This document shows, in pieces, positions 1 through 64,000 of a DNA stretch of 64,000 bases. Source of the DNA: Candidatus Omnitrophota bacterium (GTDB lineage Bacteria; Omnitrophota; Gorgyraeia; Tantalellales; Tantalellaceae); the NCBI GenBank assembly GCA_015231405.1, contig JADGBR010000006.1, positions 40,218-104,217 of the forward strand, read 5' to 3'. The translations under genes were made by a program, and so were the position numbers. A model generated the notes under the pieces. The model made no database searches and was not told the origin of the DNA. It worked only from the letters and a program-made list of their open reading frames with translations. How positions within the stretch are numbered: the stretch's first letter is position 1; the number at the start of each line of letters is the position of its first letter.

Positions 1-2173
1 GAAGCCACAGCCCGTGATCCTTTTTCGAAAGTTCGAAGATCCTCCCCAGGATGTATTTACCCTGCTCTTCTCCGCTTCTGGCCCTGTGTCTAAGGGTATC
101 CGGCAGTATCCTGTACAGGCTCATTATAAGTCCGAGGTCTTTCTCGAGCGTCCCTTGCAGCTCCGAGATATCCAGATAAAGACTTATAATCTTTTCAGCG
201 CTCCGTGATAACCACTTATTGATCTCCTCCACCCTCTCGAACGAGGTGTAATACTCCCTTTTGGAGGTAGAGGATATCCGAGTGTAAATACGCTGATCGT
301 TAATGTTGTTATACAATTGTCTTACCGCATAAAGCGCCGACGCGAGGTCCACAGTTGAGCCCTTCTTCCACTCCAACTGATAAAACTTTTCTAAAGCGTA
401 TTCTTTGACCCGGAACATAATAGGGGTTTTCTCGATATCGTCCGTATGCCCGCGAACACCCGCGAAGAGTTTAAGAGCGAAAACATCCTCAAAAACCCCG
501 GGTATGACGATATTCTCAGGATCCGGATACCAGAATGAGATAAAATCGATCAGTTCTTTTTTAGTGGCGTTGTTGAGATAGCCGTAAATGTCAAACGGCT
601 CGCATCCGGACTCCCTATATACGCGATCTCTATTAATCCCTCTCGACCTGACCACTCCCTCCATTACCGTTCTTGAGGGGTTCTCACATTCGTCAAAAAT
701 AAAATCCACGACGGTTTGCTCGAATATCCTGTACCGCATATCACCGGCATGCGCGTTGAGCTTCCTCGCTTTTTTCAAGAACGCGATCAGTCCATTCTCC
801 ACAAAAAGAGATTTAGGGTATCCTTCCTCATGATAGAGAAATACCTGCGCGTAGAAGTAATGCATGAAAGCAAGCAGGCTTTCGTAATCTTTAGCCTCAT
901 CGGCATAGCGGTGATATCCCTCAAAAAAATGAACCTTTTCAGCCGAGTATTCGCTACCGAGTTTTTCTATGTCGTGCATCCTTGACAGAAACTTCGATAG
1001 TTCCGTAACGGGAGGCACTTCTTTGTCGATCTCTTTTGGCATTGGCTTAACAGCGTCAATTGATTTCCAGGCGTTGTTCGCCCTGGTGTTACTCAATGAT
1101 CCAGCCCTTTTACCAAGATCGGGATGATAGGACCACGGATTCAACATCCCCATTTCCACTTTACCTGATCCCTTAGCAAGAAAATGGTCATACAATATGT
1201 CGATGTATTTGACGGAATACCCGGCTTTGTCCATCGTAAACAAAGCCTCGTTATCGGCCTCATATTCATTCGCATAACGTTCAAACCGCAACCTGAGATA
1301 TTCCGGAATGCTGACGAATCTTTCGGGTTTACCTCCACGGATGATCTTTTCACGGGATTGCTTTTTATGCTCGATTTCGTGAGCTAATAAAAAAGCGATA
1401 ATGTGTTTTCTCGCCTCACTGGGAAAAGACTGTATAGTTCTTAGGCAGCCGACGTTTACCACAACATAGGGCGAATAAGCCAGATCATAAATATTATACG
1501 ACTCATCCTTAATAAGTTTGATCTTATAAACTTTCTCCGGCAAACCCGCTGCCACGAGCAGCTCCCGGTAGACCTCATCCAGCATCCTGCAAGTCGCCGT
1601 GTATTCGTATTTCGGGTCCACATAACTCTCGGACGGGATATCCTTAAGCGAATTCTCTATTTGCCATTCCGGCGCGAAAAATTTGGACTCCTCGCCGGCC
1701 AGAACTTTGTCCTCACCATTCACGCGCCGGATATCCACGCATGAAGGGTTGTTCCTTATATCCTCCATTGTCCGGGCTTTCGACAGGATCTTAAATTTAA
1801 GGCCTTCCCCTTTCCCTCTTTTAAGAACGACCTCGATATTTAAAATATCACCGGAAAAAAACGGGTCGCGGCTTACGTTCAGCAGTCTCTTTCCGGCGTC
1901 GTGGAACATCCTGTCCAAACGAGCGTTTATGTTTTGACAAGGGACTAAATTACCCTTAAGACATGACGCAAGAATGAAAGCCGTCTCGACGCTGACCTGG
2001 TCTTCGATACCTTTTCCAGCTGCCTCTATTATCGGCTTAAAGATAGACTGGACCTGGAGGTTATCTTCAAAATTTCGGGTACGATGAGTCCCTGATTCCG
2101 AAATGTCAATTGGACCCAGACAAACAAAGGGTACCATACTGAGGGTGATAACTCTTTTAATAAGTATGTTCAT
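1..2173 (-). CDS. Large protein (more than 720 aa, N-terminal part only; the gene continues past the window start) with an HExxH zinc-metallopeptidase-like motif (LLAHEIEHKK); hypothetical
   Basis: Hand translation of the minus strand from the ATG at 2171-2173 (MNILIKRVITLSMVPFVCLGPIDIS...) runs open to position 1. No in-frame stop is implied, because the ORF track lists no stop-terminated minus-strand ORF in this frame. The HEIEH motif is encoded at about 1369-1383. The N-terminus is hydrophobic and could be a signal peptide. Confidence 0.5.
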   Translation of the reverse strand, partial: MNILIKRVITLSMVPFVCLGPIDISESGTHRTRNFEDNLQVQSIFKPIIEAAGKGIEDQVSVETAFILASCLKGNLVPCQNINARLDRMFHDAGKRLLNVSRDPFFSGDILNIEVVLKRGKGEGLKFKILSKARTMEDIRNNPSCVDIRRVNGEDKVLAGEESKFFAPEWQIENSLKDIPSESYVDPKYEYTATCRMLDEVYRELLVAAGLPEKVYKIKLIKDESYNIYDLAYSPYVVVNVGCLRTIQSFPSEARKHIIAFLLAHEIEHKKQSREKIIRGGKPERFVSIPEYLRLRFERYANEYEADNEALFTMDKAGYSVKYIDILYDHFLAKGSGKVEMGMLNPWSYHPDLGKRAGSLSNTRANNAWKSIDAVKPMPKEIDKEVPPVTELSKFLSRMHDIEKLGSEYSAEKVHFFEGYHRYADEAKDYESLLAFMHYFYAQVFLYHEEGYPKSLFVENGLIAFLKKARKLNAHAGDMRYRIFEQTVVDFIFDECENPSRTVMEGVVRSRGINRDRVYRESGCEPFDIYGYLNNATKKELIDFISFWYPDPENIVIPGVFEDVFALKLFAGVRGHTDDIEKTPIMFRVKEYALEKFYQLEWKKGSTVDLASALYAVRQLYNNINDQRIYTRISSTSKREYYTSFERVEEINKWLSRSAEKIISLYLDISELQGTLEKDLGLIMSLYRILPDTLRHRARSGEEQGKYILGRIFELSKKDHGLWL

Positions 2174-2358
2174 TAAATTAATAAGTTTTTTGTTTTAGAT
2201 TTTTATTGGTCTAACATATTATAGTCTACAAGTTCACTTTAATCAAAGCATATTACTTGCTTTTTTTTGCTTAACATAAGGTTGGTTATTTATTGAATGG
2301 AGAATTGATGGAGCTCGGCGAGACGGAAATCGGCCTGGGTCAAATTTCCTATAGATCG

Positions 2359-2922
2359 TTATCTGTAGCCGTATATTAGCGATAGGGCTTCGGAGCGGGT
2401 TTTGTGGTTGTTCAGGAAAATGCCCCTTACGGCACTGGTGGTGGTTGTTACACCGGGTTTTTTTACGCCCCTCATGCTCATGCATAGGTGCTCGGCTTCT
2501 ATGATAACGAACACGCCTTTGGGTTTAAGTTTCTTCATTATAGTGTTGGCTATGTCGGTCGTGAGCCTTTCCTGGACCTGCAGCCTTTTGGAGAACATAT
2601 CGACTACACGGGCTATTTTTGAAAGGCCGGTTATCCTGTCGGCAGCGGGGATATACGCCACATGCGCTTTTCCTATAAAGGGAACCATGTGGTGCTCACA
2701 AACCGAGTATAACGGTATATCCTTTAAGAGAACGATCTCGTCATGCTCTTCGTCGAATATTATCTTGAGCTCGTTCCCAGGGTCTCGTTTTATACCGTCG
2801 AATATCTCTTCGTACATCCTTGCTACCCTTTTAGGCGTTTCTTTTATCCCCGGTCTGTCCGGGTTCTCGCCTATAGCTATGAGTATTTCGCGGATGGCTT
2901 TTTCGATGCGTTTCTTGTCCAT
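2359..2922 (-). CDS. folE: GTP cyclohydrolase I
   Basis: 187 aa. Strong family signatures (…[12 protein letters not shown]…, …[15 protein letters not shown]…). Confidence 0.95.
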
Positions 2923-3098
2923 GTATTGTCTCCTTGTTAATTGACGTGTCAGTTTTATCCGTAATGCCTGATATCGTAAGACGTGGGACGTTGGACGTAT
3001 GACGTACGTTTTAATGAGAACTTTAATTTCATGCGCATCTTTCTACGTCCAACGTCCCACAACCTACGTCCCACGGAACTTATCTATCACTTTCACCC

Positions 3099-4499
3099 TC
3101 ACTTCCCAATACAAAACCCGGCAAATATCCGATCCAGAACTTCCTCCCCGACAGTCTCCCCAGTGATCAAGCCAAGATCATTCACCGCTTCGTTGATATC
3201 GCTCGCAAGAAGTTCGGCGTTGAACTCTACTGAAACCGACCTGACGGCGTTTTCGATATTTTCGAGAGCGCTTTCAAGCGCTCTCTTGTGGCGAATATTG
3301 GAAAGCATAGCGCCGCAAGTTACAGATGTCTCGCCCATCTTAAGGACCTTGTCCGATACAGCTGCCCTTATTTTTTCGATATTAACGCCTTTAACTATCG
3401 AAGTCTCTATCACAGGATCCCCGCCTAAGGTCCCGGCGATTTCGTCCGCTGATACCTTTTTTTCAAGGTCTACTTTATTCAGTATAACTATCCTTTCCTT
3501 ATCCCCGATCAACTGGTATATCTCCTTGTCAGCCGGGGATAATGACATCGACGCGTCCAGCATGAATATCACGAGATCAGCCCTCGCGATGACCAGAAGG
3601 GCTCTTCTGATGCTTTCCGTCTCTATGCGGCAATCCGTTTCCCTGATGCCGGCTGTATCGGTGAGTTTAACCTTGATCCCGTTTATATCAACCGACTCCT
3701 CGACGACATCCCTAGTGGTACCCGAAACCGGGGTCACTATAACCCTGTCCTTTTTGAGCAGCGCGTTCATGAGACTTGATTTCCCGACATTAGGCCTCCC
3801 TGCGATAACAACGGTCAAACCTCTCGTCAGTATCTCTCCCTGCCTGAAAGTTCCCAGAAGCGAGGCGGCATTAGCCTTAAGCGATCTAAGGCGCCCCGCG
3901 ATATTTCCCGCGCCCTCAAATTCAACATCCTCGCCCGTAAAATCTATTCCCAGCTCAACCAGCGACAAAATATCGAGGGCTTCATCCCTTAACCGTTTTA
4001 TCTCACCGGAAAATACGCCTCGAAGGTCCCTCATCGCCAGCCGCTGCGCCTCATCGGATTCCGCTCTGATCACATCAAGCACCGCTTCCGCCTGAACGAG
4101 ATCCATGCGGCCGCTGAGAAAAGCCCTTTTGGTGAACTCGCCGTGACCGGCTAGCCGCGCGCCTTGGGCCAGACAAAGCTCGAGAACCCTTTTAACGGTT
4201 ACCGGACCGCCGTGGCAATTGATCTCGGCGATATCTTCCGTGGTATACGTCGCCGGAGCTCTCATCACCGCGAGCAAAACCTCGTCCACGGTCTCTCTTT
4301 CTCCCGGCCTTACTATATGACCGAAATGAACGGTATGGCTGGGTACAGCCTTTATATCAAGTCCTCTTTTGGGCCTGAAGATCCGCGCGGCTATCTCTAT
4401 CGCCTCCGGTCCGCTCATCCTGACGATACCTATCCCGCCCTCGCCGGGGGGCGTCGATATCGCCGCTATTGTATCATTTTTCACTTTTCCCATTCTCAC
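3099..4499 (-). CDS. mnmE: tRNA modification GTPase MnmE (TrmE)
   Basis: 466 aa. It has the N-terminal DTIAAISTPPGEGGIGIVRMSG motif, a G-domain (GRPNVGKSSLMNAL) and the C-terminal CIGK motif. The most likely start is the ATG at 4493, with GTG at 4499 as an alternative. Confidence 0.95.
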   Translation of the reverse strand: MRMGKVKNDTIAAISTPPGEGGIGIVRMSGPEAIEIAARIFRPKRGLDIKAVPSHTVHFGHIVRPGERETVDEVLLAVMRAPATYTTEDIAEINCHGGPVTVKRVLELCLAQGARLAGHGEFTKRAFLSGRMDLVQAEAVLDVIRAESDEAQRLAMRDLRGVFSGEIKRLRDEALDILSLVELGIDFTGEDVEFEGAGNIAGRLRSLKANAASLLGTFRQGEILTRGLTVVIAGRPNVGKSSLMNALLKKDRVIVTPVSGTTRDVVEESVDINGIKVKLTDTAGIRETDCRIETESIRRALLVIARADLVIFMLDASMSLSPADKEIYQLIGDKERIVILNKVDLEKKVSADEIAGTLGGDPVIETSIVKGVNIEKIRAAVSDKVLKMGETSVTCGAMLSNIRHKRALESALENIENAVRSVSVEFNAELLASDINEAVNDLGLITGETVGEEVLDRIFAGFCIGK

Positions 4500-4502
4500 G
4501 TC

Positions 4503-5867
4503 CTACGTCCCACTTCCTACGTCCCACGATCGCATCCCAGCCGTCACCCCCGTGCGCCCCAAAACACGATCACGCACCTCACCAACAAGATAGAACGACC
4601 CCGTAACAACAACAAGATCCCGTTTGGAAGTTTTCGCGAACACGACACCGAGCGCCTCGTCGACATTCGCGGTGACGGTTATGTTATTACCGCGAAAAAA
4701 ACCTCTCACGACAAGAGGATCCGCCGCGCGCGCCACGTTTGACCTTGTTATTACGAACTCATCAGCTGTCCCGGATAATTCCTCTACAACACCTTTAATA
4801 TCCTTATCCGCGGAGATCCCCAGAATGAAGAACAGCCTGTCATATTTAAAGGCCCTCCTTATCGCCGATACCAGTCTTCGCGCGCTCGCTTTATTCTGCG
4901 CCCCGTCGAGGACCATCATTGGATCACGTGATATTATCTCGAGCCTCCCGGGGATAAAGGCTTCTCTTACCCCTTTTCTTACGGCTTCCTTATCCGCTTT
5001 GAAACCTTTCCTCAAGGCTATTTTCTCGAACATCCCTATAGCCGTCGCCGCGTTCTCCGCCTGAAAATCACCGGACATGGCCGAATAACAGTTCTCGTAA
5101 ACCCCGGAAGTCCCTTCTATGTCGAAGTAAGTCCCGTCGATACCGGTCCTGACCCTGCCGAACTTTATATCCCTTCCGACGGCCGAGAGAGGCGCGTTCT
5201 TTTCGGCGCACCTGGCCTCGAGAACGCCCATTACTCCGGGCTCCTGAGGCGCCGTCACACAATCCATCCCTTCTTTTATCACTCCGGCTTTTTCGCCGGC
5301 TATCTCCTCCAAAGTATTACCGAGAATATGCGTATGGTCATAGCTTATCGGGCTGAAACCCGCTACATGCGGTTCTATGACATTCGTAGCGTCCAGCCGT
5401 CCTCCGAGCCCGCATTCGAAAACCGCGTATTCGACCTTCATCGCCCTGAAATGCATCATGGAAATTATCGTGAACATCTCGAAAAAAGAAAAAGTGCGGC
5501 TTTCCATGAGATCGCCGATAATATCGCCGGCGGCATTGATCGTTTCAACCACGGAGCTTTCGGATATCATTACGTTATCGACGCATATCCTTTCCCTCAT
5601 ATCAGAAAGATGGGGTGAGGTGAATATGCCGGTCCTCGACCCTGAACTTTTCAATATCGAGGCGAGAAAGACGGATGTCGAACCTTTTCCTTTTGTCCCG
5701 GCGACATGGGCCGTCTCGTAGCTCCTTTCGGGGTTGCCCAGCCTGGCCAGGGCGAGACGGATATTCGAAAGATTATCCCTCCGTTTAAGCTTGACCAGAC
5801 CTCTTGACTCGAAATTGTAGAGAGAGTTAAGATACTTGACCGCGTCCGGATATGTGGTGATATTCAT
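4503..5867 (-). CDS. folC: Folylpolyglutamate synthase / dihydrofolate synthase
   Basis: 454 aa with Mur-ligase-family motifs (HVAGTKGKGST…). Its last ~10 codons are encoded by the CCTACGTCCCAC repeat element. Confidence 0.9.
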   Translation of the reverse strand: MNITTYPDAVKYLNSLYNFESRGLVKLKRRDNLSNIRLALARLGNPERSYETAHVAGTKGKGSTSVFLASILKSSGSRTGIFTSPHLSDMRERICVDNVMISESSVVETINAAGDIIGDLMESRTFSFFEMFTIISMMHFRAMKVEYAVFECGLGGRLDATNVIEPHVAGFSPISYDHTHILGNTLEEIAGEKAGVIKEGMDCVTAPQEPGVMGVLEARCAEKNAPLSAVGRDIKFGRVRTGIDGTYFDIEGTSGVYENCYSAMSGDFQAENAATAIGMFEKIALRKGFKADKEAVRKGVREAFIPGRLEIISRDPMMVLDGAQNKASARRLVSAIRRAFKYDRLFFILGISADKDIKGVVEELSGTADEFVITRSNVARAADPLVVRGFFRGNNITVTANVDEALGVVFAKTSKRDLVVVTGSFYLVGEVRDRVLGRTGVTAGMRSWDVGSGT

Positions 5868-5875
5868 ATGGCAAA

Positions 5876-7450
5876 TTAATGCTTAAAATGCCTGATACCG
5901 GTAAAAACCATGGAGATACCGCACCTGTCGCAGGCCGCGATAACATCGGCGTCCTTTACGGAACCACCGGGCTGAATAACCGCCCTGACCCCGGCCTTAT
6001 GAGCTTCGTCTATGGAATCAGGCATAGGGAAAAAAGCGTCGCTCGCGAGCACAGATCCTTTTGACCGTTCCCCGGCTTTCCTGATCGCCGTTATTACGGA
6101 ATCGACCCGTGACATCTGTCCGGCTCCTATGCCGACCGTCGCCGTACCTCTTGAAAGAACGATCGCGTTGCTTTTAACATGCCTGACAATATTCCAGGCG
6201 AAAATGAGAGCCTCCATGTCTTCTTTTGAAGGCACCGCCTTTGTGACAATTTTCATGTTCTCCGCGGAAATCGAGCCCTCATCCATATCCTGCACGAGGA
6301 ATCCTCCGGGCACCTTTTTAATATCTTTTTCCCCGGCTGTCCCGAGTTCGCCCGCCGGAAGTCCCAGAACACGCAAATTCTTCTTTTTCCCGAAAACCTC
6401 TAAAGCTTTCCCGATATATCCGGGGGATATTATGCATTCCACGAAATCGGCCTCGCCAAGAATAAGCTCGGCTAACTTCTCGTCGATCTCGCGGTTAAAA
6501 GCCATTATCCCTCCGAAAGCGCTCATCCTGTCGCAATCGAGAGCCTTGAGATATGCGTCCTCCATTTTATCCGCCATGGCCGCGCCCGAGGGGTTGTTAT
6601 GTTTTACGACCACCGCTCCCGGCTTATCAAGATCGTTAACGATCCTTAGGGCGGAGCCTAGGTCCAGGATATTATTAAAAGAAAGCTGTTTCCCCTGATA
6701 CTGTTTCGCCGCCGCGAAACCTTCCGATCGGGAATCTATATCCTTATAAAGGGCCCCTTTCTGGTGTGGGTTTTCACCGTATCTCAGGTCATACAATTTT
6801 TCCAGTCTGATATTGATAGCAGGAAGCAGTTCATCCGCGCCCTCCCCACCCGGCAAGGACGGAAACGTCCGAGAGAAATAACGGTTTATGGCCCCGTCAT
6901 ATTCCGATGTCCTCCGGAAAGCCTCCGACGCCAGCTTTTTAAGCGTTCCCTCGGATATTTCTCCGCCCGCGGCGTTCAGTTGGCGTATAACTTCAGGATA
7001 CTGCCCGGGGGAAGAAACTACCGCTACCGACTTAAAATTTTTTGAGGCGCTGCGGAGCATGCTCGGTCCGCCTATATCAATGTTCTCGAGCGCTTCCTCG
7101 AAAGTCACTCCCGGACGCGAAACTGTCATCTCGAAAGGATAAAGATTTACGACCACCATATCGATGTAAGGGATGCCCATCGCCTCCATCACTTTCCGGT
7201 GCTCGGAGTTATCCCTCTGAGACAGGAGACCGGCGTGGATAACAGGATTCAGGGTCTTTACGCGGCCATCCAGCATTTCCGGATAACCCGTATGGTCAGC
7301 TATGTCTACCACCGGTATGTTAAGGGATTTTAGAAGCTTTGCGGTGCCGCCTGTCGATATTATCTGGACTCCCAGAGCGTGGAGCAGAAAAGCCAGCGGC
7401 TCGAGCCCGGTTTTATCGTAAACGCTTATAAGCGCCCTTTTTACTTTCAC
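5876..7450 (-). CDS. purH: Bifunctional AICAR transformylase / IMP cyclohydrolase
   Basis: 524 aa. N-terminal MGS-like domain (RALISVYDKTGL…GGTAKLL) followed by an AICARFT domain. Confidence 0.95.
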   Translation of the reverse strand: MKVKRALISVYDKTGLEPLAFLLHALGVQIISTGGTAKLLKSLNIPVVDIADHTGYPEMLDGRVKTLNPVIHAGLLSQRDNSEHRKVMEAMGIPYIDMVVVNLYPFEMTVSRPGVTFEEALENIDIGGPSMLRSASKNFKSVAVVSSPGQYPEVIRQLNAAGGEISEGTLKKLASEAFRRTSEYDGAINRYFSRTFPSLPGGEGADELLPAINIRLEKLYDLRYGENPHQKGALYKDIDSRSEGFAAAKQYQGKQLSFNNILDLGSALRIVNDLDKPGAVVVKHNNPSGAAMADKMEDAYLKALDCDRMSAFGGIMAFNREIDEKLAELILGEADFVECIISPGYIGKALEVFGKKKNLRVLGLPAGELGTAGEKDIKKVPGGFLVQDMDEGSISAENMKIVTKAVPSKEDMEALIFAWNIVRHVKSNAIVLSRGTATVGIGAGQMSRVDSVITAIRKAGERSKGSVLASDAFFPMPDSIDEAHKAGVRAVIQPGGSVKDADVIAACDRCGISMVFTGIRHFKH

Positions 7451-7452
7451 TT

Positions 7453-8031
7453 CTACCTCGCCTTAAGTACTTTTATCTTCAGCCTGAGCATCCCGATCTC
7501 CTCGCCCAGCTTGGTTAATTCCTGTCCGAGAGTAGCTTCCCTCTCGAGAAGGATGGAATGTTTCTTGTTCCAGACCTGTATTTCCTCTTTCGTGAAATCA
7601 AGCCTGTTCTTTTTTTGCATTAGGTTATCGACTTCGCTGATATCCCTTTTCACGTCATTCATCTCGTTCGTCTTTATCTTGAACCTCGCGGAGATATCTA
7701 TCAATTTATTCCGGAGCTCCTGCTGGTCCGGAACGAGCTGCTGCTTTTTTGCCTCTAACGCCTGAAGATATTCGACCCTAAGGTCCTCCCTCTTTTTCTT
7801 GAGAGACTCGATCTGTATGTAGATAGCGTTAGCGGCCTTACGGTACAGGGCCCCTATATCGGATATCTCGTTCTGTATAAGGTCCCTTTTCTCGAGCAGT
7901 TTCGCGAACAGGGGGTCATAATCTACTATTTTCTTCTCAGCCTCTTCCCGCCTTTCCACACAGCCGCATAGCGCCACCGTCGAACAAAAATAGATAAGAA
8001 ACAGTAAATGCTTTATGCGACAGATCGACAT
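7453..8031 (-). CDS. Hypothetical secreted or lipoprotein coiled-coil protein
   Basis: The ORF is 7453..8070. The likely start is the internal M (MSICRIKHLLFLIYFCSTVALCGC…), which gives a signal peptide, followed by a heptad-rich KE coiled coil. Its stop lies 2 bp from the purH start, so the two are probably co-transcribed. Confidence 0.45.
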   Translation of the reverse strand: MSICRIKHLLFLIYFCSTVALCGCVERREEAEKKIVDYDPLFAKLLEKRDLIQNEISDIGALYRKAANAIYIQIESLKKKREDLRVEYLQALEAKKQQLVPDQQELRNKLIDISARFKIKTNEMNDVKRDISEVDNLMQKKNRLDFTKEEIQVWNKKHSILLEREATLGQELTKLGEEIGMLRLKIKVLKAR

Positions 8032-8050
8032 ATAACTTGTCCTTACGTTT

Positions 8051-8107
8051 GACCATGGACCATGGACCATGGACCATAGACCATGGACTATAGACTATGG
8101 ACTATGG
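8051..8107. repeat. Tandem heptamer array (GGACCAT/AGACCAT/GGACTAT, about 8 units)
   Basis: Read directly: ggaccatggaccatggaccatagaccatggactatagactatggactatgg. Confidence 0.8.
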
Positions 8108-8111
8108 GCCT

Positions 8112-8309
8112 TCACTTTCTGGCGGCCTCTTTCTTTCGGTCTTTGCGTTCGGCTGTCCCGGAAGCTAGAGCTATGATGCCGGCGAATATAAGAAAACCCG
8201 GCAGTATTCCCCTTACGATGAACAAAACTTCGTATCCCCACAGGAAAAAAAGTATGACTCCTAAGATCGTCAATACCCCTCCGCCCGCCAAACTGTAATA
8301 CTGGCCCAT
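8112..8309 (-). CDS. Small membrane protein (two predicted TM helices), hypothetical
   Basis: 65 aa. Two hydrophobic stretches and a basic C-terminal tail (KDRKKEAARK). Confidence 0.35.
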   Translation of the reverse strand: MGQYYSLAGGGVLTILGVILFFLWGYEVLFIVRGILPGFLIFAGIIALASGTAERKDRKKEAARK

Positions 8310-8420
8310 CTCATCCCTCCGTCTTTCTCGCGCCGGGTCAACGTAACTCCTGACGTTTTTACATTATACAATTAAAACGCGTATTGCCAAGACAAAAAAC
8401 GTTTTCCCCACGGGAGTTAT

Positions 8421-8491
8421 GTCATCCCCGCGAAAGCGGGGACCACATAAAAATAATATTTCCATTAGATCCCCGCTTTCGCGGGGATGAC
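8421..8491. repeat. Twin GC-rich hairpins forming a 23-bp inverted repeat (gtcatccccgcgaaagcggggac … atccccgctttcgcggggatgac)
   Basis: Read directly. The stems are tccccgc/gcgggga with loops gaaa and tttc, separated by a 25-bp AT-rich spacer, about 90 bp upstream of era. Confidence 0.7.
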
Positions 8492-8583
8492 AACTTCTAT
8501 TTCTATTTTCCCTTCCCCTCTTTGTCCCGTTTGCCCCAATTATCCGTCTAGCTATCATACTTCACGCATGCTATAATATCGCC

Positions 8584-9477
8584 ATGACAAAATGCGGATA
8601 CATAGCTATAGCCGGGCAGCCCAATGTCGGGAAATCCACACTGATCAACGGCCTCATGAAGAAAAAAGTCGCTATTATCAGCGAAAAGCCGGAGACCACC
8701 AGGGACGCGATATGCGGGATACTCACCGAAGGCGACAGCCAGATGATATTCATCGATACGCCCGGGATACACAAACCTAAGAATCTCCTCGGAAAGATCA
8801 TGACCACCCAGGCGAGATCGTCCGTCCTCGAAGCCGATATCATCCTCTTCCTCATCGAAAAAAGAGCGGCTTTCACCCGGGAGGATATGAACATCATCTC
8901 TCTATTACCCGAGAAAAAGGACAAGAAAACGGTCATTCTGATAATAAACAAAACGGACAGGATAAAAGATAAACCGTCCCTTCTCCCTCTCATGGAAAAA
9001 GCGGCCCGGCTGTACCCCTTTGACGAGATAGTGCCGATGAGCGCCCTTGACCAGAAGCACATTGACGCGCTGCATTCGCTCATAACCAAATACTTACCTG
9101 AAAAAGATCATATTTTCGCCTCTGACAAGATCACGGACAGGGACGAGGATTTCATGACAAAAGAAATAATACGGGAAAAAATACTCATTGAATCCTACGA
9201 TGAAGTACCGCATTCGGTAGCTGTGACGATTGACCAGAAGAACGACGAGGGTACTATCATCCGCATCCACGCCACGATAATAGTTGAAAGGGAATCCCAA
9301 AAAACCATAATCATCGGGAAGAACGGCTCGATGATAAAGAAGATCGGCACTTCCGCGCGCCGCGAACTGGAAAAACTTCTTAATAAGCGGGTCTATCTGG
9401 ATCTCTGGGTCAAACCGGTGAAAGACTGGAAGAAAGATACGGAAGCGCTCAGGGACGTCGGGTATATAAGCGGCTGA
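8584..9477 (+). CDS. era: GTPase Era
   Basis: 297 aa. G1 motif AGQPNVGKSTL, DTPG, NKTD, and a C-terminal KH domain (…IIIGKNGSMIKKIG…). Confidence 0.95.
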   Translation: MTKCGYIAIAGQPNVGKSTLINGLMKKKVAIISEKPETTRDAICGILTEGDSQMIFIDTPGIHKPKNLLGKIMTTQARSSVLEADIILFLIEKRAAFTREDMNIISLLPEKKDKKTVILIINKTDRIKDKPSLLPLMEKAARLYPFDEIVPMSALDQKHIDALHSLITKYLPEKDHIFASDKITDRDEDFMTKEIIREKILIESYDEVPHSVAVTIDQKNDEGTIIRIHATIIVERESQKTIIIGKNGSMIKKIGTSARRELEKLLNKRVYLDLWVKPVKDWKKDTEALRDVGYISG

Positions 9478-9482
9478 GCATT

Positions 9483-9519
9483 ATGGACCATGGACCATAG
9501 ACTATAGACCATGGACCTT
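9483..9519. repeat. Second tandem heptamer array of the same family (about 5 units), immediately 3' of era
   Basis: Read directly: atggaccatggaccatagactatagaccatggacc. Confidence 0.8.
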
Positions 9520-9543
9520 ACGAGGGGGATTCCACATTACATG

Positions 9544-10176
9544 TTAGACATTAAACAGTCCATGTTCCCTGAGCGTTTCAGTTAGTTGCCCACAGCCGGT
9601 GAACTGTACCGAGTTAATGCCGAATTGCCGGGACGCATCGATAAGATCCAGTCTATCGTCGGTATAGAGTATCTTTTCCGGAAGGCATCCGGCAAGCTTT
9701 ATGGCCGCAGAATATATCTCTTTTGAAGGTTTCAGCTTACCTATCCTATACGACAGGACATAATGGTCGAAACATTCATCAAGTACGGGATAATTCTTCC
9801 TGATGAACTCAAAATGCTGTTCGTTCGTATCTGAGACCAATATCAGCCGGATATCCGGATACGTTCGCGAGATCTTTCTTATGAGAGCGTCCATCCCGGG
9901 ATTTGGCGTGAATATACCGTTCCATAGATCGTAAAATCCGCTATATGATATCGAGATCTTGAAATGCCCCACGACTTTCGAGTAGAACGTTTCCGAGCTT
10001 ATCCTCCCCTCCATATAATCCCTGCCGGCTTCGGAATTTGTCATAAATTCGTGGAATAATTCAGGGGTGAACACACCTTGACCCGAAAGACCCCTGACGA
10101 TGGACGAGAGATCGAAGTCCACGATGACTTTCCCAAGATCGAAAAATAAGGATTTTAGTTGTTTGCATTCACTCAT
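9544..10176 (-). CDS. HAD-superfamily hydrolase (beta-phosphoglucomutase / phosphatase-like)
   Basis: 210 aa. HAD motif I FFDLGKVIVDFD and motif IV TDDRLDLIDA. Confidence 0.75.
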   Translation of the reverse strand: MSECKQLKSLFFDLGKVIVDFDLSSIVRGLSGQGVFTPELFHEFMTNSEAGRDYMEGRISSETFYSKVVGHFKISISYSGFYDLWNGIFTPNPGMDALIRKISRTYPDIRLILVSDTNEQHFEFIRKNYPVLDECFDHYVLSYRIGKLKPSKEIYSAAIKLAGCLPEKILYTDDRLDLIDASRQFGINSVQFTGCGQLTETLREHGLFNV

Positions 10177-10220
10177 AGTTCACACTCAGACTGTTTATGC
10201 GTCAAGAATATCAGCTTAAT

Positions 10221-10328
10221 CCGTCATTGCGAGGAAAGAGCGACGAAGGAGCGAACGACGAAGCAATCCCTGTAATTTATTATTTTTACAGAGATTGCTT
10301 CGGGCACTTCGCGCCCTCGCAATGACGG
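10221..10328. other. About 108-bp imperfect hairpin between the helicase stop and the HAD hydrolase start
   Basis: Outer stem ccgtcattgcgagg / cctcgcaatgacgg; inner stem cgaagcaatc / gattgcttcg; AT-rich loop. Confidence 0.6.
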
Positions 10329-10369
10329 ACAAAACGGTCCCCCATGCTCCCTGCCCCATGCCCTTTGCC

Positions 10370-12397
10370 CTACAGGTCTATTTCTTCATCTTCGACATCC
10401 GCCCCGCCGTGCCCGTACCCTGTCTCCCAAAGCTCATAATCGTCGGCGGGAAGCTCCTCAAGAAAACGGCTCTTTCTCGAGATGACCATGCCCTTCTGGT
10501 AATCATACCTGGTGCGCGGGTGGATGAGATAGAGGTATTTTCTGGCTCTCGTGGCGGCAACGTAAAAGAGCCTCCGTTCTTCCTCCAGGTCATTATCCTC
10601 GATCAAGGCCTTGGCGTGGGGGAACTGCCCTTCAGAAAGTCCAATGATGAAAACGGCGTCCCATTCCAGGCCCTTAGCCTGGTGTATGGTAGAAAGGACC
10701 AGGTACTCTTCCTCACCCGAAGCGGCTTCCGAAGTTTCGCCTTTAAACCCTTCACGGAGCGTTATGTCGTTCAGAAAATCGTTGACCGTACCGTACTCAT
10801 GCGAAAAATTCGCGAGCTCCCTGAGATCGTCTATCCGGTCCTTAGCGTTATCGAAAGTAGCCATGACATAGGTCTCGTACCCGTTAACTAGTATGCTGTT
10901 TATCATGGCGGCCGTGTCATCGCCCTTCGCGGCCTCAAGGACCGAGCTCATTATTTTCACGAACCTGCCGAACCCGGAACGGGCCTTCTCCGGCACAACT
11001 CGCGAGATATCCGAAGCCATGAAACTTTTTAAAGAGGCACCTGACTTTAGAAAACGCTCAAATATCTTCACCGCGTAAGCCGGGCCTATCCCGGGGCAAA
11101 GGGTAAGCGCCCGCGTCCACGATATCTCGTCAGAGCTGTTAGTAAGTATCCGGAGGTACGATATGACGTCCTTGATATGGGCCTGCTCAAAGAACCTGAC
11201 GCCTCCCCTGATGACATAAGGGATATTCCTTTTTACAAGCTCCATCTCAAGTTCCGCGGACTGGTAATGCGCCCGGAAAAGGACGGATATCCCTTTCATG
11301 TCTACCCCCTGTTCCCGGAGCTCCAGCACCCGCTGGACGACAAACGAAGACTGCGAATAACTGTCGTTCGTCTCGACGAGCGCCGGTTTCTCGAACGGAG
11401 GGCTTACGGCCCGGAGTTCCTTCTCGAATTGGTCGAGGTTGTTGACGAGCGAATCGTTAGCGAGATCGAGTATCTCGGGGGTGGAGCGATAGTTCGTCTC
11501 CAGCCTGAATATTTTCGCGTCTTTATGCCTGTCGGGGAAAGAGAGGATATTCTTGACCGACGCTCCTCTGAACGAGTAAATAGACTGCGCGTCATCGCCC
11601 ACGACAAGAAGGTTCCCGTTCTTTGACGCGAGCATATCGGAGATATCAGATTGCAGAATATTTGTATCCTGGTACTCATCGACCATTATATACCTGAACC
11701 GCGAGCTCAAACGGCCCCTCACATCGGGCACATTTTCCAAAAGCCATTTCCATCTCTCCAAAAGATCATCGTAATCCATGCAGTTAGAAAGTCTTTTTTT
11801 CTTCTCATACATTTCCCTGACGCGTTTTATCTCGGGAAGGAACTGCGAGAAATATGGATATTTCTCGTCAACGACCTTTTCAAGAGTTTTTTCCGTATTG
11901 ACCGAATAGCTTATTATGGACTGGACAACTGACGGTTTAGGGAATTTATCCGCTTTCCCGGACGAACTCCTTTTCCCTACGCAGGTCTTTATAAGATCCC
12001 TCGAGTCGTGTTCGTCAAGTATGGCGAAATCCTTCGTATAACCGGCTTCCTCCGCGTACATCCTGAGTATCCTGTTCCCGACATGATGAAAAGTACCGTT
12101 CCAAAGCCCTTTTGGCTTATTTTTCAGGAGGATCTCTGTCCGGTCGCGCATTTCTCTAGCTGCTTTATTCGTAAAAGTCATGAGAAGGATGCTCTCCGGC
12201 GGAACGCCTTTTTCAATAAGATAGGCGAGGCGGTATATAAGCGTCCTCGTCTTACCGCTCCCGGCCCCGGCAAGGACCAGAGAGTAACCCTCCCCCTCCG
12301 TCACGACCTCGTACTGCTCCGTGTTCAGGGCCGCCTTGTAATCTATAGCGGTCTTAAGAGGAAGGTTCGGGTCATCATGTAGAGTGTATTTTTTCAT
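10370..12397 (-). CDS. UvrD/PcrA/Rep-family ATP-dependent DNA helicase
   Basis: Walker A AGAGSGKTRTL, plus motifs II (MVDEYQDTN), IV and VI. The likely start is MKKYTLHDD at 12397; the upstream 84 codons of the ORF look non-coding. Confidence 0.9.
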   Translation of the reverse strand: MKKYTLHDDPNLPLKTAIDYKAALNTEQYEVVTEGEGYSLVLAGAGSGKTRTLIYRLAYLIEKGVPPESILLMTFTNKAAREMRDRTEILLKNKPKGLWNGTFHHVGNRILRMYAEEAGYTKDFAILDEHDSRDLIKTCVGKRSSSGKADKFPKPSVVQSIISYSVNTEKTLEKVVDEKYPYFSQFLPEIKRVREMYEKKKRLSNCMDYDDLLERWKWLLENVPDVRGRLSSRFRYIMVDEYQDTNILQSDISDMLASKNGNLLVVGDDAQSIYSFRGASVKNILSFPDRHKDAKIFRLETNYRSTPEILDLANDSLVNNLDQFEKELRAVSPPFEKPALVETNDSYSQSSFVVQRVLELREQGVDMKGISVLFRAHYQSAELEMELVKRNIPYVIRGGVRFFEQAHIKDVISYLRILTNSSDEISWTRALTLCPGIGPAYAVKIFERFLKSGASLKSFMASDISRVVPEKARSGFGRFVKIMSSVLEAAKGDDTAAMINSILVNGYETYVMATFDNAKDRIDDLRELANFSHEYGTVNDFLNDITLREGFKGETSEAASGEEEYLVLSTIHQAKGLEWDAVFIIGLSEGQFPHAKALIEDNDLEEERRLFYVAATRARKYLYLIHPRTRYDYQKGMVISRKSRFLEELPADDYELWETGYGHGGADVEDEEIDL

Positions 12398-12502
12398 TCG
12401 GGAGGTATTATATAGGGTCAAACGACATGGGTCAAGCGTCATGGGAGATTCCCTCTTTTGGGGGGATTGAGGAGTTGATAAAAGTTGAGGAAAAGCTTTG
12501 TG

Positions 12503-12657
12503 GGCGTGAAGGAGATGGGGTTCTTCGTACGGCACTTTGCTTGTCCAAACATTCAAAGTAGCCTTGTGCGTGGACCTTGTAAACATTACAATGAAGGCCT
12601 CGAGCTGAACTAGAAGTTTGCAAAGTGCCGGTAGAAGGTTCACATTTCCTTCACGCC
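12503..12657. other. Nested inverted repeats in the ~280-bp leader upstream of the helicase (candidate structured RNA or regulatory element)
   Basis: Outer pair ggcgtgaaggagatg / catttccttcacgcc (14/15). Inner pair ggcactttg / caaagtgcc. Confidence 0.4.
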
Positions 12658-12682
12658 ATCGGCAAAATCGCACAATATTATT

Positions 12683-13186
12683 TCACTTCCGGAATAACGC
12701 TACGATCCTCGGGCGGGTGAAAAAGACCACGACCGCAAGTTCAAAGACAGTGGCCAGGGACGTGAAGACAAGGCCCATCCTGAAGACATCCTGGGCGTAA
12801 GCGGATGGGATCCCCGAAGCTTTTGAAAAGATGAATTCCCTGAAGTTCGCTATAACGGTACTCCCCACGCCGAAACCAAGAACCACGCTCACAACCGTCA
12901 ATACAAGGAAGAATTTCCTCGCCCAGTCTTCCTTCTTCAGAATTTTCGCTCCTGAGTACAACCCGCATACACCGTACAGTACTGAGAAGAAATATAAAAA
13001 TAACGTCACAACCTTAGGAAGACCTTTGAACATAATAGAAAAATGTTCGAAGTCACCTATTCCGAGGAGGTGGTAAACGCCATAGAAGATGATGAGATAT
13101 GAAAAGACCTTGATCAACATAATAAGATTCATTTTGAGTATGAAATTTATAATCGCGGATAGTTTGATACATGACGCGGTAGACAT
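12683..13186 (-). CDS. Hypothetical integral membrane protein (about 4 TM helices)
   Basis: 167 aa; hydrophobic segments throughout. Confidence 0.45.
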   Translation of the reverse strand: MSTASCIKLSAIINFILKMNLIMLIKVFSYLIIFYGVYHLLGIGDFEHFSIMFKGLPKVVTLFLYFFSVLYGVCGLYSGAKILKKEDWARKFFLVLTVVSVVLGFGVGSTVIANFREFIFSKASGIPSAYAQDVFRMGLVFTSLATVFELAVVVFFTRPRIVALFRK

Positions 13187-13263
13187 CTGCTCCGGTTACG
13201 AGATATCCATTTTATTACGTCCTACGTCCCCCATCCTACGTCCTACGGCAATATGTAAGCCCG

Positions 13264-15711
13264 CTACCTGACCCCCCATATCTCATGCGCGTACTCAAGT
13301 ATGGTCCTGTCGCTTGAGAACTTACCCGCGCGGGCCGTGTTCATAATCGACTTTTTAGCCCAGCCGTCCTCGTCCCTGTATGCTATGGATACCTCTTTTT
13401 GCGCGCGAAGGTAATCTTTAAAATCGGCGAATACAAGGTATTCGTCGTGGTGGATCAACGAGCCCGCTATCGGCTCGAATATCCCCTCTTCAAGCTGAGA
13501 AAAGAAATCATCGCGTATGAGCTCAATGATCTCGGAAAGAACGGGATCCTTTTTAAGGTATTTCTTCGGATCATACCCGTCCGCTTTTAGCTTCATCACT
13601 TCATGTTCCTTAAGCCCGAAAATAAAAACATTTTCCGGTCCGACTTCTTCGGCGATCTCGATATTAGCTCCGTCGAGCGTCCCGATAGTCACAGCGCCGT
13701 TCAGCATGAATTTCATATTCCCTGTACCGGAAGCTTCTCTCCCCGCGGTCGATATCTGCTCGGATAGATCGCTCGCCGGAAATATCTTTTCTGCCAGCGA
13801 AACCCTGTAGTCCTCAAGGAAAACGACCTTCAGTTTATCTTTCACATCCGGGTCGTTGTTGACTATTTTGCCGATATTGTTTATGAACTTAATTATGAGC
13901 TTAGCCATGTAGTATCCGGGAGCCGCCTTGCCCGCGAAAATTGCCGTCCGAGGGGTTTTAAATGTCCGCGGAGAATTCTTGATCTCCAGATACTGCGAAA
14001 TTACAAAGAGCGCGAAAAGCACCTGCCGTTTATACTCATGCATCCTTTTAACTTGTACGTCGAACATCGAATCCGGATTGACAACTATACCCGTCGTGTT
14101 CTTGATGTATGACGCGAGCTTCAACTTGTTCCTGTACTTAACTTTTTTCCACTCTTCACGGAAAGCTTTATTGCCGGTATATTGCTCGATCTCTTTCAAT
14201 TTCGAGAGATCAAGCACCCATTCGGGTCCTATCTTCTCGGTTATGATATCAGAAAGGCCTTTGTTGGATTTCTTGAGCCACCTTCTCTGCGTAATGCCGT
14301 TGGTCTTCGAGTTGAACTTACCGGGATAGAACTCCGCGAAATCCTTAAAAAGGGCTGACTTCAGAAGATCACTGTGCAGCTTTGATACTCCGTTCACAGA
14401 ATGGCTGCCGACTATGCACAAGTGACTCATCCTCACCCTCTTATCCGGCGACTCCTGTATGATCGACATTGCGGCAATTTTCCCGTGATCCTTCGGGTAT
14501 CGTATAGCGACCTGCCTGAGGAACCGCATATTGATCTCGTATATGATCTCAAGATGCCGGGGAAGCAGCTTTCCCATAAGATCTACCGACCAGGACTCGA
14601 GCGCCTCGGGCATTATCGTATGGTTCGTATAAGCGAAAGTGTTTACGGTTATATCCCACGCGGAATCCCAGTCCATTTCCTGGTCGTCGAGGAGTATCCT
14701 CATTAACTCGACTATGGCTATCGCGGGATGAGTATCGTTCAGCTGGATGGCTACCTTTTTGGGGAAATCCCTGAAATCCTTGTTGTGCACGGTAAAACGC
14801 CGGATAATGTCCTGCATCGAGGCGGACGTGAAAAAATACTCCTGTTTAAGCCTTAGCTCCTTGCCCTGGTATTGATTGTCGCTCGGATAAAGCACCCTGG
14901 ATATATTCTCGGAATTTACTTTCTGCTCACAGGCCTTGATATAATCCCCGTCGTTGAAATACTCAAGATCGAATTCCGCCGTGCTCCTCGCCGACCAGAG
15001 CCTCAGGTTGTTGACAACATCGTTCCTGTAACCCGGCACCGGAATATCGTACCCGACAGCCAGGACATTTGAAGTGTCTATCCAGTCTATCCTCAGATTC
15101 CCATTCCTGTCCATCCTCTTCTGGGTCTTGCCGTAGAACCGCACCTTAATGGTGTACTCGGGCCTGCCGAATTCCCATGGATTACCCAGCATAAGCCATT
15201 CATCCGGGAATTCTACCTGTCTCCCGCTTAATATCTTCTGCCTGAAAATACCGTAATCATACCGTATGCCGTACCCGGTCGCCGGGATCCCCAAAGTAGC
15301 CATCGAGTCGAGGAAACACGCCGCGAGCCTCCCGAGGCCTCCGTTACCGAGGCCGGCGTCAGGCTCCTGCTCGAACAGCTCTTCAATGTCCATCCCTATC
15401 TCGTTCATGGCTTTTTTTGCTTCTTCCTCCATACCGAGGTTCAGGATATTGTCCGCGAGGAGCCGCCCGATAAGGAATTCAAGCGAAAAATAATACACCC
15501 TTTTGCAGTTCTCGTCATGATACCTCTGCTGCGTCAATATCCACCTCGCGATAAGCCTGTCCCTTATCGACAGGGCCAGCGAGCGGAAGTTATCGTTCAG
15601 GGTAGCGGAATGATGGTCTTTGGCGAGCGCGTAATTGCGGTTGTGCATGAAATCTTTTTTGAGTTCTTCCACGTTATTCGCCGCGGGGGGAACATTCCGG
15701 TTAGTAGGCAT
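13264..15711 (-). CDS. glgP: Glycogen (alpha-glucan) phosphorylase
   Basis: PLP-site EASGTGNMKFMLNGA. Start taken at the ATG at 15711, which follows an AAGGAG Shine-Dalgarno. Confidence 0.95.
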   Translation of the reverse strand: MPTNRNVPPAANNVEELKKDFMHNRNYALAKDHHSATLNDNFRSLALSIRDRLIARWILTQQRYHDENCKRVYYFSLEFLIGRLLADNILNLGMEEEAKKAMNEIGMDIEELFEQEPDAGLGNGGLGRLAACFLDSMATLGIPATGYGIRYDYGIFRQKILSGRQVEFPDEWLMLGNPWEFGRPEYTIKVRFYGKTQKRMDRNGNLRIDWIDTSNVLAVGYDIPVPGYRNDVVNNLRLWSARSTAEFDLEYFNDGDYIKACEQKVNSENISRVLYPSDNQYQGKELRLKQEYFFTSASMQDIIRRFTVHNKDFRDFPKKVAIQLNDTHPAIAIVELMRILLDDQEMDWDSAWDITVNTFAYTNHTIMPEALESWSVDLMGKLLPRHLEIIYEINMRFLRQVAIRYPKDHGKIAAMSIIQESPDKRVRMSHLCIVGSHSVNGVSKLHSDLLKSALFKDFAEFYPGKFNSKTNGITQRRWLKKSNKGLSDIITEKIGPEWVLDLSKLKEIEQYTGNKAFREEWKKVKYRNKLKLASYIKNTTGIVVNPDSMFDVQVKRMHEYKRQVLFALFVISQYLEIKNSPRTFKTPRTAIFAGKAAPGYYMAKLIIKFINNIGKIVNNDPDVKDKLKVVFLEDYRVSLAEKIFPASDLSEQISTAGREASGTGNMKFMLNGAVTIGTLDGANIEIAEEVGPENVFIFGLKEHEVMKLKADGYDPKKYLKKDPVLSEIIELIRDDFFSQLEEGIFEPIAGSLIHHDEYLVFADFKDYLRAQKEVSIAYRDEDGWAKKSIMNTARAGKFSSDRTILEYAHEIWGVR

Positions 15712-15831
15712 ATGACCCTTCTCCTTTCGCCCCCCTTGTCGCCGAACGATCCGGGGGTGACTTCTCTCTATGGAATAACAAATTTTTCGCGTCACGGGGC
15801 TATTCCGCCCCGGACGGAGGAACTTCCGACC

Positions 15832-15999
15832 CTAGATCTTCTTGAGAGCGTTCCTCGTTTCCAAAAGGTTCAGTTTTTTCACTTTGGCTTCATCCAAACC
15901 TGCGGCCAAAAGACGGGCCTTTTGGGCTTTGATCCTTGTGTTCTTTTTAGCGCCGACCTTTTTGGGCCTTTGCCTGAATTTTCTGCGGGGACCTACCAT
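15832..15999 (-). CDS. Small, highly basic protein (55 aa), hypothetical
   Basis: Hand-translated: MVGPRRKFRQRPKKVGAKKNTRIKAQKARLLAAGLDEAKVKKLNLLETRNALKKI. A strong SD (GAGAGGAG) sits 5 nt upstream. It is below the ORF-track length cutoff. Confidence 0.4.
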   Translation of the reverse strand: MVGPRRKFRQRPKKVGAKKNTRIKAQKARLLAAGLDEAKVKKLNLLETRNALKKI

Positions 16000-16126
16000 C
16001 GTAACTCCTCTCTTTTTGTTTGAATAATATTTCTGATAGCGCCAGTATTATACATTAAACGTGTCTTTACGTCACCTTTTTTCGGGCGCGATAAATCGCG
16101 CCCCAACACTTCTATTTTCTCTCCGG

Positions 16127-16804
16127 TCAATCCTTATCCAAGAAACTGAAATCACTGACGTAACGCGAATCCGGATTATTCCTCACATAGTCGATAAAGA
16201 ACCTGGCTTTGTCGCTTAATCGCCTGTCCGTGTTCAGGTCTATCACCTTTTGCAGTTCGGTATAAGCCATCGGGAGGTTGTGGAAGAAATTGTAATAGCA
16301 GACCGCCAGGTTATAATGAGCTTTCTGGTTATTAGGGCTGATCCTAACGATCTTTTTATACCCCGCGAGTACATCATCGTATCTTTTAATGGTAACATGG
16401 AGGTAATTGATATACATGAGGCTCTTGGTATAGAATTCCTCGAGGGCCGGATCGTTCTTGTAAACGCGGTCCATTTTTTTTTGAAAAATGCCGAACTCTT
16501 CGATCCCCTTGTCGTTGTCCTTATCGAAAAAATGTATCTTGCCCATAAAGAAATAAGGCGGCGGGTAATCGGGATCGGCTTTCACGGCCATTCGAAGGAA
16601 GCCCAGAGCCCTTTTCCTGTCGTTGCGCAGGAGGTATATCTCACCGAGCCTGGACAATGCCGCGGGATCGGGTTTCCCTGCATTACTCGCCAGCTTCAGT
16701 TCTTTTTCCTCAGCGGAATACTCGTCCGGAGCGAAAGTCATCCGGCATGAGGTGACAATAATGGCGAGGATGATCACTAGCGCTAACCCAATGGCATTTT
16801 TCAT
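16127..16804 (-). CDS. TPR-repeat lipoprotein
   Basis: Signal peptide with lipobox (…IVTSC) and TPR-like repeats (…AHYNLAVCYYNF…). Confidence 0.6.
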   Translation of the reverse strand: MKNAIGLALVIILAIIVTSCRMTFAPDEYSAEEKELKLASNAGKPDPAALSRLGEIYLLRNDRKRALGFLRMAVKADPDYPPPYFFMGKIHFFDKDNDKGIEEFGIFQKKMDRVYKNDPALEEFYTKSLMYINYLHVTIKRYDDVLAGYKKIVRISPNNQKAHYNLAVCYYNFFHNLPMAYTELQKVIDLNTDRRLSDKARFFIDYVRNNPDSRYVSDFSFLDKD

Positions 16805-17127
16805 AACAACATTTTAATATCAACCGCCTTCTTCCGGAAGCGATATTTGCATTAATTGCGGATTGAACGTCATCCCCAAAGGCCCGAAACATAAAAACAG
16901 TAGCCTCCGACCCCCGCCTGTCCGCCGTAGCCTTGGCGAAGACGTATGTCGGGGATAAAATTTCATTTCACCGGCAAATTATTGCGCGGACACGGAGGGC
17001 CCCGCCTACTATTCGTATTTCCGTTACCCATCTTCTACAATTACCCTTTCCCTGCCATTTGCCCCCTAAATTGTTGCCAAACTCCCGCAGATAATGCATA
17101 ATTACACTTACCAGCAAGGAGAACAAA

Positions 17128-18948
17128 TTGGGCAAGAAAAAGCAAAAGAAAGACCTTATCGAGATCGAGCAAGAAGGCACCAACCACTTTCACGAGCGGT
17201 TCAAGTCCTTCCTACCTTATCTCGGGGTCTTCCTGATAGGGTTCATGGCTTACTCCAACACCCTAAAAGCGGATTTCATATGGGATGACGAGTACCTCAT
17301 AATCAATAACTCGCAAATAAAAAATTTCTCACATCTGGGAGAGATCTTCAAGACCTACGTCGGGTACGGCAGCGAAAATATCAATAATTTCTACAGGCCT
17401 ATGCAGGAACTATCCGACATGATCGATTACGGGATCTGGGGGCTCAAACCTTTCGGTTTCCACCTGACCAATGTCACGCTCCACTCCCTGGTCGGGGTAT
17501 TCCTCCTCCTTTTAATGTTCCAGCTGACAGGGAACAAACTGGCGTCTTTCATATGCGCCGCATTTTACGTCGTCCATCCGGTGCACACCGAGGCCGTGGC
17601 GTACATTGCCGGACGCGCAGATCCTCTGTACGCCATGTTCTTCATGTTATCTTACGTCTTCTTCATTAAATCTCTTAGATCGGCCCCGTCCGGTCCGGAC
17701 CCGACCAGGGGACTGCCGAACCTACTCTTGTATTCTCTTTCGGTCTTTTTCTTTATCGTCTCCATACTCTCGAAAGAGATGGTAATGATAATGCCGCTTC
17801 TAATATGGCTTTACCTGTACTCTTATTTAAAGAACAGCGAGAACGCAAGTTCTTATACGCGGTTCAAATGGACCTGGGTTCCCTACGCTGTGGTCGTCGT
17901 CATATATGCCGCGCTAAGAAGCACCGTCCTTGATTTTTCGGATATCGCGCCCGCTTCGCTTTTCAACAAGATACCCTTTGTTTTCAGACTGCTCACGTTC
18001 TTTAGGACCGTCGCGGAATATTTTAAGCTTGTAGTCCTGCCTCTGGACCTTCACATGGAAAGAAGCATAGCGATAACCAAAAGCATCTTCGACCTGGAGG
18101 CTATCTTTTCCATTCTGATGATCGCTTCCATAGTCTGGGTAACATATAAAAGCTACAAGACCGGAAGGAAGATCGTATTTTTCGGAATAAACTGGTTCTT
18201 TATCAACCTTCTGCCGGTCTCTAACATCGTTCCTATAAACAGCTTCCTCGCCGAGCACTGGATCTACACCGCGATAATGGGCCCGTTCATACTTCTGGGC
18301 CTCGGCCTCGCGTGGCTCTGGAGAAATATCCCCCCAAAAGGAAGGTCTTTACGTATAGGATTCACCATGTTCGTCTCAGGGCTCTTACTGGCTTATGGCA
18401 ACGGAACCTATGAAAGGAACAAGGACTGGAAAGACGAGGTCGCGTTCTTTTCGAACACCCTCAAATACCAGCCCAACAACACACGTTTATACCTGAACCT
18501 TGGGAATACTTACTACGAAAAAGGCGATACTGAGAAGGCCATAGCTGAATACGAGAAATGCATAAAACTCGATAAGACTTACGCCATAGCGTACGGCAAT
18601 ATAGGCAGCGTTTATCTCCAAAAAGAAGACCTGGACAAAGCGCTTGAATATCTCCTTATCGCAGTCAAGTATAAAGACAATTACCCTATAGCCCATTTTA
18701 ACCTAGGGCTCATCTATAATAAAAAAGACGATTTCGCTAAAGCCAAGCAGGAATTCATTATCGCCACCGAACAGCTGCCCCAGTTCTACCAGGCATGGAA
18801 CATGCTCGGCCAGGTTTACTGGAGAGACGGAAATCTCGCCAAAGCAAAGGAAACCCTTGAAAGATCGCTCGCGATACTCCCTGGCCAGGAAAAGATCGTA
18901 GAGGCTTTAAAACGTATAGCTCAGGAAGCTCCGCCTTCCCGATCCTGA
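17128..18948 (+). CDS. Polytopic membrane protein with C-terminal TPR repeats (PMT/TMTC-like glycosyltransferase or O-antigen-ligase-like architecture)
   Basis: TTG start preceded by AAGGAG. About 10 TM helices, then 4-5 TPR repeats (LNLGNTYYEKGDTEKAIAEYEKCIKLD…). Confidence 0.6.
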   Translation: MGKKKQKKDLIEIEQEGTNHFHERFKSFLPYLGVFLIGFMAYSNTLKADFIWDDEYLIINNSQIKNFSHLGEIFKTYVGYGSENINNFYRPMQELSDMIDYGIWGLKPFGFHLTNVTLHSLVGVFLLLLMFQLTGNKLASFICAAFYVVHPVHTEAVAYIAGRADPLYAMFFMLSYVFFIKSLRSAPSGPDPTRGLPNLLLYSLSVFFFIVSILSKEMVMIMPLLIWLYLYSYLKNSENASSYTRFKWTWVPYAVVVVIYAALRSTVLDFSDIAPASLFNKIPFVFRLLTFFRTVAEYFKLVVLPLDLHMERSIAITKSIFDLEAIFSILMIASIVWVTYKSYKTGRKIVFFGINWFFINLLPVSNIVPINSFLAEHWIYTAIMGPFILLGLGLAWLWRNIPPKGRSLRIGFTMFVSGLLLAYGNGTYERNKDWKDEVAFFSNTLKYQPNNTRLYLNLGNTYYEKGDTEKAIAEYEKCIKLDKTYAIAYGNIGSVYLQKEDLDKALEYLLIAVKYKDNYPIAHFNLGLIYNKKDDFAKAKQEFIIATEQLPQFYQAWNMLGQVYWRDGNLAKAKETLERSLAILPGQEKIVEALKRIAQEAPPSRS

Positions 18949-21900
18949 TCTTCACTGGGGTCCTTATCCAGTATTTCGTCGATCAGGTCAGCCACCTCGC
19001 TTTCATCTTCGGGATCTTCTTCAATTTCCGGGTCGTGGCCCTTATCTCCCGGTTTGATCTTCTTTTTCTTTTTTCTGGTGAATAAGAACGCGACAGCCGC
19101 CGGTATCCCGGTGAAGGCATGGCCAAGAGAGCCCAGCCATTTACCCAGGCTTTCTTTATTAACCGACTTTATAAGTTTCGGAAAATCGTCAAAAACGGAG
19201 TATATGGCCGGAAGGAGCACAAGCGTAATAGGAGTAGCGAATACCAGCCCGCTTATTACCGTTATCGCGAGGGGGTTCCACAGGTTTGACCCCTCGCTTT
19301 TATCCAAAGCCATAGGGAGAAGGCCGAATATTGTCGCCGATTTGGTCATCAAAACCGCCCTGAGCCTGTCATTACCTACCCTGATAAGCATCCTAAAGGG
19401 ATTTTTGAACTTATGCTTTACCTGATTAGCGTGGTCAATGAGTATGATCCCGTTATTGACGACAATGCCTCCCAGCATCATGAGCCCTATCCGCGCGCCC
19501 ATACCCACCGGCGTTTTAGAGAAAAACAGACCGAGCAGTGCCCCCGCGCAGGCCAATGGGACCGTTATAACTATTATCATAAAGGGTTTGGAGAAGGATT
19601 CGAATATCGCGGCCATGACAAGATAGACCAGGAAAAGTATTATTATGAGCGTCAGGTTGGTCTCCTTCTGGGATTGGAGCATGTTCTCGTAATCGCCTCC
19701 AACTTCATAATAATAATCTTCAGGCAGCTTAAGGTCTGACAGCTCCTTAAAAAGCAGGGCTACGGCCTTGTCCAGCGGTATCTCGGCGAGAGACGCACTG
19801 ACCTGTATCATGCGGGACCTGTCTTTGCGCCATATCTCGCTTGGGCCAAGGCCGTACTCGAACTGGGCGGCCTGATCCATTAGGATCTTGTCATCACCCC
19901 TTTTCGACAGAGGCAGAAGATGCATATCCTTGATGGTCCTTCTGTCCTTTTCCGCGAGCCTAAGTATAGTCTCGACCTCGCTGCCTTTATCATGCAGCAT
20001 TGTGGCCCTCACCCCTCGTACCTGAGCATGGACAAGATCGCCTATATCTTTTGTGGTATATCCGAGCTTGGCAGATTTGAGTTTGTCTACCCTGAGCCAG
20101 AGCTCTGGTCGTCCCTCGCGCATCCTTATCTTCGCGTCCTTAAAATACGGGCTTCTACCCATCCTTGTGGTGACGGCTATCGCGATCTCCCTCAGGATAT
20201 CGTAGTTGAACCCGTAAACATTGAGCGTTATCTCCTTAGTACCTACCTCCTGCTCCTCCTCAAAATAAACAAAAGCCGGTGACAACTTAGCCACTTTCGG
20301 TCTTAAACTCTCAATGATCTCGTTAATAGACCTTGTTCTCTTATCGAGCCCGACGAGGTTGACGTAAACCTTGCTCGACCAAGCCTCAACACGCGCCGTG
20401 AAATCCTTCACTTCGGGTACCTCTTTTATCATATCCTCGACTTTTTTTACGACCTCGTCGCTGGCATCAAGCTTGGCCCCGGTAGGCAGCTCGATAAAAA
20501 CCGTAAAACGGTTCTGCTCGGTCGAACCAAGATATTCCTGTCCCAACCGTCCCCATATTAGAGCCGAAGCCACATAAGGCACAATTATCCCGAACGCGAT
20601 GAAAGCGAAACGTCTTCTGAAAACAAATAAAAGCCCCCTCCTCTGGAGCCCGTACAGAGGAATGAGTATCTTAGACTTTGCCAGTTCCTCTCCGCTCGCG
20701 GTCCCCTGGTCCTTGGTGCGTGAACACATGAGCGGCACGACCATAAGCGCGACAAAGAGCGACACGGAAAGAGAGAAAGTGACCGTCCACGCGACACCGC
20801 CGTAAAGGATGCTCATAGATTTACTTATGAAAAGCATAGGCAGGAAAACTATGACAGCCGTCAAAGTGGAAGCGAAGATAACCACGTTCATTTCTGTCGA
20901 GCCGTCAATCGCCGCCGTGATCTTGTCTACCCCGGTCTCCATCTTGGTGGCAATGTTCTCATATACAACGATAGCGTTATCAACAAGCATCCCCACCCCG
21001 AGAGCAAGACCGAACAGGGTCATAAAATTTATCGACATGTTCATTGCCGGGTTCATCATATTGCACATATCCATCACCCCGAACGTGATGATAAGCGATA
21101 TGGGTATCGAAACAGCGACTATGAGTATCGGCCTGTATTTTTTGGTAAAAAGGACCGTAAGGATCGTTAGAACCAGGAAAAATGTCATGAGCCTTGCGGG
21201 GGCGAACCCGGCGGCTATGATCCCCGCAGGCAGGATTATTGCGTATTTATTCTCCCATTTGCTCATGAAAAGGACCAGGACATAAAGTATCATCATCGAT
21301 CCGCGGAGCAGAGAATCCTTAAGATCGTTAATTGATTCGCGTATGAATTCCGACTGGTTCTTCGTAACCTTGATTTTTATGTCTTTTGGCAAAGTGGCCT
21401 TGAGCTCTTCCAACTCTTTCATTATTTCATCCGCAACGGCGATAGTGTTGCCTTTTGACTCTTTCTGGACATACATCGAGACTACGGGATTGAGATTGAT
21501 CCTGGAGTATGTGCTGGCTTCCATGTAAGAATCTTTGACCTCGGCGAAATCCTTCACCCTGACGATAGACCCTTCGGGCTTCGTTGTAACTGGCGTATTC
21601 TTGATCTCTTCGATCTGGTTCAACTGCCCCTTTGCCCTGAGTAGCACCTTGTCGCTCTTCCGCTCGAATTCGCCTATAAGTATATCCAGGTTATTGGACC
21701 CGAGAACGTTTATGATCTGGTTGACCGACACCCCATACCTTGCCAGCATGTTCTTGTCGACCTCGAGGAGTATTTTCCTTTCCCTGCCGCCCCCCACCTC
21801 GACATTGGCCACGCCCTTTACCCTTTTTAAAACGGGCTTAATATCGGTTTCAACGACCTCCTTTATCTCTTCCTGTGTCTTTTTAAGGCTGGTAACTGCA

Positions 21901-22325
21901 AGGATCACGATCGGGGCATCAGACTCTGAGAACTGCGCGATGACAGGCTTTTCGGCCTCTTTAGGCATCTTATCCTTGACCTTGGCGAATTTCTCCCTGA
22001 CGTCCATGGCCGCGATCTCCATGTTCGAACCCTGCTCGAAAGTAAGCACGACAGTGGATTCACCCTCTTTGGATATGGAAAGAAGCCCCTTAAGGTGCGC
22101 TACCGTGCTCACCGCCTCCTCTACCTGGAGCGTCACCATGGCCTCGCATTCGGTAGGGGGGACGCCTCCCCTGATATATACGATTATACTTATCTGTCCG
22201 TAGGAAACATCGGGGTAAAGCTCAACCGGAAGCCGGGTAAGAGCTATTACGCCGAACAGGCACAACGAGAAGAATATCATCAACGTCGTGACAGGTCTTG
22301 CTATGGCGAAACTGGATAGGCTCAT
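18921..22325 (-). CDS. RND-family efflux transporter (AcrB/HAE1-like) with an acidic C-terminal tail
   Basis: 1134 aa with 12-TM RND topology signatures. The C-terminal tail is KKKKKIKPGDKGHDPEIEEDPEDESEVADLIDEILDKDPSEDQD. Confidence 0.9.
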   Translation of the reverse strand: MSLSSFAIARPVTTLMIFFSLCLFGVIALTRLPVELYPDVSYGQISIIVYIRGGVPPTECEAMVTLQVEEAVSTVAHLKGLLSISKEGESTVVLTFEQGSNMEIAAMDVREKFAKVKDKMPKEAEKPVIAQFSESDAPIVILAVTSLKKTQEEIKEVVETDIKPVLKRVKGVANVEVGGGRERKILLEVDKNMLARYGVSVNQIINVLGSNNLDILIGEFERKSDKVLLRAKGQLNQIEEIKNTPVTTKPEGSIVRVKDFAEVKDSYMEASTYSRINLNPVVSMYVQKESKGNTIAVADEIMKELEELKATLPKDIKIKVTKNQSEFIRESINDLKDSLLRGSMMILYVLVLFMSKWENKYAIILPAGIIAAGFAPARLMTFFLVLTILTVLFTKKYRPILIVAVSIPISLIITFGVMDMCNMMNPAMNMSINFMTLFGLALGVGMLVDNAIVVYENIATKMETGVDKITAAIDGSTEMNVVIFASTLTAVIVFLPMLFISKSMSILYGGVAWTVTFSLSVSLFVALMVVPLMCSRTKDQGTASGEELAKSKILIPLYGLQRRGLLFVFRRRFAFIAFGIIVPYVASALIWGRLGQEYLGSTEQNRFTVFIELPTGAKLDASDEVVKKVEDMIKEVPEVKDFTARVEAWSSKVYVNLVGLDKRTRSINEIIESLRPKVAKLSPAFVYFEEEQEVGTKEITLNVYGFNYDILREIAIAVTTRMGRSPYFKDAKIRMREGRPELWLRVDKLKSAKLGYTTKDIGDLVHAQVRGVRATMLHDKGSEVETILRLAEKDRRTIKDMHLLPLSKRGDDKILMDQAAQFEYGLGPSEIWRKDRSRMIQVSASLAEIPLDKAVALLFKELSDLKLPEDYYYEVGGDYENMLQSQKETNLTLIIILFLVYLVMAAIFESFSKPFMIIVITVPLACAGALLGLFFSKTPVGMGARIGLMMLGGIVVNNGIILIDHANQVKHKFKNPFRMLIRVGNDRLRAVLMTKSATIFGLLPMALDKSEGSNLWNPLAITVISGLVFATPITLVLLPAIYSVFDDFPKLIKSVNKESLGKWLGSLGHAFTGIPAAVAFLFTRKKKKKIKPGDKGHDPEIEEDPEDESEVADLIDEILDKDPSEDQDREGGAS

Positions 22326-22326
22326 T

Positions 22327-25300
22327 TTATTTGACCGGTTTGTTTTTCCGGGCGCGGAATGAAACGACGGCGCTTTTAACCTTGGCCAGAGAAACCCGCC
22401 ATTTCTCCTGGATCTCGCCTTCGATAACGTATATAGCCGGTATGACGAAAAGGGTCAGCGACGTCGAAACGGCCATTCCACCGGCAACCGAGATAGCCAT
22501 GGGTCTCTGAAGTTCCGCACCTCGCCCGGAAGCCAGGATCATCGGGAAAAGCCCAAGAACTGTACTGAATGCCGTCATCATTATAGGACGGAGCCGTGTC
22601 AGCCCGGCCTCTATTATCGCGTCGTGTCGGCTCAGCCCCTTTTCTTTTACCAGCAGGTTGGTGAAATCGATGAGTACTATACCGTTATTGACGACTATAC
22701 CCCCGAGAATTACGACCCCGAGAAGAGAGATAACGTTCACCGAGGTCTTCGTAAAGTACAGCGCGAGGATAACGCCTATTATCGAAAGTGGAACGGTAAA
22801 AAGTATAATGAAGGGTTGCGTTATCGATTCAAACTGCGCCGCCATTACCATGTATACAAGAAGTATGGACAGGGTTATCGCGAAAACAAGGCTGGCAAAT
22901 GATTTTTTCATTTCCTCCGACTCACCTCCCATCCTCACCCTATAGTTCTTTTCCACTTCCACATTCTTAAGCGCCGCCTCTATCTCCGTGTTAACATCGG
23001 ATATTTTCCGCTGCGAGACATTTGCCGAGACCGTTATGGTCTTTTCCTGGCTGATACGCCGTATTTCGCTCGGGCCCATGCCCTGCTCGAACTTAACGAC
23101 CTTGCTTAAGGGAACAGGTCCGGCGACGGGGCTATTCACGATCAGCCGCTGGATCTTCGAGTACTGGTCCCTGTCCTTTTTCTTAAGAACAACTCTGATA
23201 TCGATTTCCTTACCTTTCTCCTTGAACTGCGACGGTATATAACCTCTGATAACCGTTTGTGCCATTCTAGCCAGATCCACGACGGAGAGGTTGTACAAAG
23301 CCGCTTTATCCTTATCGATAATTATCCTGACCTCTGGGATGGGGTCAGGGAAATCGTCCTCGATTCCAAATATTCCTTTTATCCCTTCCAGTTTCTCCCT
23401 GACCCTTTTAGCTATTTTCCCTATCACTTCGAGGTCCTCGCCTTTTATTTCCACGGCTATCGGCTTTGCGCTGCCTCCAAAAGCTCCCGACATGATACCC
23501 TGTTGTATGAGCACTTCTATTGTGGCTCCCCTAAAAGCCTTTCCCTTGAGAACGGGAACAAGAATGTCCACTATCTCCGACGTAGTCCGTTTTTTGTTGT
23601 CTTTCAGAGCGACCATGATCTGCGCCTGGTTGGAACCTATGCTCTTGATTATGTCCTTGGTGGACTCCCCTTTTTCGGCACCCACAATGGTGTTGATGGT
23701 AGCCGCTTCGGGAACGATCCGCGATATCGTATCCTCTACTCTTTCCACTGTCCGGTTGGTCTCTTCGACTATCGTCCCCACCGGAAGGTCGACTTTCACC
23801 ATGAACTCACCCTGGTCCGCTTTTGGCATAAGTTCTTTATCCAGAGATCCCCACAACATAAGGCTCCCAAGAAAAAGGGCGAGCATCCCTAGAAGGCCTA
23901 ACCCCTTAACCTTCATAAAAGCGCGTAGTGCACCCTCGTAGAGTTTCACTAATTTCATCCAACCCTTTCCACCGGTGAAAAGGTCAGCTGATTTCACACC
24001 GCCTTTCCCCAGTCCCATTTTGAGGCTCATAAGCGGTATGGTCATGATGGCCACTACCAGCGAGATTATCTGGCAAAATGTTATCGTGAACGATATCTGT
24101 TTAAAAAGCTGGCCCGCTATACCTATGACAAACACCATGGGAAGGAATACCGATACGGATGTCAGGGTGGAAGCGATGACGGCGTTAACGACCTCGTCCG
24201 TTCCTTTTTCGGCGGCCACGCTCATCTCAGAACCCATCTCTTTGTGCCTGAAAATATTCTCGATTATAACTACGGCATTATCGAGCATCATCCCTACCCC
24301 GAGGGCTAATCCGCCCATGCTCATTATGTTGATCGATATCCCCGGGAAATACATGAAAATGAACACTATGACGACTGTTATAGGGATATTCACAGTGACG
24401 ATGAACGCGGTCTTCATATTCTTGAGAAATATATAAAGAGTTATGAAGGCGAGCACCGCGCCCTGCCACGCTGCATCGGTAACCGACCGGATAGCGTCCT
24501 TAATGAACACAGACTGGTCCAGAGTAACGTTTATCTGTATGTCTTTCGGAACTTTGTCCTTCATCGCCACTATGGCTTTGCGGACCTTCTCAACGACTTG
24601 TATGGTATTTGCCTGCGACTGTTTCTGTATAGAAATGGAGATATTCTCCTTGCGGTTATACCGGGAGAAACTGCTCTTTTCCTTGAAGGTATCTTTTACT
24701 TCAGCGACGTCTTTCAGCAGCACCACATTAACGACCTTGCTGATTTCAAGTTTTTTCAGGGATATGCCGTAATTCTCCTGCTGACCCTCTCCCTGTTCGT
24801 CCGCATTGCTCGCGATCACGACGTCCTTCAATTCGTCCATCTTCTCGAACTCGCCGAGCGTCCTTATCATGTACTCATAAAAGCTCTCCTTTATAGTACC
24901 CGCCGGATAATTAAGGTTCGAGTTAGTTATCGCGTCTGATATGGTGAGTATTGGAACATTGTAGTTAGAAAGTTTCCCCTGGTCGATATCGACCAGTATC
25001 TCACGTTCCAACCCGCCTTCTACAGAGGCCGAAGCGACGCCTTCGACCTTCTCAAGCTCGTCTTTTATCCTATCCTTGGCTATTCTGCGAAGGTCCAGAA
25101 GGTCCCTGTTCCCGGTAACGCTGAGGCGCATGATAGGCATATCGAAGGGGTTGAACATGACGACAAGGGGCTCCGTGGCGTCCCTGGGGAGACCCGCCTT
25201 AACGAGATCGACCTTTTCACGGACACGCAGCGAAGCGAAGTCCATGTTCTGATCCCAGTCAAACTCGGCGAAAACCAGCGAAACGCCCTCTTTAGAGATC

Positions 25301-25545
25301 GAACGTATGGCCCTGATGCCGCTGGCCGTTCCTACAGCCTCTTCGATGGGTTTCGTGAGAAGGGTCTCCACTTCCTGGGGAGCGGCATTCGCATACCCGG
25401 TAAAAATGGTCAACTGTGGGTATTTGATCTCGGGGAAAAGCTCCATCGGCATCTTAAGCAGCGAAATAATGCCGAAAAGACCCAGCCCGAGATAGATCAT
25501 CACGGTGGTAACAGGCCGGTTTATCGAGAACGACGCTAAAGTCAT
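22327..25545 (-). CDS. RND-family efflux transporter (second pump, in tandem)
   Basis: The ORF runs to 25611; the likely start is MTLASFSINRPV at 25545. Its stop is 2 bp from the start of the downstream RND gene. Confidence 0.9.
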   Translation of the reverse strand: MTLASFSINRPVTTVMIYLGLGLFGIISLLKMPMELFPEIKYPQLTIFTGYANAAPQEVETLLTKPIEEAVGTASGIRAIRSISKEGVSLVFAEFDWDQNMDFASLRVREKVDLVKAGLPRDATEPLVVMFNPFDMPIMRLSVTGNRDLLDLRRIAKDRIKDELEKVEGVASASVEGGLEREILVDIDQGKLSNYNVPILTISDAITNSNLNYPAGTIKESFYEYMIRTLGEFEKMDELKDVVIASNADEQGEGQQENYGISLKKLEISKVVNVVLLKDVAEVKDTFKEKSSFSRYNRKENISISIQKQSQANTIQVVEKVRKAIVAMKDKVPKDIQINVTLDQSVFIKDAIRSVTDAAWQGAVLAFITLYIFLKNMKTAFIVTVNIPITVVIVFIFMYFPGISINIMSMGGLALGVGMMLDNAVVIIENIFRHKEMGSEMSVAAEKGTDEVVNAVIASTLTSVSVFLPMVFVIGIAGQLFKQISFTITFCQIISLVVAIMTIPLMSLKMGLGKGGVKSADLFTGGKGWMKLVKLYEGALRAFMKVKGLGLLGMLALFLGSLMLWGSLDKELMPKADQGEFMVKVDLPVGTIVEETNRTVERVEDTISRIVPEAATINTIVGAEKGESTKDIIKSIGSNQAQIMVALKDNKKRTTSEIVDILVPVLKGKAFRGATIEVLIQQGIMSGAFGGSAKPIAVEIKGEDLEVIGKIAKRVREKLEGIKGIFGIEDDFPDPIPEVRIIIDKDKAALYNLSVVDLARMAQTVIRGYIPSQFKEKGKEIDIRVVLKKKDRDQYSKIQRLIVNSPVAGPVPLSKVVKFEQGMGPSEIRRISQEKTITVSANVSQRKISDVNTEIEAALKNVEVEKNYRVRMGGESEEMKKSFASLVFAITLSILLVYMVMAAQFESITQPFIILFTVPLSIIGVILALYFTKTSVNVISLLGVVILGGIVVNNGIVLIDFTNLLVKEKGLSRHDAIIEAGLTRLRPIMMTAFSTVLGLFPMILASGRGAELQRPMAISVAGGMAVSTSLTLFVIPAIYVIEGEIQEKWRVSLAKVKSAVVSFRARKNKPVK

Positions 25546-25744
25546 GTTATCCTTTAGAATCCAGAATTCAGAATCCAGAATCCAGAATTCGTCATACCAG
25601 AACGGAAGCATATCATCAATTGCTTCATGGTATCTCTTCCAAATATCACATTAACGATCCATATTTTAAGCATTAAATACCTTTCACGCTCCGTCTTCCG
25701 TGATTCTGGCTTTGGGATCTTATCTTCATTATCCCTAACCAACA

Positions 25745-27163
25745 CTAAAAGAGCGTTTCCTGAACTTCAGTTATTTCAACCTTATCCCCGCTCTTGAATT
25801 CCTGGTGAAGTTCGCGGACAATGAGCTCGCCTTCTTCAAGCCCTTTAGCGACTTCAGCCATATCATGAGTAAGGTACTCTATCTCTATTTTCTTTTCCTC
25901 GATCACACCGCTCTCTGTCTCGGCTTCTCCTGCTCCGGGAGCACCCATATCGGATATTTCACCTGAAATGTCCTCGCCCCCCGCAGGCTCCGCTCCAGGA
26001 ACGGACGAAGCGCCCGGAGTACCGGATTTTTCACCGGCGCTGTCCAGACTTCCTCCGGCCGCCTCTTTAGGCGCCTTACTCTGTTCTTTTCCGATCCCGT
26101 TCTCTTTACCCTTTTCGCCTTCTTCTTCCGGATTTTCAGAGACAGCGCCTTCTTCCCCGTCTTCCTCAACTTTCTCCTCTTTTTTAACCACGTAGATGAA
26201 GTACTCCTGTTCTTTCTTTTTGAACGCGGAAGCCGGTATCATCATAGCGTCCTTTTTCTCATAAATATTTATAACGGCTCTCGCGAACATACCGGGCCTC
26301 AACATGTCGTCCTTGTTATCGATCTCCACTTTTATCTTCTGTGTGCGGGTACGGCCTTCTATCATCGGAGCGATCATATCCACCGTCCCCGTGAATGTCT
26401 CACCTGGGTAAGCGTCAAGGTATATCTCCATCGTCTGGCCTAGCTTCAGCTTCGGGGAATCCTCTTCGATGACCTCGAACACGGAATAAACCTTGCTATA
26501 ATCAAGAAATGTACCGATCTTGTCCTGACTCGTCACATAAGCCCCCGCGAATTTATCCTTGCTGCCCAGGTATCCGTCTCCGGGAGCGTAAATATTGGTC
26601 TTTTCGAGGTCTCTTTTCGCCGATTCGTATTCCAGTTTTTTCTGCTCGTAAGGAAGTTTGTCAGTGGCTCCCAGTTCATAAAGCTTTTTGTTCTTTTCAA
26701 GGTCCAGTGCGGCATACTTCAATTTCAATAAAGAGTCACGCTGGTTCAAGCTCGCGATTATATCGCCCTCCAGTATCCTTTCCCCTTCCTCAAAGTTAAA
26801 ACTCTCCAGCATCCCGTTCTCCTCGAATTTGAGCTCAATTTCCTTCGCCCCCTGTATCCTTCCCATTACCGGCAGAGTGTCTTTGAAATCCATCCTTTTC
26901 ACCTTATAGACCTTCACCGGGATCGTTTCCAGAAATTCGACCTTCTCCTTCTCATCCTCTTTCTTCCCGAAGATAATGGACTTGATCTGCTCCGAAGATC
27001 TTGCCAGAATAAGCCCTAGCACCAGAACACCGAGAGCTATCCAGAGGTAGTTTTTCTTGATTTTTTTGGGATCGACCTTCATCTTGACAAGAAGTTTACC
27101 GAACGGCGCGAAAATATTAAGCCTCTTCAATAACGATACTTTAACTTTCTTTTCGTTTTCCAT
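25745..27163 (-). CDS. Periplasmic adaptor / membrane fusion protein (HlyD family) with a long acidic, Gly-rich C-terminal tail
   Basis: N-terminal TM helix, a biotinyl/lipoyl-like hairpin and a beta-barrel region. A low-complexity tail of about 130 aa follows (EEDGEEGAVSENPEEEGEKGKENG…). Confidence 0.8.
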   Translation of the reverse strand: MENEKKVKVSLLKRLNIFAPFGKLLVKMKVDPKKIKKNYLWIALGVLVLGLILARSSEQIKSIIFGKKEDEKEKVEFLETIPVKVYKVKRMDFKDTLPVMGRIQGAKEIELKFEENGMLESFNFEEGERILEGDIIASLNQRDSLLKLKYAALDLEKNKKLYELGATDKLPYEQKKLEYESAKRDLEKTNIYAPGDGYLGSKDKFAGAYVTSQDKIGTFLDYSKVYSVFEVIEEDSPKLKLGQTMEIYLDAYPGETFTGTVDMIAPMIEGRTRTQKIKVEIDNKDDMLRPGMFARAVINIYEKKDAMMIPASAFKKKEQEYFIYVVKKEEKVEEDGEEGAVSENPEEEGEKGKENGIGKEQSKAPKEAAGGSLDSAGEKSGTPGASSVPGAEPAGGEDISGEISDMGAPGAGEAETESGVIEEKKIEIEYLTHDMAEVAKGLEEGELIVRELHQEFKSGDKVEITEVQETLF

Positions 27164-27188
27164 TTATGCCCTCCATATGGACCAGAGC

Positions 27189-29885
27189 TCATTTGTTGTC
27201 GTTTTTCTCTTGTCCCTTCTCACCGGCGTCGGGTTTAACCCCGAGCTTTTTCCACTCATCATATTCTTCGTTCTCATATTCCGGCCTGAAGAATTCGGGT
27301 ATCCCTATAGCCTTGTTAAGCCCTACTATTGAAAGATAATATTCCGTATAGGACTGCACTACTCCATATACCATATCCCTCAGTTTCGTGAGCTCATCAA
27401 TGATCCCGGGTATATCGACCTCGCCGTAAAGCCTCTTTTGTTCGGCTATCTCAGTCTGCCTTTTCTGCTGCTCAAGCTGGACCAGGGACATGTCCATCTG
27501 GATAAGCGATTTCCTGTACTTGAAATAAGTTTCCTTTACCGCGATCATAACGTCCTGTTTGGCTTTCTCGTACTCGTACTTCGCCCTGTCGAACCCTACG
27601 AGCGTTTCCTCAATCTCGGAGAAGTACGTAAGGTTATCCAGGACTTTCATTGAAAAATAATTCGTCGCCGTCTCGGACCCCCTGAACGCCGATACCGTGG
27701 GAGACCATTTCTCCTTAACGTAGTTATGTTCGAGGGTGTTGCCCCAGAAAGGTATGTCTGTTTTAACTCCGACATACCATTCCGATTCAAGATCACGTTT
27801 GGACCTTTCCTTGAACCCGGTGGCGTCTTCGGCCTCATAATCCGCCTCCCTGTCCAGGGGCTGGTAATTCTCGTAAGCCAGGCCGAAATTACCATTGAAC
27901 TCTACTTTAGGCCAGGCTTTCGCTTTTACCATTTTACGGTCGAAATTATAATAATCCAGAACGGTCAGCTTCATCCTTATGTCAGGGGAGTTGGCCAGCG
28001 CTAACTGGTAACAGTTGGCGATCCCAATGGAAAGCAGTTTACCCGGAGGGCTGACCGGTTTTATCCCGAAGTTGTCGTCCGGATCCATCGACATAGCCTG
28101 AAGGAGGATCAATCTCGCCAGGGACACGTCCTCCTCCGATGACATATTCTCGAAATCCACCTGCATGTTGGAGGCCTTGACCTTAAGCAAAACGACCGGA
28201 GTAATGACATCGGCCTCCTGGAGCTTAACGGTTATTTCATAGAAGCGGTTGACTTGCTTCTGGAGTTCTTCCTGTTGGGCGAGGGCTTTTATCGCTTTAT
28301 CGAGGTTGTAATATCCCTTTTTTACCTCCTCGATGAGTTCTCCCTTTATCTTGAGGCATTCGAGCCTTACATTCTCTACGTTCGCCTCGGACTGTCTAAG
28401 AGCCCAGTATTTCTCGAAACCATCGAAAACATTCTGCTTAATCTCCATCTGGTATTTTTTGCCCTGATAATGCCTGGGGCTCATCGTCCCGTAACTTATT
28501 TCGTGTTTAAGGGTCAGCTCCGGGAGTATCTCCCTCCTGGATTGCTCCACCCGTTTCTCCGCTAGGTTCACCTGCCTTTCGGCGACCCTTAATCGCGGGG
28601 TGCGCGCGAGCGCTATCTGAACACATTCGTCTATGGAATATGTCCGGCCTTTCCTTACGTCTTCTTCGCCAAGCTCATATTTCGGGACCTTTAAAGGCTC
28701 TGTCAGTCTCTCATACCATGGTTTGGGAGGAGCGTTGTCCTTGACGGCGTCGCGGAGCAAGGCTTTATCCGACTCCGTCATCTCTTTCCTATTTGACGCC
28801 TCAAGGCGTTGACGGTTATAGTAGATCTCGTCCTTATCTATCTCGTCCAGAAGGTCCATGAGCTCCTTACTGTCCGGGTCCATCTTAAAAGCTTCCCGGA
28901 CGCAAGCCCTGGCTTCAGGGTATGATCTCTCATTCTTATAAACTTTTGCCTGCATGACAAGCTCTTTGAACATGTCGTATCCGGGATCCTCTATTGTAGC
29001 CGGCTTGACCACCTTCCTCTCCGGAACGGGCTCATCCTCCCGAGCCGTTTTATCAGAGCCGGTCACTTCTTGGGACACGCCCGGGGTCTGCTTAACTTCA
29101 CCCGTATCCTTCGAGCCGCTGAAAAGGCCTTTTATTTTTGAAAATACCGGAAATTTACCGTTATTTGGCTCGGCTTGTTTTCGGGGTTTTGCCGCCGCTT
29201 CCCGTTCAGCGCTTTTCGTTTGTACCTCCGGCTGGACTTTCGCGGCTTCTTTGGCTTGCTCTTTATTTTTTTCTTTTGTTCTTTTAACTTTCCCGGTCTT
29301 CTTCCCATCTATGGTCAGTTCTTTATGTTCCGTTATTTTGACTCCCTGGCCGTCTTCCACTCCAACGGCAGTATCAAGAAGTTTTTTTGCCGTCGAGTTC
29401 CCCGGATCGATCGAAAGGATCTCCTTCGCGGCCGCTTTCGCTTCGCCGGACTCCCCGTTCTCAAGAGCTTTCTTGGCTTTATCCAACAGCTGCACCACCC
29501 TCATTTTTTGTTGTGTCGCTCTTGGGATCTCACCGCCGGTACCGTTCTCATTCTCTTCAATATAGGCTTTTCCCTCCCCAGGAGACTCTCCGGCGGCTAC
29601 ATAAAGAAGTTTCCTGGCGTGGATATTTCCCGGATCGATATCCAGTATCGCCCGGGCGGCTTTTCCCGCGCCCTCAAGGTCCTCTCTCCCAAGCGACTCT
29701 TTCGCTTCATCAAGAAGACGGACGACATCTAGCTTCTGTTTTGTCCCCGGGACCATAGTCCCTCCGGCCGCTTTACCCTGAGCGGCCCCGGCCGAAACAG
29801 CGTGAAAAAAAACAGATAATATTACCGGCAGGAAAACAGATAATATCTTCCGAAAACCAATATTACGGACAAACCTCAATTCCAC
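27189..29885 (-). CDS. Outer-membrane efflux protein (TolC-like OMF) with an N-terminal extension of about 350 aa containing duplicated segments
   Basis: C-terminal OEP repeats (…CYQLALANSPDIRM…). The N-terminal region has duplicated modules (ILDIDPGNIHARKLL / ILSIDPGNSTAKKLL) and K/E-rich low complexity. Confidence 0.8.
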   Translation of the reverse strand: MELRFVRNIGFRKILSVFLPVILSVFFHAVSAGAAQGKAAGGTMVPGTKQKLDVVRLLDEAKESLGREDLEGAGKAARAILDIDPGNIHARKLLYVAAGESPGEGKAYIEENENGTGGEIPRATQQKMRVVQLLDKAKKALENGESGEAKAAAKEILSIDPGNSTAKKLLDTAVGVEDGQGVKITEHKELTIDGKKTGKVKRTKEKNKEQAKEAAKVQPEVQTKSAEREAAAKPRKQAEPNNGKFPVFSKIKGLFSGSKDTGEVKQTPGVSQEVTGSDKTAREDEPVPERKVVKPATIEDPGYDMFKELVMQAKVYKNERSYPEARACVREAFKMDPDSKELMDLLDEIDKDEIYYNRQRLEASNRKEMTESDKALLRDAVKDNAPPKPWYERLTEPLKVPKYELGEEDVRKGRTYSIDECVQIALARTPRLRVAERQVNLAEKRVEQSRREILPELTLKHEISYGTMSPRHYQGKKYQMEIKQNVFDGFEKYWALRQSEANVENVRLECLKIKGELIEEVKKGYYNLDKAIKALAQQEELQKQVNRFYEITVKLQEADVITPVVLLKVKASNMQVDFENMSSEEDVSLARLILLQAMSMDPDDNFGIKPVSPPGKLLSIGIANCYQLALANSPDIRMKLTVLDYYNFDRKMVKAKAWPKVEFNGNFGLAYENYQPLDREADYEAEDATGFKERSKRDLESEWYVGVKTDIPFWGNTLEHNYVKEKWSPTVSAFRGSETATNYFSMKVLDNLTYFSEIEETLVGFDRAKYEYEKAKQDVMIAVKETYFKYRKSLIQMDMSLVQLEQQKRQTEIAEQKRLYGEVDIPGIIDELTKLRDMVYGVVQSYTEYYLSIVGLNKAIGIPEFFRPEYENEEYDEWKKLGVKPDAGEKGQEKNDNK

Positions 29886-29961
29886 GTGAACTCCCCAGAA
29901 GAGCGATTTAGATCTATGAGATAACGAGAAATAATGTTTTAAAACACTTTAAAACCATTCT

Positions 29962-30348
29962 TTACCCGTTCTGCTCAGCTCCTGGCTGGTCAATCACGCC
30001 GCCTTCCTGTTTCTTCTTTTGCCTGTACTGGCGCATGTAATCCCTCATATACTCCCGGTGCCTTTCCTTATTCGCTTCGCGGTAAAGCTGCAAATATTCT
30101 TTATGCTTTTTCCTCCATTCCAGCGACCTTTCCCTGCAGGTCTGCTTCCAGGATTTATCCTGGGATTCTTTGTACTTGAAGTAGTTCGGGTTGCTCTTCC
30201 TCCACTCCTTCATGTTCGACAGCTGCCTCTGGTACTGGCATTCGAGGCTTGAACAAACCGTCTGATTAGGCCGATATTTGTTCGGAACAAAAGGCTTACC
30301 GCAATTCTTGCAGCTCTTCTCTTTCCTTCTTATCTCATCCACAATCAC
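29962..30348 (-). CDS. Cys-rich small protein (putative zinc ribbon), hypothetical
   Basis: CKNCGKPF…CSSLEC pattern. It overlaps the ROK gene stop by 4 bp. Confidence 0.45.
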   Translation of the reverse strand: MIVDEIRRKEKSCKNCGKPFVPNKYRPNQTVCSSLECQYQRQLSNMKEWRKSNPNYFKYKESQDKSWKQTCRERSLEWRKKHKEYLQLYREANKERHREYMRDYMRQYRQKKKQEGGVIDQPGAEQNG

Positions 30349-31472
30349 ACCTCCATGAACATCTCGCGTCTACATAAAACGGCGGCCCCTACCGAAGCCG
30401 CCTCCTTGCCCAGAACACCCGGGACAATCCTTATTCTCTCGGAAATATCCTTTGAAACAAATCTTTTCAGGCTTTCCCTCATGCAGTCGATAAAGCCGCC
30501 TTCGACACGTTCGATCCCTCCGCCCAGGAGGACGCATTCGATACCGAACATATTAATGAGATATGCCACCCTTACCCCGAGCGCGGACGCGGACCTTTTG
30601 ACCAGGTCCACCGCCAGCTCATCCCCTTTTTCGGACGCCCGGAGAACTACATCCATGTTTATCCTGTCGATATCCCCTTTTACCATCTCGACTATCTCCG
30701 TGCCGACACCCCTTGAAACAAGGTCCTTCGTCGTAGCGACCATGCTGAACTGGTTCCAGGGTCTCAAATAGGCTCCCTGCCTCCCTTCGTTATATTCGTC
30801 AGCCTCGAATATAGATTCTTTTTTAAAAATTACGCCTATCCCTATGTCCGAATACATAAAGAGAACGCTGTCCTCCGATGCATTCGGGTTATATTCCCTG
30901 TCACCGTAACCGGAGGCCGTGGCGGATTTAGTATGAAATACCCTGGAAGAAAATATCCCGCTCACGCCCGAAGCCAGGACATCAACAGCCTTTTCGCTGA
31001 TAGCTAGGATGTCTTCCGGTACGGCGAGTCCAACGAATTCGAATTTTTCGGATTTGAACCTGGTTTTAAACGAGATCTCCTCCACTATCCCCGAAATATC
31101 TTTATTTTTCTTGTTCTTTTTGGTCAACAGATCTATATGCAGTTTTTCTTGAGCGATAATTTTTCCCCTCGTATCTATGGATGCCAGATACGCCGTCTCT
31201 TCGCGGCAACCGATACCAAGTATTTTATCTCCCGTATCCTTGACGCTCAACTTGCCTGAATTTGGTGCGCCTTCCAGAATTTCCTTTTTTACAAAAAAAT
31301 CAAGATAGTTAGAAATAAAATCAACTGAAAGTTTAGTGCTGTTAATGATCTCATCGACCGAAAACGCTTTCTTCTTTTTGATAAAATGAAATATCTCCAA
31401 AGCCATTTGCTCTTTTTCTGTTTCAGGCTGTATGCTGAAAGCTGCTGTATTGCTTTTAAAATTTTTAACCAT
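30345..31472 (-). CDS. ROK-family protein (N-terminal wHTH plus sugar-kinase fold); regulator or kinase
   Basis: C-terminal GVLGKEAASVGAAVL and a ROK glycine-rich region (LLGGGIERVEGGF). Confidence 0.65.
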   Translation of the reverse strand: MVKNFKSNTAAFSIQPETEKEQMALEIFHFIKKKKAFSVDEIINSTKLSVDFISNYLDFFVKKEILEGAPNSGKLSVKDTGDKILGIGCREETAYLASIDTRGKIIAQEKLHIDLLTKKNKKNKDISGIVEEISFKTRFKSEKFEFVGLAVPEDILAISEKAVDVLASGVSGIFSSRVFHTKSATASGYGDREYNPNASEDSVLFMYSDIGIGVIFKKESIFEADEYNEGRQGAYLRPWNQFSMVATTKDLVSRGVGTEIVEMVKGDIDRINMDVVLRASEKGDELAVDLVKRSASALGVRVAYLINMFGIECVLLGGGIERVEGGFIDCMRESLKRFVSKDISERIRIVPGVLGKEAASVGAAVLCRREMFMEV

Positions 31473-31611
31473 ATGATAGCAATCCGTAAACTTGAAACCC
31501 AGTTCCTAATAAATACCTTAACTTCTAACTTTTTCTGATAACATAACTATACATAACGAATTAGTAAAAGTCAATAGTTAGATTTAATTTATTCAATTAG
31601 GAATTTAGAAG

Positions 31612-31760
31612 CCAGAATTCAGAAGACAGAAGACAGAAGACAGAACCCAGAATAGTAGTGTCGAGATATGATCCCCGAGAAGAGTGCATTACCCCCCCCC
31701 CTCAACCGTTTATTCTGTATTCTATATTCTGTATTCTGGATTCTGAATTCTGAATTCCTG
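31612..31760. repeat. Long imperfect palindrome built of CAGAAT/CAGAAG hexamer repeats around a C10 homopolymer (31692-31701)
   Basis: Left arm ccagaattcagaagacagaagacagaagacagaacccagaatag. Right arm tattctgtattctatattctgtattctggattctgaattctgaattcc. Confidence 0.7.
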
Positions 31761-31816
31761 TTTCTTACTTCTTGACATCCCCCAAACACTATGTTATTTT
31801 ATTGCCTTAATACCGT

Positions 31817-31894
31817 GGCCCCATCGTCTAGCCTGGCCTAGGACGTCAGATTCTCATTCTGGTAACAGGGGTTCGAATCCCCTTGGGGCTACCA
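31817..31894 (+). tRNA. tRNA-Glu (anticodon CUC), CCA encoded
   Basis: Cloverleaf folded by hand. The acceptor is GGCCCCA/TGGGGCT. The anticodon stem is TCAGA/TCTGG around the loop TTCTCAT. The T-arm is GGTTCGAATCC. Confidence 0.85.
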
Positions 31895-31898
31895 CTCT

Positions 31899-31940
31899 AA
31901 AAAAGCTGTTCCATCACAAAAATGGAACAGCTTTTTTATT
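31899..31940 (+). terminator. Rho-independent terminator after tRNA-Glu
   Basis: Perfect 11-bp stem agctgttccat/atggaacagct, loop cacaaaa, then TTTTTT. Confidence 0.75.
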
Positions 31941-32045
31941 TAGAAAAGCCCCAAGGGGATTCGAAGGGAGATTTTGAGCCTTTAATACAGGTCAGATCCG
32001 AGCAAGCGAGGATTTGACTTACAACCGAAAAATCGGGTGGCCGAT

Positions 32046-32204
32046 CCGCCTTCGCCAAACTATTTTATGTTAATTGGCTTCGGCGGACAGGCCGTAGGGC
32101 GATCATATTTTCCGGCGTGAGCGATAGCGAGAGCCGGTAACATTATATGAGCCCGACTTGCCCGCCGTAGCCAGATACAATACAAATATTTTGGCGAAGG
32201 CGGG
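32046..32204. repeat. MITE/REP-like nested palindromic element (terminal inverted repeats ccgccttcgccaaactatttt / aaatattttggcgaaggcggg)
   Basis: Read directly. There is also an inner inverted pair ggcttcggcgg / ccgccgtagcc. Related copies lie at 52474-52519 and 59081-59102. Confidence 0.6.
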
Positions 32205-32248
32205 AGGCGCCGAATCCACTCTTCACGAAGCCTCGCGGTCAATAACGT

Positions 32249-35200
32249 TTAATTCGTCCTCAGATCCCTGGACCCGTCTGTCTGCACGGCGTAAGTGAAA
32301 GTCATCGTAACCATATCGTCGTCATTCATTCCGTCCTGATCGGCATTGACCGTGTCTATCCTCATTTTCGCGTAATAACCTTCCTGCGTTACTAAAAGAT
32401 AAACTTTGCCCGCGGTAGCCGGGCCATTGACTTCGTTCGTTATGTCCGGAGCGGTGGAGAGGCTGTCAAAAGTATAAGTCCCGGAAACATCCTGAATTTT
32501 AGCGTTTCCATATGTGAACAAGAGGTTCGGAAATTCGAGAACAAAATCTCCTACCGCGTCAGCCTGCGCCCCCGATGAAAAGAAAAACCCTCTGTCCATG
32601 TTGGAGGCCATCGGAAGGTCTACCGACGTTACCGTTCCTGTCCTTACGCTAAGTACCGAAGACACTCCTCCGGTTTCCTGTGTAGCGCCAGATCCGGGCT
32701 GCTCAGGGTTCCTCGTATCCCTGTCAACCCTGATAGCCTCGACGACGGCCTCGCCGAGTCCGCTGGACGAGGCTATTTCAGGAGAAAGCGTCGCGTATAT
32801 GAGATTGCCCTTAAGATTGTAGATCTTCATTTTACCGTCTTCCAGTAAAAATATCATTCGGGTCGAACCGCTTGTCCTCTGCTGCTGGCCAGTTTTCTTC
32901 GGTGTCTGGGTTTTCTGCCACCGTGTTTCGGCAATAAATAACGCGTTGTTCTTCTCTATACGGTCGATGAATATCGTAAGCCTTATATCGTCGAACATAT
33001 CAAAATCGAACCTGATCCCTTCTTCCAGAAATATCTTATTCCCCAGAAAATCCCTCGATATCAGAGAAGACACATTCGCGATATTTTTAGACTCGTAAGA
33101 ATCGGCTAATTCCTTAACGGCGTCCCTGATCAGCACGGTATGATCTATATCCCGGTAAACGAGCGTCTGTCCGTTCGAAAGGAGATCGAATACTTTTTCA
33201 TCGGACTCGAACTTAAGTTTGATCCGCGGAATGTACTGTTTTCCAGGGACAGGATGGAACGAATACCGGATTTGCCTGTCTACGGGTATTTCTTTAAATA
33301 CCGATCCGTCTTCCGATATAAGGACTGTCTTTATACCGTAAAGGTTATCGAGCCACGCGGTGATCTCTATAGTATTGTCGCGAAGTTCGCTCGAGGTAAG
33401 CACCATTTCGCCGGGAACATTGGGTATCGTGAGCGTGTTCACTCTCACGTCATACACCCTGTACCCGGACTTTTCAGCGTCTTCCTTCTCCCTTTTCTTC
33501 CTTTCTTCTTCCTCTTTCCTCTTTTCCTCATCGCGTTTAGCCGCGTATTCCGCGTCCATCCTGGCCTCATATATCTTCATCGACGCCTCTATAGCTTTAT
33601 TCGTCTCCGCGGAAAAGATCTTGTATATGGCCGGGGTCTTCCCTCCGTCAGGGGAGGCGTAGGCCTTAAGCCATTGGTCTAATATGGGCCGGTCGGCTTC
33701 TGCGTTGAGCGTGGAAGCGATAACGGCCCTTTTACCCATGGCTGTGACGTAATCGGAAGACGCGAACTCGTTACGGACTTTCAAGTTGATCTCGTCTATC
33801 TTAGGGAGAAAAGATATAAAGTCGTTGATCTCGTTCGCCACGCCGAAACTCGCGTTAGCTATCTCGGCGCATTTATTAAAAATATCCTCTCTTACCCTGG
33901 GATTCCCGTTCATGTCGACATCCCACAGGTCCTCGCCGTATTTATTCTCAGGGTTTATGACGCCTTGTTCGGGGTAGCCTTCAGCGATTACCCTCACCAG
34001 ACCGAGATCCGGATCGGAGTTAACTTTTTCCTCGAACTGCCAGCGGGTATTGAGAGCGAGCGCCGCGAGATGCCCCGCGCGCGAGGCGGGTTCACCCAAT
34101 ACCGCGAATTTCTTCCTTTCTTCTTCAAGAAAAGCTTTAACCTTAGCCCCATCGGCTCCGGAATCGAACATCTCGGCCACTTGCTTGCGTAGCTTAGCGA
34201 GATGCCGGTATGCGGAGGCGCTGTCTTCGAACCCGGCGGCTTTGGCCTCAACTATGACCGCCTTACCCTTATTTACGGCGAATATGGCCGCGTTCACCAC
34301 ATCGGCCGCGCCGGTAGAATATCTTTGAACGAATCCCCTGGCTTTTGATACCTTATTATCGAACTCAGAGCGCATAGCGGTGATATTCTTTTTATACACA
34401 TCATTCTCTTCCGGGATCCTCGCGATGATTTTATTTAAAGATATCGATTGAGATGAGGCTGAGGCGGTAAGATACTCCACATTGTAAGAGCCAGGGCTCA
34501 CTCCCAACCCCGCCAAAGCGTTCATAACAGGGGTCGCCTCCCCTTTAAGAGAAGAAACAAAATTGTCATATTCCACCGGATATCTCCGGATTACAGGAAG
34601 CAGATCGTCGTTAACCTTAATGATGACCCCGTAAAAATTCATTTCCTGAGTAAGCTCCTGGGGGCCCATGCCTCTTATGACCTGAGGAGCTAAAAGCTCA
34701 GGCAAGGCGTAGCTCGAGCTTTTTCCCTCAAGAGGATTATGGTTCCCACCCTTGAAGGAAGCCTTAGCTTCCTTGTTAAGTTCCGCGCCTATCTCCTCGA
34801 ACTTCTTTCGCCCGGCGGCTTCTATATTGTAGAGCGCTGTTTGATATGAAGCTATGAGCGCCTGCCGCTCCGCCTCATCTTTGACATGTGCCGGCGCAGG
34901 CGTAATATTAATTTTCCCTTTTTCTTTCCCGGCTGAATTGATCTCACCGTCTTTCTTTGCCGCCATCTCAATTTCAGCGGCTGATAACCTTTTCTTGAGC
35001 TCTTCCAGGCGTTTCCCCAGCCTATCGTCCTCTTCCGCTACACGGGGACGCTCGCTATCGATATCGGCTTTTGTCCTATCCAGATTTTTTCTGAGCTCGT
35101 ATATCTTTTTTTTGGCGTTCTCAATGGCTTCTAGGACATAATAGAACTTCCTATAAATAAGGCCCGTCTCTCCGAGATCGTCCGGGTTCTCCCCTTCTCT

Positions 35201-35737
35201 CATCACCTTGATCTTAAGATCGATGGCGTCCATGCTCAACGTTTTTTGGACTTCCGCGATCTCCGGAAGCAGCTTCTGGGCTCCTTCGCTCAGCCCCTGT
35301 ACGACTTTTTTGTAGGGGGAGAGCATACTGTCCTGCATCTGGTCCGACGCGTATTCGCAGGCGCAGGCGAGGATGATCAGCTTAATGGACTGCTGGGCGA
35401 AACCCAGCACAAGATTGACTTTCTGATACGTGTCAAACCCGAGCTTTATAGTGGATTTAATAAGGTTTTTCTGCAAGAGGTCCCTCATCCTCTTTTCGAG
35501 AGCGTCGAGCTCGTCATAGGCCTTGCCAAGGGACTCTACCATGCCAGGATAATTCTTCAGGAATTCATCCATACGGACAAGGGCGTCGTGGACTATCTTG
35601 TATTTCGCCTCGGTCTCGCGTATCTCGTTCTGGAGGTAATAAGCATCCTCCGCTGCGAACGCGTCAGGGGCTGTTCCCGGCATTGACGACAAAACCATAG
35701 AAAAGGACAAAATCGCTCTGACTGTTTTTCTGATCAT
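32249..35737 (-). CDS. Giant secreted paralog A: signal peptide, KE-rich coiled coil, conserved C-terminal module of about 350 aa including an NTF2-like domain
   Basis: 1162 aa. Signal peptide MIRKTVRAILSFSMVLSSMPGTAPDAFAAED. The C-terminal block (…LISRDFLGNKIFLEEGIRFDFDMFDDIRLTIFIDRIE…MIFLLEDGKMKIYNLKGNLIYATLSPEIASSSGL…) is shared with paralogs B and C. Confidence 0.7.
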   Translation of the reverse strand: MIRKTVRAILSFSMVLSSMPGTAPDAFAAEDAYYLQNEIRETEAKYKIVHDALVRMDEFLKNYPGMVESLGKAYDELDALEKRMRDLLQKNLIKSTIKLGFDTYQKVNLVLGFAQQSIKLIILACACEYASDQMQDSMLSPYKKVVQGLSEGAQKLLPEIAEVQKTLSMDAIDLKIKVMREGENPDDLGETGLIYRKFYYVLEAIENAKKKIYELRKNLDRTKADIDSERPRVAEEDDRLGKRLEELKKRLSAAEIEMAAKKDGEINSAGKEKGKINITPAPAHVKDEAERQALIASYQTALYNIEAAGRKKFEEIGAELNKEAKASFKGGNHNPLEGKSSSYALPELLAPQVIRGMGPQELTQEMNFYGVIIKVNDDLLPVIRRYPVEYDNFVSSLKGEATPVMNALAGLGVSPGSYNVEYLTASASSQSISLNKIIARIPEENDVYKKNITAMRSEFDNKVSKARGFVQRYSTGAADVVNAAIFAVNKGKAVIVEAKAAGFEDSASAYRHLAKLRKQVAEMFDSGADGAKVKAFLEEERKKFAVLGEPASRAGHLAALALNTRWQFEEKVNSDPDLGLVRVIAEGYPEQGVINPENKYGEDLWDVDMNGNPRVREDIFNKCAEIANASFGVANEINDFISFLPKIDEINLKVRNEFASSDYVTAMGKRAVIASTLNAEADRPILDQWLKAYASPDGGKTPAIYKIFSAETNKAIEASMKIYEARMDAEYAAKRDEEKRKEEEERKKREKEDAEKSGYRVYDVRVNTLTIPNVPGEMVLTSSELRDNTIEITAWLDNLYGIKTVLISEDGSVFKEIPVDRQIRYSFHPVPGKQYIPRIKLKFESDEKVFDLLSNGQTLVYRDIDHTVLIRDAVKELADSYESKNIANVSSLISRDFLGNKIFLEEGIRFDFDMFDDIRLTIFIDRIEKNNALFIAETRWQKTQTPKKTGQQQRTSGSTRMIFLLEDGKMKIYNLKGNLIYATLSPEIASSSGLGEAVVEAIRVDRDTRNPEQPGSGATQETGGVSSVLSVRTGTVTSVDLPMASNMDRGFFFSSGAQADAVGDFVLEFPNLLFTYGNAKIQDVSGTYTFDSLSTAPDITNEVNGPATAGKVYLLVTQEGYYAKMRIDTVNADQDGMNDDDMVTMTFTYAVQTDGSRDLRTN

Positions 35738-35799
35738 GTAAGTTAACCTCCAAATTGATAGTTCTGTACCGATATGCCTGAAGACCCGAAAACTTTGTT

Positions 35800-38700
35800 C
35801 TAAAAATTCCTCGACCCGTCGCGCTGGTACTTGTACCTGACTACCGTCGTGAACGGAAAGGCGGCCGCCGTCATGCTCGTTATCGATATGATCGCGTACT
35901 TCCCGTCGGGAAGCTGGAGCGCGTAAGTATGTCCCGTCGCCGCGTCAAGCCATCCTCCGGCATCATATCCTGAAGACGGCGCTTCGGTGACGCTGTCAAT
36001 AGATACCCCGCCGAGATCCACGATCCCTCCTGACGGATTTACCTTAATAAAAACGTCCTCTCTCCTGAAATCCGAGCTAAAAGCGAAAATATCCCTGGTT
36101 ACAGCGCTACACGCGAAAGTGTAGCCGTCGCAATCATGGAAACCGTATTGCGTAAGCGTTACCGACCCTGACTCCGACCTGGCACTCGTTCCGTCCGCGG
36201 TTTCGGTATCCGTATCGCCCTCAGTTGTCCCCGCTCCGGGCTGGACCGGGTCACGGTCGTCCCTGGCTGCCCTGACCTCATCGATGACCGTAACTCCTAA
36301 CCCGCTCGATTCGGCTATCTCCGGGGAAAGCGTCGCGTATATCAGGTTCCCTTTAAGGTTCTTTAGCTTCATCTTCCCGTCCTCGAACGCGAATATCATA
36401 GAAGTGTTCCCGGAAGTTTTCTGCTCCTGGCCGGTCTTTCTCGGACTTTGCGTTTTGTTCCATTTCGTATCTGCTATGAAATATGCCCCGCCCTTCTCTA
36501 TCCTGTTAATAAAAATGGCAAGCCTTATGCTGGAGAACATATCAAAATCAAACCTCACGCCTTCCTCAAGAAAAGTCCTGTTCCCGAGAAAATCATCGGA
36601 AACATATTCGCTGAAAGCCGATACGTTCTGCTGTTCGTATGCGTTGGCTATCGCCATGATAGAGTCCTGGACCAGCTTTACAAAATCAATATCCTTATAC
36701 GTAATGCTTTGGACATACGGGAAAAGCTCCTGGGTCACTTCTCCGGCTTCACCCATATCTATCCTTAAGATAAAGGTGTACTCGGCGTCAGGCGTCGGGG
36801 CAAAAGAATATTTCACATCTGCGCTATTCTGGATCTTCGTCCAGCTCCTGCCGCCATCCACTGAGATCTCGACGCCCCGTGATCCCGCGACTGTAGAAAG
36901 CTTCCCGGCGACCTCTATCTTACCGTTCTTGAGGTCCATTTTAGAAAGAACCACTGTTTGAGGCATGCTAGCCGCGTTGTATTTGTTAAGCGTCGCGCTC
37001 AGGACTTGTATGGCCTGCCGGCCGGCTTCATCCTCCGCTTCCTTCTTCTTTCTCTCCTCCTCTTCCTTCTTTTTCCTCGCCGCTTCTTCTTCCGCGGCTT
37101 GACGTTCCCGTTCCCATCGTTTTTCTTCATCTATTTTGTCCTGGCCGGACTTTTTGAGCTCATCCTCCACCTCTTTCTCCAGGGCCATCCATCCGCCTAA
37201 GGATTTCTCAATTGCGTCTGTCTTCGCGAACATGGAATATAGCCGGACGAAATGTGAAACATTCTCCTTCTGGAATTTCTCGAGCTGCTTGATCTTTTCC
37301 TGGACATTGTAGCTGTTCTTCTTAATATCGTCGAATTTCTGCTTCGCCTCGCCAAGATATTTATCGGCCAGTGCCGCCCTCTCGTCAAAAGTCTTTTTGA
37401 CAGTTTCGTAGGTCTCCTGGTACACCTTTATCCTGTCGGGTATGGTCAACCATTTATCAAGCGGAGGGTAGTAGGACTGGGCGAAATCGAATCTATACCT
37501 GATATTTGTCCCTATGCCTTTACGCAGGTTGTCCAGCTTAGAGACGAGATCGCTGTATTTCGCCCAGGCCTCTTTCATCTGTTCCAGGTACGCATACCCT
37601 CGCATCTTTTCGGGCAGGGTGTACATAAAAGCTGAGTTATCCGGCATAATGTACATATCGCTCTGCCTTCTTATTTCCTGTTCAAGCGTAAGATCAGAAA
37701 GGCGCAGCATGAACATATCCAGGGTGATATCGTAGTATATCCTGGCATACGCCGAGGCCACCTGGTCCGCGTGCTCTATCGTAAAAAGATCGCTTTCTCT
37801 CTTTGCAACGGCTGCTATGGCCTTATCCATTTCCTCGAGTATATCCTTTCTCTCCATCACCTTCGCCTGCGCCTCGGCGTCGTTATCTCCTCCCCACACC
37901 CTCGGGATACCCACGCTTTCGGCAGGAAGTATCTCCCCTCCCAGTTGCGCGTTATAGAACTGGCTTGTGGAAACGATATTTTCAAATCCCCACGACTGTT
38001 TACCGTCATATGGGATGAGCAGTCTTTTCGGCATTGAGCTCTCAAAACTTTTCGCGATGCTGATAGCGGACGCCGCGTATTGTTCGAATGCTTTTTTTTC
38101 TTTCGCGTAGAGTTCGGCCGCGGCTGACCTGTCTCCGGAAAGGTCCACTTTCATCTGTTGCACCTCTACAAGCTCCCGTGACGCGTCGCCGGGCATCTCG
38201 TATACGAGACCTTCCCGAGCGGCCATGTTCTCGGATATGATGGTGTAGAAATAGGCGGATCCCCATCCATCGGGAAAATTCAATTTGGTAAGGGCCTCCT
38301 GGGATGTCTCGCTGCCGGCTTTCCGATAGGCTTCCACGGCTTTATCGAGCTCTTCCCTGATCTTTTCGGCCTTTTCCCTCATATAAGCCCTCATCTTACT
38401 TCCCCGCTCGAGAGCTTCCGCGACAATGACCTGCTCTTCGGCGCATAGCACCTTGTAATCATTATAGAACTGCCCCTCGACTATACTGCCCCAGGCCCGA
38501 TTCATATAAGGCCCGCGCGCCGCATTGTACACATCGGATAACGCGTTACTCTGGGCGACAAGCGCGTCGTGTTCCGCTCTATTCCTGGCATTTTGGATCC
38601 TTGCCCAGATCGCGGCGAACTGAGGGTCATATTGTGCGGCGAGGGCCGCTAGGATCTCATTCGCCTTCCGTTTGCCGTCATCCATTTTCTTACTGGCCGC

Positions 38701-39966
38701 TTGAAGCGCCGCCTTCCTTTTCGACACGTAATCTTCATACATCCGTTCGATCGCCGCCGTATCATACCCCTCGATCCCGGATTCCTTGATCTCGGTGAAA
38801 GCCGTTTCTAAAGCGCTTAAAATTGAGCCATGATCGAACCCTTCATAAGGGAAAGACTGGACATATTTAGCCATCCTGCCGTTGTATTTATCTTCGTCCG
38901 ATTCCTCCGTCCGGACAAATGTCTCGGCATCCTGTTTTTTGGCGCCATTAATAAGGATATCAAATTCATCTATCATTTTTAGAGCCGGATCAGCTTCCTT
39001 CCTGGCCGCGTCGACGGCCGCGGTGACTCCGGCGGAAGCGCCCCTGGTTTCCTGCACAAGAGCGTCCAGTTTCGACCTCAATTCGTTCTCGATCTGTTTT
39101 TTCTCGAGGATATCGGCCTTCATGCGTGAAAGTTCGGCGATAATGGCGTTTTTCATATTGTCGCCTTCGTTATTTTTACCCTTCAAGTACCACCCGCCGT
39201 AAGCAAGCTGCTCGTCCCATTCCCGCTGAACGTAAGAGGCGATGTCAACGGTCTGGATCCATTCGACAAAGCCTCGGGGATTTTGTTGCGGGTCATGCCC
39301 CGCCAGAACGACCTTCATCTTTCCCTCGAGCGCGGAACTGAAGGCGTACTGAACGACATATTTGCCCAAAGCCTCTACCATCGACTGGGCCAGTTTATAC
39401 CATCCCCAGCCCGGCACGAAATATGTTATTATCTTTTCTCCCACATCCTTACCGAGAGATCTTAAGGCTTCTTCCGGACCGTCCTTTTTCCAGCTGGAAA
39501 TAAAATTATACGTCATCTGGACGCCCTCAAGACCGGCCTTAAAAGCGTTTACCTGGGTATCCAATTTTGCGTTAATATCGATATCGGCTGCCGACCACAA
39601 AGCCCCGACGTTCTTCCCTTCTATGATGGCTTTATGCATCATATCCGGGATCTGAGCCTTAAAAAGTTCCTCACGCAATTTTTTCTTTACATATTCCTCG
39701 AGCTTCTCCTTGGCCGCCTCTTTCAGCCGGTCGGAACTCTCTTCCCAGACTCGCTCTTTCCCTTTTTTGAGGATATAGGCGACTTTGGCTTTGTCGGTGG
39801 GGAGGCTGTTAAGTTCCGCGACGTCGTCGACAAAGTTAGTGAATTGTTTGATAAGTTCTTTAGATACCTTTTCCGTAGCCTCGTCCTCTGAGAAAGCCGG
39901 AGGGCACGCCGAAGTTATCGTGAAACAGAGAATGGTTATTGAGGCAAGTATCTTTTTTATGTTCAT
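35800..39966 (-). CDS. Giant secreted paralog B (1388 aa), same architecture
   Basis: Signal peptide MNIKKILASITILCFTITSA. KE-rich coiled coil (…EEEAARKKKEEEERKKKEAEDEA…). Conserved C-terminal module (…VSDDFLGNRTFLEEGVRFDFDMFSSIRLAIFINRIE…KLKNLKGNLIYATLSPEIAESSGL…). Confidence 0.7.
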   Translation of the reverse strand: MNIKKILASITILCFTITSACPPAFSEDEATEKVSKELIKQFTNFVDDVAELNSLPTDKAKVAYILKKGKERVWEESSDRLKEAAKEKLEEYVKKKLREELFKAQIPDMMHKAIIEGKNVGALWSAADIDINAKLDTQVNAFKAGLEGVQMTYNFISSWKKDGPEEALRSLGKDVGEKIITYFVPGWGWYKLAQSMVEALGKYVVQYAFSSALEGKMKVVLAGHDPQQNPRGFVEWIQTVDIASYVQREWDEQLAYGGWYLKGKNNEGDNMKNAIIAELSRMKADILEKKQIENELRSKLDALVQETRGASAGVTAAVDAARKEADPALKMIDEFDILINGAKKQDAETFVRTEESDEDKYNGRMAKYVQSFPYEGFDHGSILSALETAFTEIKESGIEGYDTAAIERMYEDYVSKRKAALQAASKKMDDGKRKANEILAALAAQYDPQFAAIWARIQNARNRAEHDALVAQSNALSDVYNAARGPYMNRAWGSIVEGQFYNDYKVLCAEEQVIVAEALERGSKMRAYMREKAEKIREELDKAVEAYRKAGSETSQEALTKLNFPDGWGSAYFYTIISENMAAREGLVYEMPGDASRELVEVQQMKVDLSGDRSAAAELYAKEKKAFEQYAASAISIAKSFESSMPKRLLIPYDGKQSWGFENIVSTSQFYNAQLGGEILPAESVGIPRVWGGDNDAEAQAKVMERKDILEEMDKAIAAVAKRESDLFTIEHADQVASAYARIYYDITLDMFMLRLSDLTLEQEIRRQSDMYIMPDNSAFMYTLPEKMRGYAYLEQMKEAWAKYSDLVSKLDNLRKGIGTNIRYRFDFAQSYYPPLDKWLTIPDRIKVYQETYETVKKTFDERAALADKYLGEAKQKFDDIKKNSYNVQEKIKQLEKFQKENVSHFVRLYSMFAKTDAIEKSLGGWMALEKEVEDELKKSGQDKIDEEKRWERERQAAEEEAARKKKEEEERKKKEAEDEAGRQAIQVLSATLNKYNAASMPQTVVLSKMDLKNGKIEVAGKLSTVAGSRGVEISVDGGRSWTKIQNSADVKYSFAPTPDAEYTFILRIDMGEAGEVTQELFPYVQSITYKDIDFVKLVQDSIMAIANAYEQQNVSAFSEYVSDDFLGNRTFLEEGVRFDFDMFSSIRLAIFINRIEKGGAYFIADTKWNKTQSPRKTGQEQKTSGNTSMIFAFEDGKMKLKNLKGNLIYATLSPEIAESSGLGVTVIDEVRAARDDRDPVQPGAGTTEGDTDTETADGTSARSESGSVTLTQYGFHDCDGYTFACSAVTRDIFAFSSDFRREDVFIKVNPSGGIVDLGGVSIDSVTEAPSSGYDAGGWLDAATGHTYALQLPDGKYAIISITSMTAAAFPFTTVVRYKYQRDGSRNF

Positions 39967-39994
39967 CTCGCGCTCCTTTGGCGGTCATGTCGGA

Positions 39995-40510
39995 TCAAAA
40001 GGGGGAATTCCCTTTCACATCGTACAGCTTCCATTCCTCTCCCGACTTTTTAAACACGAAAAGACATTGCCCCCGGCTCTTACGCTGGCTTCCGGTGTCG
40101 AACGGCACGTCCTTCTTGTTCCAACTGAAAGAAACGGCGAGTTTGTCTCCTTTCGGAATAACCGTATTTATGAAATACTCTATGTCCAGGGGTCTTGCCG
40201 AATAAAATGAGTTCTCGACGCCGCTCACAAAAGACTGGCCGCCAGAGGGAAAATCATCGTCCACAATATCGGCGAAAGATCCCCTCGTGTACCCACGGTA
40301 AGAGTCGAAGATACGGGATAGAAGACTATCGGCTATCTCCCTTTCTTTTCCGGGAGCTATAACTTTCTGGGCTCTTCCCCTTTCGACCGTCGTTCCGGCC
40401 ATAGCCCACGCGTAAGATGTCAACGCCGTCAAAACCAGTAGCGACGCGAATACCCGGCAAAAACGATCAGAAATTCGAAACGAGCTTGGTGATAAACCTT
40501 GTTTCATCAT
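39995..40510 (-). CDS. Small secreted protein (171 aa) consisting of a stand-alone copy of the paralogs' conserved NTF2-like domain
   Basis: Signal peptide. The segment …DDDFPSGGQSFVSGVENSFYSARPLDIEYFINTVIPKGDKLAVSFSWNKK…GQCLFVFKKSGEEWKLYDVKGN aligns by pattern with RDFLGNKIFLEEGIRFDFDMF…IAETRWQKTQ…TRMIFLLEDGKMKIYNLKGN in the giant paralogs. Confidence 0.55.
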   Translation of the reverse strand: MMKQGLSPSSFRISDRFCRVFASLLVLTALTSYAWAMAGTTVERGRAQKVIAPGKEREIADSLLSRIFDSYRGYTRGSFADIVDDDFPSGGQSFVSGVENSFYSARPLDIEYFINTVIPKGDKLAVSFSWNKKDVPFDTGSQRKSRGQCLFVFKKSGEEWKLYDVKGNSPF

Positions 40511-42233
40511 AAGACTGCTCCTTGTCCTGCTGATTATAGTCGTTATGTTCCCCTCGAAAGACCAGACGCGTGCTCCTTTTCTTCTCCATGAGAAAATTCA
40601 TTTCGAAAAATGTCGTGTAATTAAAATAGTTCTGCATGGGCTGGTTGGAATCGCTGGAGTTCACGTTATAACCAAAATATAGCATATGGGCGCCATAGAT
40701 GTTGTACTGGCCCTGGAACCCTACCCCGGTGTTAAAATCCTCCTTAGGGTACTTTTTGGGGTCGTGATAATCCAGGTTCAAATACCCCGAAAGATACGCT
40801 CGGCGCTTCAATATGTACTGTTCCCGCCCGAGATTCGTGCCGAGGCGGTAAAAGTAGTCGGAGTTAGATTTGACATATTTGTCGATGAAACCCCTAAATT
40901 CGCCGAAAATCCCGTAGCTTGTCTTATCGTCCAGATTATCGTTGACCGCAACGCCAGGCGTGTAAGTGACCGCGCGCAAGGTGTTAAAAACGTCGTCAGA
41001 CCTTCGTTCCTGCACGTTCGTGTAAGCCCTGACGCTGAACGAAGGATCGCTTTCGTACGGACGCATATTGAGCGTCATGTATTTTTCGTCGTATATGGTG
41101 CGTTTTTTCAATGTGCTTCCGGTAAGATGGTTCCAGTAATAATTCTCTGTGACGGTCGCCCTCATCTTTTTAGTGATATCATAATCAAGAGTTCCCTGGT
41201 GCTGCATTTTATCGGGCATAGCTGAACCCGCGTCGGTATAAAATTTAGGCTGAACGTAGTAGAAAAGATAAGTGCCGGTAAAGGGTCCGTATTTCAAACG
41301 GGGCCTGGCCCTGAACGCGTTGCCGTGCTTGTCGTCCGAATACGCCGCTTTTCTTTCGTCAAGGTTGTGATAACTCGTACCCAACTCATAGATCAGTGAG
41401 AAGTACTCTTTCGTGGCTATCTCGCCGTCCACGCTGACCACCGTATTGCTCATGTCCGGGATAGGCGTCCCGAGCCCTGTGGAATCGCTGGTAGCTCTGT
41501 CGTCACGGTTTGTAACGGCCTGGGTCCCTATCCTGAAAGTTTTGAACGCTTCCTCTCCTTCCTCCTTAAAAAGAAAGATATCGGTCTTCCCTCCGTACAC
41601 ATTTCTCCAGAATGCGCTCATATCGTTATCAGGGCTCTGACTGCGCGCGGCGACCCCTTGCAAATGCACGCTGTCGTATTCTTTTATCTCAGCGTTGAAC
41701 CCTTCGAGTGAGTTACCCAGAGTGAACTGGCTGAAGTCCCCGTAGAAATCTCCGAAGAGGAGCATATTGTCGGGGTTGGATATCTGGGTAGTAAGCTGTT
41801 TGACCCGGAGGTCCTTCCTCCTTTCGATACGACGGTCATCGGTCCTCCGGAGGAACAGCTGGCTTTCAAAACTGTAGTCTGAGATCAATTTTTCATAGCT
41901 ATTGATATTGACCTCGGTATTCTGATAAACTCCCCTTCTGAGAAATGTTTTCGTTCCGTTGCCTCCGGTAGCGTTAAAATTTATCTCTTCCATAACGCTC
42001 CCGGTTATCATTCCGGAACGGTCAGGGCCATAGTTGCCGTAATTTTTAAAATCGAGAAGATCATCCACCCTATCCTCAAGGGTGAAGGTCTTATTTACAT
42101 CAGGTGCTCCTCCGGCTGTAGAACCCTGTCCGAGATAATAAACCTCCGCCGCTTCAAGTGTTAACGGCCGGCAGAAAATAACTATTCCCGCCAGAACGAA
42201 CGACACAGCTACATCTCTCGACCTTTTTCCCAT
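40467..42233 (-). CDS. Outer-membrane beta-barrel protein (porin/transporter-like), hypothetical
   Basis: 588 aa. Signal peptide. Alternating aromatic/hydrophilic beta-strand pattern throughout. The C-terminus ends in the aromatic signature …KLVSNF. Confidence 0.6.
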   Translation of the reverse strand: MGKRSRDVAVSFVLAGIVIFCRPLTLEAAEVYYLGQGSTAGGAPDVNKTFTLEDRVDDLLDFKNYGNYGPDRSGMITGSVMEEINFNATGGNGTKTFLRRGVYQNTEVNINSYEKLISDYSFESQLFLRRTDDRRIERRKDLRVKQLTTQISNPDNMLLFGDFYGDFSQFTLGNSLEGFNAEIKEYDSVHLQGVAARSQSPDNDMSAFWRNVYGGKTDIFLFKEEGEEAFKTFRIGTQAVTNRDDRATSDSTGLGTPIPDMSNTVVSVDGEIATKEYFSLIYELGTSYHNLDERKAAYSDDKHGNAFRARPRLKYGPFTGTYLFYYVQPKFYTDAGSAMPDKMQHQGTLDYDITKKMRATVTENYYWNHLTGSTLKKRTIYDEKYMTLNMRPYESDPSFSVRAYTNVQERRSDDVFNTLRAVTYTPGVAVNDNLDDKTSYGIFGEFRGFIDKYVKSNSDYFYRLGTNLGREQYILKRRAYLSGYLNLDYHDPKKYPKEDFNTGVGFQGQYNIYGAHMLYFGYNVNSSDSNQPMQNYFNYTTFFEMNFLMEKKRSTRLVFRGEHNDYNQQDKEQSYDETRFITKLVSNF

Positions 42234-42282
42234 AATTGGTCCCTTCCTTTTCTTGTATTTTAATTATTTCAAGCAGGCGTTC

Positions 42283-45200
42283 TTATTGCGTCCTAACGTT
42301 CCTCGTCCCATCGGTCTGGAGCGCGTACTGGAATTCCAGCGTATCAGGCGGACCGAGAGTCCGGTTGGTCACCGTCATCTTCCCGTATTTTGCATCTGCG
42401 GTCTTAAAAGCGTAAACTTTTCCCACATCCATATTGTCAACAAAAGGGGCGTATCCAGATGACGGGGCTTCATTGAGCGCCCCGAACGTGGAAGTTGTAA
42501 TTTCCTGTATCTCGGACGCGCCTACGGCGATAAATCGCATCCCCATAACATAATTGAAATCACCGGTATCCACGTCAGCCTGAGCCCCGGACGAGAAACT
42601 AAATCCCTTTACATTGCTAGGAGGGGGACCGGGTTCGGATGTGACAGACCCTGTCCGGACGGATATCACGGCGGTCGAAGTCGTCCCTCCGGCCTCAACG
42701 GTCTCGCTGGATCCGGGCTGTACGGGATCACGGGTTTCCTGAGCCTGCTCTATCTGCTCGACGACGGCTTGCGCCAACCCGCTGGATTCGGCTATTTCCG
42801 GGGAAAGAGTAGCGTATATTAGGTTCCCTTTAAGATTGTAGATCTTCATCCTTCCGTCCTCCAGAACAAAGATCATCTCAGTTTTTCCTGTCGTCCTTTG
42901 CTGTTCCCCGGTCTGTCTCGGTATCTGGGTCTTGTTCCACGTTGTCTCGGCAACGTATTGCCCGTTACGTATCTCTATCCTGTTGATGAATATGGTGAGC
43001 CTTATTTCAGTGAACATATCGAAGTCGAACCTCACTCCTTCTTCCAGAAAAGTCCGGTTGCCTATGAAATCCCTCGATATATTCTCTTCGAATAAAGAAA
43101 CGTTCTGGGCTTCATAGGCGTCGGCTATCTTCTTAGCGGCGTCGACGAGAAGCTGGCTATAGTCGATGTTCCTATATATCAACCCGTTGATGTTCTCGAA
43201 CGGCTCTAGAGTGACCTCATCGAAATCCACGGTCTTGATCTTGAAAACGACCTGATACAATTGCTCGACCGCCGGCATGAAGGAAAAGGATAACATCTGG
43301 TTCTTCTGGCATTCGTTCCATATCCGTCCGCCGTCGGTCGAAACGAGTATCTTATCTATCCTGTCCAGCGTGTTCAGCCTGGCTGTAACTTCGATAGCGT
43401 TATTCTTCAGGTCAGTATTCGTGAGGATAACGTCACCGGAAGCGTTTTTTAGGCTCACTGTATTTACGCGCGCGTCATAAAGCTGATAAAAAGAAAACCC
43501 TTCACCCTCCCCCACTGGAACGGTTTGAGAGAAAGACGCCGTTTTCTGTCCGGGCTGGCCTCCCTGTCCAGGCTGTCCCCCTTGCCCCGGCTGCCCGCCC
43601 TGCCCTGGCTGCCCACCCTGCCCTGGTTGTCCTCCCTGTCCTGGTTGTCCTCCCTGTCCTGGTTGTCCACCCTGTCCCGGTTGTCCACCCTGTCCCGGCT
43701 GGCCTCCCTGTCCAGGCTGGCCACCCTGCCCCGGTTGTCCGCCGGGCCCGCTTGTCTTAGTGGTTTTAAGAAACTCCGTGCGCTCTTCCAGGATCTTATC
43801 GAGTTCATTCATTATGGAGACATATCTTTTGCCCAGCGAATGATCGAAAGGAGCCGGGTTTTTCTCATAGGCTTTGTCCACGGCATATGGCTGGCTCGTA
43901 TCACCGCTTGAAATTATGGCACCGGCTATTGCCCCAATGACCGGCATCATCTGCTGCATGAACTCGATATCACTCGCGTCATATTTGACCTTCGGAACTT
44001 CCTCCTCGAACTTCGCGACCGTGCTAGCCTGGATCACGATCTCCGTATCGCCCGAAGGAGCGAAAAAATTGTCTTCCGCGGCGTATTCAACTCCGGGCAA
44101 GGTAAGGATCTTCTCGAGTACCTCGTTAACTCCGGAGGCGCTATTCTTAATGAACTTGTAGCCCGGATATTGCTGCCACATAGTTCTTATCTCGTTGGCG
44201 AAAGTCCCCGTATCGTTCTTAGTCATATAGTGTTTGTAGGGTTTATCCATCAGTATCAAATTGCCGTCTTTCTTGAAAAGGATCTCGTACTCCCCATAGC
44301 TGAACTCCCTAAGAACTCCTTTTTCCTTCTGGTCCCGGAAGAACTCCTCTACCGCCGCTTTTTTAGAGTTGATCCAGTCCGCCCCTTCCTGACGTTTCGC
44401 CATTTCCTCGTCGGCATATTTACGTATCTCGTCGAACCTGGCCTGTGACCTGTTGATGAGATCCTGAAGTTTCTCTATGGCATTGCCCAGGTCCGCCATC
44501 TCTTCCATTTGCCGGTCGAAATTTTCGGAAACACCGAGCACCTTCATTTCGGTGAGTTCACTGTCCGACGGTTTAGGTATATCCTTAAGTTCCGCCGCGG
44601 CTCTCTGCCAATCCGGGTAGGAACCCTGGACATTCGCCATTCGGTACCCACCTTCCCTGCCTATCTCCCCGGCGAAATCGAAGTTTACAGTAGCGGCCTT
44701 CTGGTTCATTTCAGAATATAGCTCGGGAACGCTTTTCGGGTCGTTAAAAGTACCTACTCCCCCATACTCGTAAGATTTCGTTTTTTCTACCGCCGCGTTA
44801 ATGGCGTTCATGTTATCCGAAAAATCTTCATCGGCCTGGGTCCTCGTCCCTGTCCCCAGGATACTATTGACGGGAATTATTTTGGCTGACGCCTGCACAA
44901 GCCCTGTATATTCATACCATTGCCTTTGCCTTACCCTCTTAAGGTCGTTAAAAGTATTGACGAGCCCTGATATCTCGGAATTGGTCTTAACGATCACGGC
45001 TTCGGTCGTATTCCTGAGCGTCTGGCTAACGTCCCCGGCCAGATAATATGCGCTCTGAAGAATGGATAACTCGCCGCCGAGGGCGCTAGTCTCCTTTCTT
45101 ATCGCTTCCATCCGCGTTGAGTTGCCGCTCATTGCCGAGACAAGGCTGCTCCTTAAGGCTTCGTCATAGGAATCGTAATACTGTCTCTGCAATTTCGCGT

Positions 45201-46809
45201 TATCCGCCTCACGGTTCTTATATTCCTCGTTTAGCGCCCCTATCCTCTCATTAATTGGACCTTGCGCGTTCTCATACGCTTTCGCGAGCTTTTTAGGAAG
45301 TTCTTCGTTATAGTAGCCGTTCATCCCTTTCCTGGCGGCGCCCTCCCATTCGGATAGGAGGGTATACGCTTCGGAAAATTTGCCCTTATTCAAAGCTTCC
45401 AGCACCTTATCGTAAAGATCATCACCAGAAGTTCCCCAGTCCTTGAACGGCGCGAGAACTGGAACGAATGCGGCGTTATAATAGCCCATCTCGGGAGCGC
45501 TTATCGTTTTCTCTTCTTCCTCATAAACGGTCGCGGGATCGGTTATGACAGCTTTTTCTTTAGCTCCGAGGGCTTTTTCATAATCCTTTTCCAGCGCCCA
45601 CCACAGCTTCAGCTCGGACTTTAGCGACGCGGAAAGATCGGCCTCTCCGATAAGATTGGAAGCGCTGGACGCGGTCACAAGCGAACTTTTCCAGGTATTA
45701 ATGGCGTTCTGAACTTCGTTCATCCTCTTAAGGTTGGCGATAAGCGTCCCGGCCCCGACGCGCGCGGCCGGACTTTTCGCGAGGAGCTCCTTGTATTTAG
45801 GCAGCTGTTTACGGTATTCTTTTTTGGCGTTGAATTCGCTGAGAAGTTGCGGGATATTGTTCGAAAAGGCTCTTAAACGGTAGGCGAACTTCTTGAATTC
45901 AGCCATCTCATGCCCGGCCCGCTGCTCCGCCCACCGCTCGGTCACCTGGAGGTTAACGTCCTTAAGGAGTTTCATTATCCATGTGCGCGCCTTGTTCCGA
46001 TATTCCACGGAAAGCGCCATAGTCTCGGCGCTTTCGGTCGTGTCCTCTCCCGAGCCTGCCGACATCAGGTCCCTGGCCCAATCCCCCCAACTTTGTTCGG
46101 GCCATTCCTCCCCGAGAACGGTCGTTACATAAGATTTGACCATATCGCGGACCTCGGCGTTGGTCACGATGTATTTGTTAAAGAAATAGTCCGCGGTCTT
46201 TTCGTTGACATCTATCAGCTTAGGAGAGCCGCCCTTGGGATCGGACGTACCCAAAAGACGCCTGTCGTTCTCAACTTTATTGTAAAGCGTCTCTACCTGG
46301 AGCTCGGCGCCCGACTCTACTACCAGCTTATGGGACTCGTAGGCCATCTTAACGGCGGCCCACGCCACTTTTATAACGGGATGATCTATTTCCCCGACGA
46401 CAACGTCCACTGTCAGGAAAAGTGCTTCGTCATATTTCCCTTCTCCGAGCATGGTACCGAGCTTTTGGACGTTCTCTATGATATCCAGGATCTTGTCTAT
46501 TTTGTCCTTGATCTGCTTAGTGTATGCGTCGGTATCGTCGATCTGCCCTTTCCATAGTTTCTCGTATTCAAAGAGAGATTCCCATCCAAGCTCGTTGACT
46601 TTGTCCTGGCCCAGGGCCTTCAATCCTTCCGTCGCTCCGTCCTCCGACATCATGGCTTCCGCCACATCAAGGCCGAGACTTACGCCGGTACCCAATTCAT
46701 CCGGGTCGGTAAATTTCCCGCCCTTGGACCCTTTTTCCTCGGCACTCGCGATATTGAAGTTGAGGACCATTAATGACAACAGGATGAAAACTGATATTTT
46801 ATTAGCCAT
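42283..46809 (-). CDS. Giant secreted paralog C (1508 aa) with an internal GGQPGQ tandem repeat
   Basis: Signal peptide MANKISVFILLSLMVLNFNIASA. Conserved C-terminal module (…ISRDFIGNRTFLEEGVRFDFDMFTEIRLTIFINRIE…KIYNLKGNLIYATLSPEIAESSGL…). Confidence 0.7.
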   Translation of the reverse strand: MANKISVFILLSLMVLNFNIASAEEKGSKGGKFTDPDELGTGVSLGLDVAEAMMSEDGATEGLKALGQDKVNELGWESLFEYEKLWKGQIDDTDAYTKQIKDKIDKILDIIENVQKLGTMLGEGKYDEALFLTVDVVVGEIDHPVIKVAWAAVKMAYESHKLVVESGAELQVETLYNKVENDRRLLGTSDPKGGSPKLIDVNEKTADYFFNKYIVTNAEVRDMVKSYVTTVLGEEWPEQSWGDWARDLMSAGSGEDTTESAETMALSVEYRNKARTWIMKLLKDVNLQVTERWAEQRAGHEMAEFKKFAYRLRAFSNNIPQLLSEFNAKKEYRKQLPKYKELLAKSPAARVGAGTLIANLKRMNEVQNAINTWKSSLVTASSASNLIGEADLSASLKSELKLWWALEKDYEKALGAKEKAVITDPATVYEEEEKTISAPEMGYYNAAFVPVLAPFKDWGTSGDDLYDKVLEALNKGKFSEAYTLLSEWEGAARKGMNGYYNEELPKKLAKAYENAQGPINERIGALNEEYKNREADNAKLQRQYYDSYDEALRSSLVSAMSGNSTRMEAIRKETSALGGELSILQSAYYLAGDVSQTLRNTTEAVIVKTNSEISGLVNTFNDLKRVRQRQWYEYTGLVQASAKIIPVNSILGTGTRTQADEDFSDNMNAINAAVEKTKSYEYGGVGTFNDPKSVPELYSEMNQKAATVNFDFAGEIGREGGYRMANVQGSYPDWQRAAAELKDIPKPSDSELTEMKVLGVSENFDRQMEEMADLGNAIEKLQDLINRSQARFDEIRKYADEEMAKRQEGADWINSKKAAVEEFFRDQKEKGVLREFSYGEYEILFKKDGNLILMDKPYKHYMTKNDTGTFANEIRTMWQQYPGYKFIKNSASGVNEVLEKILTLPGVEYAAEDNFFAPSGDTEIVIQASTVAKFEEEVPKVKYDASDIEFMQQMMPVIGAIAGAIISSGDTSQPYAVDKAYEKNPAPFDHSLGKRYVSIMNELDKILEERTEFLKTTKTSGPGGQPGQGGQPGQGGQPGQGGQPGQGGQPGQGGQPGQGGQPGQGGQPGQGGQPGQGGQPGQGGQPGQKTASFSQTVPVGEGEGFSFYQLYDARVNTVSLKNASGDVILTNTDLKNNAIEVTARLNTLDRIDKILVSTDGGRIWNECQKNQMLSFSFMPAVEQLYQVVFKIKTVDFDEVTLEPFENINGLIYRNIDYSQLLVDAAKKIADAYEAQNVSLFEENISRDFIGNRTFLEEGVRFDFDMFTEIRLTIFINRIEIRNGQYVAETTWNKTQIPRQTGEQQRTTGKTEMIFVLEDGRMKIYNLKGNLIYATLSPEIAESSGLAQAVVEQIEQAQETRDPVQPGSSETVEAGGTTSTAVISVRTGSVTSEPGPPPSNVKGFSFSSGAQADVDTGDFNYVMGMRFIAVGASEIQEITTSTFGALNEAPSSGYAPFVDNMDVGKVYAFKTADAKYGKMTVTNRTLGPPDTLEFQYALQTDGTRNVRTQ
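43549..43756 (-). repeat. In-frame 18-bp tandem repeat encoding (GGQPGQ), about 11 copies, within paralog C
   Basis: DNA shows near-identical cctggctgcccaccctgc-type units. The protein reads SGPGGQPGQGGQPGQ…GGQPGQK. Confidence 0.85.
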
Positions 46810-47028
46810 TCCGGTCCTTTGGTAATTTTTTTATAGGTTGGGGAATATAGATATTTTTGTGATAAGCCTGGTCCGCCCCCCCCATTTCAGCGCTTGTTTC
46901 CTTCCATTTTCTACTTTAGATTACTTTCTCGGGCAAATTCTGTCAATTGATTTTAGCTCATCCCATCATTTCACAATTCTCAACAATATCCCCCTTTCAA
47001 ATGCATACGATCCCGCTAAAAGAATCAT

Positions 47029-48693
47029 TTGACTTCCACCTCCTCAATCCCTATCATAGTACCCACTATGAAGAACAAAAACTTGATCTCCCTCTTGATG
47101 CTCTTGTCTGTCTCTTCGTTCCTCTTCCTTTTCAAACTCGGAGCTATGCCTCTAACTGATCCGGACGAGACTTTCTATGCCGAAACAGCGAAAGAAATGC
47201 TTACCGCTAACGACTGGCTTACGCCTAAGATATTCGGGGAACCACAATTCGAAAAGCCGGTTTTCTATTACTGGACAATAATGGCGAGTTACAAATTTTT
47301 CGGCGTGAACGAGTTCTCGGCCAGGTTGCCTTCGGCCCTTTTCGGCATCCTCGGTATAATAGGTATTTACACTCTGGGTGTCATGCTCTCTACCCCACTC
47401 GGAGGATTATTGTCCGGACTAATAGCGTGCACGTCCATCTACTATCTTGGACTGGCAAGGGGATGCGTGACGGATATGGTCCTGACCGTATTCATCCTGT
47501 TCTCGCTCGTTTTTTTCCTTAAAGGGTGGTCCGAAAAAAAGAGATATTATTTCCTTTTATCTTCCGCGTCGATGGCTCTGGCTGTCCTGACAAAAGGACC
47601 AATCGGCCTTTTCCTCCCGGGATTGATACTGATCCTGTTCATCACCCTGGAAAATAAATGGAAAGACATCGGCAGGATCCCTTTCCTATCAGGAACGGCT
47701 GTTTTTGTGGTCATATGCCTACCCTGGTACCTGACCATGATAGATCTGCACGGCAAGGTATTTATCGGTGAATTTTTCGGGTTCCATAACGTCACGCGGT
47801 TCTTGAAGCCGGAGCATAAGATAGGTTCGTCCCCGTTCTTTTATTTTCCGATAGTGTTGGGAGGGATACTTCCCTGGACGCCGTTCCTTTTAGCCGGGAT
47901 ATGGCGTTCGTTCTTCGGGAAGGAACCTATCATTGAAAGATCCGGCCGCACTCTGTTCACGATATGGTTTTTGACCGTGTTCCTTTTTTTCTCATTTTCC
48001 AGCACAAAACTCCTGACTTACATTTCCCCTCTTTTTCCCGTATTGGCGGTAATTACGGGAATATTCTGGGAAAAATTTATTACAGGGAAGACCGGGGGGT
48101 CGGAAGAAAAGGCATTTATCATCCCGGGCTTAGTCCTTCTTGTTATCGCCTCGATACCCGGGTTCTTAGTGGGACGCCATATTGTCCTGGCTAAATGCCC
48201 GGAAGCGCTGGCGTCTGTAACTCTCGGCTCGGCGATCCTTTTTTCGGGGATACTCCTGGCGCTCTTATTTTCAATATTCGGAAAAAGGCGGCTTTCTTTC
48301 ATTTCCTTGTTCCTTGGCGTATTGGTCTTATCCCTGCCGGCCTTTACCTACATCATGCCGATCATCGGAGCGTCGGAATCCAGCGCGGCACTGGCCGGAA
48401 CAGCCCTTAGATTATCCGGTCCAGGCGAACCCATAGGGGGAGAATCCGACAGAAGAAGAGGGATAGCTTTTTATACCGGCAGGGTGGATGTCCCGGATAT
48501 CCATACATACGGCGGACTTATCGCCTTTTTCCCCAGGAAAGAAAGGGTCTGGGGGATCGTACAGAAAAAACACTACGAACAACTCGCGGGTTACATGAAA
48601 GGCCAATATTTCGAGGTGATCAGTTCTTCCGGGAAATACGTCCTTGTCACGAACAAGCCTCTCCTCACTTCTCCCGAAGAGACCTCAAAGTGA
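47029..48693 (+). CDS. Glycosyltransferase family 39 (ArnT / PMT_2-like) membrane protein; undecaprenyl- or dolichyl-phosphate sugar transferase-like
   Basis: Has the DPDETFY (DE-motif) loop after TM1 and multiple TM helices. The likely start is the internal MKNKNLISLL at about 47068. Confidence 0.7.
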   Translation: MTSTSSIPIIVPTMKNKNLISLLMLLSVSSFLFLFKLGAMPLTDPDETFYAETAKEMLTANDWLTPKIFGEPQFEKPVFYYWTIMASYKFFGVNEFSARLPSALFGILGIIGIYTLGVMLSTPLGGLLSGLIACTSIYYLGLARGCVTDMVLTVFILFSLVFFLKGWSEKKRYYFLLSSASMALAVLTKGPIGLFLPGLILILFITLENKWKDIGRIPFLSGTAVFVVICLPWYLTMIDLHGKVFIGEFFGFHNVTRFLKPEHKIGSSPFFYFPIVLGGILPWTPFLLAGIWRSFFGKEPIIERSGRTLFTIWFLTVFLFFSFSSTKLLTYISPLFPVLAVITGIFWEKFITGKTGGSEEKAFIIPGLVLLVIASIPGFLVGRHIVLAKCPEALASVTLGSAILFSGILLALLFSIFGKRRLSFISLFLGVLVLSLPAFTYIMPIIGASESSAALAGTALRLSGPGEPIGGESDRRRGIAFYTGRVDVPDIHTYGGLIAFFPRKERVWGIVQKKHYEQLAGYMKGQYFEVISSSGKYVLVTNKPLLTSPEETSK

Positions 48694-50211
48694 TCAATTC
48701 CCCGGCGATTGAGCCTGCTGAACCTGGTTCCTGCCGCCGTCCTTAGCCCGGTATAAAGCCTGATCGGCGAATTTTATCAGTTCGTCCTTGTCGGTACTGT
48801 CAAAAGGATATGTGGACACGCCAAGGCTCACGGTGACCTTAAGCGTCCCTTTCTGGCTGGGATAATCGTGAGCCTCTACGGCTTTACGGAGCTTTTCCGC
48901 CATTTTGAAGGCCTCATCCTTTCCGGTTTCCGGCATCACAATGGCGAATTCCTCTCCGCCGTATCTTGCCGCAATATCGACGTCCCTCACGTTCGTCCTG
49001 AAAAGTTTTGCCGTCTCCATAAGAACAAGGTCACCCATCTGATGTCCGTAAGTATCGTTGAATTTTTTGAAATGGTCTATATCCGACATTATAAGAGATA
49101 CGGGATGATTGAACTTGGCTGAACGTATCAGTTCTTCCTGAAGCCGCTGCTGGAAATACCTGTGTATCCTGAGCTGGGTCAGCCCGTCGGTAATGGCCAG
49201 ATGATAGAGTTTAGCGTTGTGTATGGTTACCGCGGAATGTCCGGCCAGCGTCGAAAGGATATCGGCGTCTTCCCTTGTGAATTTTCCTCCTTTCTGCTTA
49301 TTTGTAAGGTTAATTACGCCTATGACCTCGTCATTGACCAGGAGCGGCATACAGAGAATGGATTCCACGAACGATTTTCCCGATTGTTTGAACCTCGCGT
49401 CGTTCTCAACGTCATCTACCAGTATGTACTGCTTCTGTATAGCGACCTGCCCCGCTATGCCTTCGCCTATCTTGATCCTGGTGCATTCCATCTGCCCGGA
49501 ATTGATCTTTTCCTCGATATCCATAGGAACGCCCCTGACAACTTTGACCGCAAGTTCTCGGGTCTTCTCATCGATCAGCATCAGCGAAGCCTTTTGCGCC
49601 TGTAGAGCGTCGCGCGATCTGTCCAGGATGAAAAGAAGGACCCGGTTAAGGTCGTTAGCGAAATTCAGGGCTTTACTGACGCTGTACAGGATCTGCAGGT
49701 TCTCGACTTTTTTAGCGAGTTCCGTTTCGGCCTTTTTTCGCTCCTCGACCTCGGCTTCAAGGGTTTTTCTGGCCGCCTCTATCTCCTGGGTCCGCTCCTC
49801 CACATATTCATGAAGGCGCTTGGTCAGGTCTCTCATCGATACTATCCCGGTTATTTTCCCGTTCTTTGTGACCGGTATGTGCCGCACCCTTTTTTCCCTC
49901 ATTATTTTTATGACTTCGAGGTAAGAGGTGTCGTCCGGTACCGTTATAAGATCTTTGCTCATGAAATTGCTCACCAAGAGCGATTCCATATCGATCTTCC
50001 CGGCAGGGATCAGCTTGTGCAAAAGGTCTCTTTCCGTAAAAATGCCTTTAATGTCGCCGCGATCCTCGACAAGAACAGCGCCTATGTTCTTTTCACGCAT
50101 AAGTTTGATGGCGTTCAAGAGCGTGATGTTAATATCAACCTGGACGATACCCGTCGTCATATAAGATACCATGTTATCCATATCAGGTCCTTTTTTATGC
50201 TTTTGCGACAA
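48694..50211 (-). CDS. Diguanylate cyclase with CBS-pair, GAF and GGDEF domains
   Basis: GGEEF motif (RYGGEEFAIVMPET). N-terminal CBS pair. Central GAF domain. A coiled-coil linker. Confidence 0.85.
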   Translation of the reverse strand: MSQKHKKGPDMDNMVSYMTTGIVQVDINITLLNAIKLMREKNIGAVLVEDRGDIKGIFTERDLLHKLIPAGKIDMESLLVSNFMSKDLITVPDDTSYLEVIKIMREKRVRHIPVTKNGKITGIVSMRDLTKRLHEYVEERTQEIEAARKTLEAEVEERKKAETELAKKVENLQILYSVSKALNFANDLNRVLLFILDRSRDALQAQKASLMLIDEKTRELAVKVVRGVPMDIEEKINSGQMECTRIKIGEGIAGQVAIQKQYILVDDVENDARFKQSGKSFVESILCMPLLVNDEVIGVINLTNKQKGGKFTREDADILSTLAGHSAVTIHNAKLYHLAITDGLTQLRIHRYFQQRLQEELIRSAKFNHPVSLIMSDIDHFKKFNDTYGHQMGDLVLMETAKLFRTNVRDVDIAARYGGEEFAIVMPETGKDEAFKMAEKLRKAVEAHDYPSQKGTLKVTVSLGVSTYPFDSTDKDELIKFADQALYRAKDGGRNQVQQAQSPGN

Positions 50212-50249
50212 TAGATCCGGCGCATTAAATTATATTCCGAACCGGAATG

Positions 50250-51101
50250 TTAATCAAAGATCACGGTCTTATTGTCATACACCAGTATTTTCCTTTCCAG
50301 ATGCCACCGTACAGCCCGGGCAAGGACCATCTTCTCAAGATCCTCACCGCTCCTTATGAGGTCCTTTACGGCATCCCGGTGGCTTATCCTGGCGGTATCC
50401 TGCTCTATTATCGGACCTTCGTCCAGCTTTTCTGTTACATAATGACTGGTCGCTCCGATTATTTTTACACCTTTTTTGAAAGCCCGCGAGTAGGGATCGC
50501 TCCCGGCGAAGGCCGGCAGGAAAGAATGATGTATGTTTATTATCTTCATCCTGTATCGGTCCACGAAACCCCGTGTAAGGATCTGGTGATACCTCGCGAG
50601 TATTATGAGATCGATCCTCTCATTCTCCAGGATATTGAGCTGTTTTTTTTCCTGCGCCGGCTTGTTCTTCGCGGTTATGGGAAACTCGTAATATTTCGCA
50701 CCGAACTCCCGGGCGATGTGTTCCGCGTATGGGTGATTACTCACCACGACCGGCATCTCACACCTGAACTGGCCTGACTTCAACCTCAGAAAAAGATCGT
50801 AAAGGCAATGTGTCTGCTTCGATACGAACACCGCGACCCTCGGCACCTGGTCGCTGAAATATAGCTCCCATTTCATTTCGAAATTCCCGGCTATCGCCGA
50901 GAATTTCTTCCCGATCATTTCTCTTTTTATAGTGAACCCTTTCATATCCCATACTATCCTCATGAAAAAGGCCTTGGCCTCGTCATCGGTATGCTGGTCC
51001 GAGTGAAGGATATTTCCGTTGTTGTTGTACACAAAATTCGTCACCGTAGCCGTGATCCCTTTCTTGTCGGGGCACGATATCAATATCGTTGCATTGAGCA
51101 T
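50250..51101 (-). CDS. purU: Formyltetrahydrofolate deformylase
   Basis: N-terminal ACT domain (ILISCPDKKGI) followed by a formyl-transferase domain. The likely start is MLNATIL at 51101. Confidence 0.85.
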   Translation of the reverse strand: MLNATILISCPDKKGITATVTNFVYNNNGNILHSDQHTDDEAKAFFMRIVWDMKGFTIKREMIGKKFSAIAGNFEMKWELYFSDQVPRVAVFVSKQTHCLYDLFLRLKSGQFRCEMPVVVSNHPYAEHIAREFGAKYYEFPITAKNKPAQEKKQLNILENERIDLIILARYHQILTRGFVDRYRMKIINIHHSFLPAFAGSDPYSRAFKKGVKIIGATSHYVTEKLDEGPIIEQDTARISHRDAVKDLIRSGEDLEKMVLARAVRWHLERKILVYDNKTVIFD

Positions 51102-51329
51102 AAATTTCCTTTGGATCTTTCGGAAACGGACCATAATGTCCCAGGTTCTCAAATAATTATACTTATGATGCCCGGGATTGGCAAATCGTTACCCGCAAAA
51201 TCCGACGTTCTATCACCCCTTACGGCCACCAACAAGATAAATTTATCCGCGCCGGGGTTGACATTCCCGAAATAGACATTAAAATTATTTTTACGGACGT
51301 TTCGTTGGTCCGGTAAATAAGTTACCGGG

Positions 51330-52034
51330 ATGATTATCATGGGTTTTTCGCTGAGAACAGGGTTTGTTTTTACTATGGCTTTCGCCCTCCTGGCCTTCCC
51401 GGCGGACTTCGCTAAAGCCCAAAAACTTCCTAAGCTGTTCCCTTTTAACAAGAAAGACGCGCTCAATGAATGGGAAGAAAAGGTTTTCAAGAACAAGGTC
51501 TTGTACACCGTCAAACCGGCTGTTCCCGACGGACAGCTCTCGGCGGAGAGCAACTCCGCCTGTTCGGGGCTTATTTACCGGGTTAAGTTCAATGTCAACA
51601 AAACGCCCATGATCAGTTGGGAGTGGAAAGTCACAAAATTTCCCGACAAATTGAAGACCCAAAACGAGGGCGGATGGATAGAGAAGGACGATTACGCCGC
51701 AAGGGTCTATATCATATTCCCGAGCATGATATTTACCGAAACCCAAACGCTGGAGTATATCTGGTCGGAAACGGACCCGGAAGGAACGATCATGACCAGC
51801 CCCTATTTCAAGAACATTAAGCTTATCGTGATCGAGTCCGGGAGGGAGAACATGGATAAATGGGTCTTTGAGGAACGTAATATCCTCGAGGATTTCACAA
51901 AAGCTTTCGGCAAATCTCCGTCCCGTAACGTCGGTGCCATATCGCTCATGACGGATACCGACAACACAATGTCAACCGCCGAAGCGTTCTACAAAGACAT
52001 AAAGGTAGGTTATAGCTATGAAGAACCAAAATAA
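51330..52034 (+). CDS. DUF3047-family secreted protein
   Basis: Signal peptide. Conserved W-rich core (…MISWEWKV…YIWSE…). Confidence 0.55.
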   Translation: MIIMGFSLRTGFVFTMAFALLAFPADFAKAQKLPKLFPFNKKDALNEWEEKVFKNKVLYTVKPAVPDGQLSAESNSACSGLIYRVKFNVNKTPMISWEWKVTKFPDKLKTQNEGGWIEKDDYAARVYIIFPSMIFTETQTLEYIWSETDPEGTIMTSPYFKNIKLIVIESGRENMDKWVFEERNILEDFTKAFGKSPSRNVGAISLMTDTDNTMSTAEAFYKDIKVGYSYEEPK

Positions 52035-52443
52035 AAGGAAAAATGTTTTCGCCAATAAAATGCACCAGGACATACTACTCCTGGTCCTTGTGTCATCCTT
52101 GGCTCCTACGGTCCTCGTGACCATATCGCTTTATTTCCTGATATTCGGGATAACCGCGAACCAGATAGGGATACCCGAATCCATAGCCTACAACGTTCTC
52201 CCTGCCGCTCAAAAGGTCGTCGTGGTCCTGGCCATCGCCATGCCCATACTCATACTTACCATTCTATTCTTCGCCCACAAAATATCGCACATGATAGTTG
52301 GTCCCTTTGACCGTATAGTCAGGGAGCTCGGAGAATGCGTCACGGGAACCAAAAAGACGCATATTTATCTTCGGGATAACGACAAGTTCTGGCCGATGGT
52401 CAGCGCGATAAATAAGCTGCTGGATAAGGCGAATTCGAAGTAG
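52018..52443 (+). CDS. Hypothetical membrane protein (2-3 TM helices)
   Basis: 141 aa. Overlaps the upstream gene by 17 bp. Confidence 0.4.
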   Translation: MKNQNKRKNVFANKMHQDILLLVLVSSLAPTVLVTISLYFLIFGITANQIGIPESIAYNVLPAAQKVVVVLAIAMPILILTILFFAHKISHMIVGPFDRIVRELGECVTGTKKTHIYLRDNDKFWPMVSAINKLLDKANSK

Positions 52444-52473
52444 GTCCTAGTAGATTGTCTAAATGAGGGTGCT

Positions 52474-52560
52474 GTCCGCCTTCGCCAAACTATTTTGATA
52501 TTATTCGGCTACGGCGGACAAAATTCGCCTTTTCTGGATTGTTATTGGTAGGCGAATTTT
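52474..52560. repeat. Two adjacent hairpins 3' of tRNA-Leu: a CCGCCTTCGCCAAACTATTTT-family hairpin (gtccgccttcgcc…ggctacggcggac) and aaaattcgcc…ggcgaatttt
   Basis: Read directly. They probably serve as the tRNA terminator. The first is a copy of the 32046 element's arm. Confidence 0.6.
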
Positions 52561-52645
52561 GGTGCGCGAGGCGAGATTTGAACTCGCACAGGATTGCTCC
52601 CGCTAGCCCCTCAAGCTAGTGCGTCTGCCATTCCGCCACTCGCGC
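52560..52645 (-). tRNA. tRNA-Leu (anticodon GAG), type II with a long variable arm, CCA encoded
   Basis: The reverse complement reads GCGCGAGTGGCGGAATGGCAGACGCACTAGCTTGAGGGGCTAGCGGGAGCAATCCTGTGCGAGTTCAAATCTCGCCTCGCGCACCA. The anticodon loop is TTGAGGG. Confidence 0.85.
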
Positions 52646-52650
52646 ATAAC

Positions 52651-52718
52651 AGCTATCAGCTTTCAGCTTTAACGGATGTCTAACCACCTATAGCAGAAGG
52701 CTGATGGCTGAAAGCTAG
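52651..52718. repeat. AGCTTTCAGC-family palindrome between rpsI and tRNA-Leu
   Basis: The pair agctatcagctttcagcttt … ggctgatggctgaaagctag. Confidence 0.6.
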
Positions 52719-52720
52719 TA

Positions 52721-53119
52721 TTACCGTTTCGAGAACTGGAAGTTTTTCCTCGCGCGTTTCTGGCCGTATTTCTTTCTTTCCTTGGCGCGCGGGTCGCGTG
52801 TCAGAAGACCGTCTTTTTTTAAGGTGATCCTCTGTTCGGGATCAACTTTCAAGATAGCCCTGGATATGGAATGCCTCAAAGCACCGGCCTGCCCGCTCAA
52901 ACCGCCTCCGGTGATAGTGGCAAAAACGTCATATTTACCTAACATCCCGGTTATCTCAAGGGGACGTATCACTACGATCCTATGGGTTTCGCGGGGGAAA
53001 TAATCCTCGAAAGTCCTTTTGTTGATCCTTATTGTCCCTTTTCCCTCGGCAAGTCTAACCCTTGCTATCGACATTTTCCTTCTACCGACCGCTGCAAAAA
53101 ATTTTTTTCCTTCGGACAT
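52721..53119 (-). CDS. rpsI: 30S ribosomal protein S9
   Basis: C-terminal …[16 protein letters not shown]. Confidence 0.95.
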
Positions 53120-53138
53120 TAAACACCCCTCGTTCTTT

Positions 53139-53582
53139 TTATATTTCGACCTTCACGGGCTTTTGCGCTAAATGCGGCTGTTCAGTCCCGCAATACAGTT
53201 TTAACCTCTTGAGCATAAGGGCGCCGAGCCTGGTTTTAGGGAGCATTCCCTTCACGGCATGCCTCAGAATGTATTTGGGTTTACGGATCGACATATCCTG
53301 AAAGGTAGTTCTTTTTAGCCCCCCGGGATATCCGGAATAGCTGGTGTATATTTTTTCTTTGACCTTGTTCCCGGTTACCCTGATTTTGTCGCAATTGGTC
53401 ACGATCACTCCGGCCCCGTTATCCACATGCGGCGTAAAATCGACCCTATTCTTTCCTGAAAGCAGGAACGCCACCTTTGTGGCCAATCTTCCAAGGATCT
53501 TTTCGTCGGCGTCAACGATATACCAGGCATGGCTGGTCTCGGACCTCTTTATCATTTTAGTTTTATTACTCATAAAAACCAC
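53139..53582 (-). CDS. rplM: 50S ribosomal protein L13
   Basis: The …[18 protein letters not shown]… motif. The start may be an internal M (MIKR). Confidence 0.95.
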
Positions 53583-53787
53583 CTTTTAAAATAGTTAAAC
53601 TTGAAGTGTAAAAATAACATATTTGACGGGTATTTGTCAAGGGGAAAGAAGGAAAACATTCGTCTGCTTGAGGGGGTCCAGCATATATCATATCGCATAG
53701 TCACAGCGCTTGGCATATATGTTTCATTTCATTTGATACAAAGTACACGCCTTCAGCCACGCACTTTAGCCATGCTTTCATCGATCA

Positions 53788-53964
53788 TTTCTTTCCGGTA
53801 ACTTGTTTATAAAGAGCCGAGATCTGATCTTTGTAAAAAGTATTGTAAATATAATTCACTTCGTGCTTATAGGTCTTGTTCTTTATCTTGTCCAGCTCTT
53901 TCTTCTTTTCTCTTCTTATGTCGTTAACGCTCTTCGTCCTTTCCTTCATCAACCTGGGCATCTG
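53788..53964 (-). CDS. Small hypothetical protein (58 aa)
   Basis: Hand-translated MPRLMKERTKSVNDIRREKKKELDKIKNKTYKHEVNYIYNTFYKDQISALYKQVTGKK. A GGGAGGG SD lies 7 nt upstream. It may instead be only a leader for rplM-rpsI. Confidence 0.3.
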
Positions 53965-54106
53965 ATCCCTCCCTGCTTAAGAATACAAATATTCTTTTAT
54001 TCCCGGAACAAAGCACCAAACATTATTGTAGCAAGTATATAACAAGTATAAATACTTGTCAAAATAAAAAAATTTTTACTTACGTTAGATAGAAGGAAAA
54101 ATTTTT

Positions 54107-54847
54107 TTATCTGTAGGAGACTTCCATTAAAAAAAGACCCTCTGGGGGTGCCGTGGGTCCGGCTTTGGCGCGGTCCTCCGCAAGGATTATCTTTTTCATC
54201 CTGTCGGCGGGAATATACCCTCTTGCAACATCAACGAGAGTGCCTACTATGTTCCTTACCATATTGTAAAGGAACCCGTCGGCAGTTATATCGATCGAGA
54301 TCACGGAGCTTTTCTTTTTAATCGATATCCCGTATACGGTCCTCACCGAAGACCTGTCCTTCTTGTCTTTCGCCTGAAATGACCTGAAATCATGCTTTCC
54401 GGCTAATGCTTTAGCTCCGGCTTTCATTGCCTCAAGGTCAAGCCGGTATGGGACCGTCCATGCGTATCTCGAGATGAAAGGATCACGTGAACGGGAAGCA
54501 TGGATAAAATACCTGTAAGTCTTCTGCTTGGCGTCGTACTGTGCGTGAAATCCAGCCTTAGCGTACTCGGCCTTGATCACGGATATGTCCGGCGGGAGAA
54601 CGGAGTTTAGAGCATATACAACTTTTTTTGCGGGGATAGCGAGATCAGTGTTGAAATGGGCGACCTGTTTCTTGGCGTGCACCCCGGCGTCGGTCCGTCC
54701 TGCCCCATATATGGTGACCCTTTTCTTAAAGACCTTCTCGACCGACTTCTCTATCTCTTCCTGGATGGACGGCCCGTTCTTCTGTCTCTGCCAGCCGTTG
54801 TAGTTCGTGCCGTCGTAGGCGATGGTTAATTTAATTATGTGAGACAT
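54107..54847 (-). CDS. truA: tRNA pseudouridine(38-40) synthase
   Basis: Catalytic motif GAGRTDAGVHA; 246 aa. Confidence 0.9.
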   Translation of the reverse strand: MSHIIKLTIAYDGTNYNGWQRQKNGPSIQEEIEKSVEKVFKKRVTIYGAGRTDAGVHAKKQVAHFNTDLAIPAKKVVYALNSVLPPDISVIKAEYAKAGFHAQYDAKQKTYRYFIHASRSRDPFISRYAWTVPYRLDLEAMKAGAKALAGKHDFRSFQAKDKKDRSSVRTVYGISIKKKSSVISIDITADGFLYNMVRNIVGTLVDVARGYIPADRMKKIILAEDRAKAGPTAPPEGLFLMEVSYR

Positions 54848-54851
54848 GTTT

Positions 54852-54943
54852 GCTTTCAGCTATAAGCTTTCAGCTTTATTTGTAGGGCTAGTGATCTTTA
54901 CATTAAAAAGCTGAAAGCTGAAGACTGACAGCTGAAAGCTAAA
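54852..54943. repeat. AGCTTTCAGC-family long palindrome between asd and truA
   Basis: The pair gctttcagctataagctttcagcttt … aaagctgaaagctgaagactgacagctgaaagc. Confidence 0.65.
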
Positions 54944-54972
54944 TTCAGCCCGCGTAGTTCACGTCTATTCCT

Positions 54973-56019
54973 TCACCTGATCAGCAATTCCGCGATCTGG
55001 ACCGCGTTGAGAGCGGCGCCTTTCCTGAGATTATCGGCGACAACCCACATATTCAGGCCGTTAGCTATGGAATCGTCTTCCCGTATCCGCCCGACGAAAA
55101 CGTTGTCCTTCCCCTCAACCATGAGCGGCATGGGATACTCTTTCTTGAGGGGATCGTCCATGACCGTTATCCCGGGGAAAGCCCGAAGTATCTCGATGGC
55201 TTCTTCCCGGGTGATCTTTTTCTCCATCTCGATATTGACGCATTCCGAATGTGCAAAATATACAGGCACTCTTACGCATGTGGCCGTAAGCCTGAGATCG
55301 GGGATACCCATGATCTTCCGGGTTTCGTAGACCATCTTCATTTCCTCTTTGGTGTAGTTATTCTCGAGGAAGACGTCTATCTGGGGTATAAGATTAAAAG
55401 CCATCTGATAGGCGAATTTACTGACCATATCCGGCTTGACGTTATGGCTGCCGATACGCGAACTCCACTCTGTTTTTGAAAGTTCCCCGGCCTGAGTTTC
55501 CAATTCGAGAATATTCTGCTGGCCGGCTCCGGATACGGACTGGAAAGTCGACACTACGATCCTCTTCAAACGCGAATGCCTGTTCAATGCCATTAGCGGC
55601 AGTACCATCTGGATCGTCGAGCAGTTAGGATTCGCTATTATTCCCTGATGGGCCTTAGCCGCTTCGGGATTCACTTCCGGGACGACAAGGGGGACGGTGG
55701 GCTCCATGCGGAAGGCACTGGAATTATCCACGCATACCGCGCCTGATCTGACCGCGTGGGGAAGGAATTCAATGCTCCTTGACGCCCCGGCCGATGCGAG
55801 AACTATGTCTATGCCCTTAAAAGAATCCTTATCAAGGACCGTTACCGGGTATTGCCTTCCCCTAAAGTTAAGTTTTTTACCGGCTGACCGGTCGCTCGCG
55901 AGCAGCCTTATCTCGTTTATAGGAAAATCCCGCTCTTCCAGGATCGAAAGAAATACCGAACCCACGGCACCGGTAGCGCCCATTACAGCCACATTATATC
56001 TTTCTTTTTTCTTAAGCAT
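54973..56019 (-). CDS. asd: Aspartate-semialdehyde dehydrogenase
   Basis: N-terminal NAD(P)-binding VAVMGATGAVG. Start at the internal M (MLKKKERYNV) at 56019. Confidence 0.9.
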   Translation of the reverse strand: MLKKKERYNVAVMGATGAVGSVFLSILEERDFPINEIRLLASDRSAGKKLNFRGRQYPVTVLDKDSFKGIDIVLASAGASRSIEFLPHAVRSGAVCVDNSSAFRMEPTVPLVVPEVNPEAAKAHQGIIANPNCSTIQMVLPLMALNRHSRLKRIVVSTFQSVSGAGQQNILELETQAGELSKTEWSSRIGSHNVKPDMVSKFAYQMAFNLIPQIDVFLENNYTKEEMKMVYETRKIMGIPDLRLTATCVRVPVYFAHSECVNIEMEKKITREEAIEILRAFPGITVMDDPLKKEYPMPLMVEGKDNVFVGRIREDDSIANGLNMWVVADNLRKGAALNAVQIAELLIR

Positions 56020-56050
56020 CTTATTCCCTTCCCTTATCTTTTCCCGGAAT

Positions 56051-57100
56051 CTATAACGCCTTAACGACAAGGTCGCCTACTTCCGTCGTAGAATAACCCA
56101 TTTTGCCCGCGGACAGGCTTTTCAGCTTGTTAGCTGTCACGTCCATCACGGCTTTCTCGATAGCCTCGTTGATCTTGGTCTCTCCAAGTTCCGCCATCAT
56201 CATCCCTCCGGCGCAAATGGCCGCGAGCGGGTTTATGACGTTCTTCCCTGTATATTTAGGAGCCGAACCGCCTATGGGCTCGAACATTGAAACTCCCTCC
56301 GGATTGATATTTCCTCCGGCTGCTATACCCATACCGCCCTGTATCATAGCCCCGAGATCCGTAATTATGTCGCCGAACATGTTATCGGTGACTATGACAT
56401 CGAACCATTCCGGGTTCTTTATCATCCACATGCAGGTCGCGTCGACATGGGCGTAATCGGTCTTCACTTCGGGGTAACTTTTAGCCATCGCGTAGAACGC
56501 CCTTTCCCACAAGTCGAAAGCGTAGGTAAGGACATTTGTCTTCCCGACAAGGGTCAGCTTTTTCTCCCTTCCCTTCGTCTTCGCGTACTCAAACGCGTAC
56601 TTAAGGCATTTGTCTATGCCCCTCCTGCTGTTCCTCGATACCTGGACCGCCACTTCCGTCGGTTTATCCTTGTCGATGAATTCGCCTTCACCCACATAAA
56701 GCCCCTCGTTGTTCTCGCGAACGACGACAAAATTTATCTCCGCTGGACCCTTGTCCTTAATAGGGGTCCATACTCCCGGAAATAGTTTTACGGGACGCAG
56801 ATTTATGTACTGCTGGAGGGAGAACCTCAGCTTCAACAAGAGACCCTTTTCCAATATACCGGGTTTCACGTCCGGGTGGCCTACGGCGCCGAGATATATC
56901 GCGTCCATACCCTTGAGCTCCGCGAGTACGCTGTCCGGAAGGATCTCCCCCGTCCTTTTGTAGCGTTCCCCGCCCAGGTCATAGTGTATCTTCTTGTATT
57001 TCACCCCGAACTTCGCACAAGCGGCGTCAAGGACCTTCAACCCCTCCCGTATTACCTCCGGCCCCGTACCGTCCCCCGGCATGACTGCTATATTGTACAT
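56051..57100 (-). CDS. leuB: 3-isopropylmalate dehydrogenase
   Basis: N-terminus MYNIAVMPGDGTGPEV… and …NMFGDIITDLGAMIQGGMG…. Confidence 0.95.
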   Translation of the reverse strand: MYNIAVMPGDGTGPEVIREGLKVLDAACAKFGVKYKKIHYDLGGERYKRTGEILPDSVLAELKGMDAIYLGAVGHPDVKPGILEKGLLLKLRFSLQQYINLRPVKLFPGVWTPIKDKGPAEINFVVVRENNEGLYVGEGEFIDKDKPTEVAVQVSRNSRRGIDKCLKYAFEYAKTKGREKKLTLVGKTNVLTYAFDLWERAFYAMAKSYPEVKTDYAHVDATCMWMIKNPEWFDVIVTDNMFGDIITDLGAMIQGGMGIAAGGNINPEGVSMFEPIGGSAPKYTGKNVINPLAAICAGGMMMAELGETKINEAIEKAVMDVTANKLKSLSAGKMGYSTTEVGDLVVKAL

Positions 57101-57108
57101 TGCTCCTC

Positions 57109-57597
57109 CTAATTCTTTTTTGCGGCGTATTCCATAAGGCCGCCGGATTTGATGATCTTTTTAATGAACTCCGGAAAGATATCCGATCTGTATGTTGCCG
57201 TCTGCCCGGACTTTGATATTTCACCTTTCGCCGCGTCAACCTCGACTTTGTCGCCGGTCTTAAGGTGATCGACCGCCTCGGGAGCGGTCAATATGGCCAG
57301 GCCTATATTTATCGCGTTCCTATAAAATATGCGCGCGAAGCTTTTAGCTATCACGCATGATATCCCGGCGGCTTTGATCGCTATCGGAGCGTGCTCCCTT
57401 GAAGAACCGCATCCGAAATTCTCGCCCGCCACGATAATGTCCCCTTCCTTCTTTTTTTTCACGAACTCGGGATCCGCGTCTTCCATGCAGTGTTCCGCAA
57501 GGCTCGCCGGATCGGACGTATTCATATACCTCGCCGGGATTATCTCGTCGGTATTTACATCGTCACCGAACCTGAATACATTCCCCTTAAATATCAT
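57109..57597 (-). CDS. leuD: 3-isopropylmalate dehydratase small subunit
   Basis: 162 aa, LeuD/aconitase swivel domain (…[13 protein letters not shown]…). Confidence 0.9.
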
Positions 57598-57613
57598 GTC
57601 ATCTCCTTTTTAC

Positions 57614-58894
57614 TCACAGATCAGACGGATGTGTTATCTTCCCCGTTATCGCGCTTGCCGCGGCCACTGCCGGGTTGGCGAGATAAATAAAACTTTTCGG
57701 ATGGCCCATCCTGCCGACGAAATTCCTGTTGGTGGTAGCAAGCGCCACTTCCCCCTCCGCCAAAATGCCCATATGCCCGCCGAGACAGGGCCCGCAGCTG
57801 GGAGTGCAGAAAACCCCGCCGGCTTTTATAAAAGTTTCGGCATAGCCTTCCTTCATCGCTTCCTTGTAGATATCCTGCGTCGCGGGTATGATCACGAGCC
57901 TTATACCCGGAGCTATTTTCCTATTCTTGAGTATAGCCGCCGCTTTTTTAAGGTCGGATATCCGACCGTTGGTGCAAGAGCCTATGACCACCTGGTCGAC
58001 TTTGACATCTTTCAGTTCGTGAACAGGCTTGGTGTTCGACGGGAGATGAGGCTCGGCGACCACCGGCTGGAGCTTAGAGATATCGTATTCCCTGACATCC
58101 GAATACACGGCGTCCTTATCGCTTTTAAAGATCTTATAGGATTTCCGCTGGGGCTTGTATCTTTTTATAGCGGCTTTCATATACCTTTCGGTCTCTTTAT
58201 CGGGCTCGATGATGCCGCTTTTCGCGCCGGCTTCTATCGCCATATTACACATCGAGAACCTTTCATCCATACTGAGATTTTGAAGTGCGTCGCCGGATAT
58301 CTCAAGCGCCTTGTATCTCGCGCCTGAAACCCCGAGGTCCCCTATAGCGTGAAGGATAAGGTCTTTTCCTCCCACCCATTTTCTGGGTTTCCCTTTGAAA
58401 ACAAGTTTTATCGTCTCGGGCACCTTGAACCAGCATTCTCCGAAAGCCATCACATACGCGAGGTCCGTGGAACCTACTCCGGTAGCGAACGCTCCCAGCG
58501 CGCCGTGAGTGCAGGTATGGGAATCTGCGCCTATGATAATATCCCCCGGAAGAAGTAACCCTCTTTCCGGCAATAAAGCGTGCTCGACCCCCATCCGTCC
58601 TACCTCAAAATAATTGGTTATCCCGAATTCCCTGGCAAAATCCTTTAACTCTTTAGCCTGGTTGGCGCTTTTCATGTCCTTGGCCGGGAGAAAATGATCG
58701 GGTATAAGGGCAATTCTGTCTTTATGAAAAACTTTCTTTCTTTTTAGTTTCCTAAATTCCTGTATCGCTATGGGGGCGGTTATATCATTCCCGAAACAGA
58801 AATCCACCTTAGCCATAATAAAGTCGCCGGGTTTAATGCTTTTCACTCCGACCGCATGAGCTAAAAGTATCTTTTCCGTAATGTTATATCCCAT
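57614..58894 (-). CDS. leuC: 3-isopropylmalate dehydratase large subunit (short archaeal/Thermotoga-type, 426 aa)
   Basis: Aconitase-family Fe-S ligand motifs (…GSCTNGR…, …CGPCLG…). Adjacent to leuD and leuB. Confidence 0.9.
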
Positions 58895-59080
58895 TTACCG
58901 CTCCTTATTTGAAATATCAAAAGCACATTGTGAGAAAGAAGTTTACCAAATTTGGGAAGTAAAATCAATGGGTTATTTCAGGCGGGAACGAGGATCAACA
59001 ACATCCCGCCTGCCCTCCGACGAAGTCCTCCGAAGCAAAATAATATAAAATGGGTATGCGTAGGAGGAAGCCAAATAATA

Positions 59081-59102
59081 TAAAATAGTTTGGCGAAGGA
59101 GG
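59081..59102. repeat. Solo copy (inverted orientation) of the CCGCCTTCGCCAAACTATTTT-family motif, preceded by a direct repeat aaataatataaaat(g/a)g
   Basis: Read directly: aaaatagtttggcgaaggaggg. Confidence 0.5.
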
Positions 59103-59113
59103 GTACGTTATTA

Positions 59114-62100
59114 TTATGCCGAAACTACGACTTTTCTGAGGTTCTCCCACTCCTGCATAGCCCCCCGGCTCATCTCTTCATAAGCTGAGGGAATTACCAT
59201 CAACCTGGAAGGGGCGGTCGTCAATCCAACGAACCATCCGTTCAAAAGCCGCGATAAGGATATAGCTTGTCCCTCACCCGGGATATCGGGGATAAAGATC
59301 GACAGGTTTTCATACAATTCATCTCTCAGTATCTCTGAAATGCCGTTTAACCCTTCCTTGTCAGGGATATCGGTACAAATAAGCATGTAATCATTCTCCT
59401 TCAATGTACCGAAGTACATATCCTTTACTATCCTGACCCTTCCTTCGATAGTTGCTGGATCATATCCCAAAGGCCCTATGTGTGTATATTTTCCGGCTAT
59501 GTTATTAAGTTCATCCTCGCTTACGGTCCTTATGGCCACATTTTCAGGAACACCCAGCGCCCTGGACAGCTGACCGCCGCGCTCGAGGATAGAAAAGAAC
59601 GATAGGTCTTCATTATTCGCCCCGGTAACCACTATTTCGAACCTGGTCCCTTTACCGGCGAGCGATCCCATTTTTTTGAGAACATGCAGGAGATCAGGAG
59701 CATTCCTGAGCACCTGAGAAGGAACTGCGATAATGTATTTCGACGCCTTCTTTTCCGTCACCGGACAGCCTTTAAGCAATTCATTTAACCGCCCCCATAA
59801 ACTATCCGAGATCCCTTCGCTTTCACTGATCTTTCTGGAAAGGCTTTTATAGGCCGCTTTTACGCGCTCATCGTTTTCCAGGACCTTTCTCCTCTCTATC
59901 GCCCTCAGGTACTCACCGTCGTCGAGGATGTCTTTTACAGACTCTATACCCAGGCTTTTCGCTAGAAGGTCCCTGTCATCGCTCAATGTGTACTTGAAAT
60001 CAATGGTGCCGTCGTCACGGACGGCATAGTCCGTTTTAAGGAACTTGATCTTCATGTCTTTTTTCGCCTCGATAAGCCCTTCCCTCATATGTGTGTTCAG
60101 TATAACTGTAGCTCCGATCTCCTCCGTCAAATATCTCGCGATCGCCGCCTGAAGCGCCGACAGCTCCCAGTAATCGCTGCCGTGCAGTTCATCCATAAGT
60201 ATGAGCGAATTTTTCGTGGCGTTATCTATGAGGCCCGCGAGCCGCTGGGCGACCCTGTTAAAATATGACTGACCGCCGCTCATTATCTCCTCGGCGCCGA
60301 AAAAGGTAAGGACCTTATCATATCCCGGCAAAGAACAGGTCGCAGGAACGGGATAACCCTTCCTGGCTAAAAGCACTATCGCCTGGATAGTCCTTATAGC
60401 TGCTGTCTTACCGCTCTTATTCGGGCCCATGATGGCGAATTGATCCAGAGCCGTTCCCTGGACCATATCTATACTTTTAGCCGACTCGTAGAACGGGGAT
60501 AAAGCGTTCCTTATTTCCATGGTCCCGCCTGCTTGCGCAAGATGAAGATCGTTATTCTCTTTCATCGTTAACGCCACTCCCATGATGCTGTCAAGCGCGG
60601 GGAGAAAAGCCTTTTCCATGTTCCCAAGGCCGGTTAATAGTTTTTTGACGCAGTTCTTTTCCATGGCCATTATCTCTTTAAATCTTTGTTCCCTCGGAGC
60701 CTCTTTTTCCGATTCGGGCCTTGGGTCATTCTCTTTAAGATGGAGGATGATCCCGTCTTCGGAGTACAGTTTCCTTCTTTCACCTTTACTCCCTTCTTCC
60801 GGGATATTCTTTTCGATGGATTTGATCGTATTATCGATGTCTCCTTCAGGCAAAAGGCCTTCGCCTTTGAGTTCACTCAATAATTTCACGATCCGTCTCA
60901 ACCGTTTATTCACTCTTTTCACAAGTTTGTCCAGATATTCATCGGCCATTTTAGGCGTTTTCCATATTTCAGGCGTAGGATCGATAAAATTGAATTCGCC
61001 GAAAATGATCTCCCTGTCGTTTTCAAGTGTTCCTCTTTTTATCCACCGTTCTAAAAGGTCTCTGTATGGGAGTAGGTCACCTGTATATCCATTATAAAAG
61101 ATGTTTTTTTCCGAGAATAAGGCTTTCCTGGCCCTTTTGAATATTTCATGGTCCTGCAATTCGTCATAAGCGGTTTTACCGGAACTTTTTCCGCGAGGCT
61201 TATCTCCCGTCGACCCTGCCCCGGGATCCGGCATTTCACTTCCGGTTACCGCCCTGTAATATTCCGCGCTCCAGCCTATGACCTTTTCCGGGAAACTATA
61301 CTTACGCAATGTCTTTACGGCATAGCTGTCGTCGGCGATCCCTTCTTCAAAAGTCCTTTCACCTTCGGGCCCTGGCATGATACGCTTAAAAGAAAGGTCC
61401 GGATAAGCCGCCTTCAATATGTGCATGACCTCTTTTAAATGTGTCGTGTAAACCACGGTAGCTCCGGTTTTCATGAGGTCCTCTATCAAAACGGATGTAA
61501 TAGCCGTAAGGTCCTTATATTCCGAACCCATATGAGCTTCGTCGATAATGACAAGATCCCCGGGCCCGGCGACGCCTATAAGGTCTCCAAGCCTTCTGAC
61601 AAGGGCCGTATGAGTGCTCTCTCCTTCCTTAATATTCTCATAGGACGGGGTATCTACGTAGACGTTCCTGAAAACGCTGAGCTCCGCGTATTCGGCCGGC
61701 ACGGGAAGGCCCATCTGGTTATACAGCGCGCATATCGCTATCATCTCGGCTGTGGTGCTTTTACCGATCTCGTTCTCCCCGGTAATCCCAAGGAATTTCC
61801 TCCTGCCGGTAATATCTATGTCGACAAGGTCCATGTTCTCTTTCTTTCCGGCCGCTGGGTTCCACGCCTTATCGAGCTTCACTCTGCCCAGGACATCCGG
61901 GACTTTCGCGATCGAATAACCGCCCTGTTTCATCATCCGCGCCCCGCCGGACGCGAAAAGCATTTCGTTCACGAGGTTATGCGTATTAGCGATCGAAAAT
62001 AATGAGTCGTTATCAGCGTTAAATACATCCTCGAACGATCGCTGTAAAGGACGAAATTCATTAACGCGTTCCGGCAGGGTTACCCCTCTCATATCGTGGA

Positions 62101-63481
62101 AGTCCCGGTTAAAACCGGTCATGTACTGCCAGAATCGCGACATTGAAAATTCCGAGACCTCCGCCTCGGTCGGTCGGAGTCTCGTCAAATCCCTTTCCAG
62201 AAGGGAGGCCATTCTTTTCTCGGTTCTCGCGTGAAATAACCTGTCCTGCATCGCGCCCCATTCGCTGGAGATGATATCGAAACGGTCAAAAGGATATTTT
62301 TGTGTATAGGCGATCATATTTTTAACTTCCGGGTCTTCCAGAAAAGAATTTATCCAACCATATAATCCGAAATCGCCTTTTATACCCGTTGCGTCCATGA
62401 TGGCTTTAATTTCCAAGGCATATCCGGCAAGGAAGGATAATCTTATGATAGCTTTGGTAAGGTAATGATCGCGGGTATTAAATATGTATTCGGGTTCGCC
62501 TTCCACCAACATGGCTGTTATTCTGGGGTCCATGTCTTTACGCTGTTTACAAAACCTGAAAAACCAAATATCTTGCATGTAATCATGCGCCGTATTGGCC
62601 ATACCTACTAAAGTCCCGGTAAGCCTTTCATAGGTATCTTCATCCAGTTCATTGATGGCTTTCACCTGCCTCTGAGATCTCTCAATTTTATTTTTATCTC
62701 TTAATGGATTATTCCACCTCGGGCGGAACATATGCTCAGTGAACTGTCGACGCGCTTTCCGGTTCATTCCGCTAAAAGTAAAATACCGGCTTACCTTATC
62801 CAACTCTTTCACAGCCCCATCATCGGAGAACTCTTCCACCCCGGCATAAAGGCTATCCATATGAAGTCGCCCATAAGTGCCCCAGCTCATCACATCTCTT
62901 AGAGCCGTACGCACCCTTTCCTTTTCCACCCGGATCCCGAGATCATCCGCCGCTTTATATTGGTCATCACCTCTCAGATCTTCTTTTCCCCTCTTCAGTA
63001 GCGCCCTGGGATTTATCGGCATCGGAAGACCCGCGTCATAACAGTCATGCGCGATAAGGCGCCTGTAAGGGACCTCTTCCTGCTGATCACCGTTATTATC
63101 CCGTTCACTCGTCTTCAATTCCGCTTCCCGGACCAACAGGTCGGCCTCGATCACCCCATTCAAGAACGAGTCGTCACCTCCCGTCCCTGTTGAGATATAA
63201 CATCCCGATGGAAGCTTCAAATACTGATTACCTGACACATCCAATGCCCTGGCGTATCTGTCAGACCGGGATGCGTCCCGTATAAGCCCCGCCCGCCTGT
63301 ATATCTCGGCGGCGATTTCCCCTCTTCTTGCCGTATCATCGGTAAAAGTCCAGACGCTTAAAAGTGCGGCGGACTTCCCCCACCCCTCATCCCGGCAAGA
63401 TATGACATCACCCGAAAGAAAACAGATCATAAGAAAAATTTTTTGCGCTGCGAATTTTTTAAGCATAAATAGACTTATCAT
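59114..63481 (-). CDS. Large protein (1455 aa) with two tandem MutS-family (domain V-like) ABC ATPase domains and an N-terminal hydrophobic segment
   Basis: First P-loop …LGITGENEIGKSTTAEM… with …LVIIDEAHMGSEYKD…TTH. Second P-loop …FAIMGPNKSGKTAAIRT… with …LILMDELHGSDYWE…NTH. No Smr or mismatch-binding domain was recognised. Confidence 0.6.
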   Translation of the reverse strand: MISLFMLKKFAAQKIFLMICFLSGDVISCRDEGWGKSAALLSVWTFTDDTARRGEIAAEIYRRAGLIRDASRSDRYARALDVSGNQYLKLPSGCYISTGTGGDDSFLNGVIEADLLVREAELKTSERDNNGDQQEEVPYRRLIAHDCYDAGLPMPINPRALLKRGKEDLRGDDQYKAADDLGIRVEKERVRTALRDVMSWGTYGRLHMDSLYAGVEEFSDDGAVKELDKVSRYFTFSGMNRKARRQFTEHMFRPRWNNPLRDKNKIERSQRQVKAINELDEDTYERLTGTLVGMANTAHDYMQDIWFFRFCKQRKDMDPRITAMLVEGEPEYIFNTRDHYLTKAIIRLSFLAGYALEIKAIMDATGIKGDFGLYGWINSFLEDPEVKNMIAYTQKYPFDRFDIISSEWGAMQDRLFHARTEKRMASLLERDLTRLRPTEAEVSEFSMSRFWQYMTGFNRDFHDMRGVTLPERVNEFRPLQRSFEDVFNADNDSLFSIANTHNLVNEMLFASGGARMMKQGGYSIAKVPDVLGRVKLDKAWNPAAGKKENMDLVDIDITGRRKFLGITGENEIGKSTTAEMIAICALYNQMGLPVPAEYAELSVFRNVYVDTPSYENIKEGESTHTALVRRLGDLIGVAGPGDLVIIDEAHMGSEYKDLTAITSVLIEDLMKTGATVVYTTHLKEVMHILKAAYPDLSFKRIMPGPEGERTFEEGIADDSYAVKTLRKYSFPEKVIGWSAEYYRAVTGSEMPDPGAGSTGDKPRGKSSGKTAYDELQDHEIFKRARKALFSEKNIFYNGYTGDLLPYRDLLERWIKRGTLENDREIIFGEFNFIDPTPEIWKTPKMADEYLDKLVKRVNKRLRRIVKLLSELKGEGLLPEGDIDNTIKSIEKNIPEEGSKGERRKLYSEDGIILHLKENDPRPESEKEAPREQRFKEIMAMEKNCVKKLLTGLGNMEKAFLPALDSIMGVALTMKENNDLHLAQAGGTMEIRNALSPFYESAKSIDMVQGTALDQFAIMGPNKSGKTAAIRTIQAIVLLARKGYPVPATCSLPGYDKVLTFFGAEEIMSGGQSYFNRVAQRLAGLIDNATKNSLILMDELHGSDYWELSALQAAIARYLTEEIGATVILNTHMREGLIEAKKDMKIKFLKTDYAVRDDGTIDFKYTLSDDRDLLAKSLGIESVKDILDDGEYLRAIERRKVLENDERVKAAYKSLSRKISESEGISDSLWGRLNELLKGCPVTEKKASKYIIAVPSQVLRNAPDLLHVLKKMGSLAGKGTRFEIVVTGANNEDLSFFSILERGGQLSRALGVPENVAIRTVSEDELNNIAGKYTHIGPLGYDPATIEGRVRIVKDMYFGTLKENDYMLICTDIPDKEGLNGISEILRDELYENLSIFIPDIPGEGQAISLSRLLNGWFVGLTTAPSRLMVIPSAYEEMSRGAMQEWENLRKVVVSA

Positions 63482-63567
63482 TATTATTGCTATTTATTAA
63501 GCTAACATTGTACCACACAAGGAACCGATATTTATTTTACTTTTTTAATTACTAACATTAATTGGCC

Positions 63568-64000
63568 TCACAGGCGGGGAATAGAACTGAGCAGATGCTT
63601 TGTGTATTCGTGTTTCGGATCTTCGTAGATCTCAGCGCTTCCGGCTATCTCGACGAGCCTGCCGTCTTTCATAACGCCTATGTGGTCGGACATGAACTCG
63701 ACGACACGGAGGTCGTGAGAAATGAAAAGATATGTGAGGCCCATTTTATCCTGCAGGTCCTTTAAAAGGTTCAATATCCCTGCCTGTATCGAAACGTCCA
63801 GACTCGATACGGGTTCATCGAGTATAACTATGGCTGGAAATCTGACTATGGCCCTGGCTATGGCTATTCTCTGCCTCTCACCACCGGAGAACTGATGGGG
63901 ATATTTTTTCAGAACCGAATGCTCGAGCCTAACCAGCGAAAGGATGTCTTTTATCCGTTTTTCTATCTCATCTTTTTTGACTTTACGGATGTAAAGTGAT
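63568..64000 (-). CDS. ABC transporter ATP-binding protein (oligopeptide/dipeptide OppD/F-DppD/F type), C-terminal part; the gene continues past the window end
   Basis: LSGGERQRIAIARAI signature and Walker B ILDEPVSSLD upstream of the listed ORF. C-terminal …YTKHLLSSIP. Confidence 0.85.
   Translation of the reverse strand, partial: SLYIRKVKKDEIEKRIKDILSLVRLEHSVLKKYPHQFSGGERQRIAIARAIVRFPAIVILDEPVSSLDVSIQAGILNLLKDLQDKMGLTYLFISHDLRVVEFMSDHIGVMKDGRLVEIAGSAEIYEDPKHEYTKHLLSSIPRL

Follow-up and report, generated by a model that had tools for sequence, protein, structure and literature searches.

Dispersed heptanucleotide repeat cassettes at operon junctions of a Candidatus Omnitrophica genome

The GTGGGACGTAGG repeats located in three gene junctions of this Candidatus Omnitrophica genome are one of at least four heptanucleotide families in the analysed DNA, a stretch of 64 kb which is referred to as the window. 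They constitute one inverted and three direct copies of a cassette. Most syntenic relatives have tight or overlapping junctions at these places, into which the arrays were apparently inserted in a lineage-specific manner. The cassettes appear to have been copied as blocks, with inverted duplication yielding long hairpins, and seem to be tolerated in gaps and, elsewhere, in protein loops. The explanation we favour, with moderate confidence, is that the cassettes are dispersed heptameric simple-sequence repeats that originated by slippage, were copied as blocks and persist as tolerated insertions with incidental effects, and that they are not operators of a common regulator.

Family A cassettes in three gene junctions

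In the 64-kb window, CCTACGTCC occurs five times (0.51 expected), and all five occurrences are inside the mnmE/folE, folC/mnmE and glgP gaps. The maximum in 100 dinucleotide-preserving shuffles was two occurrences, so that none of the shuffles reached five. When one mismatch was permitted, CTACGTCCCAC was found eight times compared to 0.58 expected matches, again exclusively in the same three gaps. These gaps had been pointed out in an earlier sequence-only reading of the DNA, which expected a motif that is not randomly spread; this is borne out by the counts, and all of the repeat sequences it listed were found at the positions it had given.

A family A site is a cassette of approximately 35 nt with about 4.5 tandem units (C/T)ACGTCC on the plus strand. 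As the minus strand is transcribed, the unit reads GGACGT(A/G) in the mRNA sense. All genes flanking the three sites are encoded on the minus strand, and the three direct copies have the same orientation relative to transcription. Tandem Repeats Finder assigned a period of 7 to the arrays at 2975-3006, 3045-3075, 4497-4528 and 13216-13247. For the mnmE/folC gap, two copies of a repeat with a 14-bp period had been proposed. The two copies (cctacgtcccac) are present at 4502-4513 and 4516-4527; the period of 14 nt, and with it the spacing of about 1.3 helical turns, is an artefact that appears because 7-nt unit variants alternate.

The internal order of units is common to all three direct cassettes: two good units, a degenerate one, another good unit and a partial unit, with a T-rich stretch in front (Table 1). 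Over 36 nt, the three cassettes are 83-100% identical. Since they share the unit order, they are best read as copies of one block and not as three separate expansions. No target-site duplication or conserved flank was found, and nhmmer models of families A-D revealed no further diverged copies in the window. Promoter-like hexamers or terminator-like sites were not detected at any array, with scan counts near those of shuffled sequences.

Within family A, dyad symmetry is restricted to the mnmE/folE junction, while copies 2 and 3 are direct tandem heptamers. At this first site, the segments 2983-2999 (gtgggacgttggacgta) and 3044-3060 are reverse complements without any mismatch, in agreement with the perfect 17-bp inverted repeat described before, and the reported direct copy ctacgtcccac follows at 3064-3074. 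Allowing for mismatches, the complementarity covers 25-nt arms (88%) that are 44 nt apart. The distal arm of the composite hairpin is copy 1 of the cassette, and both arms carry the rare variant AACGTCC, which suggests that the cassette was duplicated in inverted form or that the arms were homogenised. The RNA fold was calculated to have -46.7 kcal/mol (z -5.6), a stability that 0 of 200 shuffled sequences attained. Given the loop of 44 nt and the missing U-tract, the structure is not an intrinsic terminator, yet the predicted fold probably affects folding or stability of the mRNA. Comparison with Rfam 15 yielded only sub-threshold matches for this site, all to eukaryotic miRNA-precursor hairpins (17-30 bits, thresholds 60-107), and no match for the third site even with permissive thresholds. 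At the gathering threshold, two tRNAs were the only Rfam 15 matches across the window.

At the folC/mnmE junction, the minus strand of the cassette encodes the last eight residues of FolC (SWDVGSGT), followed by a TAG stop codon (4505-4503) inside a unit. The repeats had been described as intergenic, which holds in that they are confined to gaps; at this junction they nevertheless overlap the 3' end of folC. The array-encoded C-terminal extension is missing in relatives, whose FolC ends about 11-15 residues earlier. An AGGA motif (4504-4501) has a spacing of 7 nt to the ATG of mnmE at 4493, which is the start of the annotated 464-aa database protein. The cassette supplies the stop codon of folC as well as the AGGA, which has Shine-Dalgarno distance to mnmE, and keeps the genes coupled, probably as an incidental effect. 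The junction is an example of an inserted repeat that has come to supply a stop codon and a ribosome-binding-like sequence.

The third site had been placed upstream of glgP, but since the genes are on the minus strand, it is located downstream of this gene. Three units had been counted there. Two of them are exact copies of CCTACGTCC (13221, 13235), whereas the third is limited to TACGTCC at 13216. The recurrence of folate-related genes around the sites (folE, mnmE, folC, purH) is a property of the conserved operon and not of the repeats.

Table 1 Coordinates of repeat arrays, composites and other elements in the window
Feature	Position	Strand	Units and context
Composite hairpin, family A	2965..3085	-	between mnmE stop (3099) and folE start (2922); arms of heptamer units
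Family A inverted copy	2975..3008	-	proximal arm of mnmE/folE hairpin
Family A copy 1	3040..3075	+	TACGTCC AACGTCC CACAACC TACGTCC CACG; GGACGTA-type on transcribed minus strand
Family A copy 2	4493..4528	+	CACGTCC TACGTCC CACTTCC TACGTCC CACG; entire folC/mnmE junction
Family A copy 3	13212..13247	+	TACGTCC TACGTCC CCCATCC TACGTCC TACG; 16 nt past glgP stop (13264), 29 nt before start (13186) of 167-aa membrane-protein gene
Family B array	8051..8107	+	8 units GACCATG/GACTATA; between MamI-like ORF and 190-aa gene (probable true start ~8031)
Family B array	9483..9517	+	5 units ATGGACC/ATAGACT; 66-nt gap between convergent genes era and HAD
Family C array	25553..25588	+	AGAATCC/AGAATTC; ends 9 nt upstream of probable AcrB start
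Family C composite hairpin	31595..31772	+	between ROK gene and tRNA-Glu; -54.5 kcal/mol, z -6.3
Family D composite	52647..52717	-	CAGCTTT/AGCTGAA arms; rpsI stop to tRNA-Leu; weak fold, z -2
Family D composite hairpin	54849..54941	-	asd stop (54973) to truA start (54847); -36.9 kcal/mol, z -5.1
TCCGCCTTCGCCAAACTATTTTATATTATTTGGCTTCGGCGGACA element	32046-32090	+	
TCCGCCTTCGCCAAACTATTTTATATTATTTGGCTTCGGCGGACA element	32158-32205	-	
TCCGCCTTCGCCAAACTATTTTATATTATTTGGCTTCGGCGGACA element	52476-52521	+	
TCCGCCTTCGCCAAACTATTTTATATTATTTGGCTTCGGCGGACA element	59032-59066	-	
TCCGCCTTCGCCAAACTATTTTATATTATTTGGCTTCGGCGGACA element	59067-59102	-	
Near-perfect palindrome	8420-8492		divergent region between MamI-like ORF and era
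Giant ORF, 1162 aa	32249-35737	-	no Pfam match
Giant ORF, 1388 aa	35800-39966	-	no Pfam match
Giant ORF, 1508 aa	42283-46809	-	no Pfam match
MutS-like ORF, 1455 aa	59114-63481	-	MutS domain V (residues 1017-1182)

Other heptanucleotide families in the window

Three more heptamer families were found in six further gaps of the window, namely ATGGACC (family B), CAGAATC/CAGAAGA (family C) and AGCTGAA (family D). Within the window, family A occupies three gaps and has the additional inverted copy, while families B, C and D occupy two gaps each. All 13 arrays are located in gaps or at ORF ends. With a stringent detector, seven period-7 arrays were obtained for the window compared to a mean of 0.07 in 30 dinucleotide shuffles, and each of the other periods from 4 to 12 gave zero or one array. 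The excess of period 7 was also observed in other Omnitrophota loci.

The family B array at 9483-9517 is 94% identical to 8055-8088. Composites of inverted pairs are present in four of the nine array gaps; three of the four fold far better than shuffled sequence, and their four loops are unrelated to each other. The family C hairpin consists of an arm with CAGAAGA/CAGAATT units (31601-31652), a 56-nt loop in which a C10 run is found, and a second, inverted arm of TATTCTG type (31711-31772). The C10 run itself (approximately 31696-31705, upstream of tRNA-Glu) could be a slippage-prone tract or a weak point of the assembly. Both family D composites come very close to the following gene: the one at 52647-52717 is 4 nt away from the 5' end of tRNA-Leu, and the proximal arm of the one at 54849-54941 ends 4 nt before the ATG of truA.

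Along the window, the units follow the gap order A A B B A C C D D (permutation test, P = 0.027 for adjacency and P = 0.002 for distance). In view of the small sample, this clustering of one unit in neighbouring gaps is suggestive only. In gaps upstream of genes, the nearest array ends 3-52 nt from the start codon (3-29 nt without the folE hairpin), in four cases at a distance of 10 nt or less. For start-proximal arrays of the window and of the array-rich relative L131, the sense strand has more stop-containing frames than its antisense counterpart in all eight non-tied cases.

Two mechanically called ORFs on the minus strand (7453-8070 and 22327-25611) have starts that fall inside arrays and are probably wrong. 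Based on alignment with relatives and a Pfam match, the true starts are probably at about 8031 and 25546. For genome annotation, this means that arrays produce wrong start calls, as in these two ORFs, and C-terminal extensions, as in FolC.

The window harbours additional elements that are not heptameric (Table 1). A hairpin element of some 45 nt (TCCGCCTTCGCCAAACTATTTTATATTATTTGGCTTCGGCGGACA) constitutes another dispersed repeat, unrelated to the heptamers, and is present in five copies, two of them in tandem. It has a REP-like look, folds with -22 to -28 kcal/mol (z about -3 to -3.9) and is situated near tRNA genes and gene ends. The near-perfect palindrome next to era has 36-nt arms with 86% complementarity, includes two CCCCGCGAAAGCGGGG hairpins and reaches an RNA fold of -48 kcal/mol (z -10.9). 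Three giant ORFs are paralogous and share a common 300-nt block, and one of them contains a collagen-like Gly-X-Y repeat with an 18-nt period (43546-43740). MutS domain V is the sole Pfam match of the 1455-aa ORF, whose product is a MutS-like ATPase of unusual size in which no mismatch-binding domains are recognisable. A Pfam scan of the window ORFs identified neither a transposase or RAYT nor a reverse transcriptase.

Comparison with syntenic relatives

The closest relatives available for comparison are rather distant. The MnmE of the window has 100% identity to a protein of a Candidatus Omnitrophica MAG; the next best protein is 55% identical, and a genome scan with MnmE gave values of at most 45%. 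A search that started from the array-rich relative P0004 yielded nothing closer than 74%. Seven relatives were found to have the block order glgP–150 aa–uvrD–NUDIX–HAD–era (reverse)–MgtE–MamI-like–190 aa–purH–folC–mnmE–folE. From glgP to folE, gene order is conserved in L128-L131, L135 and L136, and L134 shares part of it. The window itself lacks the MgtE and NUDIX genes of the block (gaps 8107-8584 and 10177-10369), which are present in all relatives examined; the second of these gaps (193 nt) holds an 11-nt repeat (10229-10254).

In five of the seven relatives (L128, L129, L130, L135 and L136), no arrays are present at folC/mnmE and mnmE/folE although the gene order is unchanged. Their folC and mnmE genes overlap or are at most 31 nt apart, and 8-42 nt separate mnmE from folE. 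One of the five, L128, has a single weak array away from the two junctions, while L129, L130, L135 and L136 have none at all. Absence from orthologous junctions despite unchanged gene organisation had been named by the sequence-only reading as an outcome that would refute its proposal, and it speaks against the repeats being sites of a common regulator.

The situation is different in L131, which features eight arrays in 21 kb. Heptamers are found at the same two junctions, yet with units that are unrelated to those of the window. At folC/mnmE, five ACTTGAT units end 2 nt before the ATG of mnmE, and at mnmE/folE a hairpin with CAGAAGA/CAGAGGT arms reaches -58.4 kcal/mol (z -6.6). A heptamer-armed hairpin at mnmE/folE is thus present in two independent lineages. 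Considering occupied junctions as a whole (five in the window and four in L131 of about 12), the overlap is not significant (hypergeometric P = 0.58 for at least two shared junctions). In L134, no heptamers were found; instead, palindromic GTAGGTCACATTTAAATGTGACCTAC elements fill enlarged junctions (2235-2470, 4020-4222, 5448-5695 and 7075-7585). In the same locus, a PDDEXK_3 gene between inverted CACAGATGATCACAGAT repeats replaces folE after mnmE.

Comparison of MnmE identities results in 69-73% between L131 and the array-free L128 and L129, and puts the window at 55%. Because L131 groups with array-free relatives, independent gain is the simpler history. With nearest relatives as distant as these, the alignments would also accommodate ancestral presence followed by losses. 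Across eight genomes, the conserved block is therefore seen in three states: heptamer arrays abound in two genomes, where their units differ, palindromes occupy the junctions of one, and the other five have no repeats. The presence of arrays differs between related genomes, and a comparison of complete array-rich and array-free sister genomes could hint at the replication or repair factor behind the genesis of 7-nt repeats. Array-rich are the MAG of the window and the bin with ENA ERZ27256770 k141_1771530; the array-free sisters include GCA_043816025.1, GCA_014728045.1, GCA_049642065.1 and GCA_042564445.1.

Occurrence in metagenomes and in coding sequences

The double unit, searched as an exact pattern with 21 specified bases, was found in 76 metagenome contigs with G+C contents of 25-74%, nearly all of which contain plain (C/T)ACGTCC arrays. 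In a first class, which consists of related low-GC contigs, the arrays extend over hundreds of bp. A second class comprises short arrays like those of the window, often as inverted pairs (L058, L088, L112, L121, L123), and these frequently adjoin arrays of other units. The low-GC contigs (25-40%; L053, L056, L061, L064, L073, L101 and duplicates) contain CACGTCT/CACGTCC arrays of 100-400 bp. Their flanks are 80-90% similar to one another, so that they form a separate long-satellite class. Duplicate contigs were 100% identical, and no differences in copy number were observed among them.

Units from different genomes match at up to one mismatch in 2.9% of pairs, compared to an expectation of about 1.9%. 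Being near random, this value led us to reject a universally preferred heptamer, and the breadth of matches reflects how common heptamer arrays are and not a special role of ACGTCC. The 76 matches are compatible with any heptamer turning up in a database this large. A link to phages was likewise rejected, as two viral contigs only carry the pattern, one of which is identical to contig L069.

Arrays of (C/T)ACGTCC also occur in frame and in the stop-free orientation inside protein-coding genes. Examples are Lnt, PheT, an RnfC-like protein, two histidine kinases and radical-SAM enzymes, and QueA and DinB encoded on metagenome contigs carry the peptide WDVGRGTW derived from in-frame arrays. In other Omnitrophota, in-frame heptamer arrays of other units were found inside one loop of MnmE. 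Among Omnitrophota, this loop (between HYG(W/H)IV and IDEV(I/L)L) is a hot spot of insertion, and it has no insert in the MnmE of the window. The inserts are CAGAAAA, CGAGCAT and CGGTAAA arrays as well as longer sequences (L013 10190-10235, L025 10171-10202, L024 approximately 10200-10300; proteins P0089, P0098 and P0104).

Proposed origin and alternative explanations

For the favoured explanation, we infer the following course of events. Units would arise and expand via slipped-strand replication. Blocks would then be copied to nearby sites without a transposase, for example by template switching or gene conversion. Selection would keep harmless insertions only, i.e. those in gaps or those in frame in surface loops of proteins. 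Orientation in gaps would be selected too, in that stop codons on the sense strand terminate the upstream ORF after a short distance, so that the genes stay coupled, although a function could explain the stop-codon bias equally well. Slippage alone does not account for the recurrence of one cassette in neighbouring gaps.

A bolder version, which we hold to be rather unlikely, is that a transposase-free copying process operates in some Omnitrophota and scattered bacteria and places heptamer cassettes of about 35 nt in nearby junctions, at distances of 1.4-9 kb, as well as within loops of essential genes, also in inverted orientation. If true, this would be a new type of ultra-small, locally spreading repeat, and its switching on (window, L131) and off (L128-L130, L135, L136) might be traceable to a specific replication or repair gene. 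In a variant, cassettes may be recruited as hairpins and as modular spacers that combine a stop codon with a Shine-Dalgarno-like sequence, and may re-tune translational coupling in operons.

Apart from tolerated simple-sequence repeats, it is possible, if unlikely, that the arrays are post-transcriptional cis-elements, in which an RNA-binding protein or the hairpins themselves set translation initiation, coupling, processing or stability. Such a role would suit the short distances between arrays and gene starts, the AGGA of the family A unit at Shine-Dalgarno distance from mnmE, the three hairpins of the window that are far more stable than shuffles and the orientation bias in stop-codon content. 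A similar role has been proposed for TAACTGA repeats (PMC4679880). However, four unrelated units in a single 64-kb window would need several factors, and one array is located between convergent genes (9483-9517). Arrays are also missing in most syntenic relatives and occur in frame inside coding regions. Proximity to start codons, on the other hand, is expected for any insert that fills a very short gap.

Mobilisation in trans of a REP/BIME- or MITE-like element, e.g. by a RAYT (Y1 transposase), appears clearly improbable, although a block of about 35 nt in dispersed copies and composites that form hairpins resemble such elements. The family A unit contains GTAG, the tetranucleotide conserved at the ends of REPs, and L134 harbours true palindromic GTAGG...CCTAC elements at the same junctions. 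In-frame insertion is moreover reminiscent of Rickettsia palindromic elements. Against this, tandem heptamers in direct orientation, which are not palindromes, make up most of the copies, and no relationship is seen among the loops of the four composites. GTAG is absent from units B-D, neither duplicated target sites nor conserved flanks were found, and the window ORFs scanned with Pfam include no gene for a transposase, RAYT or reverse transcriptase. The suggestion of a small REP family in the sequence-only reading applies loosely, in the sense of a copied cassette in gaps, but not with regard to fixed palindromes.

An operator function of the family A sites, with a single DNA-binding transcription factor controlling folE, mnmE, folC and the gene after glgP together, is highly improbable. 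The motif is repeated in three gaps, with a dyad at one of them, and heptad direct repeats can bind regulators, as is the case for ToxR and H-NS at the TTTTGAT heptads of the ctx promoter. Yet the sites are operon-internal, one overlaps a coding end, and no promoter-like signal accompanies them. The junctions are repeat-free in five of the seven relatives with the same gene order and carry other units in a sixth. Arrays with other units and the same anatomy are present elsewhere in the window, and (C/T)ACGTCC arrays are found in frame inside unrelated genes elsewhere. With a spacing of 7 bp, moreover, each site faces another side of the helix than the one before it.

Chance similarity or an assembly artefact, for which nothing speaks but the shortness of the motif, is practically negligible given five occurrences at 0.5 expected with no shuffle out of 100 reaching this number, a 36-nt family with 83-100% identity, the same architecture in independent assemblies and in-frame copies that preserve ORFs.

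Comparison with known heptamer repeats and REP elements

It has been known for decades that heptameric repeats are over-represented in some bacteria. Heterocystous cyanobacteria possess several families of STRR (short tandemly repeated repetitive) heptanucleotide sequences per genome, which are tandem, dispersed and non-coding and were reportedly described by Mazel et al. in 1990 (cited in PMC4692102). The window resembles them in having several distinct heptamer families, and differs in the group of organisms, the units and the shortness of the arrays. REP/BIME and Rickettsia palindromic elements are fixed palindromes at operon junctions that form hairpins; the former are tied to the RAYT transposase, and the latter insert in frame into genes. 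Like these elements, the repeats of the window are small, are located at operon junctions and form hairpins, and the same heptamer array occurs in frame elsewhere. In contrast, the elements of the window are tandem heptamers of variable unit, and no transposase was seen among the window ORFs. Family A has no imperfect-palindrome unit of fixed sequence with 20-40 nt, which characterises REP/BIME elements, and also lacks the promoter position and the conserved orthologous sites of an operator set. In our literature search, no paper on heptamer repeats in Omnitrophota was found.

Heptameric simple-sequence repeats of the types GGGAATC and GGGGA(C/T)T were described for Xanthomonas and Nostoc (Rehm et al. 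2015, PMC4692102). They are intergenic, mostly contain about four units, include degenerate and in part inverted units that give rise to stem-loops, and vary widely between related genomes. The arrays of the window share the intergenic position, the number of about four units, the degenerate units, the inversion of some of them and the variability between relatives. GGGAATC-type units are G-rich and form G-quadruplexes (PMC4692102), whereas the GGG runs in family A are 14 nt apart, which is not the typical G4 pattern. The GGGAATC-type repeats count among the long simple-sequence repeats that Mrazek et al. described in 2007. As relayed in PMC4679880 and PMC4692102, Mrazek et al. proposed that polymerase slippage has a preference for 7-nt steps.

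The TAACTGA sets of marine Beggiatoaceae (MacGregor 2015, PMC4679880) consist of 2-6 copies and include 'split' sets with a related 7-mer in the middle. Their position is mostly intergenic, often with the end a few nt ahead of a start codon; overlap with the upstream stop codon is seen for some sets in the stop-bearing orientation, and reverse copies are found inside ORFs (PMC4679880). The arrays of the window share the 7-nt unit, the split sets, the overlap with a stop codon and the proximity to starts. Inverted pairs are rare in the TAACTGA sets and one dominant unit is used genome-wide (PMC4679880), whereas the window, which belongs to the Omnitrophota, contains at least four units in 64 kb, has inverted-pair hairpins in four of nine gaps and shows clustering of one unit in neighbouring gaps.

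Taken together, and as far as can be read from the sequence, family A displays every testable feature that defines dispersed heptanucleotide simple-sequence repeats, which adds the Omnitrophota to the bacteria with heptamer repeats.

What the first reader, a model, noticed from the sequence alone, without database searches (positions are those of the whole stretch)
32249..46809. A 14.6-kb cluster of three giant paralogous secreted proteins, a stand-alone copy of their conserved domain, and a dedicated outer-membrane beta-barrel
Five co-directional minus-strand genes sit immediately downstream of tRNA-Glu. Three encode proteins of 1162, 1388 and 1508 aa. Each has an N-terminal signal peptide and a long, divergent K/E-rich alpha-helical (coiled-coil) region. 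All three share a C-terminal module of about 350 aa that aligns almost residue-for-residue (DF[LI]GN+xFLEEG[IV]RFDFDMF…IRL[AT]IFI[DN]RIE…W[QN]KTQ.P[KR][KQ]TGQ[QE]Q+T[ST]G.T.MIF…EDG+MK[IL][YK]NLKGNLIYATLSPEIA.SSGL…RDP.QPG…). Between them lie a 171-aa secreted protein that is an isolated copy of the central part of this module and a 588-aa OMP ending in …VSNF. Extensive paralogy, secretion signals, a private OMP and tRNA-adjacent placement are hallmarks of an accessory cell-surface or secretion system (S-layer/adhesin-like, or an effector family with its own OM translocator). I do not recognise the conserved module as a named family beyond its NTF2-like core.
Basis: partly seen in the sequence, partly recalled or inferred. 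Interest (0 to 1): 0.9.

Follow-up and report, generated by a model that had tools for sequence, protein, structure and literature searches.

The report
Uncharacterised outer-membrane barrel with NTF2-domain partners
This five-gene operon from an uncultured Omnitrophota bacterium encodes a very large outer-membrane pore with no plug of its own, a small partner protein and three giant exported proteins that carry a copy of that partner's fold. This gene set is conserved across the phylum, matches no described system, and its function is unknown.

Summary
Five co-directional genes encode three giants (1162, 1388, 1508 aa) sharing a ~400-aa C-terminal module (39-49% identity), a 171-aa protein copying the module's core, and a 588-aa OMP. 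The window is a Candidatus Omnitrophica MAG.

New facts:
- The OMP models confidently as a 26-strand barrel with loops of 16 aa or less, no plug and a conserved charged lumen. It has no Pfam or PDB relative.
- The module is an Asp-box Ig-like domain, a highly conserved NTF2-like domain, a near-invariant PxQPG linker and a divergent HmuY-like domain.
- Barrel -> small NTF2 protein -> giant recurs in about 20 Omnitrophota loci with unrelated flanks, and no other gene is linked.
- Minimal (barrel + Ig-NTF2 protein) and split versions exist in Thermodesulfobacteriota- and Thermodesulfovibrio-labelled genomes.
- The ~1000-aa N-terminal "bodies" are two conserved orphan families, not generic coiled coil.
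- Codon usage is native, so this is not a tRNA-linked island or an assembly artefact.

Best reading (inferred): a barrel-and-partner complex, LptD/LptE- or MtrB/MtrA-like in logic but not homologous, in which NTF2-like domains dock large envelope proteins to the barrel. Function and topology are untested.

The parts
42283..46809 (-). C1508, first gene of the operon. It has a signal peptide (MANK...IASA|EEK), a ~1000-aa 'C-type' body, a (GGQPGQ)x13 spacer and the C-terminal module.
   Evidence: ORF. Body is homologous to 15 other Omnitrophota giants at 25-39% identity over about 900 aa. No Pfam, NCBIfam or PDB hit.
43546..43740 (-). 18-bp tandem repeat (10.8 copies) encoding the GGQPGQ spacer of C1508. 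It sits between body and module, where A1162 and B1388 have an E/R/K-rich stretch.
   Evidence: TRF, translation, composition.
42289..43494 (-). Module of C1508: D1 Asp-box Ig-like (aa 1106-1214), D2 NTF2-like plus two helices (1215-1366), PxQPG linker, D3 HmuY-like (1381-1507).
40467..42233 (-). OMP588: a 26-strand outer-membrane beta-barrel (aa 74-587). It has a signal peptide, the conserved mature N-terminus AEVYYLG, a short helix at 52-59, loops of 16 aa or less and no plug domain. It ends in the beta-signal-like ...VSNF.
39995..40510 (-). S171: a small exported NTF2-like protein whose start overlaps the OMP stop by 44 nt. It is a stand-alone paralog of module domain D2, and its orthologs end in the conserved ...G(D/N)(S/N)PF.
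   Evidence: Weak DUF4440 hit at E 0.005. Of 31 orthologs, about half carry a lipobox.
35800..39966 (-). B1388: a giant in the canonical position after S. It has a signal peptide, a ~980-aa 'B-type' body, an E/R/K-rich spacer and the module (D1 984-1092, D2 1093-1244, D3 1262-1388, i.e. nt 35803-37017).
   Evidence: The B-type body is not detectably related to the C-type body.
32249..35737 (-). A1162: the last gene. It has a signal peptide, a ~750-aa body (first ~230 aa shared with L018 and L005 paralogs), an E/R/K-rich spacer and the module (D1 757-863, D2 864-1015, D3 1028-1161, i.e. nt 32255-33469).

Best explanation
The five genes encode one self-contained, vertically inherited outer-membrane complex of a previously undescribed family.

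**Shown.**
- OMP588 is a 26-strand barrel with short loops and no plug of its own. Its lumen is lined with conserved charged residues.
- It is translationally coupled to a small exported NTF2-like protein (S171).
- It is always co-encoded with one to three large Sec-exported proteins. Each carries the module: Asp-box Ig-like domain, NTF2-like domain, PxQPG linker, HmuY-like domain.
- Every non-barrel component contains exactly one NTF2-like domain. This also holds in genomes where the giant is split into separate 'body' and 'module' proteins.

**Inferred.**
- The NTF2-like domains are the docking units of the system. They either occupy or cap the otherwise open barrel lumen (as LptE does in LptD, or MtrA in MtrB), or they pair with each other (as NTF2-like heterodimers such as NXF1-NXT1 do), or both.
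- This docking tethers the ~1000-aa bodies to the outer membrane through a spacer.
- The nearly invariant extended linker may thread the barrel, so that the variable, swappable C-terminal domain (HmuY-like or Kre9-like) faces the outside. In that case the cassette would be a display or anchoring device for large envelope proteins of these ultra-small cells, supplied by Sec and BAM only.

Which side the bodies lie on, and what they do, is unknown.
For: - **Coupling and synteny.** The OMP stop and S start overlap or abut in the window and in other loci. Barrel -> S -> giant occurs in about 20 loci with unrelated flanks, and no other family is linked.
- **Co-divergence.** Mantel r 0.57-0.74, p 0.0005.
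- **S is a paralog of D2**. About half of the S orthologs are lipoproteins.
- **Minimal unit.** Barrel + secreted [Ig-NTF2] protein occurs in distant, other-phylum loci L040 and L041.
- **Split version.** In L039 and L042 the body is a separate protein that ends in its own NTF2-like domain. By Rosetta-stone logic this supports NTF2-mediated association.
- **Module constraint.** D2 plus helices is the most constrained part (60% mean identity vs 34% for D1 and 28% for D3). The linker QPG is invariant and disordered in the model.
- **Spacer.** An E/R/K-rich or GGQPGQ spacer precedes the module.
Against: - No physical interaction was tested, and no complex model could be run.
- Co-divergence is expected for any linked, vertically inherited genes.
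- S (29% mean identity) is much less constrained than D2 (61%) and lacks D2's invariant R156, D158 and D160. The two are therefore unlikely to bind the same site in the same way.
- Some loci lack S (L025, L029, and the second pair in this same MAG), so S is not obligatory.
- Two loci show barrel + S with no giant nearby (L014, L026).
- The lumen could instead be closed by barrel collapse or by the 45-aa N-terminal extension.
- Surface exposure is inferred only from analogy with HmuY.
- D2's very high conservation would also fit an enzymatic or ligand-binding role.
Confidence: 0.45

Rival explanations
1. Dedicated secretion system. The barrel is a translocon, two-partner or usher-like in logic, through which the giants are exported and released or loosely attached as adhesins or effectors. 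S acts as a periplasmic chaperone or pilot that mimics the module core.
For: - The cargo has variable bodies and multiple paralogs.
- Omnitrophota are proposed epibionts or predators that use large surface proteins (PMC10066038).
Against: - There are no POTRA, TPS, usher-plug or chaperone domains.
- The conserved part is C-terminal and is the most constrained region of the protein, which is unusual for a mere secretion tag.
- Minimal versions have only a 360-aa partner.
- No energy source or accessory gene is linked.
Confidence: 0.2
2. Periplasmic scaffold or outer-membrane tether. The giants stay in the periplasm, hang from the barrel by the module, and connect the outer membrane to peptidoglycan or the inner membrane. 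The logic would be that of Thermotoga Omp-alpha/Omp-beta, OmpM or TolA.
For: - E/R/K-rich helical or Gly/Pro/Gln-rich spacers resemble the periplasm-spanning segments of TolA and TonB (my knowledge; composition).
- NTF2 domains of Csd6, Pgp2 and Bd1075 (cell-wall enzymes) are among the fold hits.
- The cassette is a conserved, native, core-like gene set.
Against: - There is no peptidoglycan-binding domain (SLH, OmpA_C, LysM, SPOR) and no inner-membrane anchor.
- Body families are swappable and vary in number, which is atypical for a structural tether.
- This reading does not explain a plug-less 26-strand pore or an HmuY-like terminal domain.
Confidence: 0.15
3. Ligand-capture and uptake device. 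The HmuY-like domain (and/or the NTF2 cavity) binds a tetrapyrrole or other hydrophobic nutrient at the surface, and the wide barrel imports it without TonB.
For: - D3 is related to the hemophore-like HmuY family.
- NTF2-like cones commonly bind small hydrophobic ligands (fold hits).
- Omnitrophota are thought to be host-dependent.
Against: - There is no invariant His or Met pair in D3 (invariant list).
- D3 is the least conserved domain (28%) and is replaced by an unrelated Ig-like domain in many orthologs, including minimal systems.
- This reading does not explain the ~1000-aa bodies.
Confidence: 0.1
4. Nothing special: a generic porin that happens to sit among unrelated large hypothetical genes, or a duplication or assembly artefact.
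For: The barrel gives weak hits to the generic BBP2_2 family in 3 of 44 orthologs.
Against: - Synteny is conserved in more than 30 loci and across phyla.
- The paralogs are 39-49% identical, and each is closer to orthologs in other species than to its neighbours.
- The same sequence is deposited independently.
Confidence: 0.02

Closest known systems
LptD-LptE (LPS translocon)
   Same: A 26-strand outer-membrane barrel whose lumen is occupied by a small, often lipidated partner protein in 1:1 stoichiometry. Here the barrel also has 26 strands, and the small partner gene is translationally coupled and is a lipoprotein in about half of the orthologs.
MtrB-MtrA-MtrC porin-cytochrome complex
   Different: There are no haem motifs (5 Cys or fewer per giant), no PF11854 hit and only 9% identity. 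The partners are NTF2, Ig and HmuY-like domains.
Chaperone-usher pores (FimD/PapC)
   Different: Ushers have 24 strands, an internal plug and N- and C-terminal periplasmic domains. No PapD-like chaperone gene is present here.
HmuY family hemophore-like lipoproteins (HmuY, Tfo, BfrB)
   Different: D3 is below Pfam's threshold, has no conserved haem ligands, and is a C-terminal domain of a giant protein rather than a lipoprotein. There is no HmuR-type TonB-dependent receptor nearby.
NTF2-like heterodimers and envelope NTF2 domains (NXF1-NXT1, VirB8/TcpC, Csd6/Pgp2/Bd1075)
   Same: D2 and S have the NTF2-like cone fold. A small stand-alone NTF2-like protein pairing with an NTF2-like domain of a large protein is the NXT1-NXF1 arrangement.
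   Different: Similarity is at fold level only (8-15% identity). No family membership was found, and pairing here is inferred, not shown.
Pfam BBP2_2 (PF10082, putative beta-barrel porin 2)
   Same: This is the only curated family giving any signal for the barrel (3 of 44 orthologs, best E 1e-5).
   Different: The window's OMP does not hit it. BBP2_2 is itself uncharacterised and associated with polysaccharide loci (my knowledge).

Membership tests
LptD/LptE | 26-strand beta-barrel | tested here: met
   DSSP on the AF2 model gives 26 strands.
LptD/LptE | Sequence membership (LptD/OstA Pfam models) and an N-terminal beta-jellyroll | tested here: not met
   No Pfam or NCBIfam hit. Only a 45-aa N-terminal extension is present. 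The single PDB LptD hit, E 1.1, was obtained with the module profile and not the barrel profile, so it is noise.
LptD/LptE | LptE-family partner | tested here: not met
   S171 has an NTF2-like fold. No LptE model was hit.
MtrB/PioB porin-cytochrome | PF11854 membership and multihaem (CxxCH) partners | tested here: not met
   No Pfam hit. The giants have 1-5 Cys and no CxxCH motif.
Chaperone-usher | Usher (PF00577) with a plug domain, plus an adjacent PapD-like chaperone | tested here: not met
   No Pfam hit. No plug insertion in the model. No other conserved neighbour.
Two-partner secretion / Omp85 | POTRA domains plus a 16-strand barrel, and a TPS domain in the cargo | tested here: not met
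   No POTRA, ShlB or TPS hits. The barrel has 26 strands.
Autotransporters (type V) | Barrel fused to the passenger in one polypeptide | tested here: not met
   The barrel is a separate 588-aa protein, and the giants contain no barrel.
T9SS cargo | C-terminal Por_Secre_tail / TIGR04183 domain | tested here: not met
   No hit in Pfam or NCBIfam for any giant or for 29 module homologs.
S-layer / OmpM-type anchoring | SLH or another known anchoring domain | tested here: not met
   No SLH or other anchoring-domain hit.
HmuY (PF14064) | HmuY fold | tested here: met
HmuY (PF14064) | Sequence membership above Pfam's gathering score | tested here: inconclusive
   5 of 29 homologs hit weakly (best E 0.0034) and the window proteins do not. 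The profile against the PDB gives E 1e-4.
HmuY (PF14064) | Haem-coordinating residue pair, lipoprotein status and an HmuR partner | tested here: not met
   No invariant His or Met in D3. D3 is an internal or C-terminal domain. No TonB-dependent receptor is linked.
NTF2-like superfamily (SnoaL/DUF4440 clan) | Alpha+beta cone fold | tested here: met
NTF2-like superfamily (SnoaL/DUF4440 clan) | Membership of a specific Pfam family | tested here: not met
   S171 scores 17.8 bits against DUF4440, below the 25.2 cutoff. SnoaL_3 is hit weakly in 3 of 29 homologs.
BBP2_2 (PF10082) | Pfam membership | tested here: not met
   0 hits for the window OMP. 3 of 44 orthologs hit weakly.

The most novel reading that the evidence does not exclude
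This is a new class of outer-membrane machine, a 'barrel-NTF2' system. A plug-less 26-strand barrel is filled and gated by NTF2-like domains, and it threads a conserved linker to hold very large modular proteins across or on the outer membrane. It would be ancient (minimal forms in Thermodesulfobacteriota and Nitrospirota) and expanded in Omnitrophota, where its giant cargoes would form the cell coat or host-contact apparatus of these ultra-small, possibly epibiotic bacteria.
Probability: 0.3. Interest if true: 0.85.

Novelty: new variant of a known kind. Interest (0 to 1): 0.68.

Why it matters
Only a handful of architectures are known by which diderm bacteria place large proteins in or on the outer membrane, and only two families of 26-strand barrels (LptD, MtrB) are understood. 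Both work by housing a partner protein.

This cassette would add a third, unrelated family with a different partner fold. It is conserved across a whole uncultivated phylum whose cell biology is almost unknown. It accounts for several of the largest 'hypothetical' exported proteins in these small genomes.

Divergent versions occur in genomes labelled as cultured thermophile genera (Thermodesulfatator, Thermodesulfovibrio), so the idea is experimentally testable. The cassette has only three component types and needs no accessory genes, which also makes it suitable for heterologous reconstitution.

Tried and rejected
- **Assembly duplication artefact: rejected.** The paralogs are 39-49% identical, and each is closer to orthologs in other species.
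- **tRNA-linked genomic island: rejected.** GC is flat, GC3 is 0.599 vs 0.591, RSCU r is 0.939 vs a 0.942 baseline, and the cassette sits in different contexts in every genome.
- **Known secretion, anchor or S-layer families** (autotransporter, TPS, usher, T9SS CTD, SLH, OmpA_C): no hits.
- **Homology between the two body families:** hhalign on full alignments and on N-terminal sub-alignments gives probability 3% or less, despite similar-looking motifs.
- **Profile searches of both body families and the barrel against PDB sequences:** nothing meaningful.
- **Promoter and terminator scan:** not above the shuffle expectation, so uninformative.
- **Rfam scan:** only the two tRNAs.
- **AFDB fold search:** the library was unavailable.
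- **Exact-sequence contig look-ups for P0009, P0049 and P0094:** not on record.
- **Literature:** two Omnitrophota genome papers, a giant-gene preprint and a 2026 complete-genome preprint do not mention this cassette.
- **Haem binding by D3:** considered, but no conserved ligand residues were found.
Full report
**1. Observation**

- A1162, 32249-35737
- B1388, 35800-39966
- S171, 39995-40510
- OMP588, 40467-42233
- C1508, 42283-46809

Intergenic gaps are 28-62 nt, and S171 overlaps the OMP stop by 44 nt, so this is one tight operon ordered C -> OMP -> S -> B -> A. BLASTP confirms a shared C-terminal ~400 aa at 39-49% identity (E 1e-76 to 1e-108). S171 matches the central ~110 aa of it at 22-29% identity (E 1e-6 to 1e-10). 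tRNA-Glu(CUC) lies about 350 nt beyond the 3' end on the opposite strand. No curated Pfam or NCBIfam model reaches threshold on any of the five proteins.

**2. Source and native status**

OMP588 is 100% identical to HQL30_04480 of a 'Candidatus Omnitrophica bacterium' MAG, on a 124.7-kb contig. The cluster is compositionally native:
- GC is 0.48-0.52, like the rest of the window.
- GC3 is 0.599 in the cluster vs 0.591 elsewhere.
- Cluster-versus-rest RSCU correlation is 0.939, equal to the 0.942 obtained between two halves of the other genes.

The 'accessory island next to a tRNA' idea is therefore not supported.

**3. The barrel**

An AF2 model built on 44 orthologs is confident (pLDDT 89, pTM 0.77). 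It shows a single barrel of 26 strands (aa 74-587), preceded by a 45-aa extension with one short helix.
- All 25 inter-strand connections are 16 aa or less, and there is no plug domain.
- The lumen-facing strand positions are polar (mean Kyte-Doolittle -1.45).
- They are more conserved than the lipid-facing ones (0.67 vs 0.51).
- They include 39 polar residues conserved at 90% or more, 21 of them charged.

**4. The module**

An AF2 model of C1508's last 404 aa (pLDDT 88) resolves the following parts:
- **D1:** a beta-sandwich carrying an SxDGGxxW Asp-box.
- **D2:** an NTF2-like alpha+beta cone followed by two helices.
- **Linker:** a disordered stretch containing the nearly invariant R(D/N)PxQPG(A/S)G.
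- **D3:** a C-terminal beta-domain ending ...YAVQTDGSRN..T, or ...YKYQRDGSRNF in B1388.

Mean pairwise identity across homologs is 0.34 for D1, 0.60 for D2 and its helices, 0.48 for the linker and 0.28 for D3. The NTF2-like core is thus the functional heart of the module.

**5. The small protein**

S171 and 30 orthologs are 146-180-aa exported proteins that align to D2 and end in a conserved ...G(D/N)(S/N)PF. About half carry a clear lipobox, and the rest have SPase-I-type signal peptides. S lacks D2's invariant R156, D158 and D160 (by inspection). It evolves much faster than D2 (29% vs 61% mean identity).

**6. The bodies**

The ~750-1100-aa N-terminal regions are not generic coiled coil.
- They contain 8-15% aromatic and about 10% Gly/Pro residues.
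- They fall into two conserved families, a C/A type and a B type, each 25-39% identical over about 900 aa between species.
- The two families are not detectably related to each other or to anything in Pfam or the PDB.
- An E/R/K-rich stretch (A, B) or a (GGQPGQ)x13 repeat (C; 18-bp tandem repeat) separates body and module.
- There are no transmembrane helices other than the signal peptides.

**7. Conservation and spread**

Module and barrel homologs are almost all from Omnitrophota MAGs and are all annotated as hypothetical.

A scan of species-representative genomes returned 34 loci. HMM mapping shows barrel -> S -> giant (1295-1552 aa) in about 20 of them. One or two extra module paralogs occur in nine loci, and a few loci lack S or lack an adjacent giant. 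Flanking genes are unrelated from genome to genome, and clustering of all neighbours finds no other recurrent family. Barrel, S and D2 distances are correlated (Mantel r 0.57-0.74, p 0.0005). The same MAG also carries a second, minimal pair, HQL30_08495 (barrel) and HQL30_08490 (a 448-aa module protein).

An exhaustive HMMER search with the barrel profile finds 360 clusters (233 at E <= 1e-10). These comprise a small core family plus a halo of 510-560-aa barrels. Some halo members are labelled Thermodesulfatator autotrophicus and Thermodesulfobacteriota. In two such loci the barrel is followed directly by a secreted ~360-aa protein made of D1, an NTF2-like domain and a different C-terminal domain.

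In L039 and in Thermodesulfovibrio-labelled contigs (L042, L043) the system is split into barrel (533 aa), stand-alone module (456-458 aa) and stand-alone C-type body (1147-1186 aa). That body ends, after an E/R/K-rich spacer, in its own NTF2-like domain.

Two conclusions follow. The ancestral unit is barrel + [Ig-NTF2] protein. And every non-barrel subunit carries exactly one NTF2-like domain.

**8. Mechanism: what is shown and what is inferred**

Shown: the composition, the folds, the coupling, the synteny and the spread described above.

Inferred:
- A 26-strand barrel with short loops and no plug must be occluded by a partner. The co-translated NTF2-like proteins are the only candidates. 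The conserved charged lumen fits a specific protein-protein interface.
- The fission variant, in which the covalent body-module link is replaced by an extra NTF2-like domain, suggests that NTF2-NTF2 pairing holds subunits together. S may therefore pair with D2, or cap barrels.
- The invariant extended linker between D2 and the swappable D3 is a candidate barrel-threading segment that would put D3 outside.
- Only Sec and BAM would be needed, which is consistent with the absence of any other linked gene.

I cannot decide on which side of the membrane the bodies lie, or what they do.

Points that weaken the simple plug model:
- S and D2 are very differently constrained.
- S is absent from some loci.
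- D2's conservation would also fit a catalytic or ligand-binding role.

**9. Comparison with known systems**

In logic the system is closest to LptD-LptE and MtrB-MtrA/C, but it is a member of neither. The strand count is met, while sequence membership, accessory domains and partner type are not. It is also not a chaperone-usher, TPS, autotransporter, T9SS or SLH system (see the membership table). D3 is a fold-level, borderline-sequence relative of HmuY. D2 and S belong to the NTF2-like superfamily but to no curated family. Searches of Omnitrophota genomics papers found no mention of this cassette.

**10. Verdict**

This is a real, conserved and undescribed outer-membrane gene cassette. The 'dedicated OMP + paralogous exported proteins' reading is supported, and the 'tRNA-adjacent accessory island' and 'coiled-coil' details are not. 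Function remains inferred. Interest is moderately high, because it points to a third, unrelated family of partner-housing giant barrels and to the envelope biology of an uncultivated phylum, with testable relatives in cultured thermophiles.

Noticed in passing
window 18921-29885 (- strand): An RND efflux operon with two tandem AcrB-family pumps (1134 and 1094 aa), a HlyD-type adaptor (472 aa) and an unusually long 898-aa outer-membrane factor. The OEP domains of that factor are preceded by a ~400-aa N-terminal region with weak TPR hits.
   Followed up: no
window 59114-63481 (- strand): A 1455-aa ORF whose only Pfam hit is MutS domain V (aa ~1017-1182). The large flanking regions are unassigned.
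   Followed up: no
window 29962-30348 (- strand): A 128-aa ORF with a CxxC...C...C zinc-ribbon-like N-terminus and a very basic R/K/Y-rich tail. Its stop overlaps the start of the ROK-family gene (30345-31472).
   Followed up: no
window 43546-43740: An imperfect 18-bp tandem repeat (10.8 copies, 85% matches) encoding (GGQPGQ)n in C1508. It is a candidate for length variation of the spacer between strains.
   Followed up: partly
Same MAG, other contig (proteins P0009 / P0049 = HQL30_08490 / HQL30_08495): A second, minimal copy of the system in the same genome: a 590-aa barrel (41% identical to OMP588) next to a 448-aa signal-peptide + module protein. By locus-tag numbering there appears to be no S gene between them. 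The DNA could not be retrieved.
   Followed up: partly
window 42140-42150 region (OMP588 aa 29-36) and A1162 aa 29-36; orthologs in L003-L038: The mature N-terminus of the barrel, AEVYYLGG, is conserved across Omnitrophota orthologs but absent from the distant 510-560-aa barrels. A-type giants start their mature chain with a similar (D/E)DPYYL(Q/E)xEI motif. This may be chance, or it may be a shared docking strand.
   Followed up: partly
L042 11633-19507 (Thermodesulfovibrio-labelled contig DYIN01000003.1): The split cassette is followed by eight further co-directional genes (143-735 aa). All have signal-peptide-like N-termini or no features, and none has a Pfam hit. The system may be larger in that lineage.
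   Followed up: no
L001 5676-7538; L040 9606-10685: CARDB-type adhesion-related domains accompany the system. A 620-aa CARDB protein sits just upstream of the barrel in L001, and the 359-aa Ig-NTF2 partner in L040 has a CARDB-like C-terminal domain.
   Followed up: no
window 35350-35440 (A1162 aa ~100-127): This is the only strongly hydrophobic internal segment in any of the giants (Kyte-Doolittle 1.79 over 19 aa, containing a CxC). It is conserved in the L005 paralog. Its role is unknown.
   Followed up: no

Follow-up and report, generated by a model that had tools for sequence, protein, structure and literature searches.

A stand-alone NTF2-like protein encoded beside a predicted outer-membrane barrel and large proteins with a related module in Omnitrophota

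Why would a bacterium encode a free copy of a domain that is already built into the large proteins encoded next to it? The question is raised by a 64,000-nucleotide stretch of an Omnitrophota genome (this whole stretch is called the window), in which a small gene lies among the genes of three large proteins, G1, G2 and G3, and overlaps the gene of a putative beta-barrel. Omnitrophota are uncultured and mostly ultra-small, and are thought to be attached to other cells or to prey on them; their large surface proteins are suspected to be adhesins or attack factors, with a function that is not known (PMC10066038; bioRxiv 10.1101/2023.11.21.568195). The three-part cassette described here, of barrel, small protein and large proteins, provides a concrete hypothesis for how large proteins might reach the outer membrane and stay there. 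Table 1 gives the coordinates of the features, and homologous loci are numbered from L001.

Table 1. Features of the small gene and its neighbours in the window.
Feature	Position	Strand	Description	Basis
Small gene	39995..40510	minus	171 aa including signal peptide, ATG start; stop codon 39995-39997	ORF list
Shine-Dalgarno-like AAGGAG	40518..40523	minus	7 nt 5' of the small-gene ATG (40510)	From sequence
Predicted Sec signal peptide	40403..40510	minus	Small protein aa 1-36, cleavage after AWA	By-eye reading and homologues
NTF2-like core	39998..40342	minus	Small protein aa 57-171, C-terminal ...KGNSPF	AlphaFold2, Foldseek, sub-threshold DUF4440
Predicted outer-membrane beta-barrel gene	40467..42233	minus	588 aa, about 26 strands, no internal plug domain; last 44 nt within the small gene	AlphaFold2 model
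G1, 1508 aa	42283..46809	minus	NTF2 module aa 1212-1345 (42775..43176)	BLASTP, HMM
G2, 1388 aa	35800..39966	minus	28 nt after the small gene; NTF2 module aa 1090-1223 (36298..36699)	BLASTP
G3, 1162 aa	32249..35737	minus	NTF2 module aa 861-994 (32756..33157)	BLASTP
Shared C-terminal module of about 400 aa	32252..33463, 35803..37008, 42286..43485	minus	G3, G2 and G1
HmuY-like last 45 residues or so	32252..32404, 35803..35928, 42286..42417	minus	In each large protein	Profile match

Start site, export and fold of the small protein

The length of the small protein has to be settled first, as the database offers another one. The closest entry, and the sole near-identical one in the word-index search, is HQL30_04475 from a Candidatus Omnitrophica MAG, for which NCBI places the start at M37; the resulting protein has 135 aa and its signal peptide is lost. 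We prefer the long ATG start. No ribosome-binding site comparable to AAGGAG is found in the sequence before M37, the N-terminal pattern MxKQG..S..R recurs in the small-protein orthologues of L002, L003 and L004, and hydrophobic N-termini or lipoboxes are seen in the homologues: among the 40 stand-alone entries in the best 150 of 732 matches (2 of the 40 being fragments), the N-terminus is hydrophobic in 33 and a lipobox is present in 14. The ATG of G2 is also preceded by AAGGAG, with a spacer of 6 nt.

Read by eye, the N-terminus of the window protein consists of the basic residues K3, R12, R16 and R19, the hydrophobic stretch VFASLLVLTALT, and then AWA followed by M. This is a signal of the signal-peptidase-I type with no lipobox, and the predicted signal peptide supports export via Sec into the periplasm; the initial annotation, which had called the protein secreted, is backed in this respect. 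When the small gene was compared with its 83%-identical orthologue in L001 (a JGI contig), dN/dS was 0.078 over 88 codons, so its frame is under strong purifying selection. The open reading frames antisense to it are incidental, and scanning the operon for promoters and terminators gave nothing above shuffled expectation.

The core of the protein (aa 57-171) was modelled by AlphaFold2 from a six-sequence alignment with a pLDDT of 89.9 and a pTM of 0.82. The model has helices at residues 2-16, 20-26 and 35-46, and long strands at 53-64, 67-78, 87-100 and 103-111. In a Foldseek search of the PDB, the top matches were solely NTF2-like, with TM scores of 0.73-0.83 and probability 1.00; they comprise 3rob, 3hx8, 3soy, 3d9r, designed NTF2 proteins, the CaMKII hub domains and the NTF2 domain of Bd1075, and the structural neighbours also include ketosteroid-isomerase-like proteins and designed ligand binders. 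The sequence identity to these solved structures is 10-21%. On the model, we assign the small protein confidently to the NTF2-like superfamily at the level of the fold, with three helices packed against a curved sheet in an alpha+beta cone. An NTF2-like fold had been proposed from the letters alone; the structural comparison agrees with it and points to no unrelated fold.

At the level of sequence, the small protein passed the threshold of no curated family in Pfam or NCBIfam. Pfam DUF4440 (PF14534) matched aa 105-162 with 17.8 bits (E 0.0048), below the gathering threshold of 25.2; the same profile matched 5 of 38 family members at E <= 0.01 (best E 7e-6), and SnoaL_2 matched 2 of the 38. Sequence-profile searches of the PDB with the small family gave no significant match, with 3soy at E 0.15, and no solved structure related to the small protein by sequence was found. 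A match to the RecQ structure 3iuo in these searches is short and looks spurious. Across the alignment of the 38 homologues, just Y71, F79, G147, L162 and F171 are conserved at 90% or more, and these contain no Asp/His set. The protein thus has the alpha+beta cone in common with the NTF2 clan (DUF4440, SnoaL-like, ketosteroid-isomerase-like and CaMKII association domain families), but differs in that its family is exported, often lipidated to judge from the lipoboxes, ends in PF, and lies within a cassette of barrel and giant genes. No function is transferable to it from the known members.

The large proteins and the wider module family

The small protein was found by BLASTP to resemble one and the same module in each of the three giants, with E values of 8e-11 for G1, 2e-10 for G2 and 2e-7 for G3, and 22-29% identity over 104-117 aa. 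When the profile of the small protein and its orthologue was aligned with the profile of the giant modules by hhalign, the probability was 96.8% (E 2.9e-10, 104 columns), well above the 50% below which the initial annotation would have given up its claim that the core is homologous to a segment of the giants, and that claim holds. Identity is 35% within the small proteins and 44% within the giant modules, and it falls to 21% across the two; pairs from the same locus are 23.0% identical, compared with 20.7% for pairs from different loci. The small proteins and the giant modules are old, separate paralogue lineages with no convergence within a locus.

G1 and G2 can be aligned only over their last 400 residues or so (43% identity, E 7e-87), while their first 1000 or so residues give no alignment. 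Since the giants share only this C-terminal part, their NTF2 module is to be counted with a constant handle and not with the variable payload. In the handle, an Ig-like domain is followed by the NTF2 module, and a linker leads from there to an HmuY-like beta domain. For the last 45 or so residues of this beta domain, profile matches were obtained to 8b6a (E 4.2e-5), 3u22 (E 0.0019) and 6eu8 (E 0.0028), and the Pfam HmuY family matched the ends of the giants weakly (E 0.025-0.049); one such end reads VYLLVTQEGYYAKMRID...FTYAVQTDGSRDL. All three large proteins have signal peptides, and searches of Pfam and NCBIfam gave no toxin domain in any of them.

Two features are particular to single giants. 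In G1, the sequence GGQPGQ is repeated perfectly in tandem, in 11 copies (aa 1023-1088; 43546..43743, minus strand), just before the Ig-like domain, and these repeats account for the weak collagen-like and glutenin matches of this protein. In G2, the signal peptide (aa 1-22; 39900..39966, minus strand) ends in ...FTITSAC before PP, and that of the L001 orthologue in ...FSFTSAC before PR; TSAC may be a lipobox, in which case G2 would be lipidated at its N-terminus, unlike G1 and G3.

Word-index searches with the small protein or with a four-sequence profile returned only the protein itself, one fragment and one close orthologue, and a scan of a genome collection with a 10-sequence subset returned three genome loci and one metagenome locus. 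The word-index searches were too narrow, and the family became visible only when HMMER was run exhaustively against 1.84 billion representatives with a joint profile. This search gave 732 proteins at E <= 1e-3, of which 84 reached E <= 1e-30. The best 150 of the 732 comprise 68 large proteins of at least 700 aa with the module close to the C-terminus, the 40 stand-alone entries (38 of them full-length, about 110-180 aa), and 42 others below 700 aa, in which truncated giants are mixed with true mid-size proteins. The mid-size proteins combine an Ig-like domain and the C-terminal beta domain of the giants with one to three NTF2 modules. All named homologues except one are from Omnitrophota. Neither Pfam nor NCBIfam covers the families of the barrel, of the free NTF2 protein and of the handle, which are new.

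The stand-alone proteins end in a near-invariant G-x-x-P-F (39995..40012, minus strand, in the window copy), and 30 of the 40 stand-alone entries among these best 150 have P[F/L] at most three residues from the C-terminus. At the corresponding position, the giants and their mid-size relatives have P-x-x-F followed by the linker, and given this likeness the near-invariant ending may be purely structural. Among the mid-size proteins, P0102, P0104 and P0147 have a conserved WWIFG motif directly after the signal peptide or lipobox, and P0091, P0095 and P0126 carry two or three NTF2 modules in tandem.

The barrel gene and the conserved cassette

The gene that the small gene overlaps encodes a protein of 588 aa with no match in Pfam or NCBIfam. 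We collected 46 homologues of about 470-615 aa, most of them 550-615 aa, and all those carrying a source name are from Omnitrophica or Omnitrophota; the porin family BBP2_2 matched weakly in 3 of 36. AlphaFold2 with 36 sequences gave a pLDDT of 88.5 and placed 26 strand elements in the region of aa 74-587, which is preceded only by a short and poorly modelled N-terminal extension. The solved folds closest to this model all have 22-26 strands, and in each of them the lumen is filled by a protein domain. On the model, we are confident that the protein is a large outer-membrane barrel without a plug of its own. Right after its signal peptide, an AAEVYYLG that is nearly invariant in the barrel family (aa 28-35; approximately 42135..42150, minus strand) lies within aa 21-43, a segment with very low AlphaFold confidence, and the mature start of G3, AAEDAYYLQ, resembles it. 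The segment is possibly a partner-binding strand.

The order of barrel, small NTF2 gene and one or more large proteins is found in 12 of the 13 barrel loci with readable downstream sequence (the window, L002-L007, L009 and L012-L015), and the genes around the cassettes differ from locus to locus, so that the neighbourhoods are unrelated. Each cassette has one barrel, one small gene and one to three giants. Along the window operon, the genes follow one another as G1, barrel, small gene, G2 and G3, with gaps of 49, -44, 28 and 62 nt. The 44-nt overlap of barrel and small gene is common to the window, L002, L003 and L004; at distant loci the two genes abut or are separated by 12-30 nt. In L001, orthologues keep the order of small gene and G2. 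L004 is labelled Planctomycetia and the other named loci Omnitrophota. The initial annotation had suggested that the free copy has a cognate partner, and the conserved gene order supports this, but the tightest partner is the barrel, which it did not mention.

The sole cassette without a small gene is L008 (10001..16329), in which 279 nt separate the barrel from the large protein of 1440 aa that comes next; no open reading frame of at least 30 aa between the two matches the small-family profile. The small gene is therefore not strictly required. Variation was also seen elsewhere. The distant cassette L012 (6246..16519) has a barrel that matches the barrel profile with E 2.5e-21 and a small NTF2 protein ending in LFGININN. 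Next in this cassette are an Ig-NTF2 protein of 447 aa, a protein of 991 aa and, last, one of 5611 aa that carries haemolysin-type calcium-binding repeats. In L003 (14557..17730), from a Tibetan Omnitrophota MAG, the second large protein has a stop inside its NTF2 module, with HMM positions 5-93 before it and 95-135 in the next open reading frame; the stop marks either a pseudogene or an error in the assembly. Another contig of the MAG from which the window comes carries a second barrel paralogue (P0174, HQL30_08495) of 41% identity, which suggests that there may be more than one cassette per cell.

A trans partner of the barrel and the alternatives

To our knowledge, the known barrels of 22-26 strands (TonB-dependent transporters, ushers, LptD-LptE and MtrB-MtrA) have their lumen blocked, either by a domain in cis or by a protein in trans, and it is from this that we infer a role in trans for the small protein. 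Our preferred reading, to which we give a probability of about 0.4, is that it acts on the barrel in trans, as a plug or a dock, and either imitates the NTF2 domain of the cargo handle or forms a pair with it. The small protein would be exported by Sec into the periplasm and, as the gene overlap and the conserved order suggest, produced in step with the barrel encoded upstream, which it would then partner either as a plug in the lumen or as a dock at the periplasmic rim. Because the NTF2 domain also occurs in the handle of the giants, the free copy is proposed to be a placeholder or a pairing partner. It might keep the site on the barrel that the NTF2 domain of the cargo occupies later, or it might pair with that domain; NTF2 folds commonly pair. 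The barrel would be gated in this way, and the large proteins would be mounted on it by their C-terminal ends, the payload being their helical N-terminal regions, which are variable. The physical contact, the role of plug or dock, and the direction of export are all steps that we infer. Three observations accord with the model, and none of them proves it: the share of lipoboxes among the stand-alone entries is as expected for an accessory of an outer-membrane barrel, the ratio of one barrel and one small protein to one to three giants fits a plug or dock, and L008 fits a role that can be covered by the NTF2 domain of the giant itself. Against the model stand the signal of the window copy, which is not a lipobox, and the very absence of the small gene from L008.

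The strongest competitor of this reading is an escort or chaperone, soluble in the periplasm, which would bind the handle of the giants or the unfolded giants and deliver them to the barrel, and would not be a stable subunit. The conserved operon is equally compatible with the plug or dock and with such an escort. The small protein is exported, with a soluble-type signal peptide in the window copy, and it is homologous to a domain of the cargo, which recalls the chaperone-usher systems, where chaperone and subunits have a common fold. However, the coding overlap joins the small gene to the barrel gene and not to a giant, one in three of the stand-alone entries looks like a lipoprotein tethered to the membrane, and a single small gene would have to serve one to three giants with unrelated N-terminal parts. 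An escort is a serious contender that we nonetheless consider unlikely.

It is also conceivable that the small protein is an independent ligand-binding or enzymatic NTF2 protein, of the SnoaL, ketosteroid-isomerase or DUF4440 kind, which acts on a periplasmic ligand and is linked to the giants by evolution only. The weak DUF4440 and SnoaL_2 matches and the ketosteroid-isomerase-like proteins and ligand binders among the structural neighbours speak for it. On the other hand, the few conserved positions contain no acid/base set, the window protein itself stays under the Pfam threshold, and the strict order with barrel and giants would be left unexplained. We regard this possibility as improbable.

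The initial annotation had compared the small protein to the immunity protein of a polymorphic-toxin pair. It is true that a large secreted protein is encoded immediately downstream of the small gene and that some immunity proteins use NTF2-like folds. The architecture of the giants is, however, the reverse of that of polymorphic toxins, being constant at the C-terminus and variable over the N-terminal 1000 or so residues, and no toxin domain was detected. The small protein is homologous to the constant module and is not a binder of a variable one, it does not co-vary with the giants of its own locus, and its gene, which precedes G2, also follows and overlaps that of the barrel. A single small gene, moreover, accompanies one to three giants, and an antidote role is contradicted by the data and very improbable. 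Finally, a decayed C-terminal fragment of a giant or a chance open reading frame, to which the shorter NCBI start and the single near-identical entry might point, has a negligible chance and is ruled out by the conservation data, namely the low dN/dS, the ribosome-binding site and signal peptide of its own, the 38 full-length members of a distinct stand-alone family in the best 150 of 732 matches, and the position kept in 12 loci.

The plug or dock reading can be set beside several known systems. LptD-LptE consists of a 26-strand barrel with a lipoprotein plug in trans, and the modelled window barrel is likewise of about 26 strands and has no internal plug. Neither the barrel nor the small protein is related in sequence to LptD/OstA or LptE, as judged by Pfam and NCBIfam; moreover, the window partner has the NTF2 fold, and the neighbouring genes encode proteins that are not LPS transport components. 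When compared to the porin-cytochrome complex MtrB-MtrA-MtrC, the window has no haem-binding motifs or cytochromes and its components are unrelated. The chaperone-usher pathway (FimD/PapC with FimC/PapD) differs in that the window barrel lacks the plug, N-terminal and C-terminal domains of the usher, the small protein is NTF2-like and not Ig-like, and the cargo, unlike pilins, is 1100-1500 aa long with coiled-coil-like N-terminal regions. In curli, CsgB is a free paralogue at the outer membrane that nucleates or anchors the secreted major subunit, CsgA. The window resembles this, as an analogy only, in having a free small paralogue of a domain of a secreted protein, with its gene beside that of an outer-membrane channel; it has no amyloid repeats, and the folds and the channel are unrelated. 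Two-partner secretion (TpsB/TpsA) employs a 16-strand Omp85-type barrel with POTRA domains and a cargo that has a TPS domain at its N-terminus, whereas the window gave no POTRA, ShlB or TPS matches, and its barrel is predicted to have about 26 strands and no periplasmic domain of POTRA size.

The fold of the small protein is ordinary, while the cassette of barrel, NTF2 protein and large proteins in Omnitrophota appears to be undescribed; no paper in the library searched describes it. We rate it as a variation on the theme of a large outer-membrane barrel with a small accessory protein and cargo, and give a modest probability to its being a surface-display system in its own right. A bolder form of this idea, which we hold to be doubtful, is that barrel, free NTF2 protein and NTF2 handle make up an undescribed apparatus for display or secretion at the outer membrane, largely confined to Omnitrophota, in which plugs are swapped: the 26-strand barrel would hold either the small protein as a plug in trans or the homologous domain of a giant in cis, and interchangeable large proteins could be mounted on the cell surface in this manner.

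The genes beyond the cassette were also inspected. Downstream of it on the minus strand (18921..29885) lies an RND efflux set. Its TolC-like OEP protein has 898 aa, including a long TPR-like extension at the N-terminus, and is accompanied by a 472-aa adaptor of the HlyD family and by two pumps of the AcrB family, of 1094 and 1134 aa. The interval between cassette and efflux set (29962..31472, minus strand) contains a ROK-family protein of 375 aa with an N-terminal winged-helix match and a Cys-rich basic protein of 128 aa that belongs to no family, and a gap of 777 nt separates these two genes from G3.

Follow-up and report, generated by a model that had tools for sequence, protein, structure and literature searches.

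The window, by which we mean the whole 64,000-nucleotide stretch of Candidatus Omnitrophota DNA that was analysed, carries a cassette of five genes on its minus strand, which in order of reading are the giant paralog C, an outer-membrane barrel, a small protein, and the giant paralogs B and A. The features are as follows.

42283..46809, minus strand: giant paralog C, 1508 aa, with a signal peptide, a ~1000-aa uncharacterised N-terminal region and a C-terminal module (~42283..43494).
40467..42233, minus strand: barrel ORF, 588 aa, with an ATG start, ending in ...KLVSNF and a stop codon.
Regions of the barrel protein: Sec signal peptide (~1-28), mature motif AEVYYLG, helix (52-59), 26-strand beta-barrel (74-587) and C-terminal Phe.
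39995..40510, minus strand: small secreted stand-alone NTF2-like protein, 171 aa, between the barrel gene and paralog B.
35800..39966, minus strand: giant paralog B, 1388 aa, with a signal peptide, a distinct ~980-aa N-terminal region, an E/K-rich linker and the module (35800..37014, residues 985-1388).
32249..35737, minus strand: giant paralog A, 1162 aa, with a signal peptide, a third type of N-terminal region, an E/K-rich linker and the module (~32249..33472).

The spacings along this order are 49, -44, 28 and 62 nt, no terminator-like site was found between the genes from C to A, and the spacing of the cassette is operon-like. Exactly 49 nt separate the barrel gene from paralog C, as in the original prediction, and the barrel does lie on the same strand between C and the pair B and A, except that the 171-aa ORF intervenes before B. 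This ORF (39995..40510), the start of which overlaps the 3' end of the barrel gene by 44 nt, was overlooked in the first reading and turned out to be the most tightly linked partner.

The 588-aa ORF at 40467..42233 is a real gene with 46 full-length homologues at E<=1e-99 (36-61% identity), and nearly all of these ~46 come from Omnitrophota. Its N-terminus (MGKRSRDVAVSFVLAGIVIFCRPLTLEAA/AEVYYLG) is Sec-signal-peptide-like, with residues 4-20 helical in an AF2 model, the C-terminal F588 is invariant across 37 aligned homologues, and hydrophobic and polar faces alternate in all 26 modelled strands. With the signal peptide, the amphipathic strands and the C-terminal aromatic residue from which it had been recognised all in place, the 588-aa protein is an outer-membrane beta-barrel. 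The mature motif AEVYYLG is strongly conserved, with V31, Y33 and G35 nearly invariant, and is disordered in the model of the monomer.

The AF2 model (pLDDT 88.4, pTM 0.76) puts the number of strands at 26, beginning at residue 74, with ~45 residues ahead of the barrel and with neither a POTRA domain, an internal plug nor any N-terminal domain. The impression by eye that no POTRA-like N-terminal region was present is thereby borne out, Pfam and NCBIfam also showing no domain there. The predicted extracellular loops are short (6-16 aa). Positions conserved in at least 90% of the sequences are found at 50 of 174 lumen-facing sites vs 15 of 170 lipid-facing sites, the facing of each strand position having been set by hydrophobicity parity and not from coordinates. 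A conserved lumen occurs in substrate-specific channels too.

The paralogy of A, B and C described in the original prediction holds for their last ~400 aa, which are 40-43% identical, and not for their N-terminal ~750-1100 aa, which have no detectable mutual similarity. The common C-terminal part is a module made up of an Ig-like domain, an NTF2-like domain, a linker and a beta-sandwich; in the AF2 model of the module of B (pLDDT 87.7) these span residues 1-106, 111-222, 266-278 (disordered) and 280-400. The NTF2-like domain (111-222) superposes on 3rob and 3hx8 with TMt 0.73-0.76 and an rmsd of ~2 A, and its fold neighbours include the NTF2-like domains of Bd1075 and Pgp2. Ahead of the module, the linker of paralog C is a collagen-like (GGQPGQ)n tandem repeat (DNA 43546..43740), and the N-terminal region of C has a helix-favouring composition. 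The A-type N-terminus has orthologues in other MAGs, for example with 53% identity at L006. Searches of Pfam and NCBIfam returned no significant family for A, B, C or the small protein, the N-terminal 1000 aa of C as a single sequence had zero matches among PDB sequences, and neither paralog C nor the other partners have a transmembrane helix beyond the signal peptide. A comparison of the third domain of the module, the C-terminal beta-sandwich, with the DUF4382-type product of the third gene after remote relatives of the barrel gave no match; what similarity the DUF4382-type proteins show is weak and confined to the Asp-box-like stretch of the Ig domain. A 1455-aa ORF elsewhere in the window (59114..63481), considered as a fourth paralog, is instead a MutS-domain protein, and the adjacent TolC/HlyD/AcrB genes belong to an RND efflux cluster of their own.

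The small protein has a weak match to DUF4440, an NTF2-like family of Pfam, and is homologous to the NTF2 domain of the giants' module by HMM (E 1.6e-16), in agreement with tblastn. Fold matches and HMM matches together place the small protein and the middle domain of the module in the NTF2-like superfamily. Alignment of its orthologues reveals a conserved C-terminal motif, G-[DN]-[SN]-P-F, and a signal peptide is present in 31/31 distinct orthologues, with a lipobox in ~12-14 of them (~40%). We regard the small protein as a candidate for plugging the lumen of the barrel or docking with it.

Comparison across genomes showed how closely barrel and NTF2-like domain are tied. The gene directly after the barrel gene is a stand-alone NTF2 gene in 32/35 loci and a module-bearing gene in the other 3/35, so that an NTF2-like domain follows the barrel directly in 35/35 loci. 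Giants with the module lie downstream of the barrel gene on the same strand, one to three in number, in 24/27 loci; at L008 the giant is found ~5.8 kb upstream of the barrel gene, and at two loci (L013 and L026) barrel and small protein occur with no giant within 10 kb. At L025 and L040 the gene directly after the barrel gene encodes the module only. The MAG from which the window comes encodes a second barrel paralog (P0023, HQL30_08495), whose locus tag is consecutive with that of a module-only protein of 448 aa (HQL30_08490), the context of this paralog being read from the adjacency of the two locus tags. From the module-only versions (HQL30_08490, L025 and L040) it follows that the minimal system is a barrel and one NTF2-bearing protein.

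Linkage to module-bearing genes spans 37 genome loci and also distant relatives, with varying gene order. A profile search gave 364 hits in all. Among distant barrel relatives for which flanking DNA is available, an NTF2-like partner gene is adjacent in 7/7 (5 clear and 2 weak). One such relative, P0085, lies directly downstream of a 1359-aa giant carrying the module, and in six remoter ones the next gene encodes a secreted protein with an NTF2-like domain (4 clear, 2 weak). In the clear cases an Ig-like domain stands ahead of the NTF2-like domain, one remote partner matches Cds6_C above the Pfam cutoff (E 2.8e-7), and some of the remote versions are minimal, consisting of a barrel and a 250-aa Ig-NTF2 protein. 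All partners of the barrel have a signal peptide.

The adjacency in 35/35 loci, the giants in 24/27 and the partner genes of 7/7 distant relatives indicate a dedicated barrel and not a generic porin. The earlier proposal that the barrel is dedicated to the neighbouring family is in keeping with this. The finding named in advance as speaking against it, a clear generic porin family that also occurs where the paralogs are missing, was looked for and did not turn up, nor did any other assignment in Pfam, NCBIfam or PDB. As to the identity of the partner, the module-bearing giants are indeed linked, but what is invariant is the NTF2-like domain and not the giants as such: the invariant partner is an NTF2-like domain, which either stands alone, as a secreted protein or lipoprotein of ~150 aa, or lies inside the C-terminal module of the giants. 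For the barrel we infer the role of 'translocator or anchor' that had been suggested.

We consider it highly improbable that the barrel is simply a nutrient porin or specific channel of the ordinary kind which happens to share an operon with unrelated large genes. Such a reading could draw on weak matches to BBP2_2 (PF10082, 'putative beta-barrel porin 2') in 3/37 members of the family (best E 1e-5), on a Porin_4 match of one remote relative, and on the presence of OprD/Occ, maltoporin and AlgE among the Foldseek matches. These fold matches cover the barrel only in part (TMq 0.20-0.28) and are to barrels of 16-18 strands vs 26, the window protein matches no porin family, and the persistence of the NTF2-like adjacency through changes of gene order argues strongly against it. 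General and specific porins (Porin_4, OprD/Occ, FadL and AlgE) were likewise set aside as families for the window protein, with no HMM match to any of them. One database member of the barrel family has a precomputed PF10082 assignment, and a few family members or remote relatives weakly reach BBP2_2 or DUF6029 (PF19494), although the window protein itself matches neither model. The barrel family may be distantly related to BBP2_2 and may belong with these two in one broad uncharacterised barrel group. We know of no described function and no described NTF2-like partner for either.

The barrel protein itself has no Pfam or NCBIfam domain at E<=0.1 and zero matches among PDB sequences, whether searched as a single sequence or as a 37-sequence profile. 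Foldseek, which had been proposed as a way of placing it, returned generic large barrels, of which the best overall fold is the 26-strand MtrB (TMq 0.51), followed by ushers. In architecture the window barrel comes closest to LptD-LptE and MtrB-MtrA, in each of which a 26-strand barrel has a separate partner in its lumen. Like the window barrel, LptD is a 26-strand outer-membrane barrel with no plug in its own chain, and its lumen is closed by a small (~150-190 aa) Sec-exported lipoprotein, LptE, which may be compared with the small partners here, some 40% of which have a lipobox. Unlike LptD, the window barrel lacks the OstA/LptD N-terminal beta-jellyroll, and its partner is NTF2-like and not LptE-like in fold, is encoded by an adjacent gene and recurs as a domain fused to proteins of 1100-1500 aa. 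Membership of the LptD family was rejected, as there is no Pfam or NCBIfam match and no N-terminal domain, only the strand count agreeing; LptD is also absent among the best 50 Foldseek matches.

In the MtrB-MtrA-MtrC complex (PDB 6r2q), also encoded by operon-clustered genes, the 26-strand MtrB barrel forms a sheath around a partner that is inserted from the periplasmic side, and keeps a larger protein on the surface of the cell. The likeness to the window barrel is one of fold, with ~10% sequence identity and no MtrB_PioB match in Pfam. No CXXCH haem motif occurs in the small protein, A, B or C, and because no partner has one, the window cassette is not an electron conduit; membership of MtrB/PioB was rejected for want of both the Pfam match and such partners. 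Ushers (FimD/PapC), which are large 24-strand translocation barrels, give the lowest Foldseek E-values (3e-9 to 1e-6) but TM-scores of only 0.31-0.39. They have their own internal plug and N- and C-terminal periplasmic domains, all absent from the window barrel, and no chaperone or pilin genes accompany the latter, so it was not placed among them.

We suggest, with about an even chance of being right, a conserved and unannotated barrel-partner system of which the 588-aa protein forms the outer-membrane subunit and in which an NTF2-like domain plugs the barrel or docks in it. The lack of a plug in the barrel's own chain, its short loops, the conserved lumen and the invariably neighbouring partner gene lend indirect support to a partner inside the lumen. 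A 26-strand barrel presumably could not remain open in the outer membrane, and the ~115-aa NTF2-like domain would sit in its lumen or cover it, much as LptE does for LptD and MtrA for MtrB. Unengaged barrels might be filled by the stand-alone small protein, which might otherwise pair with the NTF2 domain of the giants. The giants would dock through their Ig-NTF2 module and be held by the barrel at the outer membrane, probably with part of the chain threaded through it, which would expose their variable N-terminal regions of ~1000 aa at the cell surface. Several different cargo proteins could in this way share one barrel.

The secretion systems offered for comparison in the original prediction did not hold up as assignments. 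TpsB/Omp85 and T11SS/Slam share with the window cassette a dedicated outer-membrane barrel encoded beside one or more large exported substrates, and Slam substrates are recognised via a C-terminal domain. However, TpsB combines a 16-strand barrel with two POTRA domains, and its substrate has a TPS domain at the N-terminus, while Slam has a 14-strand DUF560 barrel behind N-terminal TPR repeats, none of which is seen here: the window protein, with its 26 strands and no N-terminal domain, matches neither DUF560 nor TPR and has no TpsB/Omp85 match in Pfam or NCBIfam at E<=0.1. T9SS (SprA/Sov) resembles the cassette in its Sec-exported cargo, with a conserved C-terminal region containing a beta-sandwich and variable N-terminal parts, and in having a very large outer-membrane barrel for which the plug must come from a separate protein. 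SprA, in contrast, has 36 strands and >2000 aa, against 26 strands and only 588 aa here, no Por/Gld genes occur in the window cassette, and the giants and their ~400-aa module with its NTF2-like core match no T9SS CTD family in Pfam.

A different explanation is that the barrel is a true secretion pore, a one-step outer-membrane translocon releasing the Sec-exported giants into the medium, with the module as recognition signal, comparable to the T9SS CTD or to the C-terminal barrel domain of Slam substrates, and with the small protein as a gate in the resting state that cargo displaces. We consider this unlikely. It would account for the several cargo genes per barrel gene (three here, one to three elsewhere), for a cargo that is conserved in its C-terminal part and variable in its N-terminal part, for the flexible Gly/Pro-rich or E/K-rich linker ahead of the module, and for the paralogy of the small protein with a cargo domain, as expected of a competitive gate. 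Against this, the conserved cassette encodes neither an energy source nor a periplasmic chaperone, and a folded ~1000-aa region would have to pass a lumen of ~35 A (an estimate from circular-barrel geometry for 26 strands). The minimal versions with a barrel and a 250-aa Ig-NTF2 protein have no obvious cargo and are better explained by a structural complex.

The NTF2-like domains of Pgp2 and Bd1075 accompany periplasmic peptidoglycan enzymes, and a role facing the periplasm is thus equally compatible with the domain content. In that case the system would be an envelope scaffold, with the barrel as an outer-membrane anchor that binds the Ig-NTF2 module via its periplasmic N-terminal motif and turns, and the giants would be periplasmic tethers or scaffolds between the outer membrane and peptidoglycan or the inner membrane, with no export. 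Besides the presence of Bd1075 and Pgp2 among the closest folds, the conserved AEVYYLG motif fits this explanation, being disordered in the monomer as expected of a periplasmic partner-binding strand, as do the giants, which have only Sec signal peptides and whose helix-favouring N-terminal regions would suit elongated periplasmic proteins. Such a scaffold would leave the 26-strand barrel, its highly conserved lumen and the closure of that lumen unexplained, and no peptidoglycan-binding or catalytic domain was found in any partner; we hold it to be improbable.

The phylum Omnitrophota is widespread and uncultured and consists of ultra-small bacteria that probably depend on hosts, and to our knowledge almost nothing has been learned of their cell-surface biology. 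It is speculation that the giants are surface proteins mediating cell-cell contact in these ultra-small, possibly host-dependent organisms. More broadly, and with the odds somewhat against it, we put forward a new outer-membrane display or secretion system, in which a plug-less 26-strand barrel lodges an Ig-NTF2 adaptor fused to varied passengers, which would be represented by several hundred 50%-identity clusters in uncultured bacteria and which in Omnitrophota would present large surface proteins for contact with host or prey. Published work on Omnitrophota covers 'giant' ORFs of far greater length as well as Tad or type II-like systems (PMC10066038; bioRxiv 10.1101/2023.11.21.568195), and the barrel-NTF2 cassette is not discussed in either report. 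A search of the literature on Omnitrophota outer-membrane systems, NTF2-like plugs, other 26-strand barrels and 'Cds6' did not bring up any account of the barrel-partner system.

The five proteins of the cassette have no Pfam, NCBIfam or PDB assignment, yet their gene neighbourhood ranks among the most rigidly conserved that were seen in these genomes, and the pairing of barrel and Ig-NTF2 protein reaches remote relatives beyond the core family. Should the NTF2-like domain indeed lie within the barrel, nature would have a third independent way, after LptDE and MtrAB, of holding a protein inside a 26-strand barrel, and perhaps a new route for large proteins onto the diderm cell surface. In practical terms, the proposal offers a testable annotation for several hundred clusters of 'hypothetical' proteins, and defines a target on which complex prediction and heterologous expression can be tried. 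The passengers of such a display system would be the ~1000-aa helix-favouring N-terminal regions in Omnitrophota, and CARDB or Ig repeats elsewhere.

The barrel ORF is a real, conserved Omnitrophota gene. It has an ATG start closely preceded by a purine-rich, Shine-Dalgarno-like AGGAAGG, and encodes 588 residues ending in KLVSNF. The original prediction was right about its coordinates, length, C-terminal residues and 49-nt spacing from giant C, but it overlooked a 171-aa ORF between the barrel gene and giant B. The cassette, in gene order, is as follows.

42283..46809, minus strand: giant C, 1508 aa, first in order, with a 49-nt gap to the barrel gene
40467..42233, minus strand: barrel, 588 aa
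39995..40510, minus strand: small protein, 171 aa, with a 44-nt overlap with the 3' end of the barrel gene
35800..39966, minus strand: giant B, 1388 aa, 28 nt after the 171-aa ORF
32249..35737, minus strand: giant A, 1162 aa, 62 nt after giant B, last in order

No terminator-like sites were found in the intergenic stretches between these genes. Searching 5.8 billion proteins gave 46 barrel homologues that align over the full length (36–61% identity, E 1e-99 to 1e-239), with named sources that are almost all Omnitrophica/Omnitrophota, and a 100% match to 'hypothetical protein HQL30_04480' from a MAG of Candidatus Omnitrophica. In an alignment of 37 sequences the mean column identity is 51%, and 30 columns are invariant, the C-terminal F588 among them. 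Pfam and NCBIfam scans of the window protein gave no match, nor did PDB sequence searches with the barrel as a single sequence or a profile.

Modeling with AlphaFold2 from the 37-sequence alignment (mean pLDDT 88.4, pTM 0.76) showed a 26-strand outer-membrane barrel that lacks a plug; its lumen is conserved. A signal-peptide helix (residues 4-20), a disordered segment (21-43) and a short helix (52-59) precede the 26 strands (74-587), one of which is split by DSSP into 421-424 and 427-435. Because the extracellular loops (6–16 residues) and periplasmic turns (mostly 2–5 residues) are short in the DSSP segmentation, the modeled barrel has no POTRA domain, jellyroll, plug or long in-folding loop, and the start of the strands at residue 74 bears out the original reading of a protein with no POTRA-like N-terminal region. 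All strands alternate hydrophobic and polar faces, and at least 90% conservation was seen at 50 of 174 lumen-assigned strand positions versus 15 of 170 lipid-facing ones, an assignment based on parity and therefore approximate. A nearly invariant AEVYYLG motif lies at the predicted mature N-terminus (residues 29-35; window ~42129..42149, minus strand); it is disordered in the model (pLDDT below 50) and could be a strand that pairs, at the periplasmic face, with a domain of a partner.

Foldseek comparison with the PDB gave generic large-barrel matches only, at 7–10% identity. The best E-values belonged to the 24-strand usher barrels FimD and PapC and the top TM-score, 0.51, to the 26-strand MtrB of the Mtr complex (6r2q_B), while porin-type matches (Occ/OprD, maltoporin, AlgE) covered the barrel partially (TMq 0.20–0.28). 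HMM and architecture placed the barrel outside the Omp85/TpsB, Slam/T11SS, LptD, MtrB/PioB, usher and common porin families, and likewise gave no T9SS assignment. The barrel may be distantly related to BBP2_2 and DUF6029, two uncharacterised families in Pfam.

The barrel is genetically locked to exported proteins with an NTF2-like domain. Judged by sequence, the 171-aa protein is a stand-alone copy of the NTF2-like domain of the giants' C-terminal module: it matches an HMM of the module's middle domain (E 1.6e-16), the two find each other reciprocally by tblastn, and there is a weak DUF4440 match. A signal peptide is present in all 31 distinct orthologues of the small protein, a lipobox cysteine in about 12–14, and a C-terminal G-[DN]-[SN]-P-F in nearly all. 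To follow the linkage, one genome per GTDB species was scanned, yielding 37 core-family loci, with further ones added by two contig look-ups, and partners were counted by tblastn. In 35 loci the DNA extends 700 nt or more beyond the barrel gene. The stand-alone NTF2 gene comes directly next in 32 of these, and L025, L029 and L040 have a module-bearing gene in its place, such that the next gene encodes an NTF2-like domain in 35/35. One to three module-bearing large genes follow downstream on the same strand in 24 of the 27 loci with at least 6 kb available; in L008 such a gene lies ~5.8 kb upstream instead, and in L013 and L026 none was found within 10 kb of the barrel. L010 and L017 are arranged as the window, with a giant also directly upstream of the barrel gene. 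The same MAG carries, outside the window, a second barrel paralog (P0023, HQL30_08495; 41% identity), whose locus tag is consecutive with that of a 448-aa module-only protein (P0064, HQL30_08490); judging from these two proteins, neither a giant nor a stand-alone small gene was identified next to it. This minimal arrangement of barrel plus module-only gene recurs in L025 and L040. Linkage supports well the idea that the barrel is dedicated, yet its invariant partner is the NTF2-like protein and not the giants as such. Several cassette contigs (L006, L009, L015, L016, L020, L024, L025, L029, L030, L032, L034 and L040) are labeled non-Omnitrophota (Planctomycetia, Planctomycetales, Clostridiales, Proteobacteria, Desulfocurvus, Alphaproteobacteria, Endomicrobia); these may be mis-binned or mislabeled Omnitrophota contigs rather than true spread.

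When 1.84 billion cluster representatives were searched with a barrel profile, 364 matched at E<=1e-3, of which 237 also passed E<=1e-10. Most of the distant ones have 510–720 aa and are similar in the barrel part only, with no Pfam match or weak ones (Porin_4, DUF6029, or AMIN or TPR N-terminal extensions). A partner gene adjoins the barrel gene in all seven distant relatives with retrievable flanks.

P0085 (L041): 1359-aa giant directly upstream, same module, 33–37% identity; no small gene
P0100 (L044): downstream 157-aa NTF2-like lipoprotein, E 2.7e-19
P0107 (L045): downstream 499-aa Ig + NTF2 protein, Ig HMM 3.5e-14, Pfam Cds6_C 'NTF2-like' 2.8e-7
P0116 (L049): downstream 258-aa Ig + NTF2 protein, 7e-16 and 1e-8
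P0164 (L050): downstream 250-aa Ig + NTF2 protein, 6e-15 and 6e-5
P0129 (L046): downstream 463-aa protein, N-terminal NTF2-like region (weak, 5e-5) + CARDB
P0147 (L047): downstream 755-aa multi-Ig protein, weak C-terminal NTF2-like match

The conserved unit is therefore barrel plus NTF2-like partner. Different extensions are fused to this partner across the relatives, and in most longer partners an Ig-like domain precedes the NTF2-like one. Synteny with such partners effectively excludes reading the barrel as a generic porin. In L049 (2690..3316) and L050 (8924..9577) the barrel and Ig-NTF2 genes are followed by another conserved gene, the third in the row; its product is a secreted protein of ~210 aa (DUF4382 in L049). 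The protein carries an Asp-box-like 'S-x-D-x-G-x-T-W' motif resembling one in the module's Ig domain, but shows no match to the last domain of the module.

Each of giants A, B and C begins with a Sec-type signal peptide; no further transmembrane helices or haem motifs were found in them. Their paralogy is confined to the last ~400 aa (40–43% identity), and the N-terminal 750–1100 aa are of three different types. Because orthologues specific to each type occur in other MAGs (at best 53% identity for A, 39% for B and 44% for C), the three are old, distinct genes rather than recent duplicates. The N-terminal regions have a helix-favouring composition (46–52% A/E/L/K/Q/R/M) and no Pfam match, and the first 1000 aa of giant C found nothing in a PDB sequence search. 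A low-complexity linker precedes the module, E/K-rich in B and A and collagen-like, (GGQPGQ)n, in C (residues ~1020-1090), where it is encoded by an 18-nt tandem repeat (43546..43740, minus strand; 10.8 copies, 85% matches). The E/K-rich stretches of B and A occupy the corresponding place, and there are weak repeats at 37031..37089 and 33480..33524. This variable-length linker may set the distance between module and N-terminal region. In the AF2 model of the module (23 sequences, pLDDT 87.7), residues 1-106 form an Ig-like beta-sandwich and 111-222 an alpha+beta cone; helices follow at 231-252, then a disordered linker rich in Gly, Pro and Thr (266-278) and a second beta-sandwich (280-400). 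The cone superposes on NTF2-like proteins such as 3rob and 3hx8 (TMt 0.73–0.76, rmsd ~2 Å). The NTF2 domains of the peptidoglycan enzymes Bd1075 and Pgp2 are also among its fold matches and suggest a periplasm-facing scaffold, one of two main rival readings, which we consider less likely.

Standard geometry for a circular barrel of 26 strands and shear number near 28 gave, by our calculation, a diameter of about 47 Å at the C-alpha atoms and a lumen some 35 Å wide. We infer that a pore of this width is excluded from staying open. To our knowledge, every solved barrel of comparable size has its lumen filled by something: LptE fills LptD, MtrA fills MtrB, plug domains fill ushers and TonB-dependent transporters, and SprA is occupied by a plug protein or PorV. 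The model suggests that nothing in cis could fill the lumen here, and the always-adjacent NTF2-like domain (~115 aa) is about the right size. Because an open pore would be untenable, a cis filler is missing from the model and this domain is always adjacent and suitably sized, we propose that it occupies the lumen or docks onto it. By default the lumen would then hold the small protein, unless that protein serves as a pairing partner, and the giants would be attached via their Ig-NTF2 module, possibly threaded through the barrel. Their variable N-terminal regions would do the functional work and are probably exposed at the surface. In cargo logic the giants resemble T9SS or Slam substrates, with a Sec signal, a variable N-terminus and a C-terminal module that is conserved. 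The other main rival reading, a true release-type secretion pore gated by the small protein, also seems less likely to us. In its probable working, the system would be closest to LptD-LptE and MtrB-MtrA, in each of which a separate partner is inserted into a 26-strand barrel. It appears to be a variant, so far unannotated, of the barrel-plus-partner theme, with a fair, if less than even, chance of being a display or secretion system in its own right. The translocator or anchor role first suggested for the barrel is plausible as a candidate.

We found no description of the cassette in the searchable literature, including two papers devoted to the biology of Omnitrophota and to giant genes; these treat far larger ORFs and Tad or type II-like systems (PMC10066038; bioRxiv 10.1101/2023.11.21.568195).

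The window also holds a separate RND efflux cluster (18921..29885, minus strand) and other neighbours.

27189..29885, minus strand: unusually long TolC-like OEP protein (898 aa), TPR-like repeats at its N-terminus
25745..27163, minus strand: HlyD-type membrane-fusion protein of the RND cluster
22327..25611 and 18921..22325, minus strand: two tandem AcrB-family pumps of the RND cluster
30345..31472: ROK-family protein with a weak winged-helix N-terminal match, between the RND cluster and giant A
47029..48693, plus strand: PMT_2-type (ArnT/dolichyl-phosphate-mannose-like) glycosyltransferase, upstream of the cassette and divergent
48694..50211, minus strand: CBS-GAF-GGDEF diguanylate cyclase, adjoining the glycosyltransferase
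59114..63481, minus strand: 1455-aa ORF, sole match MutS domain V (residues 1017-1182)

The MutS-domain ORF is of giant-like size and unrelated to A, B and C; its other ~1200 aa have no assignment. Through the glycosyltransferase and the cyclase, the cassette is possibly tied to envelope glycosylation or c-di-GMP control.
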